Below, in pieces: positions 1 through 60,124 of a stretch of 60,124 nt of DNA (its first letter is position 1; each line of letters opens with the position of its first letter). The notes beneath the pieces are model-generated. The model was not told the origin of the DNA. It saw nothing but the letters and a program-made list of their open reading frames with translations, and searched no databases. The DNA is taken from positions 1 to 60,124 of IMG/VR virus record IMGVR_UViG_3300029448_000032; one strand, written 5' to 3'. The position numbers were made by a program, and so were the translations under genes. The stretch comes from a virus (Duplodnaviria > Caudoviricetes).

Positions 1-100
1 CTTATGGAAGAACTAATTACTAAAATTAGAACATCTGATGGTAGAAGAGGCGAGAAAAAAGATGGTGGTTGGAATTATGCTACAAATGTGAAACCACAAC
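1..100. repeat. Terminal direct repeat, copy 1 (circular assembly overlap)
   Basis: 1-100 equals 60025-60124 with one mismatch (position 2); lies inside a reading frame. Confidence 0.95.
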
Positions 101-609
101 TTGCTGCAGAACACGCAGTCACATGGGCTCGAGAAAATAATATAGATCTAAGTAGGCTTGGTGATATAGTTAACATGGCTATGTTGGATATGATAAGTCA
201 ATCAGACAATGAAAGAGCTGATGGTATGAAACCTGAGTATATAGAAGGATACTTAAATAGCGCTATCATTAAACAAGCAGGTGGTGAACCTGGGTTATTT
301 CAAGTTGATCCAGGTAATCCAGCAGCTGGTGGGGTTAATGCAAAAGAGTTCGCTCACATGAAGAGAAACATTGGCCACTTATTACTACGATCAGGACAAT
401 CCGATTCACTTACTGACATAAGTAATTATATTAATACTTATGCAGAACTTTGGAATGGAACTGCTCAATATGAAGGTAAGCCTCATCCAGAGAATTTAAG
501 TGATGCTGATAGAAAGAAATGGGAAGGCAAGAAGCTTAAAGATACTACGCCATTCTTTGAATGGTTACAAAATGAAATTGCTTTAGATCAAAAAGAATTT
601 ATGAAGTAG
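4..609 (+). CDS. C-terminal 201 aa of the ~1164-aa lytic-transglycosylase ejection protein starting at 57139
   Basis: ATG at 4 corresponds to in-frame ATG 60028 (60028-57139 = 963 codons). Confidence 0.85.
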   Translation: MEELITKIRTSDGRRGEKKDGGWNYATNVKPQLAAEHAVTWARENNIDLSRLGDIVNMAMLDMISQSDNERADGMKPEYIEGYLNSAIIKQAGGEPGLFQVDPGNPAAGGVNAKEFAHMKRNIGHLLLRSGQSDSLTDISNYINTYAELWNGTAQYEGKPHPENLSDADRKKWEGKKLKDTTPFFEWLQNEIALDQKEFMK

Positions 610-617
610 GAATTAAA

Positions 618-3600
618 ATGGAAAGAATGTCTTTATCAGAAAGATTAGCTCCTGTAGTTTCTAATACTGATCTAAATGAAGAGTTTAGATTTTTAGATGC
701 AGATACTGTAGAGTCTAAGGTAGACTTTGACGATCAAGGTAGACCATTAAGATTCCGACTTCAAGGAATAGATGCTCCTGAGGTTGCCAAGTATTTTGGT
801 GTAGATAATATTAAAGCTAGTACTTCTGGATCTAATAAAGCTAACTTAGCATTAATGAACTTAGCTAAGAAAGAAGGCTTTACTAACGTTATAAGGTCAG
901 GTAGATTTGATGCATTAGGTCGAGAGATAATTGACTTACAAGACGAAGCTGGTAGAAGTTGGGAAAATACTTTAATAAAAACTGGTGTCTTAGATCCAAC
1001 AAGATACACATCTAATGAAGCAATAAAAGCTAATATAGTAGCTGAAGCTATAGGTACTCATGGACAGGGAGAAGATTGGGACGTAGCTAGGAATGCTATT
1101 GCAGATGCTATATACGATGAAACTAAATACGAGACTATGATAAAGCAACAAGCTATAGACGAAACTGAGTTAGCTTATGGTGGTAATTACTTTATGCCTG
1201 GATCTGTAAAATACAGAAGTTTCGATAGAGATCTACGTAATAAAGCTACTAGTCCTTTTGCTACGGCTTGGGATGTAGGCTTAACAGGCGCTATTGAAGG
1301 TTTGTATGGTGCTGTTGAAATGACTGGCGAAACTACTGGATGGGACTGGGCTAAGAACGTAGGTGAGAATGGTATATATAGAGCTAGAAGAGAGATCGCA
1401 AGAAAACCTGAGATCGTAACTAGCTATAAAGACATAGATGGATTCTTCGGAAGAGATGGATTTCTACAATATGTAGCTAACAACGCAGCCATCTCCTTAC
1501 CTTACATGGCAACTACTATGGCAGGAACATTAGCAGCTCCTTTTACTTATGGTACTTCTTTACTTGCTCCTGTTTCTTTATATTCAGGTACTGTATGGAA
1601 TGATATGGAAGGAGATAATAAGAACGCGCCACTAGCTATTGTAACGGGTGTAGCTCAAACTGCACTAGATAGACTTGGCTTAGGGTTCTTAGCTAAAGGT
1701 ACGTTGTTATCTAAAGAAGGACGACAGACAGCAGTTAATGCTTTAATAAATAAAGCTAGAACAGAAGGAGTTAAGGTAAGTGGTATCACAGTAATACCTC
1801 GTGGTACAGAGTTATCTAAAGAAGCTGCTTCGAATTTGATATTAACATATAGTCGTCAAGAGACAGCTAAGCTAGCTACTGACGCAGCTAAGTTTGCTAA
1901 AGACCAGTTAAGAATGCGGAACGTAGTTAAGTCACAATTAAAGAGACTTGCGGTTGGTGGAACAGGTGAAGGTATAACTGAAGCACTTCAAGAATCTATT
2001 GGATATACTGCAGCTCACCATGCTAATGGATTTAGAGATTGGAATGCTCACGAGTTTAAAGATCGTCTTATTGATGCTACTATTGCAGGTACTTCTCTTG
2101 GTGGTGCCTTCTCCGTACCTGGAGGAGTTTACGACTACGGTGCTTGGACAGATGTAGCTTATAGAACTGGTACTAATACAGGTAAACAGACATCTAAGAT
2201 GGGTAAGCTAGCTGAAAGAGACATAGCTAAGAACGGACAGCAATATAATATTCAAGAAGAAAACGATACAAACAAATTTGAAACTGAGAGACAATCTGGT
2301 GATCCATTCTTTGATAGTAACGAAGATATAAATGACCAAGCAGAAAGACATGAAAAGAAATTAAAACAAAGAGATATGGCTCAAATAATTCGTGACTCAT
2401 TTACAAACTTTCCTAGATTGTATCGTGGAATTATGAGATCTGCATTCGGTAATATGGGATTTGCTGATGAGCTTCAAAATAATTCTACAACAGCTCGTAT
2501 AATGGCTGAAAAGTATGGTGGTAACTTACAAAGATCTGTTTCAGGTGAGTCATACGAAAATAGAAAGCACCATGAGATATCTAAGATACGTCATATACTA
2601 GGAGATGTATCTAATATACTTGCTGGGTTTGGAAGATCAGATAAAAGAAAAGCTCGTATTAAGTTTAGTCAAGAGTTTTATGAAGCTTTTAATAGAGCTC
2701 ATGAAAAAGCTGCAGCTGAAGGAAGAGAAGTTAATTGGGAAACAGATTTAGAAGGACCACTAAGTGAGAATATTCCTGCGTTTATAGCACTTGTAGGTAA
2801 GTTAAATGAAGTAGGAAATAGAATGCATAACATGCAGTCTAAACATAATCCTCAATTAGGAAAGATTAAAGATTATTTAGCTAGACATAGATCTATAAAT
2901 AAAGAAGCTGTTGAAAAGAATAGAGCGGGATTTGAGAATGCTTTATTAAATCTTAAAGATAGTAGAGGTAGACCGTTAGTTACACCAGAGCAAGCTTCAG
3001 AATTAACAGAAGCTATTATAAGGCAAGATGGAGTTAACGATATTTCTGATCTTACAGCAGGTAAAGATGGATTCTCTGTTGTATCTAAAGCTACATTTAA
3101 ACCTCAATCCCATAGGAAAAGAACTTTAAATCTATCTGATAATCCTGAGTTTAACGAATTCTTAGAAATGGATTTATTTTCTAATATATCTAACGCAGCT
3201 AAGTCTGCTGTACGATACACAGTACTAGAAGAGTTTGTTGGTGCTGATAATAAGAAAATTAATAATGATCTTGCTAAAGTTAAAGAAGAATTAATGGGCT
3301 CAGGCTGGAGTGAGGCTGATGCACAAAGCAGAGTAGACAAACTATCTTATGATATGAAAAGGTTTCTTAATGCTGAGTCAGGAAACTACAAGCGTATTCA
3401 AAATCCAATATGGTTATTTGCTCAAAAGAATTTATTATTTGTAACTACTATTACTGGATTACCATTAGCTACACTATCTAATTTTGTTGAACTCGCCTTA
3501 GTTAGTAAGAGTTTAAATGTAAGTCAGATCGTTGGGAAAGATGGTAGTATAGCTAGTATATCTAGAAACTTTGTAAATGAATTAAACAATACTGCTAGAA

Positions 3601-4715
3601 GAGGATTCGGTGCTGCCACAGGTAAAGTGACCCCTCATAGAAGAACATCTGCTGGATACCAGAAAATACAAGAATTAGGTTTCTTAGATTGGGAAGTAGG
3701 TGCAGCTCATACAACAGGCGTTAGTGAAACTGGTCGTATGCACCAACGTGTTTTAGATTTATACTTTAAAACTATTCTATTACAGCAATGGACTAATGCT
3801 ACTCGTGCATCAAGAGCTGCTATCGCAGGAGACTATATAGTAGATAAAATAAATATATTAATTGAAGCACAAATGCATGGAATAGTAGAAGCTGGAACTG
3901 ACTTTAATAGAAAGGCTACTTATACTAATGAAGTTGCAGAAGCTGAAGAAGCATTACGTAATTTAGGTATAGATCCTAGATGGATGGTAGACTATCATAT
4001 GGGATTTCCAGATATGGGTAGGGCTAGTGATCCAAGTTTAAATGTTAGTGATCTTGGTCGACCTAGCAGAGAACCTACTGAGATAGAAACAGAAAAATAT
4101 ACACGAATGATGAATGATGCTACGTTTAGTTTTGTTAATGAGGCTGTCGCTTTGCCTCAATCTGGAAACAGACCTTTGATCTTTCAAGATCCTAGGTTCG
4201 CTTTGTTTACTCAGTTCCAAGGTTTCATAGCTACATTCCAAGCAAACCATTTGCCTAAGATGTGGGCAGAAATGGCAAGACGTGGTACTCCTGCAATGAA
4301 GTATAATGTTTTTGCTACTATGTCTACTATGATTTTATTAGGGTTTGTATCACAACATCTTAAAGACTTATTAAAGTATGGAGAACCAACTCCTTATTTT
4401 AAAGATATGGAATACGTTAGAAGAGGTGTTGCATCCAGTGGATTATTAGGTACATCAGAAAGAGTTTTAGACTTTGTTTTCCCTATGTACCAAGAGAGAT
4501 ACAAAACAAATATTGGTTGGGCATTTGGAACTATATCAGGAGAATCTGCTGCATTAAGTAAAGCTCTTAGAATAGGAGAGTTAGGAGTAGATGTAGCTCA
4601 AGGAGAAAGAGGACTGGGAAGTGCTGCTATGAAGATCTCTCCTTTAGCACAAGCAGCTTATCAAGCACAGAAAAATATACCTCGATGGAATTTTGGAGAT
4701 AACACATGGCAATAA
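618..4715 (+). CDS. Large internal virion (ejection) protein with N-terminal staphylococcal-nuclease-like domain
   Basis: LDADTV, RLQGIDAPE and DALGR motifs in the first ~130 aa; no Cys seen; lies between the SLT protein and the vRNAP. Confidence 0.75.
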   Translation: MERMSLSERLAPVVSNTDLNEEFRFLDADTVESKVDFDDQGRPLRFRLQGIDAPEVAKYFGVDNIKASTSGSNKANLALMNLAKKEGFTNVIRSGRFDALGREIIDLQDEAGRSWENTLIKTGVLDPTRYTSNEAIKANIVAEAIGTHGQGEDWDVARNAIADAIYDETKYETMIKQQAIDETELAYGGNYFMPGSVKYRSFDRDLRNKATSPFATAWDVGLTGAIEGLYGAVEMTGETTGWDWAKNVGENGIYRARREIARKPEIVTSYKDIDGFFGRDGFLQYVANNAAISLPYMATTMAGTLAAPFTYGTSLLAPVSLYSGTVWNDMEGDNKNAPLAIVTGVAQTALDRLGLGFLAKGTLLSKEGRQTAVNALINKARTEGVKVSGITVIPRGTELSKEAASNLILTYSRQETAKLATDAAKFAKDQLRMRNVVKSQLKRLAVGGTGEGITEALQESIGYTAAHHANGFRDWNAHEFKDRLIDATIAGTSLGGAFSVPGGVYDYGAWTDVAYRTGTNTGKQTSKMGKLAERDIAKNGQQYNIQEENDTNKFETERQSGDPFFDSNEDINDQAERHEKKLKQRDMAQIIRDSFTNFPRLYRGIMRSAFGNMGFADELQNNSTTARIMAEKYGGNLQRSVSGESYENRKHHEISKIRHILGDVSNILAGFGRSDKRKARIKFSQEFYEAFNRAHEKAAAEGREVNWETDLEGPLSENIPAFIALVGKLNEVGNRMHNMQSKHNPQLGKIKDYLARHRSINKEAVEKNRAGFENALLNLKDSRGRPLVTPEQASELTEAIIRQDGVNDISDLTAGKDGFSVVSKATFKPQSHRKRTLNLSDNPEFNEFLEMDLFSNISNAAKSAVRYTVLEEFVGADNKKINNDLAKVKEELMGSGWSEADAQSRVDKLSYDMKRFLNAESGNYKRIQNPIWLFAQKNLLFVTTITGLPLATLSNFVELALVSKSLNVSQIVGKDGSIASISRNFVNELNNTARRGFGAATGKVTPHRRTSAGYQKIQELGFLDWEVGAAHTTGVSETGRMHQRVLDLYFKTILLQQWTNATRASRAAIAGDYIVDKINILIEAQMHGIVEAGTDFNRKATYTNEVAEAEEALRNLGIDPRWMVDYHMGFPDMGRASDPSLNVSDLGRPSREPTEIETEKYTRMMNDATFSFVNEAVALPQSGNRPLIFQDPRFALFTQFQGFIATFQANHLPKMWAEMARRGTPAMKYNVFATMSTMILLGFVSQHLKDLLKYGEPTPYFKDMEYVRRGVASSGLLGTSERVLDFVFPMYQERYKTNIGWAFGTISGESAALSKALRIGELGVDVAQGERGLGSAAMKISPLAQAAYQAQKNIPRWNFGDNTWQ

Positions 4716-7700
4716 GAGTAAACCCACAAGGAGCTTTAACAGAAGATACTAGAGCTAAGGTTGCTGAGAATGTAAAGCGCATGACAATGGCTGAAAGGTT
4801 TAAAGCAAAACCTTTACTAAAAACTCCAGTCGATCAGTTGAATGTAACAGGAGATCGTCCGTATCTTACAGCTGTAGATGATTACAAAGTAAATAAGTTT
4901 ACACCATCTGCTAACACAAGTCCTTACGCAAGTACTACAGTAACACGAAGCAGACGTGAGAGACTAGATAAAGAAAGAGAAGATGATATTAACGCAAAGC
5001 GTTATGAAGAAGATTTGCTTGCACAAAAACAGCTTGACCGAGAAGAAGCTCTTTCTGAAAGAGAACCTAAAATTCGAGCTATATGGAATCAAGGAGTCCA
5101 GCAAGATGAGGTAGGAAAAAGATTAACTACAGCAGAAGCAGATCAATTACGTCTTAGTACAGGTGTATCTGAAAGTGTAGTAGGAATAGGAGATGATGCT
5201 ACTGGACATATGATTAGAAGGGCTAATCGCTTTGTTAATCTAGCTCACGATACAAAATTAAACTTTACATCAGATGATTATGCTCGTAATATAAGAGCCG
5301 ATCAATCTACAATTTCTGATGAAACTTGGGCTAGACAATCAGCAGCTGCTAGAAAAACAGGTCAGACACTTACTGCTGCAGGGTTTCAACTTAATGATAT
5401 TATGAAAGACCCAACCGGTAGATTGAGTGAAGCTCAAATAGAAAACATAGCTCAGTTCGCAGCAGGCCCTAATGAAAAGTCAAGACCTAGAATTGGAGGT
5501 ATGTATATTCCTAAGCAAACCCGTGGTGTTAACTTAGGTAATGTGTATGAAGAAACTTCTTTAAGAAGAGGTGTGCAACAAGCTGAAGGTAGTCTTCCAC
5601 TAGTAAGCGATCCTAGAAATGAAGGTCAATATAGAGAAGCTACTTTTTTAGATCAGTATAACAAAGAGATAATATCTAGAACAGGTTCAGATAAAAATGT
5701 TATAGATCCATTAAGTGTTAAAGGTATTATGTTTAATCCTGACGGATTTGATGCTGGAGTATTTGATAGAGAAGGGAACATGGTAGTTGATCCAACAGCT
5801 TTAACTACTATGGCTTTAGCTACTGAGATCTTCCTTAATAAAGCACAGTATCAAAAAGATACTACTCCTATAGAAGGTGATGCAGTTCTAGAGAAAGAGT
5901 CTGTTAAAGATAAAGCCTTAAGAGAAGCACAAGATACTACTTTTTCACCAGAAGGTGGAATCGGAAGAGTTGAAGGTAATGCAGAGTTAGGAAGAGAAAT
6001 CTTTAAATCTTGGAAGCGTGAACAAAACTTAATGAACAATAGACCTAGTGACCAATATAATATAGACGCACTTAGTAACAATGAATTCGTAGCTTTAGGA
6101 ACTCTAGCTAAAGAGATGTATCATATGGCTAACCCACATTTACTAACAAGGATAAGTAATGAGGGAGGTTTTGATGCTGACGCAATAGGAGATCACGTTA
6201 ACTCTTCAGTTGAATTCAGGTTAACCGATCTAGGTAAAAAGGTTTTTCTTGAAACTCAGAAGTCATCTCCAGATGCTTTCAGAAATTATGAAATAAAAGC
6301 TAGACATAGCAAGAAATCTAGAGCTCTTCAAGATACAAGAACAGAGAAGGATGTTTATTTAAAATCAGCAACAACTGTTATTAAACCTGAAGTACATGAA
6401 GCTATAGAAGAAGCTCGCTTTAATATGGGTAATGTAGGTCATGTAATTGACCCGCTTAGACGTAAAATAGTTACGCAGCTTGCGATCACTGCACTGGCTG
6501 AAATGAAGAAACCCGGCGCGATTCCTAAGGTCGGTGACTTTTTTGATGTTGGCCAAGTAAAACTTGATGCCTTTAATGCAGAACTTAACAACAAAAGAAG
6601 AAGTCGTAATTATGTAGAGGGTGAGTATCGTCCTGAATATGAATTAGAGAAGCAGCTTACTAAACTAATAGAAATGCTTAATACTGTAGGAGTAAATAGT
6701 AATAAAGTTAATTACTTAGATTTTGTGTTACAAAGTCTTACTCATAGAATGCATGCAGGTCAAACAAGATTTAATCCACAATTAATTCCTTTGTTAAGGT
6801 ATATTACAGGTGGTGCAGTTCCTACTGCTGTTAATACTGCTGGTACTTCTGATGCTAACCTTATGTTTAAAGAGTTAATGGCTATTCATTTTCTTAAAGA
6901 AGATGCTGACGGTAAAAAGAGTAAATTCGATTTGCCTGAAACTAGAGTAAAGAACTTCGATGCAGAATGGGCAAAACCCAATCATGGTAGATTAGGACCT
7001 TATATCTCAGCTGGTAATGCTATTAGACAAAGCTTACTAAATAATGAGCAAGATGCTAAGTACACTGAAGCATTATCTAATATAAGATTAGAAGAAATAA
7101 AGAGTGATCCTTTAGGACAAGAGCAAAGTCTTAGTGATTTAGCTATTCAAGGAGGATTTGAACCTGTACCAGAATCTACTAGTCCTCTTAGTAAAAAAGC
7201 TCAAGGAATTGTTATACCCCCTGAATTACTTGATGTTCCTGGTTTAAATATGGGAGATGGTTTACTTAATGAAGCTAGTAAGGAAGGTATTGAAGGGCTT
7301 CATTTAGTTGAGGCAGCTCATGAGTTAGCTATGTGGGCTGAAGCTCGGAAGTCTAATGATCCAGCAAAGCAAACATTTAATTCTAATATAGGAGTAGAGT
7401 TTGACGGACTAACACATGGACCTGCTTCTTGGGTTGCAACATTAGGATCTATTGTAGCTGGATATAGAACAGGTATGTTTAGAAAACCTGGTGCTACTCA
7501 AAAATTAGATGAGTTCAATAGACAGAACATGTTAGATGTGTGGCTTGAACACCAGCCAGACGAGTATGTTGAAGCAGATCCTTCTCCTGACCAAGTAGCT
7601 GGAGATTTTAGAAATGCAATGGGCGTTTGGATGCTGTCTGAAGGGGAGAAGTATGCTAATCGTGTTAATCCTAGACATGCTGCAGAGTTATACGAGATAT

Positions 7701-9232
7701 TAGGAGAAGCTATTAAAGATAAGGAGTATTTTCTTAAGAAACCTCCTATGACTTTATCATATGGCCAAATGCTAGAGAATTTAACTGATTCTATAGGACA
7801 AGCAGTTATGGGTTCTTCTAGAATAAGAGAAATCATGAACAATAAAGATTTCAGAGAGTCTATTATTACTAGACAGCTGATAGCGCGGGGAAAAGATCCT
7901 TCTTCTATTGAGAAGTTAAGCCCTAAAGAGCGTAAAGAAATAGTTGGTAATGGTGTTATAGATTTTCTTCATAATATATTAGCAGATGCTATTGACTCTC
8001 AAATTCATCCAGGAATAACTGAAGTAGGCCAACTTATTAGAGCTAACGCTATGGTCTCTATAATGAGCGATGAGCTTATGACCATTGAAAGTGCGTTAGG
8101 TCTTCCAAATTATATAGGAGCTAAAGAAAGTCTTCAACAAACATATCAAGCTCCGCTTACAGGTACAGTACCTGGAAATAAAAGTATCGGAGATATATAC
8201 TTATTTAAGACTCAACCTTCTGGTAGTGCAATAAGAACAATCGAAACTCCAGGTGGGATTAAACAAATAGTAGGTGGATACACTTCAGGAAGAAGTATTC
8301 CAGCTATCATACAAGCTATTGATGGAGCTTGGATGAATAGGATGTTTACAGATTCTTTTAAAGGACCAAATGGATTACAAGATGCTTATATGGTACCTAT
8401 CTTTGATGCTGTTAAAACAGATTTAACAAGTGCTAGAAGAGTTAGAGAACATGCTAATCATAATTGGTGGAATGTTATAAAAGAGTATAATTACTTTGAT
8501 AGTCTTATGCAAGATTGGCAACCAAAAGCAAGTGAAAGGTTTACGAAACATCTTACAGATATCGGTGATACACCTATATCAAGCACTAATGGGTACGGAT
8601 TAACAGACGTAGCTGCATTTAATAGTAAAAAGCCTACAAGAAAGATACTTCAAGCGGGTAATCGCTATAAAGCTTTTCATGATTTCTTTACAGTAACTAG
8701 AGAAGACAGTAAATATTCTCAGGGCAATATGCTTAAAGAAGGAGATTTAAGTTTAGAAAATCTTATATCTGCATTTAAAACTTCAGGATTATTTCCTGCT
8801 CGTAAGAAAGGGCAAACAGTTAAGGCTTATAAAAAGCAAGTAAACGATGCAGCTACAGAACAAGCGAAGATGTTATTTCCTGAGATAGCACAATTTCATA
8901 TAGAGCAAAAACAGATTTTGAGTAATGTTAGGGAAGGAAGTATGACTGGGTTTCAAGGTAGAACTTGGGAAGAATACTATGCATTTTTAAATGAACATTC
9001 TACTAATGAACTCGGTGATAGACTAAGAGAGCTTAGAAGAATATATCAAATGGATCCTACTGGTAATGAGTTAAACTCCATATACCAAACAATAATAGGA
9101 AAATATGGTTTAGATTTAAAAGCTAGAAATGATAGTGTTACTAAGCAATATAGAAAAGCCCATGAAAACATGTTTAAGTTTGCTAAGAAATTGGCTAATG
9201 ATATTAGACTTCTTCAAATAGACATGGGATAA
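4706..9232 (+). CDS. Virion-encapsidated single-subunit RNA polymerase (mini N4-vRNAP-like)
   Basis: THRM..FNPQ, motif A VEFDGLTHG, motif B KKPPMTLSYG, PAIIQAIDG, motif C VPIFDA; no Cys seen; last gene of the ejection cluster. Confidence 0.85.
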   Translation: MAIRVNPQGALTEDTRAKVAENVKRMTMAERFKAKPLLKTPVDQLNVTGDRPYLTAVDDYKVNKFTPSANTSPYASTTVTRSRRERLDKEREDDINAKRYEEDLLAQKQLDREEALSEREPKIRAIWNQGVQQDEVGKRLTTAEADQLRLSTGVSESVVGIGDDATGHMIRRANRFVNLAHDTKLNFTSDDYARNIRADQSTISDETWARQSAAARKTGQTLTAAGFQLNDIMKDPTGRLSEAQIENIAQFAAGPNEKSRPRIGGMYIPKQTRGVNLGNVYEETSLRRGVQQAEGSLPLVSDPRNEGQYREATFLDQYNKEIISRTGSDKNVIDPLSVKGIMFNPDGFDAGVFDREGNMVVDPTALTTMALATEIFLNKAQYQKDTTPIEGDAVLEKESVKDKALREAQDTTFSPEGGIGRVEGNAELGREIFKSWKREQNLMNNRPSDQYNIDALSNNEFVALGTLAKEMYHMANPHLLTRISNEGGFDADAIGDHVNSSVEFRLTDLGKKVFLETQKSSPDAFRNYEIKARHSKKSRALQDTRTEKDVYLKSATTVIKPEVHEAIEEARFNMGNVGHVIDPLRRKIVTQLAITALAEMKKPGAIPKVGDFFDVGQVKLDAFNAELNNKRRSRNYVEGEYRPEYELEKQLTKLIEMLNTVGVNSNKVNYLDFVLQSLTHRMHAGQTRFNPQLIPLLRYITGGAVPTAVNTAGTSDANLMFKELMAIHFLKEDADGKKSKFDLPETRVKNFDAEWAKPNHGRLGPYISAGNAIRQSLLNNEQDAKYTEALSNIRLEEIKSDPLGQEQSLSDLAIQGGFEPVPESTSPLSKKAQGIVIPPELLDVPGLNMGDGLLNEASKEGIEGLHLVEAAHELAMWAEARKSNDPAKQTFNSNIGVEFDGLTHGPASWVATLGSIVAGYRTGMFRKPGATQKLDEFNRQNMLDVWLEHQPDEYVEADPSPDQVAGDFRNAMGVWMLSEGEKYANRVNPRHAAELYEILGEAIKDKEYFLKKPPMTLSYGQMLENLTDSIGQAVMGSSRIREIMNNKDFRESIITRQLIARGKDPSSIEKLSPKERKEIVGNGVIDFLHNILADAIDSQIHPGITEVGQLIRANAMVSIMSDELMTIESALGLPNYIGAKESLQQTYQAPLTGTVPGNKSIGDIYLFKTQPSGSAIRTIETPGGIKQIVGGYTSGRSIPAIIQAIDGAWMNRMFTDSFKGPNGLQDAYMVPIFDAVKTDLTSARRVREHANHNWWNVIKEYNYFDSLMQDWQPKASERFTKHLTDIGDTPISSTNGYGLTDVAAFNSKKPTRKILQAGNRYKAFHDFFTVTREDSKYSQGNMLKEGDLSLENLISAFKTSGLFPARKKGQTVKAYKKQVNDAATEQAKMLFPEIAQFHIEQKQILSNVREGSMTGFQGRTWEEYYAFLNEHSTNELGDRLRELRRIYQMDPTGNELNSIYQTIIGKYGLDLKARNDSVTKQYRKAHENMFKFAKKLANDIRLLQIDMG

Positions 9233-9280
9233 AAAAAATAAGGGATACCAAGGCGCAAGCCAAGGTATCCCTTTTTTTAT
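9231..9280. terminator. Bidirectional intrinsic terminator between the converging arms
   Basis: A-run, AGGGATACC-aa-GGC-GCAA-GCC-aa-GGTATCCCT, T-run. Confidence 0.85.
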
Positions 9281-9466
9281 TTAACCACATATCTCAGGAG
9301 CATATAGATGTTCAAGATTATGTTTCTTTACATAGTTCTTTATCCAGTATTGAGGAAAGTGGAATTCAGTTTCATCTAAGAATACTATTCCATATTTATA
9401 TATAAAGGCTATATCTTTATGATCTATACCGATTACTCCATCGGGTTTTATTTTAATAACACTCAT
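9281..9466 (-). CDS. Hypothetical protein
   Basis: ORF with GGAG RBS. Confidence 0.6.
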   Translation of the reverse strand: MSVIKIKPDGVIGIDHKDIAFIYKYGIVFLDETEFHFPQYWIKNYVKKHNLEHLYAPEICG

Positions 9467-9476
9467 CTTCTACTCC

Positions 9477-11837
9477 TTACGAAAAGAAATAATCGCTATC
9501 AGCGATTTCTTTTACGTTTAGATTTCCTAGCTTGTAGTTATAACTAAACTTTTCAGGTTCCATTAATAACATATCGGCTATATGTTGATAGTAATCGCCA
9601 TGATCGTACATTTTAATGAACACTTCTTTAGTTAAGTCTAATAAGCTAGCTACATCACAACCGTGAGTAGAAAATGAGTCATGTATTGCAGCGAAGTCAC
9701 CGTCCCAATGGTGTATAATTAACGCCATATGAGCTGCATCCATACTGTGAATAAAGTTTGGGCTTATGCCCGAAGCAAAGCCGCCAGGGCTTGCTATCTT
9801 TTTGCCGTATACAAGGCGGTGTTCCTTACCGACATGCTGGATTCTCATATCCGATATCCAGCTTTTCCATTTGATATCTTCCATTACGTAATTTTCATAT
9901 CGTACTGGAAATCCAGATGGAGTAGTCCACTCAATAACAGGCTCATTCAAGTCTGCTATAATGTGGTTTGCTATTGCTTGTAGATAACTCATAGTTTCTA
10001 ACGGACCGGGACAAACTTCATCTATCGCTTTAATTAGATTAAAAGATAGATCATTACAGTCTGACATAGATATATTATACTTACTATGGAATCCTTCAGC
10101 GTAGCAATCAGCGTACATATTTAATGCTATGGCTAAATGACCTGCGCTATAAGCTCTAGTCATAGACCCACGTTTAGAGATACCTTTACGGATATGTTTC
10201 ATAGGCATATCACGAGACTCAAACCACTCAGGCATACGAGCTATTAAAGCTTTAGCCGTTTGTACATAGAAGTCTTTAGGTATTTCTGTTTGAACTAGAC
10301 CTACAAGCTTACCAGCTTCTTTGTCTTTAGATATAGCAGCCAAGTGTTGCCACCCATTATTAGATCCATCAATAGGAATAGGAAGGTTTATATAGTAATC
10401 ATTCTCAGGAGATTGATCCCATAAAGTACACCATGCTTTACAACAAGCAAGAAAGCTAACAGGCTTCTCTGCTTTATCATGGATAGTACGGTTGATCCAA
10501 GTATTTCTGATAAAGTCTTCGTTATTAGAAACCCATTTAACTCTATCATCAATAGTCATCTTATCAACTGAGATGTCTGTCAACCTTTCATTTTCCAAGT
10601 GACTCTTATAATCAGCATCACACCACTCAGGTATGTTATCAATAGTATACGATTGATTATATGTACAGGCTGTATGTACTGCAAAGTAATACAAGCCTTC
10701 ATCAGTCATCGGTTTAGCACTTGCGAATTTAAGTAGACCACGTTCCATGTCTTTACCTTGATAGTTCAAGTAAGACTCTCTGTAATATAGTCTACCACGA
10801 TAATCTGTATCTACATATTGGAAAAAGATTTTATTCTCTAATGCTTCAGCTTTCTGAACAGTCATATTGTAAGCATCAAACTTACTACGGTTCTTTAATA
10901 ATACTAGCTTAGCATTCCAATTAGTAGCAGCGTTATCATATTTCTTTTGAGCTCTGACTAATGGCTTCTTGTCAGGTTTATTACGTAGTTTATTAGTTAA
11001 TCTTCTTAACTCTCCGTAATACCTTTTCTCTAAAGATTTATTACCTAAATCTGGTTTAAATACCACATCATTCCAGTATAAATCTTTTCCTTCCAACTCT
11101 TTGTTGTTACCAAATATACAATAGCGGTAGTTCTTACCGGTCTCATCTGATACTTTAAGAGTTTCAGTTACAAACTTACGTTTGTTTTTCTTAACCGCTT
11201 CTAAGATATCACTATCAATAGTCCAAGCTGTTTGCTGCAATTTGTTTATCGCATCTACAAATGGTTCATCTAATAACTCTTTAAATGATTCGGCTTTATC
11301 GAAACCCCAATGCTTTATTACTGGGTAACCATTCTCTTGGAATAGATTATGAATACGGTTTATCTTCGTAAACGAAGTGTTCTGTATTAACTCGTTTACT
11401 ACGTCACTGGGAAGTGATCCAATTTGTAACCACTTTTCAGAGGTCTCTATCATATATGGAGCTCTACTGAAAGGCTTTTTACCTATAGGATTAGCTTCCC
11501 ATTTTATTTGAGCTTCAGTTGGAGCTCTAAATATTTTTATATATCCACATTCATAGAACGCTTCAAGAACTAGGTCGCCGACTGTTACGTCAGCTCTAAA
11601 CCCTAGCTCTACTCCCTTCTGAAGCAACACATTCTTACCTATAGCAACCGAAGCTGCTGTAAGTTTACATGTTGCTGACTCAGAAGTTGAAGTCTTTGTG
11701 AAGTGGTATTGCAGTATAGTTAATGCGTCATATACTAACCGCTTCGGATCCAGCTTGTGTTCGTTCACCAGCTTTACTGCCCACCTCTGCGGTGTATTTA
11801 TAATTTTCTGTTCTAAATACTCTATTATGTTCTGCAT
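9477..11837 (-). CDS. T7-like single-subunit RNA polymerase (~786 aa)
   Basis: DYRGRLY, PIDGSNNGWQH, KRGSMTRAY, SPNFIHSMDA, AIHDSF, C-terminal YFFS; start placed at MQNII (11837) after AGGAG RBS. Confidence 0.95.
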   Translation of the reverse strand: MQNIIEYLEQKIINTPQRWAVKLVNEHKLDPKRLVYDALTILQYHFTKTSTSESATCKLTAASVAIGKNVLLQKGVELGFRADVTVGDLVLEAFYECGYIKIFRAPTEAQIKWEANPIGKKPFSRAPYMIETSEKWLQIGSLPSDVVNELIQNTSFTKINRIHNLFQENGYPVIKHWGFDKAESFKELLDEPFVDAINKLQQTAWTIDSDILEAVKKNKRKFVTETLKVSDETGKNYRYCIFGNNKELEGKDLYWNDVVFKPDLGNKSLEKRYYGELRRLTNKLRNKPDKKPLVRAQKKYDNAATNWNAKLVLLKNRSKFDAYNMTVQKAEALENKIFFQYVDTDYRGRLYYRESYLNYQGKDMERGLLKFASAKPMTDEGLYYFAVHTACTYNQSYTIDNIPEWCDADYKSHLENERLTDISVDKMTIDDRVKWVSNNEDFIRNTWINRTIHDKAEKPVSFLACCKAWCTLWDQSPENDYYINLPIPIDGSNNGWQHLAAISKDKEAGKLVGLVQTEIPKDFYVQTAKALIARMPEWFESRDMPMKHIRKGISKRGSMTRAYSAGHLAIALNMYADCYAEGFHSKYNISMSDCNDLSFNLIKAIDEVCPGPLETMSYLQAIANHIIADLNEPVIEWTTPSGFPVRYENYVMEDIKWKSWISDMRIQHVGKEHRLVYGKKIASPGGFASGISPNFIHSMDAAHMALIIHHWDGDFAAIHDSFSTHGCDVASLLDLTKEVFIKMYDHGDYYQHIADMLLMEPEKFSYNYKLGNLNVKEIADSDYFFS

Positions 11838-12186
11838 TATTTCTCCTAGTTTTGCGGAACGGATTATGTGTAACGTTAAACAGGTCACACCCATTCCTTA
11901 AGCAACATTTTATTTCATGAGATTCTACTACAGTAGCTTCTTTATCTGTCATCTGTCCACCTTTAATCACAACAACATCTTGTATTTTGTGGACAGACAA
12001 CTTATCAAGCAACCAAATATGGTGGTCATAACCACGGTTAGTTATCTGGTATGCTCTATGTAAAGTACCCTTACCAACGTATACTACGTTATCCGTTTCC
12101 GGATCTTTATGAAAGTAAACACAGTACATATCTTCAGGATACTTTACAACTTCATGGGTATCTTCTCTAATCTCTATCTGACGCAA
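11728..12186 (-). CDS. GIY-YIG-like nuclease
   Basis: YCVYFH...VVYVGKG..RA pattern; 3' end overlaps the RNAP gene. Confidence 0.55.
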   Translation of the reverse strand: MRQIEIREDTHEVVKYPEDMYCVYFHKDPETDNVVYVGKGTLHRAYQITNRGYDHHIWLLDKLSVHKIQDVVVIKGGQMTDKEATVVESHEIKCCLRNGCDLFNVTHNPFRKTRRNNAEHNRVFRTENYKYTAEVGSKAGERTQAGSEAVSI

Positions 12187-12613
12187 TTTCTACTCCATAT
12201 TTTTTGAGTAGTTCTAAAGGTTCTGTGTCAGGAACTCTAAGATCTAGCTCTTTACTAGGTTTACAGTATACTTTATCGTATACTAGTCTCTTAATACCCG
12301 CCTGTAATATGAGTTTAGTACACTCTTTACAAGGCGAGTATGTTAGATATAATGTAGCACCTTCAGAAGAAGAAGTTGAAGCAGCCAATTTAGCTATAGC
12401 ATTTGCTTCGGCATGAACGACTTCCCACTTAGTGTTTCCAGCACCATCGCGGGTTTCATTAATCATACCATGGGGAGTGCCATTCCAACCATAACTAAGT
12501 ATCTTATTACCATTAGCTATAACTGCTCCAACTTTATAGAGATTATCACGAGATCTTTTGCCAACTACTTCGGCCATCTTAAGATACATGTGATCGTCTT
12601 TAGATAACGTCAA
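12167..12613 (-). CDS. dCMP deaminase
   Basis: GWNG, HAEANAI, SPCKEC motifs. Confidence 0.93.
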   Translation of the reverse strand: MTLSKDDHMYLKMAEVVGKRSRDNLYKVGAVIANGNKILSYGWNGTPHGMINETRDGAGNTKWEVVHAEANAIAKLAASTSSSEGATLYLTYSPCKECTKLILQAGIKRLVYDKVYCKPSKELDLRVPDTEPLELLKKYGVEIASDRD

Positions 12614-14201
12614 AGCTATCTCCTTTCTGTAATCTACCGGTGCGCATATTATAATTACTTATACCTGCTGGTCCAGTTAATCCAGTAAACCTTGACTTTA
12701 ATACGGTCAACTGAATTTGATTACGATCTTCTTCATTAGGTGCGACAAGGTTTCTTGAGAAAGCTATAATATCAAACGATATTTGTTTGATACTACCACT
12801 ACCCTTTATGTCATCGATAGAAGCCATATTACCTTCTTCGAAAGCTTTACCACCTGACTTACGTAAGTGACTTACTATACCTAACCAGATGTTATGCTTC
12901 TTAACTACCTTAAGTAGATCAGACATAACCTTGTCAACCGCTTCGTTGCCTGATAGTCCTTCACTACCTTCAGATACAGCTATAGTTATATGGTCTAAGA
13001 ATAAATACTTACATCCCATAAGAGCCATATACTCTATCTTATCTAGTAATGAACTATCTTCAACAGAACCTTGGTGATCTAATAAAACAAGACGTTCGTC
13101 TTTAAATACCTTTTCAAAGCCGGTTCTCATTTCATATTCACTTATAGGTTCATCACCACCAATACGTTTATTAATAGTCATACCAATAAACTTCTCAGCG
13201 GTATCACCTACACTTTCTTCAAGAGATATTAAACCAATACGGTCATCTTTAGTAGTAGATAGTAGATGCCATATGATCTCTTTTATTACAGTAGATTTTC
13301 CAGAACCAGTACCACTAGTGAACAAAGTTATTTCACCGTGTCTCATTCCCTTTAGTTTATCGTTTAAACCTGTTAAACATTCAGGATAAGGTACCGACTG
13401 AACGTTCTGGCGTTCAACAAATTTATCCCATATACCTTCACCAGTAAGGATACCAGCAGGATTATATTGTTGAGCATTCCAGATAGCATGAGAAACTTCT
13501 TTACTTCCTTTACTCATAAACAAATCGCTAGCATCTTTCTCTTGTACAGTTACGACCTTAACTTTGTCAAAACCTATAATCTTACTAGCTTGAGATATAG
13601 CTTTCTTTCCTGCTTCATCATTGTCAAACCATAATATTACATCATCAAATCTTCTGATCCAATCTCGGTTATCTAATAGTATTTGTAGTTGATTAGCAGA
13701 AGGAATAGATACAACAGGATAAATCCTTTTACTTATATCTAACCAAGCTTGACCTATAGATAGAGCATCGAGTTCACCTTCAGTTATGACTAGCATTTTA
13801 CCACCACCATTAAACTTGTCTTGTCCAAATAGTTTCTTTGGTTTTCCTACTAATCTAAATTCTTTAGGTAATATTCTAATTTTGTAGCAGTCATCTCCAT
13901 AAGGATAGAAATGAGCTGGCTGGTTGTTATACTGATGAGTCTTTACTCCAAAGTATTTTACTACATTCTCTGAAATATTGCGACTAGGCATACTATGCCC
14001 AGGATAGTTAGAAATATCGGTGATGTCAGATTGTTTATTATTATTTGTATCGGTAATGGGTTCAATAGCATTATCTCCTTTAGTATATACGCCACACGCA
14101 AAGCAATAAGTGTGGTCATCAGATGGATCATGCATTAACCCATCTGAACTACCACAATCTTTGCATTCATATCTAGCATTATCGTTTAATTTCTTCAACA
14201 T
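12600..14201 (-). CDS. T7 gp4-like primase-helicase
   Basis: N-terminal Zn finger, TOPRIM EGELD/FDND, Walker A SGTGSGKST, LDHI, GSGSIKQ. Confidence 0.95.
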   Translation of the reverse strand: MLKKLNDNARYECKDCGSSDGLMHDPSDDHTYCFACGVYTKGDNAIEPITDTNNNKQSDITDISNYPGHSMPSRNISENVVKYFGVKTHQYNNQPAHFYPYGDDCYKIRILPKEFRLVGKPKKLFGQDKFNGGGKMLVITEGELDALSIGQAWLDISKRIYPVVSIPSANQLQILLDNRDWIRRFDDVILWFDNDEAGKKAISQASKIIGFDKVKVVTVQEKDASDLFMSKGSKEVSHAIWNAQQYNPAGILTGEGIWDKFVERQNVQSVPYPECLTGLNDKLKGMRHGEITLFTSGTGSGKSTVIKEIIWHLLSTTKDDRIGLISLEESVGDTAEKFIGMTINKRIGGDEPISEYEMRTGFEKVFKDERLVLLDHQGSVEDSSLLDKIEYMALMGCKYLFLDHITIAVSEGSEGLSGNEAVDKVMSDLLKVVKKHNIWLGIVSHLRKSGGKAFEEGNMASIDDIKGSGSIKQISFDIIAFSRNLVAPNEEDRNQIQLTVLKSRFTGLTGPAGISNYNMRTGRLQKGDSFDVI

Positions 14202-14556
14202 TTATCTCCAGTCTTTCTTCGCCTCGCTTTACAAGATGTTTGTAAGCAGCGATCTCATAACAGTATTTATCATTCCAATCGAAAACTTTTTGTAAAGCAT
14301 CTAAAGACGGTTTGAGTACGTTATCAAGGTCCGATGCTCTATTACTAAAGAACGCATTGAAAGTAACTTTTAAGTCAGCAGTCTTTTCAAACTGCCAACT
14401 CATTTCGTTAGTTGATTCTATAAAATTACTAAGAAACAACTTGTATTCTGTCGTCGGATACTTCTGAGCGAAGTTCTTTCCGCTCTTCGTTCTCACTGCC
14501 CTCATCCCTTCCATTCGGTTTGCTGACATTGGTTTCCCGTTTATAACGATCTTCAT
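14179..14556 (-). CDS. RusA-like Holliday junction resolvase
   Basis: DLDNVLKPSLDAL...ND motif. Confidence 0.8.
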   Translation of the reverse strand: MKIVINGKPMSANRMEGMRAVRTKSGKNFAQKYPTTEYKLFLSNFIESTNEMSWQFEKTADLKVTFNAFFSNRASDLDNVLKPSLDALQKVFDWNDKYCYEIAAYKHLVKRGEERLEINVEEIKR

Positions 14557-15247
14557 AGTTCCACTCCTCTAGATCCCATGTACGTTTCATATATATTAGA
14601 TTGCCGATCATATTAAGTTGTTTCTCCCAACCATTTCCATATAATCTTTTCCACTGGTCTACTACAACAGACATACGAGTGTCATAAGTAGTATCTGCTA
14701 AAGCTTTCTTAGCAGTTTTGATTCCATATCCTTTCTTTAGTTTAGGTATGTCATCACCAGCATCTCCAATAAGTAACTGAACACAGAAATTAAGATCAGC
14801 TTCTTCATCATCGACAAAGTAAACTTCTTTCTTGTTATAGTTATAATGATTTCCAGCAATTTGATTTATGTCTTTATCAATATGCGCAATCACAAAGTCT
14901 TCATCAGCAGCTCTTGCTTCATAAGCCCATATAGAAACTAAGTCATCAGCTTCCATACCATCAGCAGCAACAGCTCCCCATTTATCTGTAAGATATTCGT
15001 AAGCATTGTTGAGTCTATTCTTTAAACCTTCTTCTAATTTAGTATCTTTACGAGAGGATTTATAATCAGAATAGATATTGTAACGAAAGTTATTCTTACC
15101 TTTAACAGCAATATAAGTTTCATCAGCAAAACAATCAGCAATAGAATCTTCGATTATCTTACGAGTAACTAATCGAGTATTATGTTGAGTGTCTTGAGTA
15201 CAAGCAGCTTTAAATAAAATACTATCGGCATCAATAAATAATTTCAT
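14429..15247 (-). CDS. 5'-3' exonuclease (T7 gp6-like)
   Basis: IDADS, YKSSR, EADD, DKD, GDAGDDI motifs. Confidence 0.9.
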   Translation of the reverse strand: MKLFIDADSILFKAACTQDTQHNTRLVTRKIIEDSIADCFADETYIAVKGKNNFRYNIYSDYKSSRKDTKLEEGLKNRLNNAYEYLTDKWGAVAADGMEADDLVSIWAYEARAADEDFVIAHIDKDINQIAGNHYNYNKKEVYFVDDEEADLNFCVQLLIGDAGDDIPKLKKGYGIKTAKKALADTTYDTRMSVVVDQWKRLYGNGWEKQLNMIGNLIYMKRTWDLEEWNYEDRYKRETNVSKPNGRDEGSENEERKELRSEVSDDRIQVVS

Positions 15248-15375
15248 TTGATTCCCTTATTTTTATCACGTTTACGGTTATACTTTTTCTTATTAGGTAT
15301 AACTTGTTTAGGTTTCCTATTGCGCAATAATGCTCGCGCAACAGGGTTTATTATAGATTTAAAATTTATTCTCAT
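15244..15375 (-). CDS. Small basic 43-aa protein, weakly ArfA-like
   Basis: Translated by hand: MRINFKSIINPVARALLRNRKPKQVIPNKKKYNRKRDKNKGIK; 4-bp overlaps with both neighbours. Confidence 0.6.
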   Translation of the reverse strand: MRINFKSIINPVARALLRNRKPKQVIPNKKKYNRKRDKNKGIK

Positions 15376-15728
15376 TGATAGTATATCTCCGGTTTATCGT
15401 TGTTTTTAAGATGTACTATGTCAGCGTTATACAAAGGCTTTTTAGTTTCTTTATTAACAAATGTAGAATGTTTATAAGGATTATAAGTCGCCTGCTTGGT
15501 CATACTAAAATAGTCTTCACTGTTCTGTATATTAGATAGTGTACCTCTAACAAAGGCATGGACATTCTTTTTACGTTCAGTTAAAACTTTAGCACGACCA
15601 GCAGGTTGAACTACAAACTCAGCATCTTTTATAAACACATCATCGCTATGTAGTATAACTATACCTTTATATCTTACTGAGAATATCTTCTTATGTAAGT
15701 TATAGTATACGTCTACCTTAGACATCAA
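15372..15728 (-). CDS. Conserved phage hypothetical protein
   Basis: VYYNLHKK...KKNVHAFVRG...YNPYK pattern, recalled from marine phages. Confidence 0.7.
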   Translation of the reverse strand: MMSKVDVYYNLHKKIFSVRYKGIVILHSDDVFIKDAEFVVQPAGRAKVLTERKKNVHAFVRGTLSNIQNSEDYFSMTKQATYNPYKHSTFVNKETKKPLYNADIVHLKNNDKPEIYYQ

Positions 15729-17584
15729 TGTACCTCCGCGTAAGACTTACCTATTACATAGTCACCACCATCCATACACTCAACACCAAACCATTTAGGT
15801 GCTTCACGAAAAGATTCTTGTAGGATTTCTCCAACACGGTTAGAATCTTTATCACTTGCTATCCAAGCTTGTTCATCATGGTAGAATATAGCAGGATAAG
15901 CATCAAGCTTTTCCTCTTTAATCTTATTCATAGCATAACTAACAGAGGCTTTACAAGTAATACCTTCAGCAGTTTGAAGTAAGTAATTAAGAACTTGGTA
16001 ATCAGACCTAGCAAATATTTTACGACCATCAAGAGCTGGTATAGACCCATACTTATTGAACACAGATCGTAGTTTGTTAACTAGTCTCTCAAATCCTGGT
16101 AAGTTAGCCATGAATTTTCTTCTAGCTTCTTTACCCTTAGGTATACTACTAACTCCTGTAAGAGTTTGTCCAAGCTTAGCATCACCTGCACCAAACAGAA
16201 CAGCATAAAGAAATGATTTAGCTAAAGGTCGAGAGCAATTAAGAACAGCTGCGTTACGAGCATGTTGGTCTCCATTAATAACTAGATCTGTGTAAGCTTT
16301 ATCTCCTACATAATGGCATAGCCCACGTAACTGGTTGCCAGCACTATCAGCACCAACAACATTATAACCTGGTTCAGAGATAAATAATTCTCTTAGCATT
16401 TTACCATAGTCTGCATCAACTGCAGGAAGATTAACAATAACTTCGTGACGACATCTAAAAGAAGGCGTACCAATAGTAAACATTCTTCCATGAAGACGTA
16501 CTCTATCGTTATCATCTTTCCATAGTTTCTCTATCCAAGATTCTATAGTAGCTTTACGGTTCTTTATAGTATAGTATCTATCAATGAGAGTACCTCTGCT
16601 ACCTAGTTTTCTCAATGAAGTTGTTGTAAGTTTAGGCCCGGTCTTTATCCATTGACCGTGACTTCCCTTCTTTACGTTCCAATCATCAGGCTTCCATCCA
16701 ATAGTATGCAGCCAGCTTTTAACTAGATCCATATTACTAAGAGTAACCTTTTCTATAGAAGTTCTTTGGAACTCTGTTCCAGGTAACATAGGTGGAGAAT
16801 CAGATAGAGCATCTTCACCAATCACTTTGCGACCAAGAAACTCAGATAATATTCTAGCAGTAGTTGCAGTATACAATCCAGCTTTAGTATACTTAGGAGT
16901 CTTCGGAGCTTTATCAATAAAGACTTCAGTAGTTCCTAAGTTAGGTTCAATTATAGATTCAATCTTCATCATGTGTTTAGTCATGAGTCTTAAGTTTTCT
17001 TTAGCTTTATCTAAATCAAACAACCAACCCTTCTTACGTACCATAGATTCAAAGATTGCTATATCATGTTCAACACGTAGACCTTTCTTAATTAGTTCAT
17101 TAGATTCTACAGCTGTATGTAGTTCAGCTAGCAGTACTTCATAAACCTTTGTGTTAAGTCTTACGTCTTGTTCACAATACTTTATCATGCCGGGATCGTA
17201 TGTCTTAAATCCCTCATTAGCCCATTCAGTATTGTCCATCTTCTTAAACCCAAGATGTTTACCCCATCCAGCAAGACCATGTCTGTGTGGTCTATTATAT
17301 CTTAATACCTGAGACATAACCCAAGTATCAATCAATGCAGTATGGGAAGACGGTCTCCAGTTAAAGAGCTTCTCTAGTCCCATCAAGTCGAACCCAATAA
17401 TGTTATGGCCTATTAATGCGTCAGCTTTAGACATTAAGTCTAGACCTATTTTAATAGGAGTATCATTAGGTTGATCTGTATATCTATAGATCTTCTTAGT
17501 TATAACATCTTGGCATATAAGTACGTGACAAGTAGTCATCTCTTCTAAGAATCCATCTGTTTCTATATCAAATACAAGTTGCAT
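15725..17584 (-). CDS. polA: Family A DNA polymerase with 3'-5' exonuclease
   Basis: FDIET, GHNIIGFD, motif A GADSAGNQLR, motif B AKSFLYAVLFG, motif C YHDE. Confidence 0.95.
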   Translation of the reverse strand: MQLVFDIETDGFLEEMTTCHVLICQDVITKKIYRYTDQPNDTPIKIGLDLMSKADALIGHNIIGFDLMGLEKLFNWRPSSHTALIDTWVMSQVLRYNRPHRHGLAGWGKHLGFKKMDNTEWANEGFKTYDPGMIKYCEQDVRLNTKVYEVLLAELHTAVESNELIKKGLRVEHDIAIFESMVRKKGWLFDLDKAKENLRLMTKHMMKIESIIEPNLGTTEVFIDKAPKTPKYTKAGLYTATTARILSEFLGRKVIGEDALSDSPPMLPGTEFQRTSIEKVTLSNMDLVKSWLHTIGWKPDDWNVKKGSHGQWIKTGPKLTTTSLRKLGSRGTLIDRYYTIKNRKATIESWIEKLWKDDNDRVRLHGRMFTIGTPSFRCRHEVIVNLPAVDADYGKMLRELFISEPGYNVVGADSAGNQLRGLCHYVGDKAYTDLVINGDQHARNAAVLNCSRPLAKSFLYAVLFGAGDAKLGQTLTGVSSIPKGKEARRKFMANLPGFERLVNKLRSVFNKYGSIPALDGRKIFARSDYQVLNYLLQTAEGITCKASVSYAMNKIKEEKLDAYPAIFYHDEQAWIASDKDSNRVGEILQESFREAPKWFGVECMDGGDYVIGKSYAEVH

Positions 17585-17606
17585 ATGATTCCTTTCATAT
17601 TTATTA

Positions 17607-17633
17607 GTTGAAAAAGCGCGATGAATATCGCGC
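17607..17633 (-). promoter_or_regulatory. Hairpin element (GC stem), candidate vRNAP promoter
   Basis: gttgaaaaa-gcgcg-atgaatat-cgcgc just upstream of polA. Confidence 0.65.
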
Positions 17634-17646
17634 TTTATTAGGGATC

Positions 17647-17844
17647 TTAATAACCTTTAGTCTTATTTAATCCTTGTTCAATCTCTTTAATCCTATCTTT
17701 AAGTACATTGATAGTAATTAAGAGCTCATTATTTTTTACTGAAGTAACTTCCTCTAGTCTAGTAACTAAAATGTTTACTTCAATCTTTAAATAAAATAAA
17801 TGGTTGATGCTTTGGCTACTCATAGTTTTCATAACCGCCATCAT
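17647..17844 (-). CDS. Hypothetical coiled-coil protein
   Basis: ORF only. Confidence 0.5.
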   Translation of the reverse strand: MMAVMKTMSSQSINHLFYLKIEVNILVTRLEEVTSVKNNELLITINVLKDRIKEIEQGLNKTKGY

Positions 17845-18301
17845 TAGAATGATGTAGTATAATGTGAGTATCTCCTACGTTATCAGCATGGTTAGGTCCA
17901 ACCCATCCCTCTGGTTTAATCATATCAGGTAAACCTAATGGATTAGGTCTTGAAGGTTTCTTTCCAGGTTCTTTACTCATGTTAGCTTTATGAACCCTTG
18001 ACCAAGCTTTATTAGCGTCAACACCTAGAATATCTAACGTACCTATTGCTACCACACATAAATCTATAAGACCATCAACAACTTCTTGTGCGTTCTTATC
18101 TAACACGGCTGCAGCTTTAGTCTCGTTAAGTTCTTCTTCTAAGAATTTAATACGAAAATTTAAGAATTCTCTTAAAGTATTGTAGTCTTCTTCATCTATC
18201 TTACGAGCCATCCACTTATGCACACCAAATTTCTGATGCATTGCATGAATGTCTTCTGCCCACGAAGATCGTTTGCCATAAACTCCAGGATATTTCATCA
18301 C
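17816..18301 (-). CDS. MazG/PRA-PH-like NTP pyrophosphohydrolase (candidate dCTPase)
   Basis: EEELNE...DGLIDL...NMSK; adjacent to the dCMP hydroxymethylase. Confidence 0.8.
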   Translation of the reverse strand: MMKYPGVYGKRSSWAEDIHAMHQKFGVHKWMARKIDEEDYNTLREFLNFRIKFLEEELNETKAAAVLDKNAQEVVDGLIDLCVVAIGTLDILGVDANKAWSRVHKANMSKEPGKKPSRPNPLGLPDMIKPEGWVGPNHADNVGDTHIILHHSNDGGYENYE

Positions 18302-18359
18302 ACACTCTCCTTTATGTCGGTAATGTCGGTTAAGTTAAATAAAATTTTAAAGGTACTAC

Positions 18360-19106
18360 TCATCCAGACCTCATAGGTACTACATAGTCTTTAGGTTTAA
18401 TACATTCTTCTATTAAATGAAAATGTCTAGGATATACATGAAGGTTCTGAACCTGCCACGTAATATGCCCTGCTTCAAGACCGAGATCTATCGCAAGACG
18501 GTTAATTACTTTAACTTGCCAAGCATAATCATTAATGTACCCAAATACCGCATCGTTTGAGCGCATCTGAACTACACCATAGAGCGCTGTTCCTCTTTTA
18601 TAGTATGTTACAGCATTTGTACAGACAAAGTCATTCTTACCATGCTCTATGGCCGTCTGATGCATGTCTGGGTTTGTGTATATCATAGTAGCTCTTCGAG
18701 AATTAGGACGTAGCTTTAATTCTTGGACTACATTATTATATTGGCTGCCATTCTCTTTACTATAGATTAAGTATCCATAGTTAGAGTTAATGTCACCATC
18801 AGTATTAGCGGTTACATCCTTCCATATAGCAGGAACCTTACCGTAAATATCTCCTAAATCATTTACGTTTAGACTTTGAGAATCATACCACTCTAATTCA
18901 GCTTCAATGTACTTAACATTTCTTTCTCCGAATATAGTCGGTTCATCAGCAAGGAAGCTGGCAGCTCTTATCTCGAGCGTACCATCTTCCTGAAAGTCTT
19001 GGTTCTTATACAGTTGAATGAATTCTTTTTTGATTTCACCCGACAGCATTAGCTTCCTTTCTTCTATGTTTAAAATAGTGGTCAACCATTTGTTGGTCAC
19101 ATACAA
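18360..19106 (-). CDS. dCMP hydroxymethylase (T4 gp42-like, ThyA fold)
   Basis: ASFLADEP, ELEWY, INSNYG, SRRA.MIYT, DFVCTN, MRSNDAVFGYINDYAWQ, LHVYPRHF closely follow T4 gp42; true start may be MLSGE (~19049). Confidence 0.88.
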   Translation of the reverse strand: MYVTNKWLTTILNIEERKLMLSGEIKKEFIQLYKNQDFQEDGTLEIRAASFLADEPTIFGERNVKYIEAELEWYDSQSLNVNDLGDIYGKVPAIWKDVTANTDGDINSNYGYLIYSKENGSQYNNVVQELKLRPNSRRATMIYTNPDMHQTAIEHGKNDFVCTNAVTYYKRGTALYGVVQMRSNDAVFGYINDYAWQVKVINRLAIDLGLEAGHITWQVQNLHVYPRHFHLIEECIKPKDYVVPMRSG

Positions 19107-19437
19107 ATGTTTTACCTGAGCCTTGTTCTGTTATTTGATAAGGTCTTTTTCTAGCCTTACTCTTATAACCGGTAAGTTTAAATTGCTTACCATCTATCAT
19201 GGCGGTAACATTAGTATCTAAATCATGGAGTCTAGCCCATACATCTAAGTCTTTCTTTTCTTTAGACCTATTTCCTTTGATTCTAGCTATAACTTTAAAT
19301 GTAACTTCATCTTCATCGTAGCTAGCATTACCTACTTTAATATCTAAATCAGGTAACTCGTCATAAGCTCTCATATTTATAGAGCTTTGTAGTTGATTTC
19401 TAATTTCTTTAACAAGTTGTTTATTAAATGATTGCAT
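19036..19437 (-). CDS. Hypothetical protein
   Basis: ORF with AAGGA RBS. Confidence 0.65.
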   Translation of the reverse strand: MQSFNKQLVKEIRNQLQSSINMRAYDELPDLDIKVGNASYDEDEVTFKVIARIKGNRSKEKKDLDVWARLHDLDTNVTAMIDGKQFKLTGYKSKARKRPYQITEQGSGKTFVCDQQMVDHYFKHRRKEANAVG

Positions 19438-19453
19438 TATAGTATTCCTTTTT

Positions 19454-19921
19454 TTAAGATGGTATAGCTGAAGTTACTCCACTATGAGGGAATATCTCAC
19501 ACTCATGGCAGAACGGTTCTTCTAAAGTATTATCGTTAGGATCATCGTAAGATAACGAGTCTTGCCCACATATAGGACATAGACCACTATTAGGATTCTT
19601 ACGTTCTAACCATACGATACAACGACTCGCGTAGTTTATTAGATCTATTAAGCAGTCTTCAGCAGAATCAAAGTTAACATCACCATCTTGTTCCATTACA
19701 GACCGGAATCTTAAAATCTTGGTAGACATCATAGTGTCAAATGACTTCCATCCATGAGGATAATAGTCTTCATCACATACTGAGCCACCTTGATAGTCTT
19801 TATTCTTCTTACTCATAAGATCTATACATCGGCTAAGAACTTTCTTTGAGTCTTCTAAGTAAGATTCAGTACTCATAACTCTGAAGTCTAGATTATTATT
19901 GTTTCTTAAGTTTAATGACAA
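19454..19921 (-). CDS. Nucleotide-modification-associated domain (Nmad1/DUF1599-like) with C-terminal Zn finger
   Basis: KKNKDY...K..R...EDCLIDLINY; CPIC...CHEC. Confidence 0.7.
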   Translation of the reverse strand: MSLNLRNNNNLDFRVMSTESYLEDSKKVLSRCIDLMSKKNKDYQGGSVCDEDYYPHGWKSFDTMMSTKILRFRSVMEQDGDVNFDSAEDCLIDLINYASRCIVWLERKNPNSGLCPICGQDSLSYDDPNDNTLEEPFCHECEIFPHSGVTSAIPS

Positions 19922-19942
19922 AGCTTTCTCCTTTAATTTTAG

Positions 19943-19969
19943 GTTTAAAAAGCGCGATGAATATCGCGC
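19943..19969 (-). promoter_or_regulatory. Hairpin element (GC stem), candidate vRNAP promoter
   Basis: gtttaaaaa-gcgcg-atgaatat-cgcgc upstream of 19921. Confidence 0.65.
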
Positions 19970-19987
19970 CTTTTATCTAATCATCCA

Positions 19988-20842
19988 TTATGCTGCCAAT
20001 AAACTTTGAAATTGAGGAGAACTAGTCCATTTAGTTACCTCTTTTTCTCGGTTCCACATTGACACAGCTTGAGTATCGTTACCTGTGTTACGTAGTTTAA
20101 AACCATTACGCTTATCAGCATAACTAGCGTAGTTAGTGAATGCACTGTAGATAGAGTAAACGTTTTCTCCACGAGTAGATACTTCTTGGTTGTACAAAGA
20201 TACCATCTTCTCAGCTTGTTTTTCATTCATAATTTTCTTGAATAAATCTTCAACATCTGTATAAGCCGTTGATATTCTTGCCCAATTTTGTAGCATGTCG
20301 GCTTGCTCATAAAAATCGTTAGAAGATCTTTCAAGTTGAGTAGCGAAAGCTGCGATGCTAAAGCCTGAAGTGTTCTTACGTTTAACAATATCGTGCTCAC
20401 CTCTTATCATCTTGTTGGTGCAAAAGAAAGAGATCTGTCCATACACTACAGTGTTAGAGCATAAACCGTCTATTCCGTGTAAACCTATAATACGCTGACC
20501 GATTTTCTCTGAATGCTTGTCGGTAAAGATATCAAAACTTACGTTAGGTAACGTGATATCCATCATCATGAATCCCCCGTTACGAGCAGTACTCCATTTA
20601 ATATGGCAGTCTTGCAGCTCATTGTCGGTTAGTTTATCTTTCATAGTATTCCAAACTGTATGAGCAAAATTACTATGGTTAGTAGCTGTGAAGTCGTTAC
20701 CTACTACATTTAGGTACTGACCTGTGTCTTCTCGATATACATATTTCTTGCCATCGATTTTTGTCGGTTCATACCCTATATCAAAGCTTATATCATCGGG
20801 CACACTGAACTGATCTGTCCTTGTTGTAACATAATCTAACAT
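19988..20842 (-). CDS. DUF932-like protein
   Basis: REDTGQYLNVVG, HGIDG, FFCTNKMI, YSIYSAFTNYAS pattern. Confidence 0.7.
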   Translation of the reverse strand: MLDYVTTRTDQFSVPDDISFDIGYEPTKIDGKKYVYREDTGQYLNVVGNDFTATNHSNFAHTVWNTMKDKLTDNELQDCHIKWSTARNGGFMMMDITLPNVSFDIFTDKHSEKIGQRIIGLHGIDGLCSNTVVYGQISFFCTNKMIRGEHDIVKRKNTSGFSIAAFATQLERSSNDFYEQADMLQNWARISTAYTDVEDLFKKIMNEKQAEKMVSLYNQEVSTRGENVYSIYSAFTNYASYADKRNGFKLRNTGNDTQAVSMWNREKEVTKWTSSPQFQSLLAA

Positions 20843-20868
20843 TGTTATTCCTTCATTTGTTTCTAAGT

Positions 20869-21050
20869 GTGTAGGGAGGATTTGGGTTCACCTCCAACTA
20901 GTTCGACCGAGATACCATTCTCTAACCTACTAGAACTTGTTCCCACTCGGGAGAGTGATGTGATTCTTACTCGCTAGAGCTTGAACCTGGCTACCACGCC
21001 TGAACAATCAAGTTACGCCTCTTGGTAAGACGCGTTTCCTTGCACTACAC
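20869..21050 (-). ncRNA. Structured ncRNA, manA-RNA-motif-like
   Basis: Intergenic; terminal stem GUGUAG/CUACAC, stems CGCGUCUU/AAGAGGCG and GGAGG/CCUCC, long-range GGUUC/GAACC and CCGAG/CUCGG; family name is from recall. Confidence 0.65.
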
Positions 21051-21129
21051 TATTTGACCCGTCGGTCAAAACGGTTTATACGAGAAAGCCGTAAGACGTT
21101 TTGCGCCACATATTTTTCTCGTATTCTTT

Positions 21130-21228
21130 TTATTTTGCAGTGTATCTAGCTATTATATCTGCTAAATACCATATGACGTAGGCTAATGCTGCACCACCTG
21201 CAAAACTATATACTATAATTTCAATCAT
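21130..21228 (-). CDS. 32-aa single-TM peptide
   Basis: MIEIIVYSFAGGAALAYVIWYLADIIARYTAK, translated by hand. Confidence 0.5.
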   Translation of the reverse strand: MIEIIVYSFAGGAALAYVIWYLADIIARYTAK

Positions 21229-21230
21229 AC

Positions 21231-21551
21231 TTAACTTCTTTCGTGTACGTATACATCGAAATGAGTTGCCTTATCTAAGGGAAGATAGCAATCATAAGCT
21301 CTTGGGTGTCTTCCTTCTACCCTTGCCCATGCAGTACGCTGTCCTCGACCCATAAATCTAACTCTATGTTTAGTACTTGAATCTTTATTCATTAATTTCA
21401 CAGCTTGTTTCAAAGTTTTCACTGCTTCATCATCTCTATTTGTAACTGTAAATTTATATCCGCTTAATGGAGATCTCTCTTTGGTCCATCTTGCTAATGC
21501 TTGGCTTGATCTTTTCATATTGTTTCCTTTTCTTTGAAGTTTTGCATCCAC
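21231..21551 (-). CDS. Hypothetical protein
   Basis: ORF; likely start MKRSS (21518). Confidence 0.65.
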   Translation of the reverse strand: MDAKLQRKGNNMKRSSQALARWTKERSPLSGYKFTVTNRDDEAVKTLKQAVKLMNKDSSTKHRVRFMGRGQRTAWARVEGRHPRAYDCYLPLDKATHFDVYVHERS

Positions 21552-21700
21552 TCGGCTAGTAAGTCTGCTGCAGTTTCTCTATCTAAGTCGAAGTCTTCTA
21601 CTAAGTAAGTAACTGCTCCGAACATATTGACTTCGCCTCCTTCTCTTAAGCTATTTAAGAATTTGAAGATTCGGTTCTTTAAAGTTTTAGTAATTTTCAT
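21515..21700 (-). CDS. Conserved phage hypothetical protein
   Basis: FLNSLREGG.VNMFGA..YL pattern. Confidence 0.65.
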   Translation of the reverse strand: MKITKTLKNRIFKFLNSLREGGEVNMFGAVTYLVEDFDLDRETAADLLAEWMQNFKEKETI

Positions 21701-21930
21701 TAGTAATTCTCCGTTGGAACGAGCTCTAAGCAGAGCGTTTGCTTTCGACTGTACATCGGTTTATAGCTTAAAGGATTCTTGTAACCCTTTGAAAACGTTA
21801 TAAAAATCTCATCAGATCTTTCGTGACAAGCCTCATAACTAGTGTACGGTCCTTGAGTATCGAGAATGTAGAAACATTCGTTAGTATAAATGTGACATAG
21901 CAACAAAGCTACTTTGATGGGATACATCAT
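21700..21930 (-). CDS. Small Cys-patterned protein (paralog of 29632-29832)
   Basis: LC..C...DT.G.....C..R..E...C. Confidence 0.6.
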   Translation of the reverse strand: MMYPIKVALLLCHIYTNECFYILDTQGPYTSYEACHERSDEIFITFSKGYKNPLSYKPMYSRKQTLCLELVPTENY

Positions 21931-22139
21931 TAGCTTTGCTGCTTAATCAGTTCTTCGAGATACCACTTAGCTTTGTTCAAATCACTAGCTGCCTTACCTT
22001 TATATCGGTAACGCCAAATGTATTTGATAATATTGCCTTGTAGATATCCTTCATATCCATCACTACACGCTGCTTTTATGGCGGTTATGCATTCGATATC
22101 GCCTTGTTTGTAATGAGGTGGATTTATTTCGTTACTCAT
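21930..22139 (-). CDS. DUF3310 protein (T7 gp1.7-like nucleotide kinase domain)
   Basis: INPPHY..IECI...GNIIKYIWR..K....DL.KA.WYL. Confidence 0.85.
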   Translation of the reverse strand: MSNEINPPHYKQGDIECITAIKAACSDGYEGYLQGNIIKYIWRYRYKGKAASDLNKAKWYLEELIKQQS

Positions 22140-22581
22140 CTGGGTTGTATCCTTCCTCTAAAAAGACATCTAAAATCAATTGTTCAGTGAATTTATCTAA
22201 GTCTTTCTCTACGGTTGTTATGTAACTTTCTGAGACATTCTTTGATAATAGTAATTGGATAATCTCAGATCTGAAAGCGTTAAGAGCTTCAGTATACTGG
22301 TCACCAATAAATCTTTGAATCTCTTCAAATTTCTCGTTGGTTATAGTAGCTACTAGATCGTCAACATCATTATCTAAATGCTTATGAATGTTAGACTCTC
22401 CTTGGTTCTCAGCTCTTAATAGTCCTTCACGGACTAACTCGAATGATTTTCTATAAGCTTCTGCGACTTCAGGTTTTTGTTCTTTATGCGCAGTTTCTAT
22501 AAGATTATCGAGTTGTTGAGTAGTAGATTGAAATGCAGATCGCACTGCAGGGAAATGTAGTATGTTGGATATTGTTGTCAT
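22132..22581 (-). CDS. Hypothetical acidic helical protein
   Basis: ORF only. Confidence 0.6.
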   Translation of the reverse strand: MTTISNILHFPAVRSAFQSTTQQLDNLIETAHKEQKPEVAEAYRKSFELVREGLLRAENQGESNIHKHLDNDVDDLVATITNEKFEEIQRFIGDQYTEALNAFRSEIIQLLLSKNVSESYITTVEKDLDKFTEQLILDVFLEEGYNPDE

Positions 22582-22803
22582 CTCGCCACCCTTTCACTGG
22601 CTATCATTTGGTCGGTTATGTTCTAAAGTAGTTTCGCCAGCACCTAATACATCTTGGTGCCAGCGATAATTATTCCTGCAAATATTCCTAATATTATTAA
22701 TGTGTACAAAATTATCGCCTTTCCTGTAATATAATCAATCCAAGAATAACGAAACCTAGTACTATCCAGAACGATAGAGGCATAACGGTTCTCCTTTCTA
22801 AAC

Positions 22804-22837
22804 AGTACCAAGCCTAGATGTTTCTAGACTTGATACT
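22804..22837 (-). other. 15-bp RNA hairpin downstream of the SSB gene (processing site or terminator)
   Basis: AGUAUCAAGUCUAGA-AACA-UCUAGGCUUGGUACU; fully paired only on the minus strand through G-U pairs. Confidence 0.55.
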
Positions 22838-22846
22838 CAGAGAGGT

Positions 22847-23338
22847 TTAGAATGGCAATTGTTTCTCTTCAGCAGGTTTAGTTTCTGTTGATTCGACAAC
22901 ATCGAAACCAGCTGTTGGAGTATATTCAACTAATTCTACGACTTGAACCGCAGTTAGTGAAGTAGCTATGCCGCTACGTCCTGGAGCTTCATAAGCGTAT
23001 TGCCAAAGATTTACGTTTACCTTTGAGCCGTTGCCAATGTTGTCACCAGTAATTGGAGTTAGTTTAGCGTCAACGATTTTAACTGGAGCATTTGGGTTTC
23101 CATCGGCTTTAATGCCTTTACGCTTTAAGTTCACAGAGAAAAGCTTTTCGTCTTCTTTGTCTTGTTTGACAGTAAGACCATGATCTTTAAGCTCTTGAAC
23201 TTTTGCAGGATCACTAGTTTGAATCATCATTTCCCACTGTTTAGATCCAAATGGATTAACAGGAGCATCTGATCCAGAGATTCGGCAGAATTTAGCAGTT
23301 AAATCTTTAACAATTATTGAACGAGGATAATCACTCAT
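22847..23338 (-). CDS. Single-stranded DNA-binding protein (T7 gp2.5-like)
   Basis: IGNGS.V.V, L.AVQVVELVEY, acidic tail ending LPF. Confidence 0.85.
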   Translation of the reverse strand: MSDYPRSIIVKDLTAKFCRISGSDAPVNPFGSKQWEMMIQTSDPAKVQELKDHGLTVKQDKEDEKLFSVNLKRKGIKADGNPNAPVKIVDAKLTPITGDNIGNGSKVNVNLWQYAYEAPGRSGIATSLTAVQVVELVEYTPTAGFDVVESTETKPAEEKQLPF

Positions 23339-23382
23339 TTTTAAGGTTCCTTTATAGACTAAGTTAAGTTAAAAGATATTAT

Positions 23383-23409
23383 GTTTAAAAAGCGCGATGA
23401 ATATCGCGC
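23383..23409 (-). promoter_or_regulatory. Hairpin element (GC stem), candidate vRNAP promoter
   Basis: gtttaaaaa-gcgcg-atgaatat-cgcgc upstream of the SSB gene. Confidence 0.65.
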
Positions 23410-23442
23410 CTTTAACATAGGGTAGTAAGGTAGTATAGAGAG

Positions 23443-23640
23443 TTATTTAAAGAATATAATATAGAGAAGAGAAAAAGTCGCAAAAACAAAACATGTCATT
23501 GAGACTATGAATGCTATCACGTCGGGTTGATAGTATCCAAGATCGGCCACTCTAGTACTTTCCATAGAATTTAGAAATATAATTCCCATGTAAGTATAAA
23601 GGGCAGAAAGGGCAAGAAAAGAGATTCTAGTTAGTATCAT
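23443..23640 (-). CDS. Small two-TM membrane protein
   Basis: Two hydrophobic segments; start MILTR after GGAGG. Confidence 0.6.
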   Translation of the reverse strand: MILTRISFLALSALYTYMGIIFLNSMESTRVADLGYYQPDVIAFIVSMTCFVFATFSLLYIIFFK

Positions 23641-23720
23641 TTGAAGCCTCCTGATAGCCAGTAGCAATACCCGAAGGCAGCTAATAGTGTGGTTAATGAG
23701 ATAAAAATATTAAAGAGCAT
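23637..23720 (-). CDS. 27-aa single-TM peptide
   Basis: MLFNIFISLTTLLAAFGYCYWLSGGFK with AAAGGA RBS and ATGA overlap. Confidence 0.5.
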   Translation of the reverse strand: MLFNIFISLTTLLAAFGYCYWLSGGFK

Positions 23721-23737
23721 GTTGGTTCCTTTCGGGG

Positions 23738-23765
23738 AAAAAGGCGACAGCCCGAAGGCTGCCGC
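23738..23765 (-). terminator. Intrinsic terminator with UUCG loop
   Basis: GCGGCAGCC-UUCG-GGCUGUCGC followed by a U-run. Confidence 0.85.
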
Positions 23766-23779
23766 AGTTTGCACATTAA

Positions 23780-24046
23780 CTAGTTAACAAGGCATTTATC
23801 GTTATGGGTAGGTAATTTTTTAATCTTTTCCATGATTTCCATTACCTTATCCATTGATAAGCGGCCCATAACATCATCAGCTATTGGAGTATCATAACAG
23901 ATATCCCAGAAGTCAGAAAAGCCTTCAGATGTTTTAGTCCATTTGACTACAGCTAGTTCATATAGACCTTTTTCAGATCCATAGCCATTATCTATTATAC
24001 TAGCACCATAGCCATTATCGAAGCGAGAGATAGTTTGAGTCATCAT
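23780..24046 (-). CDS. Conserved phage hypothetical protein
   Basis: FDNGYGASII...GLYELAV...DDVMG pattern. Confidence 0.7.
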   Translation of the reverse strand: MMTQTISRFDNGYGASIIDNGYGSEKGLYELAVVKWTKTSEGFSDFWDICYDTPIADDVMGRLSMDKVMEIMEKIKKLPTHNDKCLVN

Positions 24047-24204
24047 ATTTCCTTTCTATTTGATCTATGTGATCTTCTCCAAATTAAAAACTTAGGGTCG
24101 TGATGTTTGCCATAACAATCGGCACAATAAGTATTTTGTGGTATTTTTACATATATAAAAGCATTAGGCTTACAACATGTAATGCACTTAGTTTCAACTT
24201 TCAT
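24043..24204 (-). CDS. 53-aa Zn-finger protein
   Basis: MKVETKCITCC...YCADCY...; GAAAGGA RBS; translated by hand. Confidence 0.55.
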   Translation of the reverse strand: MKVETKCITCCKPNAFIYVKIPQNTYCADCYGKHHDPKFLIWRRSHRSNRKEI

Positions 24205-24226
24205 TCTGTATCCTTTCTGTGTTTAT

Positions 24227-24333
24227 CGCGGAGGAAGGATCCGTGCCTTCCAACTTCTACCCCTAAAGCAGAAGAGCTTACCACTTACGGTAACCGAACT
24301 ATGGCTAGGTAACCATTATTATTCGCATCCGCG
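24227..24333 (-). ncRNA. Candidate multibranched structured RNA
   Basis: Closing stem CGCGGA/UCCGCG enclosing four short hairpins. Confidence 0.35.
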
Positions 24334-24426
24334 TATAGATCATAATAGCGCTTATATTACAAGAATTTTACTAATTAAATAGGACGTAGCGAGCGTCAAC
24401 GATTATTTCTATTACGATCTATATTC

Positions 24427-24819
24427 TTATAAGAAAAAGAGCTCATCTCTGGCTTTCATAAGTAGCTCAGGAAAAGCTTTTTTCCAATAGCCTTTTTCTT
24501 GGACATGCGTAAGTTCATATCCTTTAGTTTTCCATAAAGCTTTTAAAGCATAATCATGCTCATTAAAGCTCTTTAAAATAAGCTTATACATTAGAGTTCG
24601 ATTAATATCTTTATTGGCTTTATAGTTTCCAGTATGCTTTACACCATTATCCCATTTCTTATTATAGGTTAGTTCATCGAATGTTCCAGATTTCCAAGTC
24701 TGGTACGCATGCTCAACGGATTTATATTCTAGTCCGTTAGTATCTTTAAATGGTCTAAGAGAAAGATTGCTTAAGATAGCATTCTCTCCGGTTCCATAAT
24801 ATATATTTAAGGTTTTCAT
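24427..24819 (-). CDS. NADAR/YbiA-like protein
   Basis: LSNL..RPF...G.EYKSVEHAYQ..K, M..LI..SF, L..T.G.EL, LMKARDEL. Confidence 0.7.
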   Translation of the reverse strand: MKTLNIYYGTGENAILSNLSLRPFKDTNGLEYKSVEHAYQTWKSGTFDELTYNKKWDNGVKHTGNYKANKDINRTLMYKLILKSFNEHDYALKALWKTKGYELTHVQEKGYWKKAFPELLMKARDELFFL

Positions 24820-24847
24820 AATGTGCCTTTCGTATTATTTATATTAA

Positions 24848-24875
24848 GTTTTAAAAATTTTATGGATATAAAATT
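24848..24875 (-). promoter_or_regulatory. Hairpin element (AT stem), candidate vRNAP promoter
   Basis: gttttaaaa-atttt-atggatat-aaaat upstream of the NADAR gene. Confidence 0.65.
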
Positions 24876-24910
24876 GGATGTCGGCATACACTACGGTATT
24901 ACTTTGTTTT

Positions 24911-24935
24911 AAAAGAGCACCTTGCGATGCTCTTT
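24911..24935 (-). terminator. Intrinsic terminator with GCAA loop
   Basis: GAGCAUC-GCAA-GGUGCUC-UUUU downstream of the stop at 24944. Confidence 0.75.
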
Positions 24936-24943
24936 AGAGAGGT

Positions 24944-25393
24944 TTAATTAAGCGCAGGATCGCTAGTAGGATGCTCTATTTCAGTATTATAGAGAAACGT
25001 AGTAGGATCTTCGAGTGCAGTAGATACAGCAGGCCAATCAGGGCAGAATTCATTGAACTCTTTTTGTGTCCACTTATAGTTATTTTTGTTGTGGTAAGGA
25101 TCGTCGATTAATGCATGCATATTAGCATAATGCTTTATCCACGATGCGAACTCTATACGAACATATTGATCGACAGACCAAGGCGAGGTTTGCGGGCCAA
25201 ATTGCTTATGGATATCATTGCTGATATCGTCGACTGTTTGCAGCTTATTGGTTGTAGGATGGAACATTAAGGTGCGAACTAGTTGGCTTGCAATAGCTTC
25301 AGCTGCGAAGTTAGGTGGTTCAACATATGACTCAAGTTTAGCTGGATCGTATTTAATGTTGGTATTATATTTATTCTTTTTACGCATGTGCAT
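24944..25393 (-). CDS. Early hypothetical protein
   Basis: ORF flanked by its own hairpin element and terminator. Confidence 0.7.
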   Translation of the reverse strand: MHMRKKNKYNTNIKYDPAKLESYVEPPNFAAEAIASQLVRTLMFHPTTNKLQTVDDISNDIHKQFGPQTSPWSVDQYVRIEFASWIKHYANMHALIDDPYHNKNNYKWTQKEFNEFCPDWPAVSTALEDPTTFLYNTEIEHPTSDPALN

Positions 25394-25446
25394 AGACTTT
25401 CTATATTATTATTGTTGTTGATATATTAAAGATTAGATTAATATAT

Positions 25447-25474
25447 GTTTTAAAAATTTTATGAATATAAAATT
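25447..25474 (-). promoter_or_regulatory. Hairpin element (AT stem), candidate vRNAP promoter
   Basis: gttttaaaa-atttt-atgaatat-aaaat. Confidence 0.65.
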
Positions 25475-25631
25475 TGAGGAATGTAAAGGAAGTATATATG
25501 TTGAAGGATAAAGAGGTCCGCTAACCTTCAGGTTGGTGGGCTCGTGGGTGCCGCGAGGTGTCACAATAATCATGCAAATGTTGTACTTAGTAGAGGTATA
25601 GGGAGTGTTACCGCCCTGCCGGACCCCCTTT

Positions 25632-25647
25632 TCTCTAATAGGAGACA
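25632..25647 (-). promoter_or_regulatory. T7-style phage promoter (leftward)
   Basis: Reverse complement reads TGTCTCCTATTAGAGA, identical to the copy at 47970. Confidence 0.65.
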
Positions 25648-25711
25648 GTTCTGGCCTGCCTTACGCTAGGCGGTATATCACTACGGTGCAACCACTGCGG
25701 TGAAACTTTAA

Positions 25712-25739
25712 AAAAATAACCCCGTTAGGGGTTATTTTT
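25712..25739. terminator. Bidirectional-type terminator after the G-less gene
   Basis: aaaaataacccc-gtta-ggggttattttt. Confidence 0.8.
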
Positions 25740-25751
25740 AGTGTGTGGAAG

Positions 25752-26132
25752 TTAGAAGGGAAGATTAGTATTAGGAATAGAAGGTGGAGTAGAAGAAGTA
25801 GAGGTAGGAGTAGTGGTAGAAGTAGAGGTAGAAGGTTGAGATTGGATAGGAGAAGTAGAAGGAAAAGTAGAAGGTTGAGGGTTGAAAGGAATATTAGAGG
25901 AAGGTGCAATAATATCAGGAGTAGAAGGAAGGTTTAGTTTTTGGTTGATAGTATTGTGGAATTTAGGGTAGAAGGTATTAGTTTGAGTATTATAGAGAAG
26001 ATAGTAAAGTTGAAGAGATTTGTTAGTTTTAGAGATTAAATGGTTGAAGTTAGGATGGGTGAAGAAAGTATGAAAGTTATTTAATTGAGGAGTATTATAT
26101 AAAGGATTGAATATATTTGTAAATGGTGACAT
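25752..26132 (-). CDS. Outermost early gene with a near G-free mRNA; 126-aa N/T/P/S/F/L-rich protein
   Basis: Only 3 G in 381 nt; leader GAAAG(G)CACATTATG shared with 24819; own hairpin element and terminator. Confidence 0.65.
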   Translation of the reverse strand: MSPFTNIFNPLYNTPQLNNFHTFFTHPNFNHLISKTNKSLQLYYLLYNTQTNTFYPKFHNTINQKLNLPSTPDIIAPSSNIPFNPQPSTFPSTSPIQSQPSTSTSTTTPTSTSSTPPSIPNTNLPF

Positions 26133-26183
26133 AATGTGCTTTCTATTAGTTAATGTGAAATATTTTAAAAAGAGATAAAATAT

Positions 26184-26211
26184 GTTTTAAAAATTTTATG
26201 GATATAAAATT
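26184..26211 (-). promoter_or_regulatory. Hairpin element (AT stem), candidate first vRNAP promoter
   Basis: gttttaaaa-atttt-atggatat-aaaat. Confidence 0.65.
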
Positions 26212-26239
26212 TGTGGTTAAGAAAGAGAATTGATTTAGA

Positions 26240-26293
26240 ATAGAGAGAGATAGTGAGGAAGAGTTTGTTGAAGGATAGAGAGAGATAGTGAGG
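26240..26293. repeat. 19-bp direct repeat ATAGAGAGAGATAGTGAGG (two copies) at the strand switch
   Basis: Copies at 26240-26258 and 26275-26293. Confidence 0.8.
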
Positions 26294-26395
26294 GAAGAGA
26301 GAGAGAGGAATGATGAGGGAAAAAGTAGGGGGCCTGAAAAAGAGGGATGGGGTATATATATATATTATAATTTTTTAAGGTTTCTCTTAAAGAAG

Positions 26396-26411
26396 TGTCT
26401 CCTAGTAGAGA
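26396..26411 (+). promoter_or_regulatory. T7-style phage promoter upstream of the terminase
   Basis: TGTCTCCTAGTAGAGA. Confidence 0.65.
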
Positions 26412-26609
26412 TAACAATTGGTTAAATTTTTAGCCAGGAGGTAACTACTTGATAATAGTTCTCTGTAACGATCCTTGTGATGACATCTCAGGATCCGTAC
26501 TAGATTGGACTAAGAAAGCTACGTCTAACGTTAAAAGCCTTAATGAGAAGAGAATTAATAAAACTAACGAGAAGAACCAATCAGTTCTTGCTAGCTCTTG
26601 GGAAAAACT

Positions 26610-28253
26610 ATGGAAAATAAAAGGAAGCTCGCCCTCGTCAAAGAAGCGAGAAAACGAAAACTACTAAACGACTACAAAACTAATTTTGAAAATTTCTCCA
26701 AAGATCAAATCAAAATAATAACAAAAGATGCTGCTAGAGGATTTACTCCCTTTATATTTAATGATGCTCAAAGAAAAGTTAATGAAGCATTAGAGAAACA
26801 ACTTAAAGAAAAAGGAAGAGTAAGAGCATTAATCTTAAAAGCTCGTCAACAAGGTATATCTACTTACTGTACTGCTCGTACTGCATGGAAGAGTTTCTTT
26901 ACGCCTAACGCAAGATCGGTTGTAATGGCTCATGATAGTGCGACTTCAGATGCCTTATTTAGTATGAGCAAGAACCTCATAGATAAAATGGAAGACGAAT
27001 TCCGGCCTCAACTTATAGCATCAAATGCTAAGGAGATTAAATTTGAACATAACAACGCGGGTTATAGATTATATACGGCTGGCTCTCCGGAAGCTGGCCG
27101 TGGAACTACCCCTACAATTGCTCACCTTAGTGAGGTGGCCTTTTGGACTTTTGACGAGAAGATTCTCGCCGGACTATTCCAAGGTATCTCTCAAGCTGAC
27201 GGTACCGAAGTTATCCTGGAGTCTACGGCCAACGGTGCTAAAGGAGAATTTTATAGATTATGGAGGACGGCTGAACAAGGCTATGAAAGAGGCGATTCTG
27301 AATACATACCTATATTTCTACCTTGGTTTGTCACTAACGAATATAGGAGGGAAGCTCCTGAGAATTTTGAACCTGATGCAAAAGAGCGTGAGCTTATGGA
27401 CGAGCATGGCTTGGATTACAGCCAGCTTTATTGGAGACGCCTTAAAATTGCTGAGTCGGGCGAAAGGAAATTTGTCCAGGAGTATCCGAGCAATCCTGAA
27501 GAAGCGTTCTTAGTAACAGGTAGTAGTGTCTTTGATTTAAAGAAATTAAATTCTTTTGAACCTGCACCGTACCTTAAAAAGATGCATTTAGATTTAGATT
27601 CAAAATTCTTTGAAGATACTAATGAAGGAGATATAGAAATTTATGATTATCCTAACCATGATACAGGATATGTTATAGGAGCTGATGTTGCTTTAGGAGT
27701 AGGAAAAGATTATTCTGCTGCAGTAGTATTAAATGAAAATAGACAAATTGTTTCTGCTTATAGAAATAATCTTATAGATCCTAGTAAATTTGGCGATTTT
27801 TTATTTTACTTAGGAAGATACTATAATAATGCTTTGCTTGCTGTAGAGTCTAACTCTATGGGAATTGCTACTCTACAAAAGCTAGATGATATGGGGTATG
27901 TAAACCTATACAAGCAAACAAAGATAGCTAACGTCAGTAGAGAAGAAGGAGAAAGACTAGGGTTTAGAACTACTGTAGCAACAAGAAGTACAATCATAGG
28001 AAACTTGAAGAACGCTATAGAGAACGATGATGTATATGTACCTAGTATAGATATTATCCAAGAACTGAAGGATTATATAGTTAATGACCACGGAAAAGCT
28101 GAAGCAGCTCCAGGATGCCATGATGACTATGTTATGTCTCTTGCTATTGGCCTAGAGGTGTTAAGATCTCACTATGACCGTATAACAACTAACAAGGTAC
28201 CCTGGAACCAGAAGTTCTCTACTGTAGAACAGGATAATACAAAATGGTTATAA
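26610..28253 (+). CDS. terL: Terminase large subunit
   Basis: LKARQQGIST, HLSEVAFW, ESTANG, GADVALG, HDDYVM. Confidence 0.95.
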   Translation: MENKRKLALVKEARKRKLLNDYKTNFENFSKDQIKIITKDAARGFTPFIFNDAQRKVNEALEKQLKEKGRVRALILKARQQGISTYCTARTAWKSFFTPNARSVVMAHDSATSDALFSMSKNLIDKMEDEFRPQLIASNAKEIKFEHNNAGYRLYTAGSPEAGRGTTPTIAHLSEVAFWTFDEKILAGLFQGISQADGTEVILESTANGAKGEFYRLWRTAEQGYERGDSEYIPIFLPWFVTNEYRREAPENFEPDAKERELMDEHGLDYSQLYWRRLKIAESGERKFVQEYPSNPEEAFLVTGSSVFDLKKLNSFEPAPYLKKMHLDLDSKFFEDTNEGDIEIYDYPNHDTGYVIGADVALGVGKDYSAAVVLNENRQIVSAYRNNLIDPSKFGDFLFYLGRYYNNALLAVESNSMGIATLQKLDDMGYVNLYKQTKIANVSREEGERLGFRTTVATRSTIIGNLKNAIENDDVYVPSIDIIQELKDYIVNDHGKAEAAPGCHDDYVMSLAIGLEVLRSHYDRITTNKVPWNQKFSTVEQDNTKWL

Positions 28254-28356
28254 AAAGTCTTTTGATTATTTCAGTTACACTTATGTTTCTAACTAGTGAA
28301 GAAGATTTTATAAGACCTCGTCCTAGAGGAGGACAAAATAAAGAAATGAGTAATAC

Positions 28357-28782
28357 ATGATATTAAAAACTGCACTTATGTGTCTAGCATTAAATGTCTA
28401 CCATGAAGCTAAGAATCAATCTACGGTAGGCCAATTAGCTGTAGGACAAGTAGTATTAAATAGAGTAGAAGATACTAGATTCCCTAATACTGTCTGTGAA
28501 GTAATTGAGGAAGGTATCACTTATAAAGGTACAGATACTCCTGTCTTGCATAAATGTCAATTTAGTTGGTACTGTGATGGAAAGCCAGATAATCCTGATA
28601 AGTCTAGTAAAGCTTGGATAAAAGCTTTAATTAACGCTAATACAGTACTAAAAAACGAAATAATAGATATTACTGAAGGAGCTACTCACTATCATGCAAC
28701 TTATGTAAAGCCTTCATGGGCTGCAACAAAAACTAGAACAACAAGAATAGATAGTCATATATTTTATAGGTGGGAAAAATGA
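28357..28782 (+). CDS. SleB-like cell wall hydrolase (Hydrolase_2)
   Basis: CLALNVYHEA, VLNRV, CQFSW, GATHYHA, HIFY. Confidence 0.92.
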   Translation: MILKTALMCLALNVYHEAKNQSTVGQLAVGQVVLNRVEDTRFPNTVCEVIEEGITYKGTDTPVLHKCQFSWYCDGKPDNPDKSSKAWIKALINANTVLKNEIIDITEGATHYHATYVKPSWAATKTRTTRIDSHIFYRWEK

Positions 28783-28873
28783 TTATTAACATAATTTGTT
28801 TTGCTTTTATGGGAATTGGTTTTGCTGTAAATGTGGCTCTTTTAATCCATCTTTCACAAATAAAGGATCGAAT

Positions 28874-29584
28874 ATGATAAATGAGATAAAAGTAGATCTT
28901 ATAGATTCTTGTGGTACAGACTTAACTGTAGTTAATGCTGCAAGAGTATCATTCGATAAAGAAGCAGAGTGGGGTTGGGAGAGATACGATCAAGATGACT
29001 TTAAGAGAGTATTAAGACCAAGAGACAAAAAACTTATTGAGTACTTAGCTGAGCATGAACACTGGAGTCCTTTTGCCCACACGTTTTTGCAATTCAGAAT
29101 AACAGCTCCAATCTTTGTTGCTCGTCAGTTGGGTAAACATCAGGTAGGCCTAGTATGGAACGAGGTTAGCAGAAGATATGTAGACGAAGATCCTGTATTT
29201 TTTAAACCTAAAGAATTTAGAGGAAAACCTATAAATAAAAAGCAGGGAAGTTCTAAAGAAATAATAGATATAAATCCTTCTACAGGGTCTGGTCCTATGT
29301 TTGTAGATGAATATGATAGAGTCATGAACACCAGTAAGTGGACATATAATCAGTTATTAAGTTTAGGTGTATGTCCTGAGCAAGCACGTTTAGTATTACC
29401 ACAAGCAATGATGACGAGCTGGTATTGGTCAGGATCTTTGTTTGCTTTTTCGAGAGTATATAACTTACGAAGTAAAGAGGATGCTCAAGAAGAATGTCAA
29501 GATGTAGCTAAAGAATTAGATAAACATTGTAAACATAAATTTCCTATATCGTGGAAACACTTAACCACAGGAACTGTCCCCTAA
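28874..29584 (+). CDS. thyX: Flavin-dependent thymidylate synthase
   Basis: VVNAARVS, HWSPF, PIFVARQL.KH....NEVSRRY, EQARLVLP, AQEE. Confidence 0.92.
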   Translation: MINEIKVDLIDSCGTDLTVVNAARVSFDKEAEWGWERYDQDDFKRVLRPRDKKLIEYLAEHEHWSPFAHTFLQFRITAPIFVARQLGKHQVGLVWNEVSRRYVDEDPVFFKPKEFRGKPINKKQGSSKEIIDINPSTGSGPMFVDEYDRVMNTSKWTYNQLLSLGVCPEQARLVLPQAMMTSWYWSGSLFAFSRVYNLRSKEDAQEECQDVAKELDKHCKHKFPISWKHLTTGTVP

Positions 29585-29590
29585 TAGAGA
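29575..29590 (+). promoter_or_regulatory. T7-style phage promoter
   Basis: TGTCCCCTAATAGAGA overlapping the thyX stop. Confidence 0.6.
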
Positions 29591-29631
29591 ATTTAAAAAT
29601 TTTTGAGCTTTATATCTGAGAGGAGAGTTCA

Positions 29632-29832
29632 GTGCTTAAAACAATAGTATTAATATGTCAACTAAATAACCCAACAAATTGTTTATTATTAGAAGATACA
29701 GAAGGGTTGCATAAAACTTTTAATAAATGTGCTGCAAGAGCTAATGAACTTCGAGAAGCTTTACCAAATTATTTACCACATATGAGAGCAGTAGACTTTA
29801 AATGTGTTAAAGAAACAGAAACCCAAATTTAA
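29632..29832 (+). CDS. Small Cys-patterned protein (paralog of 21700-21930)
   Basis: IC..C...DT.G.....C..R..E...C. Confidence 0.6.
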   Translation: MLKTIVLICQLNNPTNCLLLEDTEGLHKTFNKCAARANELREALPNYLPHMRAVDFKCVKETETQI

Positions 29833-29843
29833 TAGGACATATA

Positions 29844-30209
29844 ATGAAAAAGTATTTTATAGCTTTACTTACGATCGCTGCTTCTTGTTCTCCAGTAGCT
29901 GCATGGGAATTAAGTAACGGCATATCGTTAGACAACTCAATAAAAGCACAGTATAATGTTGACACAACTATAACATCACTAACAATGGAATCAGGAATTA
30001 CTGTACCAGTATCTATTGTGGACTTAAGTGTTGATGCAGATTTCAATTTAGCAGAACTTAGTTTTAGTGATAACTCAGATGTATATCAAGGAATAGATAT
30101 TGGATTAGCAGTTAGTGCTGCATCTAATATTGTTTTAGAATTAAACACAGGAATCGATACTGATTGGAATAGAGAGGATTTAGTAGCATCTGTGACGTGG
30201 TCCTTTTAA
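29844..30209 (+). CDS. Secreted small beta-barrel / outer-membrane-protein-like
   Basis: Signal peptide, alternating beta strands, C-terminal ..VTWSF. Confidence 0.6.
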   Translation: MKKYFIALLTIAASCSPVAAWELSNGISLDNSIKAQYNVDTTITSLTMESGITVPVSIVDLSVDADFNLAELSFSDNSDVYQGIDIGLAVSAASNIVLELNTGIDTDWNREDLVASVTWSF

Positions 30210-30277
30210 ATATGACAGACGAAGAATTTAAGAAATATGTTAAACTATTATGTGATATTTGGAATATAAAAAAATAA

Positions 30278-30439
30278 ATGAAGAAATACTTTTACAAAAT
30301 GTGGAACAATTATATAGAATATAAAGAACGTAGAGCGGCCTATGTAACATTACAATCAATGCCTGATTACATGTTAAAAGATATGGGACTATATAGATCT
30401 GATATCCGGAGACAAGTATACAAAGAACACGATAGGTGA
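30278..30439 (+). CDS. DUF1127 (YjiS-like) small protein
   Basis: Translated by hand: ...RRAAYVTLQSMPDYMLKDMGLYRSDI... Confidence 0.8.
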   Translation: MKKYFYKMWNNYIEYKERRAAYVTLQSMPDYMLKDMGLYRSDIRRQVYKEHDR

Positions 30440-30442
30440 TAA

Positions 30443-30775
30443 ATGGATTTAAAAATATCTATAGGACTTGCTGTAACTTTAGCAGCTCAAATATGCGCAG
30501 CTGTATGGTATGTAGCCCAAACAGATGCAACTATAAAAACTTTAGACACTAAGGTAGCAGAGCTAAGCAGTACTGTAGCTATTGAAGAATCAGTTAATTT
30601 AAAAAGAGATGTTGACCATAATGCCAACAATATAACTAATATTGATACTGATGTTAAAACATTAAGTAATCATTTAGCTGTAGGCATCGGAGATAGTAAT
30701 GATATCTTAAGACGTATAAGCATTTTAGAAACTGAAATTAGGTTTATTCAAAAGGAGCTAGATAGAAATGATTAA
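30443..30775 (+). CDS. TM plus coiled-coil protein (possible spanin-like)
   Basis: N-terminal TM followed by heptad repeats. Confidence 0.5.
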   Translation: MDLKISIGLAVTLAAQICAAVWYVAQTDATIKTLDTKVAELSSTVAIEESVNLKRDVDHNANNITNIDTDVKTLSNHLAVGIGDSNDILRRISILETEIRFIQKELDRND

Positions 30776-30869
30776 AAATCTAAGACATTATTTTAAAAGA
30801 ATCTGGTGTGCAATATTAAATAAAGATTGTTGTGATACTTGTGACTGTTCAGTAGGTAAAAAGGATTAA
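30768..30869 (+). CDS. 33-aa Cys-rich peptide
   Basis: MIKNLRHYFKRIWCAILNKDCCDTCDCSVGKKD with GGAG RBS. Confidence 0.45.
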   Translation: MIKNLRHYFKRIWCAILNKDCCDTCDCSVGKKD

Positions 30870-30873
30870 GATA

Positions 30874-31113
30874 TTGGTAAATTTATCTGTTGGAAGAGGT
30901 GAAAAGCTTTCTGTTAAAAAGGGAGCTGGGTTAACCGCTAAAGGAGTAGCAAAGTATAGACGTGCTAATCCTGGATCTAAACTAAAAACCGCTGTAACCG
31001 GTAAAGTAAAAGCTGGAAGTAAAGCAGCAGGAAGAAGAAAATCTTTTTGTGCTAGGTCTAAAGGTTGGACTGGCGAACGAGGTAAGGCAGCTAGAAGAAG
31101 GTGGAAGTGTTAA
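30874..31113 (+). CDS. Small basic conserved phage protein
   Basis: GLTAKG..YRRANPGSKLK...RRKSFCAR...RRWKC. Confidence 0.7.
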   Translation: MVNLSVGRGEKLSVKKGAGLTAKGVAKYRRANPGSKLKTAVTGKVKAGSKAAGRRKSFCARSKGWTGERGKAARRRWKC

Positions 31114-31116
31114 ATT

Positions 31117-31524
31117 ATGAATAAAGTAAATCCAAACTCACTAAATAACTTACGCCCCTTCACTAAAGAAGGTGCGCGCGTCGGCCAACGTAACTCTGTA
31201 ATAGCTCGTAAAGCTAACAAAGAAGCTAGAGAAGCGTTGAAGTTAAGTATTAACGATTGGAAAGCTTTAAGAGATGAAGTTAAAGAAGACGCACCTGCGG
31301 CTCTAGATGTACTTAAGATTGCTATGACAAAAGCCTTAGCTATTGAAGACATGGATGAAGCTACTAGATTAGCAGCTGTTTTAGCTGAGTTTGAAGCTCC
31401 TAAGTTACAAAGACAAGATATTACTCAAGTAACTCAAACAGCAGATTTAACAGACGAGCAACTAAAAGAAGCACTAGATGAATTAGATATTCCATTTGGT
31501 GTAGAACCTAAAAACTTAAATTGA
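31117..31524 (+). CDS. Putative terminase small subunit
   Basis: NPNSLNNLRPF N-terminus, LTDEQL C-terminus; late arm upstream of the portal. Confidence 0.5.
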   Translation: MNKVNPNSLNNLRPFTKEGARVGQRNSVIARKANKEAREALKLSINDWKALRDEVKEDAPAALDVLKIAMTKALAIEDMDEATRLAAVLAEFEAPKLQRQDITQVTQTADLTDEQLKEALDELDIPFGVEPKNLN

Positions 31525-31538
31525 GGTAATTATATATT

Positions 31539-31697
31539 ATGCCAAAAAAGAAAAAAGGACTTTATGCTAACATCCATGCTAAACGTGCTAGAATAGCATC
31601 AGGATCAGGCGAAAAAATGCGGAAGCCTGGAACAAAAGGTGCTCCAACTACAGCTAATTTTAAACGAGCAGCAAAAACAGCTAAGAAAAAATATTAA
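31539..31697 (+). CDS. Small basic conserved phage protein
   Basis: GLYANIHAKR...KMRKPG.KGAPT, translated by hand. Confidence 0.65.
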   Translation: MPKKKKGLYANIHAKRARIASGSGEKMRKPGTKGAPTTANFKRAAKTAKKKY

Positions 31698-31711
31698 TAA
31701 GAGTAATAAAA

Positions 31712-32038
31712 ATGACCAAGAAATCACTACAAAACGATAGTGCATATAATGAATACGATGAAGATGGTGATGGAGTAGTTACTGACGAAGAACTTAAACA
31801 TGTGAAAGAAATTAAAACTATGGAACATGACTTACGAAAACAGAGAGCGCAGAGACGTATGGCCGCGGGAAGTCTTATAGCTATGGGAGCTTTTACTTTC
31901 CTTATGTTTTTACCTATAATACCATTAGAAAGAGTAGAAGCTTTATCAGATATATCTAATTTATTCTATATATCTGCAGCAGGTATAGTTGGTGCTTATA
32001 TGGGAACATCTGCATGGATGTCTAACAGAAGTAAATAA
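31712..32038 (+). CDS. EF-hand-like plus two-TM protein (candidate holin)
   Basis: DEDGDGVVTDEE then two TM helices; precedes the endolysin. Confidence 0.55.
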   Translation: MTKKSLQNDSAYNEYDEDGDGVVTDEELKHVKEIKTMEHDLRKQRAQRRMAAGSLIAMGAFTFLMFLPIIPLERVEALSDISNLFYISAAGIVGAYMGTSAWMSNRSK

Positions 32039-32049
32039 AAGGAGATATT

Positions 32050-32502
32050 ATGGCTTTTTCTTTATCACAAAGATCTTTAAGTAAACTAGAGGGAGTAAAC
32101 GAAGATTTAGTACAAGTTGTTAAAAGAGCAATAGAACTCACAAAAATCGACTTCGGTGTCATCTACGGAATGAGGACACAAGAAGAACAGCAGAAGTTGT
32201 TTGACGCAGGCAAATCACAGACTATGAAATCCAAACACCTAACGGGTGACGCAGTGGACTTAATGGCTTACGTAGACGGAAAGGCAAGTTGGGAACTCAA
32301 CCTGTACGATGACTTAGCTGATGCTATGAAGTGGGCAGCAACAGAATCTGGAACTAAGATTAGGTGGGGAGCAGCTTGGCATATAAATGACATATCTACA
32401 TGGAATAGCACAATGGAAGAAGCTATGATGGCTTACATTGACCTACGTAGATCAGAAGGAAGACGACCATTTATTGATGGTCCACATTTCGAACTTAATT
32501 AA
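32050..32502 (+). CDS. Endolysin, peptidase M15 family
   Basis: G.RT..EQ, SKHLTG.AVD, RWG, DGPHFEL. Confidence 0.92.
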   Translation: MAFSLSQRSLSKLEGVNEDLVQVVKRAIELTKIDFGVIYGMRTQEEQQKLFDAGKSQTMKSKHLTGDAVDLMAYVDGKASWELNLYDDLADAMKWAATESGTKIRWGAAWHINDISTWNSTMEEAMMAYIDLRRSEGRRPFIDGPHFELN

Positions 32503-32534
32503 AACAAATGATTGATTGAACCCAGGAGCGGATC

Positions 32535-32693
32535 ATGTCGAGATATATTCAAAAGTTGGTTGAACCAAAACCAAAAAAGAATCGTACAACAAAAAGTGAG
32601 ATGGAACGGAGATTACCTAAACCTAAAGAGTATTCTTCTGTTGACTTAGAAAAAGCAGCTAAGATATATTCTTCTATAGGAGGTAAATATTAA
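32535..32693 (+). CDS. Hypothetical 52-aa protein
   Basis: AGGAG RBS; TAATG overlap with the portal start. Confidence 0.55.
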   Translation: MSRYIQKLVEPKPKKNRTTKSEMERRLPKPKEYSSVDLEKAAKIYSSIGGKY

Positions 32694-34858
32694 TGGCTAG
32701 TTCTCATGGTTATAAAGAGGCAGTGACAGACGAACAACTTATAAATCTTATAGAACAAGGTGTTCAAAGTAGTACTGGTGATTTTTTAAATAGTGCGGAT
32801 CTTGCAAGAGAAAGACTGAAAGCAACTTATGAATATGCAGGCGTAGCTGCAGATCATTTGTCACCACAAGGAGTATCTACTATTGTTGATACTTCCACAA
32901 CAGAAGTGATTGAAGCATACACTGCGATTCTTTCTGATTTATTTCTATCTAACCATAGATTAGCTAGATTTGTTCCTTATGACGATAGTCCAGGAGCTTT
33001 TAAGTCAGCTAAAGATGCTAGTGATATAGTTAATTACTGTATGTTTAGAAAGAATAATGGATGGGAATTAATATCCCAATGGATTAAATCTTCTCTACTA
33101 TGGAAAAACTCTGTATGTAGATGGGATTATATAGAAGATTTTGATTACATCTTTGAAGATTACGAAGAAATATCACAAGTAAAACTTGACGAGCTTTTAT
33201 CTGATGAAGATGTAGAGATCGTTGGTGAATTGAACTTTGAAAATAAAACAATATTAACCGATGATCCTAATGAAAATGAAGTAGAGTTAGTTTATACTAA
33301 TGTAAGAATAAGAAAAAGAATAGATAAGTCAAAAGTAAAATTAGAGTTAGTTCCTCCTGAAAATTTTAGAATCTCAAGAGATGCAACAGCTATAGAAGAC
33401 GCACAATTCGTAGGAATACAAACACAAATCTCTAGATCAGAAATAAGAAAGTACTATCCTGATCTCTCTAATGATATAAATTTTGATGATATACATGATA
33501 CTGCTTGGTTAGGTTCTACAAAATACTCTGAAGATGTAGCTGCTAGAAAGACAGTTACAGGTCAAGAGTATTGGCAAAGTTCTGTAGGATCTACTGACGA
33601 TATGTCATTAGAAGCTAATATAAGTGTTAATGTTACTGAGTGCTGGATTAGAGTAGATAGAGATGGTGATGGCATTGCTGAGTTAAAGCATGTTATGACT
33701 ATTGGTACTCATATTATTCAAGAGAATGATGTGGAAGAGATACCTCTAGCTTCAATAGTTCCAATAGATATACCTCATGAATTCTATGGATTATCTATGG
33801 CTGACTTCACTAGAAGCTCTACATTAGCTTCTACAGCAATATTAAGAGGATTTGTAGAAAATACTTATCTTACTAATTATGCACCAAAGTTAGCTGATCC
33901 TAATATAGTAGATTTTTCTGCTTTACAAAATATGAAGCCAAAGCAGATAATACCTACAAATGGTAATCCAGCTCAAGCTGTTAGTACATTACCTCCTGAA
34001 ACTATTTCAACAGGTACAGTTCCTTTATTAGATCACTTGCAAACTATAAAAGAACAAGCTACAGGTATGAGCAAAACTGTACAGGGTCTTAATGATACAT
34101 TATATGTTTCAGGAAATTCGGAACAAAAGTTTTCCGCTGTCCAATCAGCCGCTCAGAAGCGCATCCAACATATTGCGCGACGCTTTGCTGAAACTGGATT
34201 TAAGCGGTTAATCGCTGGAGTCTACCAAACAATGCATAAAAATATGCAGCGAAAGATTTCATATAGTATGAATGGTATTCAAAAAACAGTAGACATGAAC
34301 GCACTACCATCTAAGATGGATGTTGAAATTCTTCTTGATATAGGAGAAAACAGTAATAACACTAAGTTAACTAAACTTAAAGTTATAGGCGCAGAAGTTC
34401 TTCCAGCTTTAAACAACCAAGGTGCTGGTATGGTTATAAAACCAGAAGCACCAGCCGTATTAGCTACAAAACTAATAGAAGCTATGAATTTAGATAGTAA
34501 TGATTTCTTAGAAGACTATAATACAGATGAGTTTAGACAAAAAGCTGAAGAAGCTAGTAGATCACAATCTGAAGCTGCGCAAGCACAAAGAGAAACAGCT
34601 AATAAGAAAGAACAGGCAGATGTAGCTTTAGCAGAAGCTAACGTAGCTTATACTGCAGCACAAGCTAAAAATACCGGAGATGATAATGCTAGACAACTAG
34701 CCGTATCTATAGATAAACATTTTCAAGAATGGGCAGAGTTAAGTATTAAAGCTGCTAAAGAAGGAACTCAAATGCCACAACATCCTTCTTACAACGAAAT
34801 ATTAATGATGGCAAAACAAATTTTAGGAGGAAACCCTAATGGGAACAGTAACACTTAG
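32693..34858 (+). CDS. Portal protein
   Basis: 721 aa; VPPENF, ECWIRVD.DGDGIAE, P.PHEFYGLS patterns of P22/SU10-type portals. Confidence 0.9.
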   Translation: MASSHGYKEAVTDEQLINLIEQGVQSSTGDFLNSADLARERLKATYEYAGVAADHLSPQGVSTIVDTSTTEVIEAYTAILSDLFLSNHRLARFVPYDDSPGAFKSAKDASDIVNYCMFRKNNGWELISQWIKSSLLWKNSVCRWDYIEDFDYIFEDYEEISQVKLDELLSDEDVEIVGELNFENKTILTDDPNENEVELVYTNVRIRKRIDKSKVKLELVPPENFRISRDATAIEDAQFVGIQTQISRSEIRKYYPDLSNDINFDDIHDTAWLGSTKYSEDVAARKTVTGQEYWQSSVGSTDDMSLEANISVNVTECWIRVDRDGDGIAELKHVMTIGTHIIQENDVEEIPLASIVPIDIPHEFYGLSMADFTRSSTLASTAILRGFVENTYLTNYAPKLADPNIVDFSALQNMKPKQIIPTNGNPAQAVSTLPPETISTGTVPLLDHLQTIKEQATGMSKTVQGLNDTLYVSGNSEQKFSAVQSAAQKRIQHIARRFAETGFKRLIAGVYQTMHKNMQRKISYSMNGIQKTVDMNALPSKMDVEILLDIGENSNNTKLTKLKVIGAEVLPALNNQGAGMVIKPEAPAVLATKLIEAMNLDSNDFLEDYNTDEFRQKAEEASRSQSEAAQAQRETANKKEQADVALAEANVAYTAAQAKNTGDDNARQLAVSIDKHFQEWAELSIKAAKEGTQMPQHPSYNEILMMAKQILGGNPNGNSNT

Positions 34859-35135
34859 TGCTGCAGGCGTTGGTGCCGCTCAATCAGGAACTGTAACTAC
34901 TGCTGCCGGCTCAGCCGCTGGGAGCATTATGGTTACTAATCACAGTGATGGAGCTATTACTTTCGACGTAGCTACAGCCGGAACAGTCGTACAATCAGGC
35001 ATTAGTTTAGGACCTAAAGACTATACAATAGTAACAGGTCTTAACGATGGCGCACAAACATTAACAAGTGTAAAGACTTCGCACGGTACCTGTGCACAAA
35101 GCGGTGAACTGGTATATAATACACTTATCGCTTAA
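34839..35135 (+). CDS. Small beta-rich structural protein
   Basis: G/T/A-rich ORF in the head module. Confidence 0.55.
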   Translation: MGTVTLSAAGVGAAQSGTVTTAAGSAAGSIMVTNHSDGAITFDVATAGTVVQSGISLGPKDYTIVTGLNDGAQTLTSVKTSHGTCAQSGELVYNTLIA

Positions 35136-35197
35136 ATTTAACTTAGACGTTGCCTAATGGGACGTCGCTATAATTCTTGCTTAAAGAGGAGAACCAA

Positions 35198-35623
35198 ATG
35201 AGACATTCAGATATTATCGATTTTTTTAATTTTCATACACCTTATGCTATCGGATTTGATACATTAGTAGAAAGACTAAATCAAACTTGTAAATATACTA
35301 ATACAGATACTTATCCACCATATAATATTATAAAGGAAAGTGCTGAAAATTTTAAAATAGAAATGGCTTTAGCAGGCTTTGATAAAACTGAAATAGAAAT
35401 CAGTGTTGCTGATGGAGTATTATCAGTTAAGTCTATTAAAGAAAACAAACAAAGTGATGATAATCTATACAGAGGAATCTCTTATAGAAAATTTGATAAG
35501 AAGTTTACATTAGCGGAAGATGTTGTCGTAAAAGACGCAGAGCTAATTAATGGTTTATTATCTATTAAACTAGAAAAAATACTTCCAGAGGAAAAGAAAC
35601 CTAGGAAGATTACGATTAACTAA
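35198..35623 (+). CDS. Small heat-shock protein (Hsp20/IbpA-like)
   Basis: YPPYNI, IEMALAGF, YRGIS.R.F, NGLL.I.L..ILPEEKKPRKI. Confidence 0.93.
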   Translation: MRHSDIIDFFNFHTPYAIGFDTLVERLNQTCKYTNTDTYPPYNIIKESAENFKIEMALAGFDKTEIEISVADGVLSVKSIKENKQSDDNLYRGISYRKFDKKFTLAEDVVVKDAELINGLLSIKLEKILPEEKKPRKITIN

Positions 35624-35632
35624 AGGACTAAG

Positions 35633-35968
35633 ATGGATAAGTATAAGAACGCAGCTGAGAAGAGGCTAGGAAATACTAAGTCATATGGAAATCACAAAAT
35701 CCATCCTGAAGAAATAGCAAGACAATCTCACGTTAAAGGAGTTTTTGCAGCTAAGGAACGGGATGGATTTTTCACTGAAGTATATGGTGACATATTAGTA
35801 GACTATTTTCTACAATGGTTAAAAACCGAGCCTCATGAAACTAAGTCTCGAGAGTTTTTATATGCATCTGCTATGGCACTAGGTAGTGTCAAAGAAAAGA
35901 TGATTGCTTTCGAAACTTACGGAAAAAATGTACCACTAATGAAGGAGGATGATGGTGAGGGAAATTAA
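35633..35968 (+). CDS. Hypothetical head-module protein
   Basis: ORF with RBS. Confidence 0.65.
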   Translation: MDKYKNAAEKRLGNTKSYGNHKIHPEEIARQSHVKGVFAAKERDGFFTEVYGDILVDYFLQWLKTEPHETKSREFLYASAMALGSVKEKMIAFETYGKNVPLMKEDDGEGN

Positions 35969-36155
35969 CCACAAAGATTTGTTGGAAAATATAGAGACAA
36001 TGATTAATACTTTAGAGTATGATTCAATGAGATCTGCAGGTAAAACTAAATTAAATTGTAGTTTGCTTGTTAACTTACATACTTTAAAGGATTTTTATAA
36101 AAAGGAATTAAAGAATTCAAAGCCAACCCCGAAAATGGAGGTAGCGAATGGATAG
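35949..36155 (+). CDS. Hypothetical protein
   Basis: ORF with GGAGG RBS. Confidence 0.55.
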   Translation: MMVREINHKDLLENIETMINTLEYDSMRSAGKTKLNCSLLVNLHTLKDFYKKELKNSKPTPKMEVANG

Positions 36156-37263
36156 TAATACAGAAGCAAGAGTGGACTCTACCCAAATGGATGAATCCCA
36201 AGCTAATGTAGATCAAACCGCAGATCAGTTGCTGGCTGACATTGTTCGTAATTCGGATTTTGTTCCGAACGACGAAAAATCTCTACCCGAAGAGCAAGTG
36301 CCTGAGTTAGATCCGGCTGAAACAGAGGAAGTTGAGACCCAAGAATCTGAAGAAGCTGTTAGTGAAGAAGTTGAAGAAGAAGTCCAATCTGAAAGTGAAG
36401 AGACTACAGGTGAGGATGCCGCTGAAGAAGCCGCTACCCAAAATTCTGAAGTTTATTCTCAAGAAGAACTAGACTTAGATGCTAAGGTTGCCGTCAAAAT
36501 TGATGGTACAGAAACCGAAGTATCTTTTAGTGATCTTATTAAAGGTTACTCTACTGAACAATCTCTTTCTAAAAAGGGTCGTGAACTTGGAGATGCTAGG
36601 AAGCAGCTTGAAGACGAGTATCAAAATAAGTTTAAAGAGCTAGGACAAATGTCTGAAGCTAGTTTAGCTGTACTTTATTCAAGTGAAAAGAACTTAGCTA
36701 ATCAATATCATGAAGTTGAAAAATCAATTACCGAAGCACGTAAAGAGAATGACTCTTTTAAAATGAGTGAGTTAAAAGATCAGCGTGAACAAGTACAAAA
36801 GCAGTATTGGCAAGCAAGAAGAGGTCGTGAACAACTCACAGAAAACCTACAACAGCAAGCTAATGAACAGAATCAAAAAGTATGGAACGAACAAATCCAA
36901 AACTTTAATGAAACCATTTCTACACTTATACCTGACTATGGTCAAGAAAGGGCTTCTCTTATTAGAGACTTTGCTTTATCAGAAGGAATAAATGAAGAAC
37001 TATTAGGTACCATAACTGATCCTGTAATTGTAAAATTTGTAGACGATTATCGAATACTTAAGCAAGGAGTAAAGCAAGGTGCTGTAAAGCGCAAAGCTGC
37101 TCCAGCTAAAAGAGCTCCAGTACGTAAAGCTAAATCTGTAAATAAACAAAAACAGGATGCTAAAACTGTACTACGATCTAAAGTGCTAAGTGGTAAAGGT
37201 GATTCAGGTGATGAAAAAGATTTTTTAAGGTCTATGGCTGAAAGATCTCTGAGTAATATTTAA
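36148..37263 (+). CDS. Capsid scaffolding protein
   Basis: Acidic N-terminus, VKIDG...VS..DLIKGY, coiled coil; directly upstream of the MCP. Confidence 0.85.
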   Translation: MDSNTEARVDSTQMDESQANVDQTADQLLADIVRNSDFVPNDEKSLPEEQVPELDPAETEEVETQESEEAVSEEVEEEVQSESEETTGEDAAEEAATQNSEVYSQEELDLDAKVAVKIDGTETEVSFSDLIKGYSTEQSLSKKGRELGDARKQLEDEYQNKFKELGQMSEASLAVLYSSEKNLANQYHEVEKSITEARKENDSFKMSELKDQREQVQKQYWQARRGREQLTENLQQQANEQNQKVWNEQIQNFNETISTLIPDYGQERASLIRDFALSEGINEELLGTITDPVIVKFVDDYRILKQGVKQGAVKRKAAPAKRAPVRKAKSVNKQKQDAKTVLRSKVLSGKGDSGDEKDFLRSMAERSLSNI

Positions 37264-37293
37264 TATTAACTCAAGCCTTGGGAGGTAATACTT

Positions 37294-38472
37294 ATGGCTA
37301 ATAATCTTGGTGTACGCGGAACAGGAGGACCAGCAGGTCCTGCGCGTGCTACAAACAAGGATGTCTCGGAAAGAGAGGACCTTGCTAACTTTATATCGAT
37401 GATTACAAGGGACGAAACTCCTTTTACATCTTCGATCGGGAAAACTAAAGCGACTGCTATTTATCATGAATGGCAAACAGACGCATTAGAGGCTCCTGGA
37501 AATTCACGTATCGGTGAAGGTACTGACTGGATTGCTCCTACTGATGATGGTAGTGGTGGTACAGGCGCAACACCTGCTACTGGTGCTAAATTTGCTATTA
37601 CTGGTCCTCACAGAACCAGACTAGGTAACTACACACAGATCAATGGTAAAACTATTGCTGTGTCAGGAACTAGACGAGCTGTTGATCAGGCTGGTGTAGC
37701 TGACGAATATGCGTATCAACTTAAAAAGCGTGGTACTGAACTTCGACGTGACGTTGAATTTGATATGATTCATGCTCACAACGTTTCTAACGCTGTTGGT
37801 TCTCAGAACGCTAACTCACGTTCAGCTGGCGGATATTCATCATTCGTTAACAGTGCAGCTACATGTAACTATGTAGGTCAATGGGAAGCTCCATCTGCTG
37901 CTACTACAGGCGCAGGTACTGATAATGAAGGTACTGCTATTCCTAGAGCTAGCATCAATGCTGGCACTACTGCTCCAACAAGAGGCTCTCTTGCTTTAAC
38001 AGATATTGATGCTGTTATGCAAAAGATCTATGAGGAAGGTGGTAAAGCTTCTAAAGTTATGCTTTCACCTAAGTTGCGCAGAGACTTCTCTGACCTAATG
38101 GTTAGTGATACAGGCGTAAGACGTAATATGGATGCTGACGGAAAACTTCGTCAATCTGTTGACGTATATATGTCTGACTTTGGCGACATTATGGTTGTGC
38201 CTAATTATATCATGGGACTAACTAATAACCATGCTGCTATCTTAGGTGATGGTCACGCATCTACTAAATTTACTGGTAATGGAATTCCAGATATGGCTGA
38301 CTATGCAGCATATATCTATGATCCAATGTGGTTCTCAACTGCATATCTACGATCTCTACAAGAGGTGGATGTAGGCCAGCAAGGTGACTCAACCAAAGGA
38401 ATGATGGTTGAAGAGTGCACACTCGAAGTACGTAATCCAAAAGGTTGCGGTGCTATTTACGGTCTTAACTAA
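37294..38472 (+). CDS. Major capsid protein (SU10/DUF5309 type)
   Basis: REDL...I...ETPF, HEWQTDAL, NYTQI, AYQ..K...ELRRDVE, Y.SDFG. Confidence 0.9.
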   Translation: MANNLGVRGTGGPAGPARATNKDVSEREDLANFISMITRDETPFTSSIGKTKATAIYHEWQTDALEAPGNSRIGEGTDWIAPTDDGSGGTGATPATGAKFAITGPHRTRLGNYTQINGKTIAVSGTRRAVDQAGVADEYAYQLKKRGTELRRDVEFDMIHAHNVSNAVGSQNANSRSAGGYSSFVNSAATCNYVGQWEAPSAATTGAGTDNEGTAIPRASINAGTTAPTRGSLALTDIDAVMQKIYEEGGKASKVMLSPKLRRDFSDLMVSDTGVRRNMDADGKLRQSVDVYMSDFGDIMVVPNYIMGLTNNHAAILGDGHASTKFTGNGIPDMADYAAYIYDPMWFSTAYLRSLQEVDVGQQGDSTKGMMVEECTLEVRNPKGCGAIYGLN

Positions 38473-38481
38473 GACATTTTT

Positions 38482-38514
38482 AAGGGAGGGTCTAACGATC
38501 CTCCCTTATTTTTT
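38482..38514 (+). terminator. Terminator after the MCP gene
   Basis: aagggagggtc-taac-gatcctccctt then a T-run. Confidence 0.8.
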
Positions 38515-38532
38515 AACTTAACGGAGGGAAAA

Positions 38533-38778
38533 ATGTACGTTATTAAAGCAGCAAATGGAAATATATATCCAGTAGAAAGGTGTGTATACAGAATAGGTGC
38601 AGCAACAAGTGGTGGTTATAAATTAACTCATCTATCACTTATGACTGTTACTGAATCAGCAGGTGCTGAACCAAATCCTGGATTAACTGATAATCCAGCA
38701 GCAGCAACAGCTGGAGATTTACTAGGTTATATTGGTAAGACTGGTAGATTCATTGCCATTACAGAACCTGCAACTTAG
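38533..38778 (+). CDS. Hypothetical structural protein
   Basis: ORF with RBS. Confidence 0.6.
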   Translation: MYVIKAANGNIYPVERCVYRIGAATSGGYKLTHLSLMTVTESAGAEPNPGLTDNPAAATAGDLLGYIGKTGRFIAITEPAT

Positions 38779-38786
38779 GAGTAATT

Positions 38787-39131
38787 ATGGCTAAACAAAT
38801 GGAATTTAATTTTTCAAGTGCAACAGTTGCGCCTAAGGAATCTATAAAAGCAGGCTTTGATTTAGAATCAGGACAATGGCAAGCTACTCAAAATATTCAA
38901 CAATACAAAGATCATGCAAAAGAGGAAAGAGACAAGCAGAGTTATTTTGGAAGAACAAAATATAAAGGATATCGTAAGATGGCTACTATACCAGATATAG
39001 TTGCTATAAAAATAAAAGAAGATCATCATATAGATCTTCATGATCCTTTGTTTTCTCAAGATTCTAACAATATGAAAAAGTTAAAAGTTATATTAAAGCT
39101 TGAATATCCTGATCTATTGATTAACACATAG
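38787..39131 (+). CDS. Hypothetical protein
   Basis: RKMATIPDIV pattern. Confidence 0.65.
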   Translation: MAKQMEFNFSSATVAPKESIKAGFDLESGQWQATQNIQQYKDHAKEERDKQSYFGRTKYKGYRKMATIPDIVAIKIKEDHHIDLHDPLFSQDSNNMKKLKVILKLEYPDLLINT

Positions 39132-39140
39132 GAGAATATA

Positions 39141-40010
39141 ATGGCTTTAACATATACTCAGCTAACAGCATTAGTTCGTAGTTGGTCTAATAGAGATGAA
39201 GAAGTTGTAAGTGATGCTATAATTCAAGATGCTTTAAAATACGCAGCAGACAAAGCATATAGAACTTTAAGAGTACCTCCACTAGAAAATGTTGCAGTAT
39301 ATGAAAAAACACTATTGGATTCAGGAACTATTGGAGCTAGTGCCCATCATCAAAGCAGAACACAAATAAAAGTTCCTTTTGATTTGATAGAGATTATACA
39401 AGTAAAAGAACTAGATTCTTCAGGTTTACCAACTAGAGTATGGAACGAAAAAGTAGATGTAAGAACTTTCAATGATCCTGGCGCAGAAAAATATACTGGA
39501 AATAATTATTTTACAAGAGAGAAAAATGTATTAATTCTTTCTCCAGGCTTTGGAGAAAATACATTAGGTAATCCTGCTAATTCTATTGAACTACTATATT
39601 ATAGAAGATTACCAGCATTAAACGCAAAATATGCTGTGACTACCCTTAACTATTCTGCAGGATTTCTTACTACGTCAGGAGGAACAACTGCGTTATATTT
39701 TGTAAACGGTAACACAACAACCGCTTACGCTACATCTACAGAAGCAACTGCTGCTGCAGATGGTGCAGGAACAAATACAGCTAACTATATAGGAACAGAC
39801 GTCCCTAACTGGTTACGAGATGAAAATGAGAGGATACTATTATACGGAGCGTTAGCCCAAGTGTTTGCCTTTGTCCAAGATGATGAACAAGCTCTAAAAT
39901 ACGAAAAAATGTTTGTAGATGAGATTGCACAGTTGAACGATGAAGATGCTAAACGCAACGCATCAGGCGGTAATATACAAATCAATTTTAACGGGAGAGG
40001 ATTGATATGA
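39141..40010 (+). CDS. Head-tail adaptor (SU10-like)
   Basis: TYTQL...WSNR, RTLRVP, YYRRLPAL, NWL...LLYGAL. Confidence 0.75.
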   Translation: MALTYTQLTALVRSWSNRDEEVVSDAIIQDALKYAADKAYRTLRVPPLENVAVYEKTLLDSGTIGASAHHQSRTQIKVPFDLIEIIQVKELDSSGLPTRVWNEKVDVRTFNDPGAEKYTGNNYFTREKNVLILSPGFGENTLGNPANSIELLYYRRLPALNAKYAVTTLNYSAGFLTTSGGTTALYFVNGNTTTAYATSTEATAAADGAGTNTANYIGTDVPNWLRDENERILLYGALAQVFAFVQDDEQALKYEKMFVDEIAQLNDEDAKRNASGGNIQINFNGRGLI

Positions 40011-41263
40011 CAACAGCAGCTAGACCCGGCCAATTTACTGGTGCTACAGATAATGCGGCTAATGGTGGATTATTTACAGACACGAAAATTGACGGGATTC
40101 CAGATTTAGTAGCAGCAGACGTTTTAAGTGCACAAACTTCTGCAACGACCGCTACAACTCAAGCAGCTACAGCTACTACACAAGCAACTACAGCGACAAC
40201 GAAAGCTACAGAAGCAGCGGCTTCAGCAACTGCAGCAGCTAGTTCCGCAACTGCAGCAGCTTCAAGCGCAACAAGCGCAGCGTCTAGTGCTACAACAGCT
40301 AGTAACTCTGTATCTTCTGTTAATACAAACGCTACAAATGCCGCTGCAAGTGAAACAGCCGCGGCAACTAGTGCAACAAACGCGGCAGCTTCAGCTTCAA
40401 CAGCTTCTACGCAGGCCACAAGCGCTACAACACAGGCAAACTCTGCCTTATCTAGTGCTTCTGCAGCGAGCACAAGTGCTACTAACGCAGCTAGTTCTGC
40501 CACAACTGCAAGTGGTCATGCTACAACTGCAAGCGGTCATAAAGACACAGCAACAACAAAGGCTAGTGAAGCAAGTACGAGTGCAACAAACGCAAGCAAT
40601 TCTGCTTCAACTGCTACAACAAAGGCTAGTGAAGCCGCTACAAGCGCAACAAATGCAAGTAACTCAGCGACTACTGCTACAACACAAGCTAGTACAGCAA
40701 CAACAAAGGCTAGTGAAGCCGCTACAAGCGCTACAACCGCTCAAAACTACGCATTAAAAGTGGATGGAGCTGTAGAAAGTTCTAATCATTCTGCTAAAGC
40801 TTGGGCTATTGGAGGAACAGGAGTTACTGATACTGCTGGTTCAGGATCAGCAAAGTCTTGGGCAGTAGAAGCAGACGCAGTAGATGGAACAGAGCATTCA
40901 GCAAAGTCTTATGCTATATCAGGTACAGCAATAGCCGCAGGATCAGCTAAGCAATGGGCTATAGGTGGTGGATCTGGATTTAGTACTAATACAGCTGTAG
41001 CTGGAGGAGTTTATTCAGCTAAGTATTATGCAGAACAAGCGGCAGCTTCAGCTGATTCTTTTGATGACGTATACTTAGGAGCTAAAAGTTCAGCGCCTTC
41101 ACAAGATAACGATGGTGATGCTTTGACAACTGGCGACTTGTATTATAATACTAGTGATAATGATCTATATGTTTATAATGGTTCAGCATGGGAAGTTGCA
41201 GCAACAAGTGTAGCAAGTCTTCCAACAGCAGGATTTACTATCGCAATGGGAATAGCCTTATAA
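40007..41263 (+). CDS. Tail fibre with Ala/Thr/Ser coiled-coil repeats
   Basis: ATTKASEAATSA repeats, SAK.WA repeats, FDDVYLGAKSSAP..DNDGDAL. Confidence 0.8.
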   Translation: MTTAARPGQFTGATDNAANGGLFTDTKIDGIPDLVAADVLSAQTSATTATTQAATATTQATTATTKATEAAASATAAASSATAAASSATSAASSATTASNSVSSVNTNATNAAASETAAATSATNAAASASTASTQATSATTQANSALSSASAASTSATNAASSATTASGHATTASGHKDTATTKASEASTSATNASNSASTATTKASEAATSATNASNSATTATTQASTATTKASEAATSATTAQNYALKVDGAVESSNHSAKAWAIGGTGVTDTAGSGSAKSWAVEADAVDGTEHSAKSYAISGTAIAAGSAKQWAIGGGSGFSTNTAVAGGVYSAKYYAEQAAASADSFDDVYLGAKSSAPSQDNDGDALTTGDLYYNTSDNDLYVYNGSAWEVAATSVASLPTAGFTIAMGIAL

Positions 41264-41275
41264 TGGGAGAAAGTA

Positions 41276-41647
41276 ATGGCACAAAATTTTAGAAGATATG
41301 CTCTTAGAAGCATTGGAACAACGGCAGCTGATGCTCCGGATGGAACGGATTTCAATTCGTATGATACAATCATAGGGATACATTTAGCAAACAGAACGAC
41401 TAACATGGTTAAAGCTACAGTATTTATTACAGATTATAATGATGACTCTGATGATGATCCAACTAATAATGCAGCAAATACTTATTACTTAATTAAAGAT
41501 GCTCCTATAGCCGCAGGAGGCGCATTACAACTAATGGATGGTGGAGCTAAAGTAGTTGTTCAAGATGGCGACAGACTTTGGATTCAAGCAGATACTGCTA
41601 ATAGTGTAGATGCTTGGGTTTCTGTAGTTGATGCAATCTCTACTTAA
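41276..41647 (+). CDS. Tail-associated structural protein
   Basis: MAQNFRR...YLIKDAPI..GG.L....KVVVQ.GD. Confidence 0.65.
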   Translation: MAQNFRRYALRSIGTTAADAPDGTDFNSYDTIIGIHLANRTTNMVKATVFITDYNDDSDDDPTNNAANTYYLIKDAPIAAGGALQLMDGGAKVVVQDGDRLWIQADTANSVDAWVSVVDAIST

Positions 41648-41657
41648 GGAGTAAATA

Positions 41658-42917
41658 ATGGGATACGTAGGTAATCAAACAAGTACTTCTTATACTTCAA
41701 TGGATAAACAAACCATTACAGGTTCTGGAGCTACGGCTTATACATTAAGTCATAGTGTAAGTTCAGAATCTGAGATAGAAGTATTTGTAAACAATATAAG
41801 ACAAGAAGGTGGATCAGGTAAAGCTTATACTGTATCTGGTACTACAATTACTTTTACAGAAGCTATAACGAGTTCTGATGAGTGCTACATTGTTTTTCAA
41901 GGGAAAGCTATACAGACTGTAGTGCCTCCTGATGGGAGTGTCGGAACTGCCAAGATATTAGACGATGCTGTGACAAGTGCCAAGCTGGACACGAATATCG
42001 CTATTGCTGGGGATTTGACTGTAGATACAAGCACCTTAAAGGTGGATAGTAGTGCAAATCAAGTAAGTGTAGGTCATACTGCTCCAACAGCCGTTTTAGA
42101 TGTAAGGCGAGGAGATGCAGATGGTAAGATAGCAGAGTTTCATACTAGCACAGGCTATGGTATTGAGTTAGGTTCAAGTCAAAACCACGCATACATAGAA
42201 GCTGGTTCAAGTCAGTCACTTCAACTGCATACTAATGGTGCAGAAAGGGCAAGAATTGACTCGTCTGGAACTTTGTTTGTTGGAAGAACTACTCAAATTA
42301 CCGCTAATGGTACAGGAGGTTTTCATACTTTTGAGCAAGGAGGAAATGCTCAATGGGTAGTAGCCGCTCACTGTAACCAATCTTCTAATTATGGGTATGT
42401 TGCTTATTATGCTACTGCACATGATGGTGCTAGTAATTCTTTTTTTATGGGAGTAGATACAGGTGCGGTAAGGTTTAGAGTTAATAGTGATGGAGATGTT
42501 GCAAATCACGATAATAGTTATGGTTCAACTTCTGATGAAAGAATTAAACAAGATATAAAAGATGCTAATTCTCAATGGGATGATATTAAAGCATTAAAAA
42601 TTCGTAATTACAAAAAGAAAGATGATGTTCGCCAATACAAGGATAAGGCTTGGGAGCAAATAGGTGTTGTTGCTCAAGAACTTGAAGCGGCAGGGATGGC
42701 AAAGTTAATAACAGAATCTTCCCCTGATGAACATGATATAAAATCATCAGCAGAGTTTGGAACATTAAATGAAGATGGCACTATTAAAGAAACTAAAGCT
42801 AAAGTTAAAAACGTAAAGTATTCTGTACTCTATATGAAAGCTATTAAGGCACTTCAAGAAGCAATGGCTAGGATTGAAACTCTTGAGACTAAAGTAAAAG
42901 CATTGGAGGGTAAATAA
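41658..42917 (+). CDS. Tail fibre with C-terminal peptidase S74 chaperone
   Basis: SDERIK, IGVVAQELE, KALQEAMARIE. Confidence 0.85.
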   Translation: MGYVGNQTSTSYTSMDKQTITGSGATAYTLSHSVSSESEIEVFVNNIRQEGGSGKAYTVSGTTITFTEAITSSDECYIVFQGKAIQTVVPPDGSVGTAKILDDAVTSAKLDTNIAIAGDLTVDTSTLKVDSSANQVSVGHTAPTAVLDVRRGDADGKIAEFHTSTGYGIELGSSQNHAYIEAGSSQSLQLHTNGAERARIDSSGTLFVGRTTQITANGTGGFHTFEQGGNAQWVVAAHCNQSSNYGYVAYYATAHDGASNSFFMGVDTGAVRFRVNSDGDVANHDNSYGSTSDERIKQDIKDANSQWDDIKALKIRNYKKKDDVRQYKDKAWEQIGVVAQELEAAGMAKLITESSPDEHDIKSSAEFGTLNEDGTIKETKAKVKNVKYSVLYMKAIKALQEAMARIETLETKVKALEGK

Positions 42918-43949
42918 ATGCCATTATCAAGATTACTACCAGCGTCATTTGAGCAACCTAATCCAGTTAACTATGTAATAAATTCAGATATGGAGGTTAG
43001 CCAGAGGGGAACTTCATTTACAACTGCGAGTGGTTATGGAGCTTATACCTTAGATAGATGGATGTCTGGACACACTGTAACTGGTAAATTTTCTATCGCC
43101 CAAGTTGCAGATGCACCAACAGGATTTAAGCATAGTCTTAAAGCTACCTCTGCCTCTGCGTATTCAGCAGGAACTAATGAAGAATTTATTATTAGACAAA
43201 AGATTGAAGGACAAAATTGTATTTCTTTAGCTTTAGGTACTTCATCAGCAAAAACTGTTACCCTAAGTTTCTGGGTTAAATCATCTTTAACAGGAACTTT
43301 CTCAGGGGCATTTTTAAACTCTGCGGAAAACAGATGTTATGTTTTTACCTATGCTATTTCATCAGCGTCAACTTGGGAAAAGAAGGAAGTTACTGTTGCT
43401 TTAGATACGTCAGGTACATGGCTTACTACAAATGGAATTGGTCTTACTCTTTATTTTTCATTAGGTGCAGGGTCAGGGTTACAAGCAACAGCAGGGTCTT
43501 GGATAAGCACAAAGGATTTGACTACTAGCAGTTCGGTTAATTTAGTTGGAACTAATGCGGCTACTTGGCAGATAACAGGGGTCGTTCTTAATGAAGGTTC
43601 TAAAGCTGAAACCTTTAAAGAAAGCTACGCAGAGACACTAGACAAGTGTTTAAGGTATTATCAGAAACACCTTGGTTGGATAACCCAATTCAACAGAGGA
43701 TTAGATAATAATTATGATGCTCATGTAGTTAATAATGGTGTTAATGTTATTGGTTTTATGAGAGCTACCCCTACAGAAACTATTGCAAATGTGTATCGGT
43801 GGGACGCAGGCGACAGTAATTGGACTTCTGATTCTACAGCGTTTTCTGCGGCAATATCATCCAGTAGTCAAACTTTTGTAGAAGGTTATTATGGAAGACA
43901 AGACTGTAATGCTGTTAAGGCTGATTGGGAATTAATTGCAGAATTATAG
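42918..43949 (+). CDS. Tail fibre / carbohydrate-binding-like protein
   Basis: INSDM.VSQRG, DRW, TLSFWVKS, C.RYYQ. Confidence 0.75.
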   Translation: MPLSRLLPASFEQPNPVNYVINSDMEVSQRGTSFTTASGYGAYTLDRWMSGHTVTGKFSIAQVADAPTGFKHSLKATSASAYSAGTNEEFIIRQKIEGQNCISLALGTSSAKTVTLSFWVKSSLTGTFSGAFLNSAENRCYVFTYAISSASTWEKKEVTVALDTSGTWLTTNGIGLTLYFSLGAGSGLQATAGSWISTKDLTTSSSVNLVGTNAATWQITGVVLNEGSKAETFKESYAETLDKCLRYYQKHLGWITQFNRGLDNNYDAHVVNNGVNVIGFMRATPTETIANVYRWDAGDSNWTSDSTAFSAAISSSSQTFVEGYYGRQDCNAVKADWELIAEL

Positions 43950-43958
43950 GAGATTATT

Positions 43959-44132
43959 ATGAAGATTGAATCAGCAAAATACGCTATTGACCGAAAGATT
44001 GGTAGCCCAAATATTTTCGCAACGATAGATGGTGTTAAAATGACTGTACCACAAGATCCCGACAACATGCACTTCGCAGAAATACAAAAACAAGTTGCAG
44101 ACAAAAAGCTAACAATCAAGGAGGCTGACTAA
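43959..44132 (+). CDS. Small tail-fibre-associated protein
   Basis: Translated by hand: VPQDPDNMHFAEI...TIKEAD. Confidence 0.65.
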   Translation: MKIESAKYAIDRKIGSPNIFATIDGVKMTVPQDPDNMHFAEIQKQVADKKLTIKEAD

Positions 44133-44596
44133 TGCCCTATATCGGAAGTGAGCCATTAACAGGAGAATTTATTCTTCTGGATAGCATAAACACCTCTGCC
44201 ACAGCGACCTATGCTTTGACAAGAAGTGGCGCGGCATTTGCTCCAGCAAGCGCAAATCAGCTAATTGTGAGTCTTAATGGAATAACCCAGCAACCAGTAA
44301 ATGCGTTTACTGTTAGTGGAACAAATATCGTTTTTTCTGACTCGCTAAGTTCGTCTGATGTGATCGATTACATACTCTGCTTAGGAGAGGTAGGCAACTC
44401 TGTAACCCCTACTGATGGCTCAGTTAGTGGAGCAAAATTATCGTCTACCATTTACCGAGAAGGCATACGAATTAACTCTGGAACTATCACCAGCAATGTC
44501 ACGATTGCTTCTGGAGAACGAGGAATGGTTGCTGGGAATATCACTATAAATAGTGGGGTTACACTTACAATAAATGGGGAGCTTACAATTGTCTAA
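44132..44596 (+). CDS. Tail fibre adaptor-like protein
   Basis: PYIG.EP, VSLNG..Q.P, P.DGSV; similar to the N-terminus of 41658. Confidence 0.7.
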   Translation: MPYIGSEPLTGEFILLDSINTSATATYALTRSGAAFAPASANQLIVSLNGITQQPVNAFTVSGTNIVFSDSLSSSDVIDYILCLGEVGNSVTPTDGSVSGAKLSSTIYREGIRINSGTITSNVTIASGERGMVAGNITINSGVTLTINGELTIV

Positions 44597-45083
44597 ATTA
44601 TATGTAAATGAAATACATCCAAAAACAGAGGGTGGTGTTGTTGTAATACCAAATAGACCAGCCTTTTATGTTCATACTCCGGGGGGTAGTGCTGGAGGTG
44701 GTGGCGATGGTACGGCTAATGGATATTTAGCTTTTACCGTAACTAAACATAATATAGGAAGCCATTTTGATGGAACAAATTTTGTTTGTCCTGTAGCTGG
44801 ATTGTATAGTTTTACTTGGCACATTCTTTCTACTGGTGTCAATCCTCCCAACTGGCACTATGGGTTTATATCCCATGCTCCTTCTGGTGGTTCTTCCTCT
44901 GCTTACGCTTATTCACAAAGTTATCTTTACAATGAAGGCAATATACAAACAGGAACACATCACGGAGCTACTGTTACTATTCTTTGCGGTGCTGGAGATA
45001 CTACTTCTCTTTATCATTATGGAAATTACTGTGACGCACACCAATCAAATTATAGTTGGTTTAGTGGACATTTAATAGGATGA
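44574..45083 (+). CDS. C1q-like receptor-binding protein
   Basis: RPAF, F.CPVAGLY.F, FSGHLIG. Confidence 0.7.
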   Translation: MGSLQLSKLYVNEIHPKTEGGVVVIPNRPAFYVHTPGGSAGGGGDGTANGYLAFTVTKHNIGSHFDGTNFVCPVAGLYSFTWHILSTGVNPPNWHYGFISHAPSGGSSSAYAYSQSYLYNEGNIQTGTHHGATVTILCGAGDTTSLYHYGNYCDAHQSNYSWFSGHLIG

Positions 45084-45093
45084 GGAAACAGAT

Positions 45094-45660
45094 ATGTCAG
45101 GAATAATTCAAGCAACAAATCTTCAGGTTGATAATATAAAACATAGTGGTGGTACTACTGGGATGACTATTAACAGCAGTGGTGACATTATAGAAACTAA
45201 TTACGAGTTAGATAACTGGAGCCTTACAGCAAATTTTTTAACTAATAACGGTACAATTACAGGTTGGTCAAGTAATAATGGTTTAACAGGTTGGGCTAAA
45301 ATAGGCACTGGAATGACTGAAAGTTCTGGTGTATTTAGTTTTCCAAGAACAGGTCTTTACTCAGTAAGAGCACAGGCATCATTTATTTTAACGACTGATG
45401 ATACAGGTTGTAAGTTTCAAACTTATGTTACATTAAATAATAGTTCTTACAGTCAAGTTGCTGAAGCTACGTCAGGTATAACTGATAGTACAAGTACAGT
45501 TCAAGGAGCATACTCTGAAATTTTTGTAAATGTTACTGACACTTCTAATGTAAAAGTAAAATTTGTTTTAGCTTCAGCCGGAACAGATAATGGAATGTAT
45601 GGTAGTAATAGTTTTCAACGTACTGGAGTATTTTTTGAACGTAAGGGAGTATCACAATGA
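45094..45660 (+). CDS. Short tail-fibre-like protein
   Basis: LQVDNIKH..GTT.MTINSSG; GMTESSGVFSFP.TGLY. Confidence 0.7.
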   Translation: MSGIIQATNLQVDNIKHSGGTTGMTINSSGDIIETNYELDNWSLTANFLTNNGTITGWSSNNGLTGWAKIGTGMTESSGVFSFPRTGLYSVRAQASFILTTDDTGCKFQTYVTLNNSSYSQVAEATSGITDSTSTVQGAYSEIFVNVTDTSNVKVKFVLASAGTDNGMYGSNSFQRTGVFFERKGVSQ

Positions 45661-46181
45661 CAAGTACTTTAAAAGTAGACAATATAGCCCACACTGGCGG
45701 TACAACGGCTATGACTATCAATAGCAGTGGGTTAGTGTTACCTAAATCTTTAATACTTCAAGCTATTGCCACCAACACAGACCAATCTATTTCTGCGAAC
45801 ACTGCCACAGTTATTGAATGGGAAACTGTTGTGGTAGATACTGGTAGTTATTGGGATAGTACTAATCACAGATATACTCCAAGCGTTGCAGGGTATTACT
45901 TATGTTCTGGAACAATAAGGTCATCAGGAAATGCTGTATCTAAAAAACAAATAACTTGGCGTAAAAATGGGTCATCTGGTTCAGGAATTGAAGCTCGTTA
46001 TCAATTAACTGATGACTATTTGACAAGCAATAATCTTCCTGCACCAACTACACTAATTCAACTTAATGGTAGTGGGGATTATATAGACATTACATTTAAT
46101 TCTGAGGAGTCAATGACAGTATCTAGTTCTGATGAACCATCTCACTCAGAGATTAACATTATATTGGTACACGCAACATAG
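45657..46181 (+). CDS. C1q-like short tail-fibre protein
   Basis: LKVDNIAH..GTT.MTINSSG; RYTPSVAGYY, LNGSGDY. Confidence 0.7.
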   Translation: MTSTLKVDNIAHTGGTTAMTINSSGLVLPKSLILQAIATNTDQSISANTATVIEWETVVVDTGSYWDSTNHRYTPSVAGYYLCSGTIRSSGNAVSKKQITWRKNGSSGSGIEARYQLTDDYLTSNNLPAPTTLIQLNGSGDYIDITFNSEESMTVSSSDEPSHSEINIILVHAT

Positions 46182-46190
46182 GAGGCACAC

Positions 46191-46682
46191 ATGGCACTAA
46201 CAAAGATTAATTACACTGGGCAAGGTGTTGTTCCTCATGCAAAGATGCCAACTGGTTCTACGTTGCAAACAGTTACTGCTGCTCAAGGTTCTGACAATAC
46301 TAATTCTACTAGTAACTGGACTGATACAGGTCTATTAGCTTCAATTACTCCTACGTCATCAAGCAGTAAAGTACTTGTACTTGTTACACATATTGCACAA
46401 GTGTCAAGAACAGTATCCGATAACTGGCTAGGTGGTATTAAATTGCTTAGAGGGAGTACAGTGATTGGTTGTGGCGATTCTTACACTATAGGTCAAACCC
46501 ATTCAAGTCACGACTTCGCAGGTAGCAATGGTGCGACTTACTGGTGGTGGAGTTCACACGAGTTAGACAGTCCAAGTACTACAAGCAGTACTACATATAA
46601 AACACAAAGTAGGGCAGATAGTTCTGGTAGTGTAATAACACTTTCTGAAAGCCGTATAACTTTAATGGAAATAGCCGCATGA
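46191..46682 (+). CDS. Short tail-fibre-like protein
   Basis: G..LQTV, ITPTSSSSKVLV, LDSPSTTS..TYK, ITLMEIAA. Confidence 0.7.
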   Translation: MALTKINYTGQGVVPHAKMPTGSTLQTVTAAQGSDNTNSTSNWTDTGLLASITPTSSSSKVLVLVTHIAQVSRTVSDNWLGGIKLLRGSTVIGCGDSYTIGQTHSSHDFAGSNGATYWWWSSHELDSPSTTSSTTYKTQSRADSSGSVITLSESRITLMEIAA

Positions 46683-46870
46683 GTGTAGAGCCAGAATTAA
46701 AAGTTGAACTGGAACTTGAAGCCCATGAAAAGGAGTGTGCATTGCGTTACCAAATGGTTGAGCAAAGATTATCAGCATTAGATAAAAGATTATGGCGACT
46801 AGAAGCTATGAGTATGGGATCTACAGCAACGATTCTAATATTAGCTGCAACTTTAATATTAAAACTTTAA
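46679..46870 (+). CDS. Coiled-coil plus TM protein
   Basis: HEKECALRY...LWRLE then a TM segment. Confidence 0.6.
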   Translation: MSVEPELKVELELEAHEKECALRYQMVEQRLSALDKRLWRLEAMSMGSTATILILAATLILKL

Positions 46871-46885
46871 GGAGGTTTTTAATAC

Positions 46886-47365
46886 ATGGATCCGTTAACA
46901 GTGGGCGCTGCGATTTCTACAGCAACAGCGGCTTTTAATGGGATCAAACAGGCTTTTAATGCGGGCCGAGATTTAGAGGCAATGGCGGGAGACCTATCAA
47001 GATGGATGGGCGCAGTGAGTGATGTAGACCATATTCACAAATCTTCCAAATCCCCTTCCATGTTAAAGAAAATGTTTGCTGCCCAAAGCGTAGAGCAGGA
47101 AGCGATAGAGTCATTTGCTGCAAAGAAAAAATTACAACAACAAAGAGATGATCTTAAGACATATATTATGTTTAGTCAGGGCACTAAAGCTTGGGATGAA
47201 CTTCTGCAGACAGAAGCTAATATTCGTAAACAAAGAAAGAAACTAATATACGAAGCAAAACAAAGAAGAGAATATATAATAAACGTAATAGGAGTTACGT
47301 TAGGATCAGCAGCTATTGTAGCTATGCTTACAGCAATAGCTTACATTATAATTAAGAATATATAA
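46886..47365 (+). CDS. Hypothetical membrane-anchored protein
   Basis: MDPLT...; C-terminal TM. Confidence 0.65.
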   Translation: MDPLTVGAAISTATAAFNGIKQAFNAGRDLEAMAGDLSRWMGAVSDVDHIHKSSKSPSMLKKMFAAQSVEQEAIESFAAKKKLQQQRDDLKTYIMFSQGTKAWDELLQTEANIRKQRKKLIYEAKQRREYIINVIGVTLGSAAIVAMLTAIAYIIIKNI

Positions 47366-47366
47366 T

Positions 47367-47609
47367 ATGAAAGCTCGCTTAGCATACGGATATAGATTTA
47401 AAAATTGGCAAGTAGAACTCAGAGATTCAAAAGGTTCTTTCTTTGCTAATAACCGTTTAATGTTTAAAGGTCAATCACATGATGCTTTAAAGTTCTTTGT
47501 CGATGCATGTGACCACCCTTTAATATATAACAAATTTAGAAACCAAGCAAGAAAGGAAAAGAGATATGCTTCAGAATCTAATAGGACCAGTAACAGGACT
47601 GCTGGATAA
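47367..47609 (+). CDS. Hypothetical protein
   Basis: ORF only. Confidence 0.5.
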   Translation: MKARLAYGYRFKNWQVELRDSKGSFFANNRLMFKGQSHDALKFFVDACDHPLIYNKFRNQARKEKRYASESNRTSNRTAG

Positions 47610-47961
47610 GTTTATTGAAGATAAGGATCAGAAAGCTAAACTTGCTCATGAGATAGCGACTATCGGCGAGAAGCACGCTCAAGAAGCTATGCTTGCTCAA
47701 CTAGAAGTAAACAAAGCCGAAGCAGCTAGTGGCTCTATATTTAAAGGTGGATGGCGACCTTTTATTGGATGGGTCTGTGGAGTTGCTTTTGCCTACCATT
47801 TTATACTACAACCTATTTTAATTTTTATATTAGCAACCTTTAGTGTTTCATTACCTAATCTACCTGAATTTGATATGAGTACATTACTACCTATATTAGG
47901 AGGAATGTTAGGAATCGGTGGATTACGTACATATGAGAAGCAAAAAGGGTTAACGAAATAA
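47566..47961 (+). CDS. GTA-type 3TM holin
   Basis: LDKFI.DKD, VNK.EA, GWRPFIGW, GMLGIGGLRTYEK. Confidence 0.85.
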   Translation: MLQNLIGPVTGLLDKFIEDKDQKAKLAHEIATIGEKHAQEAMLAQLEVNKAEAASGSIFKGGWRPFIGWVCGVAFAYHFILQPILIFILATFSVSLPNLPEFDMSTLLPILGGMLGIGGLRTYEKQKGLTK

Positions 47962-47969
47962 GAACATAG

Positions 47970-47985
47970 TGTCTCCTATTAGAGA
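47970..47985 (+). promoter_or_regulatory. T7-style phage promoter upstream of RNR
   Basis: TGTCTCCTATTAGAGA. Confidence 0.65.
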
Positions 47986-48012
47986 CCTGAACTTATTTTA
48001 AAAGGATATAAA

Positions 48013-49773
48013 ATGCAAGTAGATTTCATAGGACCAACAAAGAAAGTTTCTCAAGAAATAGACGAATTAAAGTATCGTCAGAAAGGAGAAAGCTTTAACG
48101 AAAAGATACAGAGAATATCTAGAGCTTTGAGCGATGATATTAATCACAGACATAGTTTAGAAGATATCTTAGGTACTATGAGGTTCTTACCAGCTGGCAG
48201 AGTACAATCAGCTATTGGATCTAATAGAATCACTACTGCTTATAACTGTTTTGTTTCAGGTAAAATAGAAGATAGTATGAATAGCATAATGGAGAAGGCT
48301 AGTGAAGCTGCTGAGACAATGCGTAGAGGAGGTGGCATTGGCTATGACTTCTCTAAGATACGGCCACGTGGTGACAGGATTAAATCTTTGGACTCACAAT
48401 CGTCGGGACCTGTTAGTTTTATGGCTATATTTGACGCTGTTTGCCAGACCATCGCGTCTTCAGGACATAGGCGGGGCGCTCAGATGGGCGTTTTACGGGT
48501 GGACCATCCGGACATTAAAGAGTTCGTTATGGCTAAACGTAATTCTGATAAGCTTACTGGGTTTAATGTTAGCGTTGGAATAACTGATGAATTTATGGAA
48601 GCACTAATAAATGAATCTGACGATTCTTTTCAATTAAAGTTTAATGACCAAGTATATGATACGATATCTGCAAAAGAGTTGTGGAAGGTTATTATGGAAT
48701 CCACATGGGATTGGGCAGAACCAGGAGTTTTATTTATAGATAGAATAGAAGAGATGAATAATCTTTCTTACTGTGAGAAGATAGCTGCTACTAATCCTTG
48801 TGGAGAGCAACCACTCCCTCCTTATGGAGCTTGCTTATTAGGAAGCTTTAATCTAACTAAGTACTTAGAAGAACACGATGTTGGAACTGAGTATAAACAT
48901 TATGTCTTTAACTTCGATCAATTCAAAAAAGATATACATGACGTAGTCAGAGCTATGGATAATGTTGTTGATAGAACTATATACCCACTAAAGAAACAAG
49001 CGGATGAAGCTAAAGACAAACGTAGAATGGGGCTTGGTGTAACTGGATTAGCTAATGCAGGAGAGATGTTACTACTACCATACGCTTCTGATAAGTTTAT
49101 GGTATGGGCAGAGAAAGTATTTGCTTGTTTAAGAGATAATACATATAAGGCTTCAGCTTTATTAGCAAAAGAGAAAGGTCCATTCCCACAATATAGACCA
49201 GAGTATTTGAAATCTAACTTTGTAAGAACATTACCAGCATCTGTTAAAAAATTAATAAGAGATCATGGTATTAGAAACTCTCATCTTACATCTATTGCTC
49301 CTACAGGAACTATTAGTTTAGTTGCTGACAATGTTTCAGGAGGTATTGAACCTGTATTTAGTCATTATTATGATAGAACTATTGAAACTTTTGAAGGTCC
49401 AAAAGTTGAAAGAGTAGAAGACTATGCTTACTCTCATGGAGTAAAAGGTAGAACTGCAAATGAAATTTCTGTTGATGAACATCTATCAGTATTATTACTA
49501 GCTCAACATTATATTGATAGTGCTTGTTCTAAGACATGTAATGTAGGGGATGAAGTTGAATACGATAAATTTCAACAGACTTATGTGGATGCCTGGAAAG
49601 GCGGGGCGAAGGGATGTACAACGTTCAGACTTAGTGGTAAAAGATACGGAATCCTTAATGCGCCCGTGGAAAAAGAAGAGGCGAGTACAAATGAGATTAA
49701 GGAAATTGAAGAACCGGAAAAAGTTGAAGCGTGCTTTTTTGACCCTACGACTGGGGCTAAGGAATGCGCTTAA
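48013..49773 (+). CDS. nrdJ: Ribonucleotide reductase, probably class II (B12-dependent)
   Basis: FLPAGR, NCF, TNPCGEQ, APTGTIS, C-terminal Cys pair; no beta-subunit gene seen in the genome. Confidence 0.85.
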   Translation: MQVDFIGPTKKVSQEIDELKYRQKGESFNEKIQRISRALSDDINHRHSLEDILGTMRFLPAGRVQSAIGSNRITTAYNCFVSGKIEDSMNSIMEKASEAAETMRRGGGIGYDFSKIRPRGDRIKSLDSQSSGPVSFMAIFDAVCQTIASSGHRRGAQMGVLRVDHPDIKEFVMAKRNSDKLTGFNVSVGITDEFMEALINESDDSFQLKFNDQVYDTISAKELWKVIMESTWDWAEPGVLFIDRIEEMNNLSYCEKIAATNPCGEQPLPPYGACLLGSFNLTKYLEEHDVGTEYKHYVFNFDQFKKDIHDVVRAMDNVVDRTIYPLKKQADEAKDKRRMGLGVTGLANAGEMLLLPYASDKFMVWAEKVFACLRDNTYKASALLAKEKGPFPQYRPEYLKSNFVRTLPASVKKLIRDHGIRNSHLTSIAPTGTISLVADNVSGGIEPVFSHYYDRTIETFEGPKVERVEDYAYSHGVKGRTANEISVDEHLSVLLLAQHYIDSACSKTCNVGDEVEYDKFQQTYVDAWKGGAKGCTTFRLSGKRYGILNAPVEKEEASTNEIKEIEEPEKVEACFFDPTTGAKECA

Positions 49774-49789
49774 AGTAGAGGAGATATAA

Positions 49790-52700
49790 ATGGCTGAAGA
49801 TATTCCAATAGTCGATATAGCTTCTAAAGGATTAGTTAAAGATACTCCTCCAGTTTCATTACCTACTAATATATTTACTGACGTTAGAAATGTACGATTT
49901 AAAGATGGCGCAGTAAGAAAAATGGAAGGCGAATTATTATTAAATAATATTACAAGTGATCTATCAAGTCCTAAATCATTTGGTAAAGTTAGATACTTCG
50001 CTTCTTGGGAGAATCCAAATAAACAACCTACAGGATGTTATTATATATTCGTAGTAGATCTATTAAATAACAATATTACAATTGGTCAGAAAGTCTATAT
50101 TCAAGATCATCTAGGAACTAAAAAAGATATAACTCCTGCTTCTTTAAATAGTGGTAATGGGTTTGCTTATACTGCTACTGGGTGGCAACATACTCTTTTT
50201 GCAGGTGGATTTTCTCTTATTATAAATAATGGAATTGATAAGCCACATTATATTTTAGATACTCCAGGAAATACTAATATAAATAATATTACATTAGCTG
50301 AGCTTCCAGGATGGGATAGTTATAATGCAGAGGTGGTACCTCATAACGATACATTTGTAACAGGTAATAGTAATGTATTTGACTTAGGACAGAAAGTAGA
50401 CTTTGTTGCTAATAGTATTATAGTAACTGGAACTACTGCGAAGACTGCACAAGCAGGATCTCCAGCAGGAAGTGGAACGACTAACACAGCTAACTTTGTT
50501 CCTGGTGATATGCCTGGATCTACTCCTTCAGTGACTGGTGATAACTTTCAAATATACACAGATACAGCAACTGACACAACTGTTATAGTTGTTGGTAATC
50601 TAGCTAATACTAATACGTTAAAGATTACCGTTAAGTCTAGAAATCCTGTTAATGTTAGAGCAGGTGTTGTAGAATCTTATGGTGATTTGCTAGTAGCTGG
50701 AGATCTTACAGAATTAGACTCGTCTAACAACACTACCGTGATAAGAAGATTGTCTGGAGTTGTAAGAACCTCAGACGTCGCAGCTCCTGGAGCTATCCCA
50801 AATAACTGGAATCCTTTTAAAGTTGGAGCAAATACAGCTGATGAATTTGCTTTGTCAGAGACAAGCTCTATAAAAGATATGAAACCTCTGCAAGGTAACA
50901 TGTATATCTATTCTTCTAATTCAATTCATGTTATGAGATTAACAGGTAATATAAATGCTCCTGTTTCTTTCTCCCCTGTGACAGATGAGTATGGATGTCT
51001 AACAACAGGTTCTATTCTTGAATTTGATGGAAAGCATTTCGTGGTAAGCAATAACGATATATACGTATTTGTAGGTAACCCAAGTAATATCCAATCAATG
51101 GCTGATGGAAGAGTACGATCGTATTTTATAAACAACCTTAATCCTATCCATGAGAAAGAATTATTTCTTTTAAATAATCATAGAGAAAATGAGATATGGT
51201 TATGTTATCCTACACTAAACTCTAAAGCAGGAGAATGTGACGAGGCTCTTATATATAATTACAGAGATAATACTTGGACTATACGTGACCTCAATGGCGT
51301 TATGTCAGGAGATACAGGCCCAATAAAAGGTGGAGGAATACCTACTGCTACTATTCATTTAACTGGAAACAGTGGTACATTTGGGTATACTAATAGAGGT
51401 AGAAAAGAAGTACAAGCTGTAACTATAAATGGTAAAACCCCTAAGGTTACTATAGGTACTAAAGCTAAGAAGACTGTAGCTGTTGACACATTTTCTCAAT
51501 TCCAAACTGATAGAAGAGAAATAGTAAGGTTTCAAAGTATAACAGGAACGACAGGACCTACTACGGTTAATCAAATAGCCACTCTAACATTTCCTTCGTC
51601 TGCTACGTTTACTTACGATAGAGATCAGAGTACTTATCTTGATGGTGGCGCTAGTGCTATTATAAAAGGTAGTGCGTCTCATGGTATTGGTGATGTTAGT
51701 TTCCCTGCTATTTCTATATTAGGAACAGATCAAGCTAACGATGCAACAATTAATATGACTACTTTTGTTGCTGCTGTAAGAGATTATATAAACTCTAATG
51801 CTGCTTTAGGAAACTTTACAGCTACTGCTAGTACAAACGTATTAACCTTAACATCAGATGTGCCTGGACCTAGAACATTTAATACTAGTACATTCGCTAT
51901 TAGTGGTGGATCTACAAGTAACTTAACTACTAATGTCAGTACTACTGGTGTAGGTGTATATGGTATATCTGCTAGTCAAAGTCCTGCAATATCTATGAGA
52001 ATACAATCGGCAGAAGCCAGTGGTATACATGCAGCTATAGATCAAACTATAACTTTAAATAAAAATCAACAAGGAACTGCTAATCATGCAGCTGATATAA
52101 TTGCTAAATTACAAGCACTTCCACAATTTAATGGTGATAGTAGCTCTATTTATACTGTAACAAATGATAGTAATAGAGTAAAACTTACGTCAAGAATAGG
52201 AGGTAATCATAATCCTATTACTGTTACTTTCAAAACTACTTATGATGGAACAGATTACACTGAAACAGAGTTTGGTGGTAATATGAACCTCACTGTAAAT
52301 GCACTTACAGCAGGTGTAGACAACAGTCAAGATCTTGTAACCTTAACTGTAACATTTCCTGACGCTACAACATCAAGTAAAGTTTTAGATGGCACATTTG
52401 ACAGAGCTGGTATTGTTACTGAAGTTAGTACTTTAATTAATGCAAGCAGTGATTGGACCACAGCTACAGCCACAGGATTAGTAACTGCTACATCTGCAGC
52501 CGTAGGAGTAATCTCAAACAACTTCAGTGTAGCTTTAACATGTGCTGGGTCGTTACCAACAGGTTTTACTAACAGTACGTTCACCGGAGCTCAAACGCGC
52601 GCTGGTGTGGCCGCAGCGTCCACTACAGACAGAGTTACGTTAACTCCTCCTTTAGGCAATGCGATCACTGTTAACTTTGACAACACTAGTTCTTATGCTG

Positions 52701-54046
52701 CTTATGATCCTGACTCAGGAGGAAGTACTGCTGAAGTTAGTGCTGATGATATAGCTGCCGCTTTACAAGCCGCTTGGTCAGATACAACTCACTTTACTGT
52801 TGGTAGATCAGGAGCTGTATTAACCTTTACAGCAGTTGATAGAAAAGCTATAAGCGGTACGTTCGCGTACACAGTAGTTAACGGAACCACCAGAACAGGA
52901 ACAGCGGTTAGTCCACTAATAGCTAACTCAAGTGGTGGTAACATATCAGTTACTGAAGGCGTTGATATTGCTTATGCAAGAGGAACAAGAGTTACATTAA
53001 CCTTCCAGACTACTAGTGGATCTACGGTATTATTTGATAAACATTATGGTGAAGGGCCTGGAAGAATATCTGATTCAACGTTTGTTAAAGCTGCGAATGA
53101 TAGCGACTATGGACAGACAGGTCATGGAAGTGATTCAGCTTACTTAGCTGCTTATTATAATACAGATGCTACTCAAAATAGTACAGAACTAGCAAAAGCT
53201 AATGGTGCTGTTCAGAGTATGCAGCAAGCTTTATTAGACGTTATAACAGCTTTGAATAATAACGCATTATTAGAATTAAATCCTGATAGTACGTCATCAC
53301 CTACTAATATAGCTATTTCACCTAGTCAGTTTAGTTCTACAGCTAATTACTTAACTGCGTTTGCTCCGGTTACAGAGATCGTTGCATCAAGAGTCGCGCC
53401 GACTACAACTACTTTAACTAACGCATCAGAAGGTTCTGCAGTAAGTGATGCTGCTCCTACTTTCAGTACAAGTGGAACTACTATAAGTACTACATTTGAT
53501 CTTATAAGATCTTGGGATAATACTAAAATAAATCCTAATAAGATCTTTCCGATATTCTTACAATCAGCTACAAGTGATGCAGGTGTAATTACAAATTGGA
53601 TTAGAGCTGCAGACTTAGGTTATGATTTTGCAGGATCAAACTATACTTCGTACTTCGAAAGAGAACAGATGTCTGTAACTCCTACGTTTGATACTGAACA
53701 AGTTGATAGTCTAGCGTTATGGGCTGATGGTGGTACTGTTACTACAGTAGGAGGAGAACCTCAAAGAGCTACTCTAAGAGTTAGAAGCAGAACAACAAAT
53801 AGTCCTGGAGAAAAAGCTTATATAACTACCGCTGAAGATAATACTCAAAGTAATGCTAAAGCTAACAAACTGGTTGTTAACGATTTCACAATTGCTTCAG
53901 ATTATAAAGTAGATTTAAGAGTCAATGGTAGATTACTAAACTATCGTGTTGATGATGCATCAGCGGACAACTCTAGCTCTCCTAACAATAAAGCTTGGAA
54001 TGTATCTGGTTTACAATTAGAAGTTAAGAAGTCAGGAGTTAAATAA
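49790..54046 (+). CDS. Tail nozzle / stabilisation protein with a large beta-rich insertion
   Basis: NVRF.DG, EIWLCYP...CDEALIYNY...W; ~700-aa T/S/A-rich insert. Confidence 0.75.
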   Translation: MAEDIPIVDIASKGLVKDTPPVSLPTNIFTDVRNVRFKDGAVRKMEGELLLNNITSDLSSPKSFGKVRYFASWENPNKQPTGCYYIFVVDLLNNNITIGQKVYIQDHLGTKKDITPASLNSGNGFAYTATGWQHTLFAGGFSLIINNGIDKPHYILDTPGNTNINNITLAELPGWDSYNAEVVPHNDTFVTGNSNVFDLGQKVDFVANSIIVTGTTAKTAQAGSPAGSGTTNTANFVPGDMPGSTPSVTGDNFQIYTDTATDTTVIVVGNLANTNTLKITVKSRNPVNVRAGVVESYGDLLVAGDLTELDSSNNTTVIRRLSGVVRTSDVAAPGAIPNNWNPFKVGANTADEFALSETSSIKDMKPLQGNMYIYSSNSIHVMRLTGNINAPVSFSPVTDEYGCLTTGSILEFDGKHFVVSNNDIYVFVGNPSNIQSMADGRVRSYFINNLNPIHEKELFLLNNHRENEIWLCYPTLNSKAGECDEALIYNYRDNTWTIRDLNGVMSGDTGPIKGGGIPTATIHLTGNSGTFGYTNRGRKEVQAVTINGKTPKVTIGTKAKKTVAVDTFSQFQTDRREIVRFQSITGTTGPTTVNQIATLTFPSSATFTYDRDQSTYLDGGASAIIKGSASHGIGDVSFPAISILGTDQANDATINMTTFVAAVRDYINSNAALGNFTATASTNVLTLTSDVPGPRTFNTSTFAISGGSTSNLTTNVSTTGVGVYGISASQSPAISMRIQSAEASGIHAAIDQTITLNKNQQGTANHAADIIAKLQALPQFNGDSSSIYTVTNDSNRVKLTSRIGGNHNPITVTFKTTYDGTDYTETEFGGNMNLTVNALTAGVDNSQDLVTLTVTFPDATTSSKVLDGTFDRAGIVTEVSTLINASSDWTTATATGLVTATSAAVGVISNNFSVALTCAGSLPTGFTNSTFTGAQTRAGVAAASTTDRVTLTPPLGNAITVNFDNTSSYAAYDPDSGGSTAEVSADDIAAALQAAWSDTTHFTVGRSGAVLTFTAVDRKAISGTFAYTVVNGTTRTGTAVSPLIANSSGGNISVTEGVDIAYARGTRVTLTFQTTSGSTVLFDKHYGEGPGRISDSTFVKAANDSDYGQTGHGSDSAYLAAYYNTDATQNSTELAKANGAVQSMQQALLDVITALNNNALLELNPDSTSSPTNIAISPSQFSSTANYLTAFAPVTEIVASRVAPTTTTLTNASEGSAVSDAAPTFSTSGTTISTTFDLIRSWDNTKINPNKIFPIFLQSATSDAGVITNWIRAADLGYDFAGSNYTSYFEREQMSVTPTFDTEQVDSLALWADGGTVTTVGGEPQRATLRVRSRTTNSPGEKAYITTAEDNTQSNAKANKLVVNDFTIASDYKVDLRVNGRLLNYRVDDASADNSSSPNNKAWNVSGLQLEVKKSGVK

Positions 54047-54216
54047 TGCCTAAGATAAGTAATCCTCCTCAAACGGAAGATCCTAACTTAAATTTTATTT
54101 TACTAGAAATAATAAGAGAACTAAATCTTTCTCAAGAAAACCATTTAAAATTGCTAGCAGACATTAGAGCTGCTAGTGATTTAGCTGATCTAAAGGAAAG
54201 GATAGACGAAAAATGA
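54046..54216 (+). CDS. Small hypothetical protein (56 aa)
   Basis: Translated by hand; overlaps both neighbours. Confidence 0.55.
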   Translation: MPKISNPPQTEDPNLNFILLEIIRELNLSQENHLKLLADIRAASDLADLKERIDEK

Positions 54217-54710
54217 TAAGAACAATAGGCCACAATGATGTAGTGGATGTTATATTATTAATGAAGAAATCTTTAGAAAGTATTAGTGTTCATAAATGTA
54301 TGGCTGATTACGATAGAGATGAAGCAAGTTGGATTCAGTTTTTAATAAACGCAATAAAAGAACAAGCAGCTGGTAATCCTAACTTTCTTGTTATAGGAGA
54401 TTTTGAATTAGACTATAAGAAGAGTAATTTAAAAGGATTTTTATTAGCAGCTTCTTTTAAAACGCATTACAATGAAAGAACTATAATGGATGTTAAAGAT
54501 TGTATAATAGATCCTGATATTAAACCAACATATACAGTTGTGAGGTTATTTAACGATATGATAGAACATGTAAAAAAGCATGGTGGAACCAGATGGAGAG
54601 CAGACTCTATTAGAGATGAAACTCAAAATAAAAACTATAATAAACTTTTAAGTTTAAAATACAATGCAGATATTAATTATTCTGCTCACGGAAAAATAGG
54701 AGAAGATTAA
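54213..54710 (+). CDS. Possible GNAT-fold virion assembly protein
   Basis: MIRT...DV start and GFLLA strand; position between nozzle and ejection genes. Confidence 0.45.
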   Translation: MIRTIGHNDVVDVILLMKKSLESISVHKCMADYDRDEASWIQFLINAIKEQAAGNPNFLVIGDFELDYKKSNLKGFLLAASFKTHYNERTIMDVKDCIIDPDIKPTYTVVRLFNDMIEHVKKHGGTRWRADSIRDETQNKNYNKLLSLKYNADINYSAHGKIGED

Positions 54711-55576
54711 TGGGAGGAGGAGGAAGCACGACTACTTCTGGAGTATCTAAAGATATTTGGGATGCAGGTGGAAAAAAGGTTTTTGGAGATGTTACCAAAC
54801 AATATATGGATACAAGAAATAAACCTGGCGACTTAGTAGCAGGATTAGACCCATCTCAAAAAGAGGCTTTAAAAGCTCAAGAAACCCAAGGTAGACAAAT
54901 GATGGCTGGCGAAGGGCTTTATGATCTTAGTGGTTTTGCCCAACGAGATTTACAAAATACTCTTGGTGGATTACAAGGACAAGCTTCTATGGGAGGAACG
55001 TTCGGATCTGCTAGATCTCAAGCAGCTACTAATAAAGCCTTGTTAGATAAATCAGGAGATTGGTTAAGTCGTAGACAAGAGTTGGCTAATGCTGGTGGTA
55101 AGATGCTAGGAGAAGCAGGAACTACTAGACGAGACTATGCGCAACAAAGGTTAGATGCTCCTCATACAGCAGCATCTAGATACTTTGGATACTTAGGATC
55201 TGCTCCACAAGAACAGACTACATCAGGAGGAGGAACTCATTGTTGTACTGCTGCACAAAGCGAAGGTCATATGACTTTTACAGAAGTTAAAAAACTTCGT
55301 GCTTGGCATAGAAAGCAATCTATGATTTGGCAAGAAGGATATGATGTTTGGGGTAAAGTTGTAGCAGATAACTGGATAATTGGACGATCTAAATGGTCGT
55401 CTGATAGAGTTAGAGATTTTTATAATCATAGGATCTATGGTAAAAGAACAATAGGTTCAGTGTATGCTGATATAGTAATTATTCCTTTATCTTATTTAAT
55501 AGGTATTTATAAAGTACTAAAGAAAAGATTTAACTTTGAAAAGATTTTAAGTGAGAACGCAGGAGTAAAAGAATGA
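54710..55576 (+). CDS. Small ejection (DNA pilot) protein
   Basis: MGGGGSTTTS, G.FGSAR; C-terminal GGGTHCCTA...GY..WG domain. Confidence 0.65.
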   Translation: MGGGGSTTTSGVSKDIWDAGGKKVFGDVTKQYMDTRNKPGDLVAGLDPSQKEALKAQETQGRQMMAGEGLYDLSGFAQRDLQNTLGGLQGQASMGGTFGSARSQAATNKALLDKSGDWLSRRQELANAGGKMLGEAGTTRRDYAQQRLDAPHTAASRYFGYLGSAPQEQTTSGGGTHCCTAAQSEGHMTFTEVKKLRAWHRKQSMIWQEGYDVWGKVVADNWIIGRSKWSSDRVRDFYNHRIYGKRTIGSVYADIVIIPLSYLIGIYKVLKKRFNFEKILSENAGVKE

Positions 55577-57120
55577 GAATTACAGCACCTATGGGAACAG
55601 AAGAATATACACGGCAAATGGAACAATTAGCTGGTACAGGTGGTATGCCGCCATTAGCTATGGCTAATATCGCAGCTCCAATGCCACAACATCAGCAAGC
55701 TCCTGCTCCTATTATTCAACAACCGCCTGGAGTTATGGGCCAAGCTAAAGATATGTTCGTAGATAAAGCTCTTGATGTGGGAATGGAAAAAGTTATGGAT
55801 ACCACAGCAGGCACTGCATTAGCAAAATTAGGAGCAGGTTTCGGTCCTATGGGAATGATAGCTGGTCAAGTTGCTGGTCAATTCTTACCGCAACTATTAA
55901 AAAAAGGACTTCGTCTTAATGAAGGTGGTCATATTGGCCCGTTAGGAGCTAAGTATTATAGTGTAGGAACTCCTGCTTTATTTGGTGACGCATACGCAGA
56001 TCCTGATAAAGCGGCTTCATTGTCAAGTTCAGCAGATAGGGCTAACTTATCAACTGCTGTAAACAATTTAAGTAAAGTAGACAGACCTGCAGTTGGATCT
56101 GATATACAAAGTAGTGGAGGATTCGGAGGATTGTTAAGTGGATTATTTAATTCTCCTGTGTTTGCTCCCTTAAGTAACCTTGTATCAGGTGTAAGTGAAT
56201 GGGCAGGTGAAGCATTTCCTGCTGCAGAATCTTCAGCAGCTGCAAAGGCAATATCAGCTGAAGCTAATAAAGGTAAGAATCCGATTGGTGCTGACTCGTG
56301 GACATGGAATGTAGGCAATAGGAATTTTACAACTATGACACCAGCAGCGTCTCATGCATTGACAGCAGCGGGTAAACCAGGTGGTATCTCAGATTGGCAA
56401 TATATGCAAACGCTAAAGAACACAGGTGGTTCGCCTTATAAAGGATTTAAAGGTAATACAAAAGCTGCACCTCCAGGAGCTCAAGGTGCTACTCCTATAT
56501 ATAATAAGAAGACTGACAAGACTAATTGGGTTTACAAAAATAAAGGTGGTAAGGTTCAGTATTACTCACCTGGATCAGCTCCTTACCGTGGACAGTTTAA
56601 TAAACCTACAACTCCAATACCTATTATGGAGTCTGTTAAAGCACAGCTTGAAAAACCTGCAACTGGTATACAAAATATAATTAACAAAGCTCCTAAAGCT
56701 AGAGTAGTAACTCCTAACGCTTTAAGCATAGCTCCTAAATTTATGGGACCATTAGGTACTATAACTGGAGTGCTTAATCCTACTCAAGCAGCAGTTGCTA
56801 CTAGAGATCCAGTAGACGCAGCACCAATGGGCTTAGAAGCTGAGATGTTTGAACGACAAGCAGCTTTAAACGAAGCTAAGAAGCGAGCTAGTAGAGAGAT
56901 GTTCATGGAAGAGTCTGGAATCGGTGGCATAAATACTGATGCGTTACAAGATGCTTATGAAGCAGGTCTTAATGCTGCTAAACAAGGAGTTAAAGACGCA
57001 GGAACATGGGTAATGCCTAAAGTAATAGATAGAGTAGAAGGATTAATGAACCTGCTTGGACCTCTTGCTCCAAAAGAAAAAAAGCCAGTATCTCAGGTTC
57101 CAATGGTATACGAAACATAA
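55573..57120 (+). CDS. Ejection / internal virion protein
   Basis: G/A/P/M-rich, no Cys seen, xxGG repeat motifs. Confidence 0.6.
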   Translation: MRITAPMGTEEYTRQMEQLAGTGGMPPLAMANIAAPMPQHQQAPAPIIQQPPGVMGQAKDMFVDKALDVGMEKVMDTTAGTALAKLGAGFGPMGMIAGQVAGQFLPQLLKKGLRLNEGGHIGPLGAKYYSVGTPALFGDAYADPDKAASLSSSADRANLSTAVNNLSKVDRPAVGSDIQSSGGFGGLLSGLFNSPVFAPLSNLVSGVSEWAGEAFPAAESSAAAKAISAEANKGKNPIGADSWTWNVGNRNFTTMTPAASHALTAAGKPGGISDWQYMQTLKNTGGSPYKGFKGNTKAAPPGAQGATPIYNKKTDKTNWVYKNKGGKVQYYSPGSAPYRGQFNKPTTPIPIMESVKAQLEKPATGIQNIINKAPKARVVTPNALSIAPKFMGPLGTITGVLNPTQAAVATRDPVDAAPMGLEAEMFERQAALNEAKKRASREMFMEESGIGGINTDALQDAYEAGLNAAKQGVKDAGTWVMPKVIDRVEGLMNLLGPLAPKEKKPVSQVPMVYET

Positions 57121-57138
57121 GAACTTAAAGGAGTTAGT

Positions 57139-60124
57139 ATGAACTTAAAGAAAATCATAAGGAAAGACGTTGACGGAAACTCTATGTCTTTCGAATTTGA
57201 TATACCCAAAGCTAATGTTCCTCCTGTAGATTCGATACCTAACTACGATCATCCAGGAGAACCAAAAGGTTCTGACACAGTTCCTGCTTGGTTAACTCCA
57301 GGAGAGAATATAGTTAATGCAGAAGCTTCTAGACTTCCCGGTAACCAACAAATAATAGATCAGATGAATAATCAAGGTCGAGCTATCCAAGCTCAGCAAG
57401 GAGGTAGTATACCTACTTATGCAGATGGAGGAGGCTTTATTGATATAGCAAGAACTGCTACAGACTACGCTCCATACGCGTTAGCTAGTATAGGATTACC
57501 TGCTTCATTAGCTGGTTTGTGGACTTCGTATAAGTCTAGGAATGCAGGTGGAATACCTAAGGGTTGGAAACCTATAGGCTGGAAACCTTATCCAGTTCAC
57601 CCGTTTCTATTAAGAAAATCCGAAGGTGGACCAGTGTATGCAGCAAAAGGAACTGAATCAGCTCCTGACACAAGTTGGGTTGATGGTATACTAGATGCTT
57701 TAAGATTTGTAGAATCCGGAGAAATTACTGATCCATCTAAGTTAATATCTTCTGCAGGTGCAGAAGGATTCTATCAAATTATGCCTGCTAACTTTGGAGA
57801 ACTAACTGAGAAAGACGATGCTGGCAATGTTACTAAAACTTACAAAGGTAAAGGAGCAGCTGGTTATGATACTCCTGTAATTTCAAGAGAGGACGCTTAC
57901 GATCCAGAAAAAGCTAGAGCATGGGCTAAAGCTTATCTTACTAATATGCAGTTGGCACATCCTGAATGGTCACCTTCTGATGTTTTAAGGGCTTATAATT
58001 GGGGCCCAGGAAACATGAAGAAGTTTATGAGGGAAGATGTTAGTTGGGATGAGGTACCTACTGAAGCTAAAGAATATACTGATAAAGTTTTTAAGCATTA
58101 CAAAAATTTAACTGGTGAAAACTTCTATGATACTACAAGTAATGCTCCTGAACTAGCAGGTTTACGTAATGCTATACCTGTTCCTGGTGAAACGGATATC
58201 CCTAGTGGCGATTTAAGCATGGCAGAGCTGATGATTCCAGACTATCCGGTAGATTCATCAGTAGAAATAGATGCAGATGGTCCTGGACAAAATTTAAAAA
58301 TCGGACCAGGAGGCGTACCTGATATGCCAATGAACTTTATGGGTTCAGCAAATCCTAGAAGAGGCTATGAGAGTGGTCAAGATTATATGAATACATTTGG
58401 ATTAATAGATCCTTTTAGTAGGCAAGTAAGTAAAATATATGATGGTGCTCCGTCTGTATCTGGAATGGATAGTTTATATCAAACCTATCCTAAAGAAATT
58501 CCTTGGGAAGAACATTTTGGTGTTAATCCTGTAGGATATCAAGATCCTGTGCAAGCAATGTATGGTATGGGAGAAGTAAACGTTCCTTCTTCTCCTTATG
58601 AAGGTACTTTGTTAGATCCTAATACAGTAATAGATGGTTATGAAGACTTAAAAACACAAGAACTATTAAATGCAGCTAGAAGCGGTGCCTTTGGTCCGTT
58701 CCCTGCTGCCTCAATAGATGGTGATGAGTTTGCTAAAGCCGCAGGAGCAGTAGGTTTACCTACAGATAATGATACATTAAATCAAATAGTTGATATGGTT
58801 AATCGTGAAAACATTAGCCCTCAAGAAGCTGCAGCAAAAATAAAAGAAATGTCTATAACGCCTTTAACTAATGCTATTCAAGGACCAGACACAGATCCTA
58901 ACGCTCCTGAGGTAAACCCTTCAAATTATTTATTTACTTCAGGTGCAGGTATTAATGTTCCTGGAGCAGGCGAAACTCCTATTCCAACTCTTGATGAAAT
59001 GTTTGATCTTGGAGATTATGATAAAATTCAAGAAGATATAAACAAAATACAATCATCAAACCAAATTGAACACGATACAAGAGTACCTACTTTAGACATG
59101 GAAAAATATGGGGATCTTTTAACTTCTCCTCCTTATACTGAAGGTTTTGAAGGTGTTCCTTTTACAGAACAGATGAGTCAGTTACATGAAGCTATAAAAG
59201 AAAAGTTTGAGAGTGCTGATAATACATCTAGTCTTCAAGCAATCCTAGATGGTGGTCCTAATGCTGACTCTGTAAATAATCAAGAACTTAAAGAGAGTAA
59301 AAAGAAAGCTGAAGAATTTAGAGCTGCTGAAGAGAAAGCTGCTGAACAAGTAGGAATGACTACTGAGTCACTAAGTCAAGATAGAGTAGATAAGTTATCA
59401 AAGCAATTTAGTGATATGGATTCTACTGAAGTTACAGAAGATACAACTACTGTTGAAAATAAATATAAAGAAGCTTATAAAGATGGACGTGGAACAGATC
59501 TTTATAAACAGCTTCCACCAGAAAACAAAGTTGCTGGGTTCTTTAAAGACTTATTAGGAGATATCTTTGACGTTAAAGAACTTAAGCGCGCAGCTGTTAT
59601 GTATCTAGGAGGTAGACTTTTAGGATATAGTCATGCATCTGCTGGTAATTTTGCTGTTAAGAATATGTTAACTCGTATGGATAATCAAGAAACAACAAGA
59701 GCAGCTAATATAAAAGAGTGGATGGGTTCATATAGTCCAAAAACTTTACAACTATATAAAGAAACTGGTGATCTATCTGTACTAGAACCAATTGGTGCTT
59801 CAGTATACAGACAAGGAGTATATCAGGACTGGTACGGAAGAGGAAAGAACGGACAACCTGTGAAAATAAGAGTTGAAAAAGTTCACGTAGGATCTGGTGA
59901 TAAGAAGCAAGTGAAGTGGTATGGTTCAGATGGAAAAGAATATAGAAAAGAAGACTTCAGTTTAGATGTAAGCGATTATCCTAAGAGTGATGAGTACTTA
60001 GATAAAAATACTAAATTCCAAGACCGTATGGAAGAACTAATTACTAAAATTAGAACATCTGATGGTAGAAGAGGCGAGAAAAAAGATGGTGGTTGGAATT
60101 ATGCTACAAATGTGAAACCACAAC
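57139..60124 (+). CDS. Internal virion protein with lytic transglycosylase (SLT) domain; continues across the junction to 609 (~1164 aa)
   Basis: AAGGAG RBS; GSDTVPAWLTPGE; FVESG...SSAGAEGFYQIMP...AYNWGPGN; in frame with the ATG at 60028; absent from the ORF track, consistent with no in-window stop. Confidence 0.85.
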   Translation, partial: MNLKKIIRKDVDGNSMSFEFDIPKANVPPVDSIPNYDHPGEPKGSDTVPAWLTPGENIVNAEASRLPGNQQIIDQMNNQGRAIQAQQGGSIPTYADGGGFIDIARTATDYAPYALASIGLPASLAGLWTSYKSRNAGGIPKGWKPIGWKPYPVHPFLLRKSEGGPVYAAKGTESAPDTSWVDGILDALRFVESGEITDPSKLISSAGAEGFYQIMPANFGELTEKDDAGNVTKTYKGKGAAGYDTPVISREDAYDPEKARAWAKAYLTNMQLAHPEWSPSDVLRAYNWGPGNMKKFMREDVSWDEVPTEAKEYTDKVFKHYKNLTGENFYDTTSNAPELAGLRNAIPVPGETDIPSGDLSMAELMIPDYPVDSSVEIDADGPGQNLKIGPGGVPDMPMNFMGSANPRRGYESGQDYMNTFGLIDPFSRQVSKIYDGAPSVSGMDSLYQTYPKEIPWEEHFGVNPVGYQDPVQAMYGMGEVNVPSSPYEGTLLDPNTVIDGYEDLKTQELLNAARSGAFGPFPAASIDGDEFAKAAGAVGLPTDNDTLNQIVDMVNRENISPQEAAAKIKEMSITPLTNAIQGPDTDPNAPEVNPSNYLFTSGAGINVPGAGETPIPTLDEMFDLGDYDKIQEDINKIQSSNQIEHDTRVPTLDMEKYGDLLTSPPYTEGFEGVPFTEQMSQLHEAIKEKFESADNTSSLQAILDGGPNADSVNNQELKESKKKAEEFRAAEEKAAEQVGMTTESLSQDRVDKLSKQFSDMDSTEVTEDTTTVENKYKEAYKDGRGTDLYKQLPPENKVAGFFKDLLGDIFDVKELKRAAVMYLGGRLLGYSHASAGNFAVKNMLTRMDNQETTRAANIKEWMGSYSPKTLQLYKETGDLSVLEPIGASVYRQGVYQDWYGRGKNGQPVKIRVEKVHVGSGDKKQVKWYGSDGKEYRKEDFSLDVSDYPKSDEYLDKNTKFQDRMEELITKIRTSDGRRGEKKDGGWNYATNVKPQ
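60025..60124. repeat. Terminal direct repeat, copy 2 (circular assembly overlap)
   Basis: Matches 1-100. Confidence 0.95.

Follow-up and report, generated by a model that had tools for sequence, protein, structure and literature searches.

The first early gene of a marine podovirus and its leader are written almost entirely in three of the four nucleotides, a sign that the nucleic acid as such is under strong selection. The window, that is the whole 60,124-bp contig analysed here (IMG/VR record IMGVR_UViG_3300029448_000032), contains at 25724-26383 a tract whose plus strand counts 7 C, 248 A, 205 G and 200 T, the minus strand being the sense strand. Comparison with related loci places this tract in the early/replication arm of a CRP-7-type marine podovirus and identifies it as the predicted transcription unit with which that arm begins. 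The unit adjoins the point where this arm diverges from the terminase/structural arm. It is made up of a promoter region and a leader of 200-300 nt, which carries a C-run motif and an A/T hairpin, then a small gene, and a hairpin terminator at the end. In this group, the dropped base returns only where it is irreplaceable: in the start codon, in the ribosome-binding site (RBS), in the stop codon of an A-less counterpart gene, at a small number of charged residues and in the stem of the terminator. The original prediction of a natural G-less cassette is upheld: the tract is genuine, selected and strand-specific and includes the first gene of the leftward arm with its hairpin leader and terminator. 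The features of the unit and its surroundings are as follows.

26598-28253, plus strand: large terminase (TerL), first large gene of the rightward arm; anchor for comparing relatives
26397-26411, plus strand: rightward promoter-like motif GTCTCCTANTAGAGA; 5 matches versus 0.66 expected
25724-26383, minus strand: three-letter tract, sense strand without G, from promoter region to terminator stem
26353-26371, no strand assigned: (TA)6 followed by the palindrome ATTATAAT, candidate -10 of the leftward first promoter "P1"
26133-26352, minus strand: C/U-rich 5' leader of about 220 nt, with G only at the GG 26333-26334 and in the RBS at 26139 and 26143
26317-26336, minus strand: conserved leader motif in which a T/C-rich stretch comes after a C-run, here with GG ahead
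26240-26293, minus strand: two exact 19-nt direct repeats (26240-26258 and 26275-26293); 2 matches versus 0.05 expected
26176-26216, minus strand: 41-nt element with a 9-bp A/T-only hairpin (26191-26212) and a 4-nt loop, 54 nt upstream of the ATG
26176-26216, 25439-25479 and 24840-24880: the copies of this hairpin element; copies 2 and 3 precede the next two genes
25752-26132, minus strand: G-free ORF of 126 codons (126 aa), with 3 G in 378 nt
25710-25739, no strand assigned: 12-bp hairpin between an A-run and a T-run, resembling an intrinsic terminator, at the end of the unit
25632-25646, minus strand: leftward copy of GTCTCCTANTAGAGA, directly past the terminator
25520-25631, minus strand: G+C-rich element after the leftward motif, 88% identical in locus L001 despite differing flanks
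25402-25517, minus strand: second C-free tract, the leader of the second gene, including hairpin copy 2 (25454-25475)

The predicted number of seven C was reproduced (25907, 25916, 26130, 26139, 26143, 26333 and 26334); the ATG accounts for 26130 and the RBS for 26139 and 26143. Sliding-window base counts, a check proposed with the original prediction, gave 25724-26383 the lowest C content among all 660-bp windows of the contig (mean 111.9, sd 21.0), the minima of the other bases being 158 A, 80 G and 111 T. The longest C-free runs (213, 189, 183 and 116 nt) all lie inside 25402-26332, and the longest run lacking any base other than C is 42 nt. The predicted second C-free tract at about 25402-25517 was likewise borne out (116 nt, 0 C). 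Under a binomial model, the tract would contain 7 or fewer C with a probability of 1.3e-42. The same sequence was found in independent metagenomes, on contigs from three other runs of three studies (X2 record 3, covering 25624-26397; X3 record 22, covering 25555-26564; X5 records 28 and 29), and 12 of the 24 runs listed, spanning 11 studies, contain at least half of the sampled words. An assembly artefact, which the original prediction had named as grounds for its own rejection, is ruled out by these spanning contigs. More generally, a reading as chance, low complexity or artefact might draw on the short repeats within the tract; it is refuted by the probability (P = 1e-42), the independent contigs and the conservation of the tract in many loci with coding-type divergence, and we give it virtually no credence. 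The contig itself is a circular assembly with a 98-nt overlap within an ORF.

The bounds of the tract coincide with one unit, from the (TA)n/-10 region to the terminator, between diverging promoter-like motifs. Transcription from P1 would start immediately ahead of the C-run; a (TA)n block followed by a C-run was present in 13 of the 13 loci listed. The rightward GTCTCCTANTAGAGA copy lies 38 nt ahead of the small ORF 26449-26667 and TerL. Since the diverging copies flank the G-free unit, neither of them serves it. The A/T-only hairpin stems were found as predicted, the element being seen three times, and the hairpin is kept in L013 and L016 though its stem sequence has changed. G and C return at the 25710-25739 hairpin, which was absent from the listing of one scan and confirmed by others. 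Variant contigs part from the window sequence at 25674. The leader repeats are restricted to the leader and differ from the motif that precedes other genes. An Rfam search over 25350-26600, at the gathering threshold and at E up to 5, returned nothing meaningful. The RNA run X20 provided no usable coverage of the tract, yielding only low-complexity pieces of 37-49 nt with 2-3 mismatches at 25786-25834, and pieces in TerL as well.

As had been predicted, ORF 25752-26132 uses G-free codons except for the start, one Asp and one Ala, each of the three contributing one G. Its protein is composed of F, L, I, S, P, T, Y, H, Q, N and K in addition to M1, one D and one A. G-free codons make up 44-61% of the 28 other genes of the contig; given the codon usage of these genes, and with the amino acids held fixed, the synonymous choices of the ORF have a probability of 10^-6.8. 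Differences within the G-free family are distributed over the codon positions as [13, 4, 22] with dN/dS of 0.13-0.41, which shows the ORF to be a genuine gene. ORFs on the opposite strand of the tract, for instance a 64-aa Arg-rich one on the plus strand, were rejected; they are not common to the loci, and the codon-position pattern is that of the minus frame. The structure model (mean pLDDT 61.5) suggests a small folded N-terminal domain and a disordered P/S/T-rich tail with an LPF terminus. The protein had no match in Pfam, PHROGs, Foldseek PDB, Foldseek BFVD or the protein atlas, and tblastn of a normal-alphabet homologue against cultured phages gave none.

Relatives were compared with TerL as anchor. 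The G-free state is kept in at least four lineages at about 35-40% protein identity, so that the property persists despite protein divergence, a check proposed with the original prediction. A C-depleted tract occupies the same place in 12 of the 21 relatives whose sequence extends upstream of TerL, and none of 29 loci had a tract depleted of another base. Nine of the 21 have no long tract, some first genes there containing 28-34% G on the sense strand; the feature is thus frequent but dispensable. Normal composition in relatives had been named as a finding that would speak against the prediction, and it was encountered in these nine but not in the 12 depleted ones. Between L013 and L016, 0 of 39 substitutions inside the tract involve G, compared with 53 of 101 in the flanks, and the non-coding leader is as G-free as the gene. 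Together with the improbable synonymous choices, these observations indicate selection at the nucleotide level. L013, L016 and L018 lack an RBS, and L018 has zero G and hence zero ATG. Three homologues (P0008, P0009 and P0012) contain 17-28% G-requiring residues and the remaining members 0-5%; P0009 as query found 0 viral contigs and 6 metagenome loci. Where residues have been replaced, the change is conservative (D to N, V to I, E to Q, G to N).

A second group of relatives, whose TerL is 56-64% identical to that of the window and which includes the cultured Roseobacter phage CRP-7, carries an A-less small gene at the same place. A-depleted tracts of 533-610 bp with 2-5 A were present in all six CRP-7 relatives examined (seven were found), and CRP-7 has 10 A in 686 nt; over both lineages, tracts measure 530-1070 bp. 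In L046, L048 and L049 the tract directly adjoins the diverging TerL, which in L046 and L049 is 61-64% identical to the window's. In the A-free family, differences per codon position are [23, 13, 43] and dN/dS is 0.22-0.42, and both three-letter genes are under purifying selection as proteins. The G-free and A-free families showed no homology by hhalign, and their structure models also differ. The A-free model (pLDDT 64) has a beta-beta-beta-alpha-beta-beta domain for which Foldseek returned only weak OB-fold-like rows (E 0.03 or worse, TM about 0.45); an OB-fold-like protein is a lead only. The second gene is partly depleted as well (A 11-13% in L045, L046 and L049; G 16% in the window). Since A is dropped in the CRP-7 type and G in the window, the three-letter property is tied to position, the first unit of the early arm, and not to G or to one protein, which argues against GTP-only, hydroxymethylcytosine-only and unstructured-RNA readings. 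The CRP-7 record begins at gp01, and its gp72 is annotated opposite to the strand showing coding-type divergence.

Four further genes bear on these readings.

24944-25393, minus strand: second early gene, 149 aa, no family; sense G 16.0%, C 23.6% (reversed skew)
24427-24819, minus strand: third early gene, weakly NADAR-like; Pfam 17.6 bits versus a cut-off of 35.1
22847-23338, minus strand: gp2.5-like single-strand-binding protein
18360-19106, minus strand: dCMP hydroxymethylase homologue; T4 enzyme, PDB 1b49, E 6e-55

The second early gene follows the G-free gene also in L013, L016 and L018. The third, which is missing from some variants, matched PHROG 1017 (no assigned function) at E 2e-8 and nothing in the PDB at E up to 1. 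Of the claim that the G-free gene shares its leader with a NADAR gene, the shared element stands, as hairpin copy 3 (24855-24875) lies ahead of this gene, but the gene is only weakly NADAR-like and below the cut-off. The single-strand-binding protein ends in LPF like the G-free protein.

The hydroxymethylase homologue has the cytosine-specifying Asp, where deposited mutant chains have Asn, and 5-hydroxymethylcytosine (hmC) is therefore probably present in the DNA of this phage; the modified cytosine invoked by the original prediction is plausible. Of the other enzymes expected in a T4-type hmC pathway, a dCMP deaminase is encoded, two MazG-like enzymes might act as the dCTP-removing pyrophosphatase, and a 69-aa ORF has matches to the ends of nucleotide-kinase PHROG profiles. 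The prediction had also proposed that a virion RNA polymerase initially needs a template without modified C. This was not supported. A single RNA polymerase was found, an 805-aa T7-like enzyme encoded at the distal end of this leftward arm, and the four large virion ORFs gave no polymerase match: 618-4715 in Pfam and PHROGs, 4706-9232 in Pfam, PHROGs and the PDB, 57139-60123 in PHROGs only, and 49790-54046, which matched structural families only, in Pfam, PHROGs and the PDB; a very divergent polymerase could escape these library searches. Without a virion polymerase, the idea becomes that a first-unit template free of hmC is easily read by the unmodified host polymerase. The enzyme with its Asp and the C-free template strand agree with this, but the enzyme also occurs in 4 of 5 relatives without the G-free gene, and close relatives carrying it have first genes with as much as 28-34% G. 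The CRP-7 types lack A instead, and homologues of hydroxymethylase, dCMP deaminase and ThyX were not found in CRP-7. T4 templates containing hmC are, moreover, transcribed by the host polymerase. We consider this explanation very improbable.

An alternative is that the unit is spared one precursor: transcription would proceed without GTP (window) or ATP (CRP-7), indifferent to a shortage or a poisoned analogue, or, in a DNA form, the complementary strand would be made without dCTP or dTTP. The depletion spans the whole transcript and nothing else, the few retained bases match a per-base cost, and one purine is left per lineage for chain start. The phage also intervenes in pyrimidine pools with its hydroxymethylase, a dCMP deaminase, two MazG-like enzymes and ThyX, and bacterial viperins make chain-terminating nucleotide analogues. 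Translating the same messenger, however, requires both ATP and GTP, close relatives cope with G-rich first genes, and we know of no GTP-depleting defence. The GTP form of this idea, which the original prediction had listed, fails to generalise, the CRP-7-type tract lacking A. As a whole, the explanation is unlikely.

The tract could also be an element that serves a structural or regulatory purpose by itself (Rho loading, an RBS-free unstructured leader, an origin or packaging signal) and in which an ORF happens to lie. The predicted transcript is 32.5% C and 0.8% G, forming a C>G stretch of about 600 nt, with a predicted folding energy of -14.4 kcal/mol over 614 nt (-143.8 +/- 16.7 for other sense windows). 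C>G bubbles are named as a prerequisite of Rho-dependent termination in PMC6144790. The three loci without an RBS, one of them also without an ATG, fit such a role, as does the leader motif, similar forms of which are found in the leaders of all relatives and in the A-less leader of CRP-7. Yet C>G in unstructured RNA describes the window only; the CRP-7 tract has 30% G and 27% C and folds strongly (-215 kcal/mol versus -192 +/- 8 for shuffles), so that neither Rho loading nor unstructuredness is transferable, and depletion of an entire ORF exceeds the needs of a leader. We regard this role as decidedly unlikely.

A mutation-driven equilibrium, in which strand-specific damage or deamination of the exposed early unit outpaces selection and the proteins have adapted, would account for bounds that coincide with a transcription unit and for the gradient in the second gene, and the classical hypermutation patterns, G-to-A and A-to-G, lose these same two bases. 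On the other hand, E to Q replacements (G-to-C) are as common as transition-type ones and E to K, which reverses the charge, is rare. From the exposed non-template strand, a cytosine deaminase would take away C, whereas the window loses G from its sense strand, and close relatives have normal or G-rich genes at the same place. Such an equilibrium is improbable.

We favour, with a probability of roughly 0.4, the explanation that the first unit is poor in targets and so evades host attack directed at bases or motifs, at the DNA or the RNA level. Selection would act on the stretch that is expressed first, and possibly exposed first, and would leave few targets in its nucleic acid. Where one strand of a duplex is devoid of a base, there would be no recognition site requiring that base and its complement on one strand, and every palindrome with that base pair would be eliminated. 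The transcript and the displaced non-template strand, lacking one purine, would present no motif requiring that purine or both purines. The first protein could then be made before cutting or modifying host enzymes disable the unit.

Several observations weigh on the DNA side of the target-poor explanation. The original option that first-entering DNA avoids G/C-containing palindromes may hold in a base-agnostic form, and G+C-only palindromic 4-mers are depleted in the CRP-7 tract (9 versus 21.5 +/- 4.5 expected). In the window's lineage, A/T-only palindromes are not avoided, which counts against site avoidance: they are not depleted in the window tract (25 versus 30.7) and are enriched in L013, L016 and L018 (50 versus 22.1 for 6-mers in L013). 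T4 packaging is headful, and the nearest solved relative of TerL is T4 gp17; headful packaging would leave no fixed leading end, which counts against a leading-DNA reading. In an hmC phage, G:C-containing sites would already be shielded from classical restriction, a further point against target avoidance. Finally, both lineages drop a purine from the sense strand, a pattern not expected from a reading at the duplex level alone; the pyrimidine-rich leader that they share may be the cause, although two cases are few.

A more specific form of the target-poor explanation is a general stealth device, which we put forward as a tentative and somewhat doubtful possibility: the first messenger and the displaced strand would be no substrate for immunity directed at a purine or at motifs of both purines, different lineages dropping different purines. 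Guanine ADP-ribosylation of single strands, mRNA ADP-ribosylation at GA and GGAG-type RNases would be examples, and the weakly NADAR-like gene two genes downstream might serve as a second line against like attack. If this is true, an abundant marine podovirus clade expresses its first gene in a three-letter alphabet, to which its lineages have fitted unrelated proteins by recoding.

Selection on nucleotide composition is here strong enough to override the amino-acid alphabet of a conserved protein, and the structure models suggest natural folded proteins made from 10-11 residue types. The pressure is position-specific, acts as infection begins, concerns a widespread group of marine phages and may come from a new kind of host attack. 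As CRP-7 and its host are cultured, the question is directly testable. For annotation, such tracts are a trap, as a strand lacking A or T is devoid of stop codons and gene callers are unable to start the ATG-less copy. Natural G-less and A-less cassettes may also be of use as tools.

Among known systems, the promoter hairpins of phage N4 have a 5-7-bp stem and a 3-nt loop, unlike the 9-bp A/T stem and 4-nt loop found here, and no giant virion RNA polymerase was matched in the libraries searched. The laboratory "G-less cassette" is an artificial, non-coding stretch of about 400 nt whose non-template strand lacks G and which can be transcribed without GTP; the present tract is natural, protein-coding and conserved and has an A-less counterpart. 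We found no published account of a natural protein-coding gene maintained without one of the nucleotides, and most natural DNA and RNA has no long stretches without one nucleotide according to PMC6526412. The window transcript resembles Rho utilisation sites in being C-rich, G-free and unstructured, but the C>G bubbles tested in PMC6144790 span 20-355 bp, whereas here the stretch is about 600 nt and predicted to be translated, and the CRP-7 tract is not C>G.

Escape from SARS-CoV-2 NSP1 shut-off by G-poor 5' leaders, as reported in PMC11975289, is similar in that few or no G in the 5' part protect expression of a viral messenger; it concerns eukaryotic translation and the leader only, while here the whole unit is affected and the missing base varies by lineage. 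Engineered ACA-less transcripts are still translated under MazF (PMC5408214), and there too the target is removed from the coding sequence and the protein kept. That case is engineered and involves one triplet; ours is natural and involves one nucleotide, and any cognate nuclease here is hypothetical. Further parallels are the T5-like phages, which avoid restriction sites in their first-injected DNA, and the marine Autographiviridae, which likewise avoid restriction/defence sites in the leading region (PMC10644984 and PMC12455610). These phages lose single motifs, whereas here a whole base is lost from one strand over 530-1070 bp and the protein is recoded; A/T-only palindromes are not avoided in the window's lineage. 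What the systems have in common is a short, variable early-gene head, such as the first-step-transfer DNA of T5, that decides the outcome before protection is established (PMC10644984 and PMC12455610); the three-letter unit likewise heads a hypervariable early region, in a podovirus with a T7-like RNA polymerase.

The plus strand of positions 25724-26383 contains 7 C, 248 A, 205 G and 200 T by direct count. This C count is the minimum across all 660-bp windows of the contig (mean 111.9, s.d. 21.0; binomial probability 1.3e-42), and none of the other three bases drops below 80 in any such window. The seven C (25907, 25916, 26130, 26139, 26143, 26333 and 26334) correspond on the minus strand to one Ala codon, one Asp codon, the ATG, two G of the ribosome-binding site and the GG of the leader. 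The longest C-free runs (213, 189, 183 and 116 nt) all lie inside 25402-26332, and the longest run of the contig devoid of any other base is 42 nt. The tract sequence recurs with few differences in contigs of three other runs from three studies, and at least half of the sampled words are present in 12 of the 24 listed runs (11 studies). The recount and this recurrence confirm the natural G-less cassette of the original prediction.

The window is a whole phage contig, whose ends overlap by 98 nt inside an ORF. Its genes form two arms.

26132 down to 9477, minus strand: gp2.5-like single-strand-binding protein, family-A DNA polymerase, primase-helicase, exonuclease, dCMP deaminase and, as final gene, an 805-aa T7-like RNA polymerase
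26449 rightwards, wrapping to 9232, plus strand: TerL (large terminase), portal, capsid and large virion proteins

Given the gene orientations on either side, the tract is located at the divergence point of the two arms, at the head of the early one. The closest cultured phage is Roseobacter phage CRP-7 (RNA polymerase 33% identity, E 1e-122; TerL 56%), a podovirus with which, according to PMC6918029, a new marine group of wide distribution was founded. Scans of the large virion ORFs found no virion RNA polymerase; 618-4715 was compared with Pfam and PHROGs, 4706-9232 and 49790-54046 with Pfam, PHROGs and the PDB, and 57139-60123 with PHROGs. The virion enzyme originally invoked is thus not borne out, the sole RNA polymerase seen being the T7-like one, last in the minus arm. 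The first 3 kb of the early arm are hypervariable. Contigs of other runs skip the third early gene, which is NADAR-like below threshold (window 24437-24866), or this gene and the second one (24438-25521), and when 23400-26350 was compared with relatives, nothing from the binding-protein gene to the block upstream of TerL was similar at the DNA level. Other features of the contig are as follows.

18360-19106, minus strand: dCMP hydroxymethylase homologue (E 6e-55, Asp kept)
12167-12613, minus strand: dCMP deaminase
17816-18301, minus strand: MazG-like pyrophosphatase
19454-19921, minus strand: MazG-like pyrophosphatase
28796-29584, plus strand: ThyX
17600-17637, 19936-19973 and 23376-23413, minus arm: three intergenic copies of a 38-nt element with a G+C hairpin, which may be terminators or middle promoters
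20865-21069, minus strand: manA RNA motif (Rfam RF01745, 71 bits, E 4e-16), upstream of ORF 19988-20842
40130-40760, plus strand: arrays of 21- and 63-nt period in ORF 40007-41263, encoding an Ala/Ser/Thr-rich repeat protein; G+C maximum of the contig (0.47)

The pyrimidine genes form a T4-like set, and the phage DNA probably carries 5-hydroxymethylcytosine.

Upstream sequence was compared in 21 TerL-anchored relatives (TerL 84-99% identical). Normal composition in relatives had been named as evidence against the prediction; it is found in 9 of the 21, which have no C-depleted tract, but the other 12 carry one at the same place. No tract depleted of another base was found in 29 loci.

C-depleted tracts upstream of TerL in related loci
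L002, L006, L013, L016, L017, L018, L020: 603-1072 bp, 0-6 C
L003, L004, L005, L027: 255 bp
L007: 114 bp

All seven long tracts encode homologues of the window ORF with 35-40% identity among four deep lineages, so that G-lessness is kept despite protein divergence. Differences fall mostly in third codon positions (13, 4 and 22 at the three positions for L013 versus L016), and dN/dS in the G-free family is 0.13-0.41. Between L013 and L016, none of 39 substitutions inside the tract involves G, as against 53 of 101 in the flanks; the probability of the synonymous choices alone, given the protein, is 10^-6.8. On the evidence of these sequences, the window ORF is a genuine gene, and selection maintains its lack of G. 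The L018 tract has 0 G in 603 bp and retains an intact 118-codon homologue (458-814, minus strand), whose frame opens with ATT after two TAA codons; this frame has neither ATG, GTG or TTG nor a ribosome-binding site, and for P0003, a database protein of the same kind, the called start differs and gives a shorter product. Another family of first genes, about 168 aa long (L001:1749-2255, minus strand, and the first genes of L007, L008, L009 and L011), with 28-34% G in the sense strand, occupies the same position at the opposite compositional extreme.

An exhaustive profile search returned 12 proteins at E 1e-3 or better. Residues needing a G-containing codon represent 0-7% in nine of them, 28% in P0008, 22% in P0012 and 17% in P0009, compared with a mean of 43% in the other genes of the contig. 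Normal D, V, E, G, R and M mostly become N, I/L, Q, N, K and I, respectively, in G-free members; by its residue usage, the G-free protein is a recoded protein. The P0008 relative in L001 (TerL DNA 97.6% identical to the window's) adjoins the same G+C-rich element as in the window and is the fourth gene, behind three genes with 28-29% sense-strand G. P0009-type genes range from 4.6% G in L038, directly after a G-poor leader, to 15% in L040, behind another gene. Composition by gene position in these two types indicates that depletion is graded and strongest at the arm head. Structure prediction, at low to middling confidence, gave the G-free family an N-domain that is helical and includes a hairpin, followed by a disordered tail. 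The last residues are NTNLPF in the G-free protein, EQDDLPF in the L001 homologue of normal alphabet and EEKQLPF in the gp2.5-like protein (22847-23338, minus strand). Both the binding and the G-free protein end in F in L013, L017 and L020 and not in L002 and L006; this ending may mimic the C-terminal tip of the binding protein.

The block common to all relatives ends in (TA)n, which in the window includes the palindrome ATTATAAT at 26364-26371 and precedes a C-run; together they would constitute the first leftward promoter and start region. The C/U-rich leader of about 220 nt contains a conserved motif (C-run plus T/C-rich stretch) and a 19-nt sequence in two exact copies. It also includes a 41-nt element that can form a hairpin of 9 A/T-only base pairs; further copies of this element precede the second and third genes. 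In L013 and L016 this hairpin is retained with a changed stem sequence. ORF 26132-25752 is followed after 12 nt by a 12-bp hairpin that lies between an A-run and a T-run, and the predicted hairpin element and terminator are both recognizable. With up to 2 mismatches allowed, the contig has five matches to a 15-nt motif, GTCTCCTANTAGAGA (0.66 expected); the four good copies, each in gene orientation, belong to a conserved motif that is about 19 nt long and has CCTANTAGAGA at its end.

26397-26411, plus strand: 28-42 nt before a start codon
29576-29590, plus strand: 28-42 nt before a start codon
47971-47985, plus strand: 28-42 nt before a start codon
25632-25646, minus strand: directly after the terminator

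Position and form make this motif a likely promoter of the phage's own T7-like RNA polymerase, and since good copies number only four, the phage must have further classes of promoter. Two diverging copies flank the G-free unit and neither serves it, an arrangement that fits a unit transcribed by the host polymerase at a time when the phage enzyme has yet to be made. The leftward motif is followed by the G+C-rich element (window 25520-25700; L001:1-169; also L006, L002, L010 and L014), which is 88% identical between the window and L001 amid unrelated flanks. Variant contigs branch at 25674. The element (folding z = -2.9 on the plus and -1.4 on the minus strand) may act both as a structured 5' leader and as a joint at which early-gene cassettes recombine.

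In the CRP-7 record (MK613349), the plus strand of 57384-58069 (686 nt; L031:38-723, minus strand of that locus) has 10 A: the ATG at 57608, one Asp, three Glu and one Lys codon, the TAA stop at 57992-57994 and one later position. A 224-nt A-free leader, in which a G-run/C-run and then a T/C-rich stretch resemble the motif of the window's group, is followed by a 128-codon ORF (P0014, written in F, L, S, C, W, P, R, V, A and G) and a G+C hairpin region. The stretch stops 37 nt short of the ribosome-binding site of gp01, with which the annotated early genes begin. The annotated gp72 runs on the strand opposite to the A-free ORF; stop codons cannot occur on a strand that lacks either A or T, so the gp72 call is doubtful and probably a mis-call. 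P0014 has relatives in seven IMG/VR loci, and in each of the six examined a stretch of 533-610 bp is depleted of A, retaining 2-5. Most differences fall in third positions (23, 13 and 43 in the plus frame), with dN/dS of 0.22-0.42. The tract directly adjoins a diverging 541-546-aa ORF in L046, L048 and L049, which in L046 and L049 is 61-64% identical to the window's TerL. The next gene has 11-13% A in three loci, where typical 100-nt bins hold 20-45 A.

A-poor second early genes beside A-free tracts
L045:2147-2584, plus strand
L046:2970-3407, plus strand
L049:2951-3391, plus strand

This suggests a constraint that fades as a gradient away from the junction. No profile similarity was detected between the G-free and A-free families. 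The A-free family is modelled, at low to middling confidence, with a disordered N-terminus and a beta-beta-beta-alpha-beta-beta domain (weak OB-like structural neighbours at most), and the two families' models differ.

Taking both sequence groups together, the three-letter property goes with the position rather than with G or with a single protein. Explanations that concern G only (GTP supply, as originally proposed, G-specific nucleases, Rho loading on a C>G stretch or unstructured RNA) do not carry over, because the CRP-7 position is A-free; its predicted transcript has 30% G and 27% C. The window transcript folds at -14.4 kcal/mol, against -143.8 +/- 16.7 for other sense windows, and that of CRP-7 at -215, against -192 +/- 8 for its shuffles. 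The proposal that the polymerase needs a template without modified C fares no better: four of five relatives without a G-free gene also carry the hydroxymethylase, some with G-rich first genes, and no homologue of this enzyme was seen in CRP-7.

Both lineages drop a sense-strand purine, both sense strands are about 30% purine, and the depletion is bounded by one transcription unit, fading over the next gene. A one-base-poor duplex cannot hold sites that require, on the same strand, both the missing base and the base complementary to it, which excludes 56 of the 64 6-bp palindromes. The two sense strands retain 5 and 10 GA/AG dinucleotides, and the transcript and displaced strand would lack motifs needing both purines. 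Because the exclusion of palindromes and both-purine motifs is common to the two alphabets, we favour, tentatively and with a probability of roughly 0.4, target avoidance in the unit that is expressed first and may also be exposed first. In favour of target avoidance, few G+C-only palindromes remain in the CRP-7 tract; against it, the window's lineage shows no shortage of A/T-only palindromes, T4 gp17 is nearest to TerL among solved structures, and 9 of the 21 close relatives do without the feature. A bolder reading, ranked below this one, would make the unit a stealth device whose messenger and displaced strand escape host immunity aimed at one purine or at motifs with both, such as ADP-ribosylation of guanine; the third early gene, NADAR-like only below threshold, would then be a second line of protection. 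Target avoidance would resemble the known role of first-injected regions (PMC10644984, PMC12455610) and the immunity of motif-free messengers (PMC5408214).
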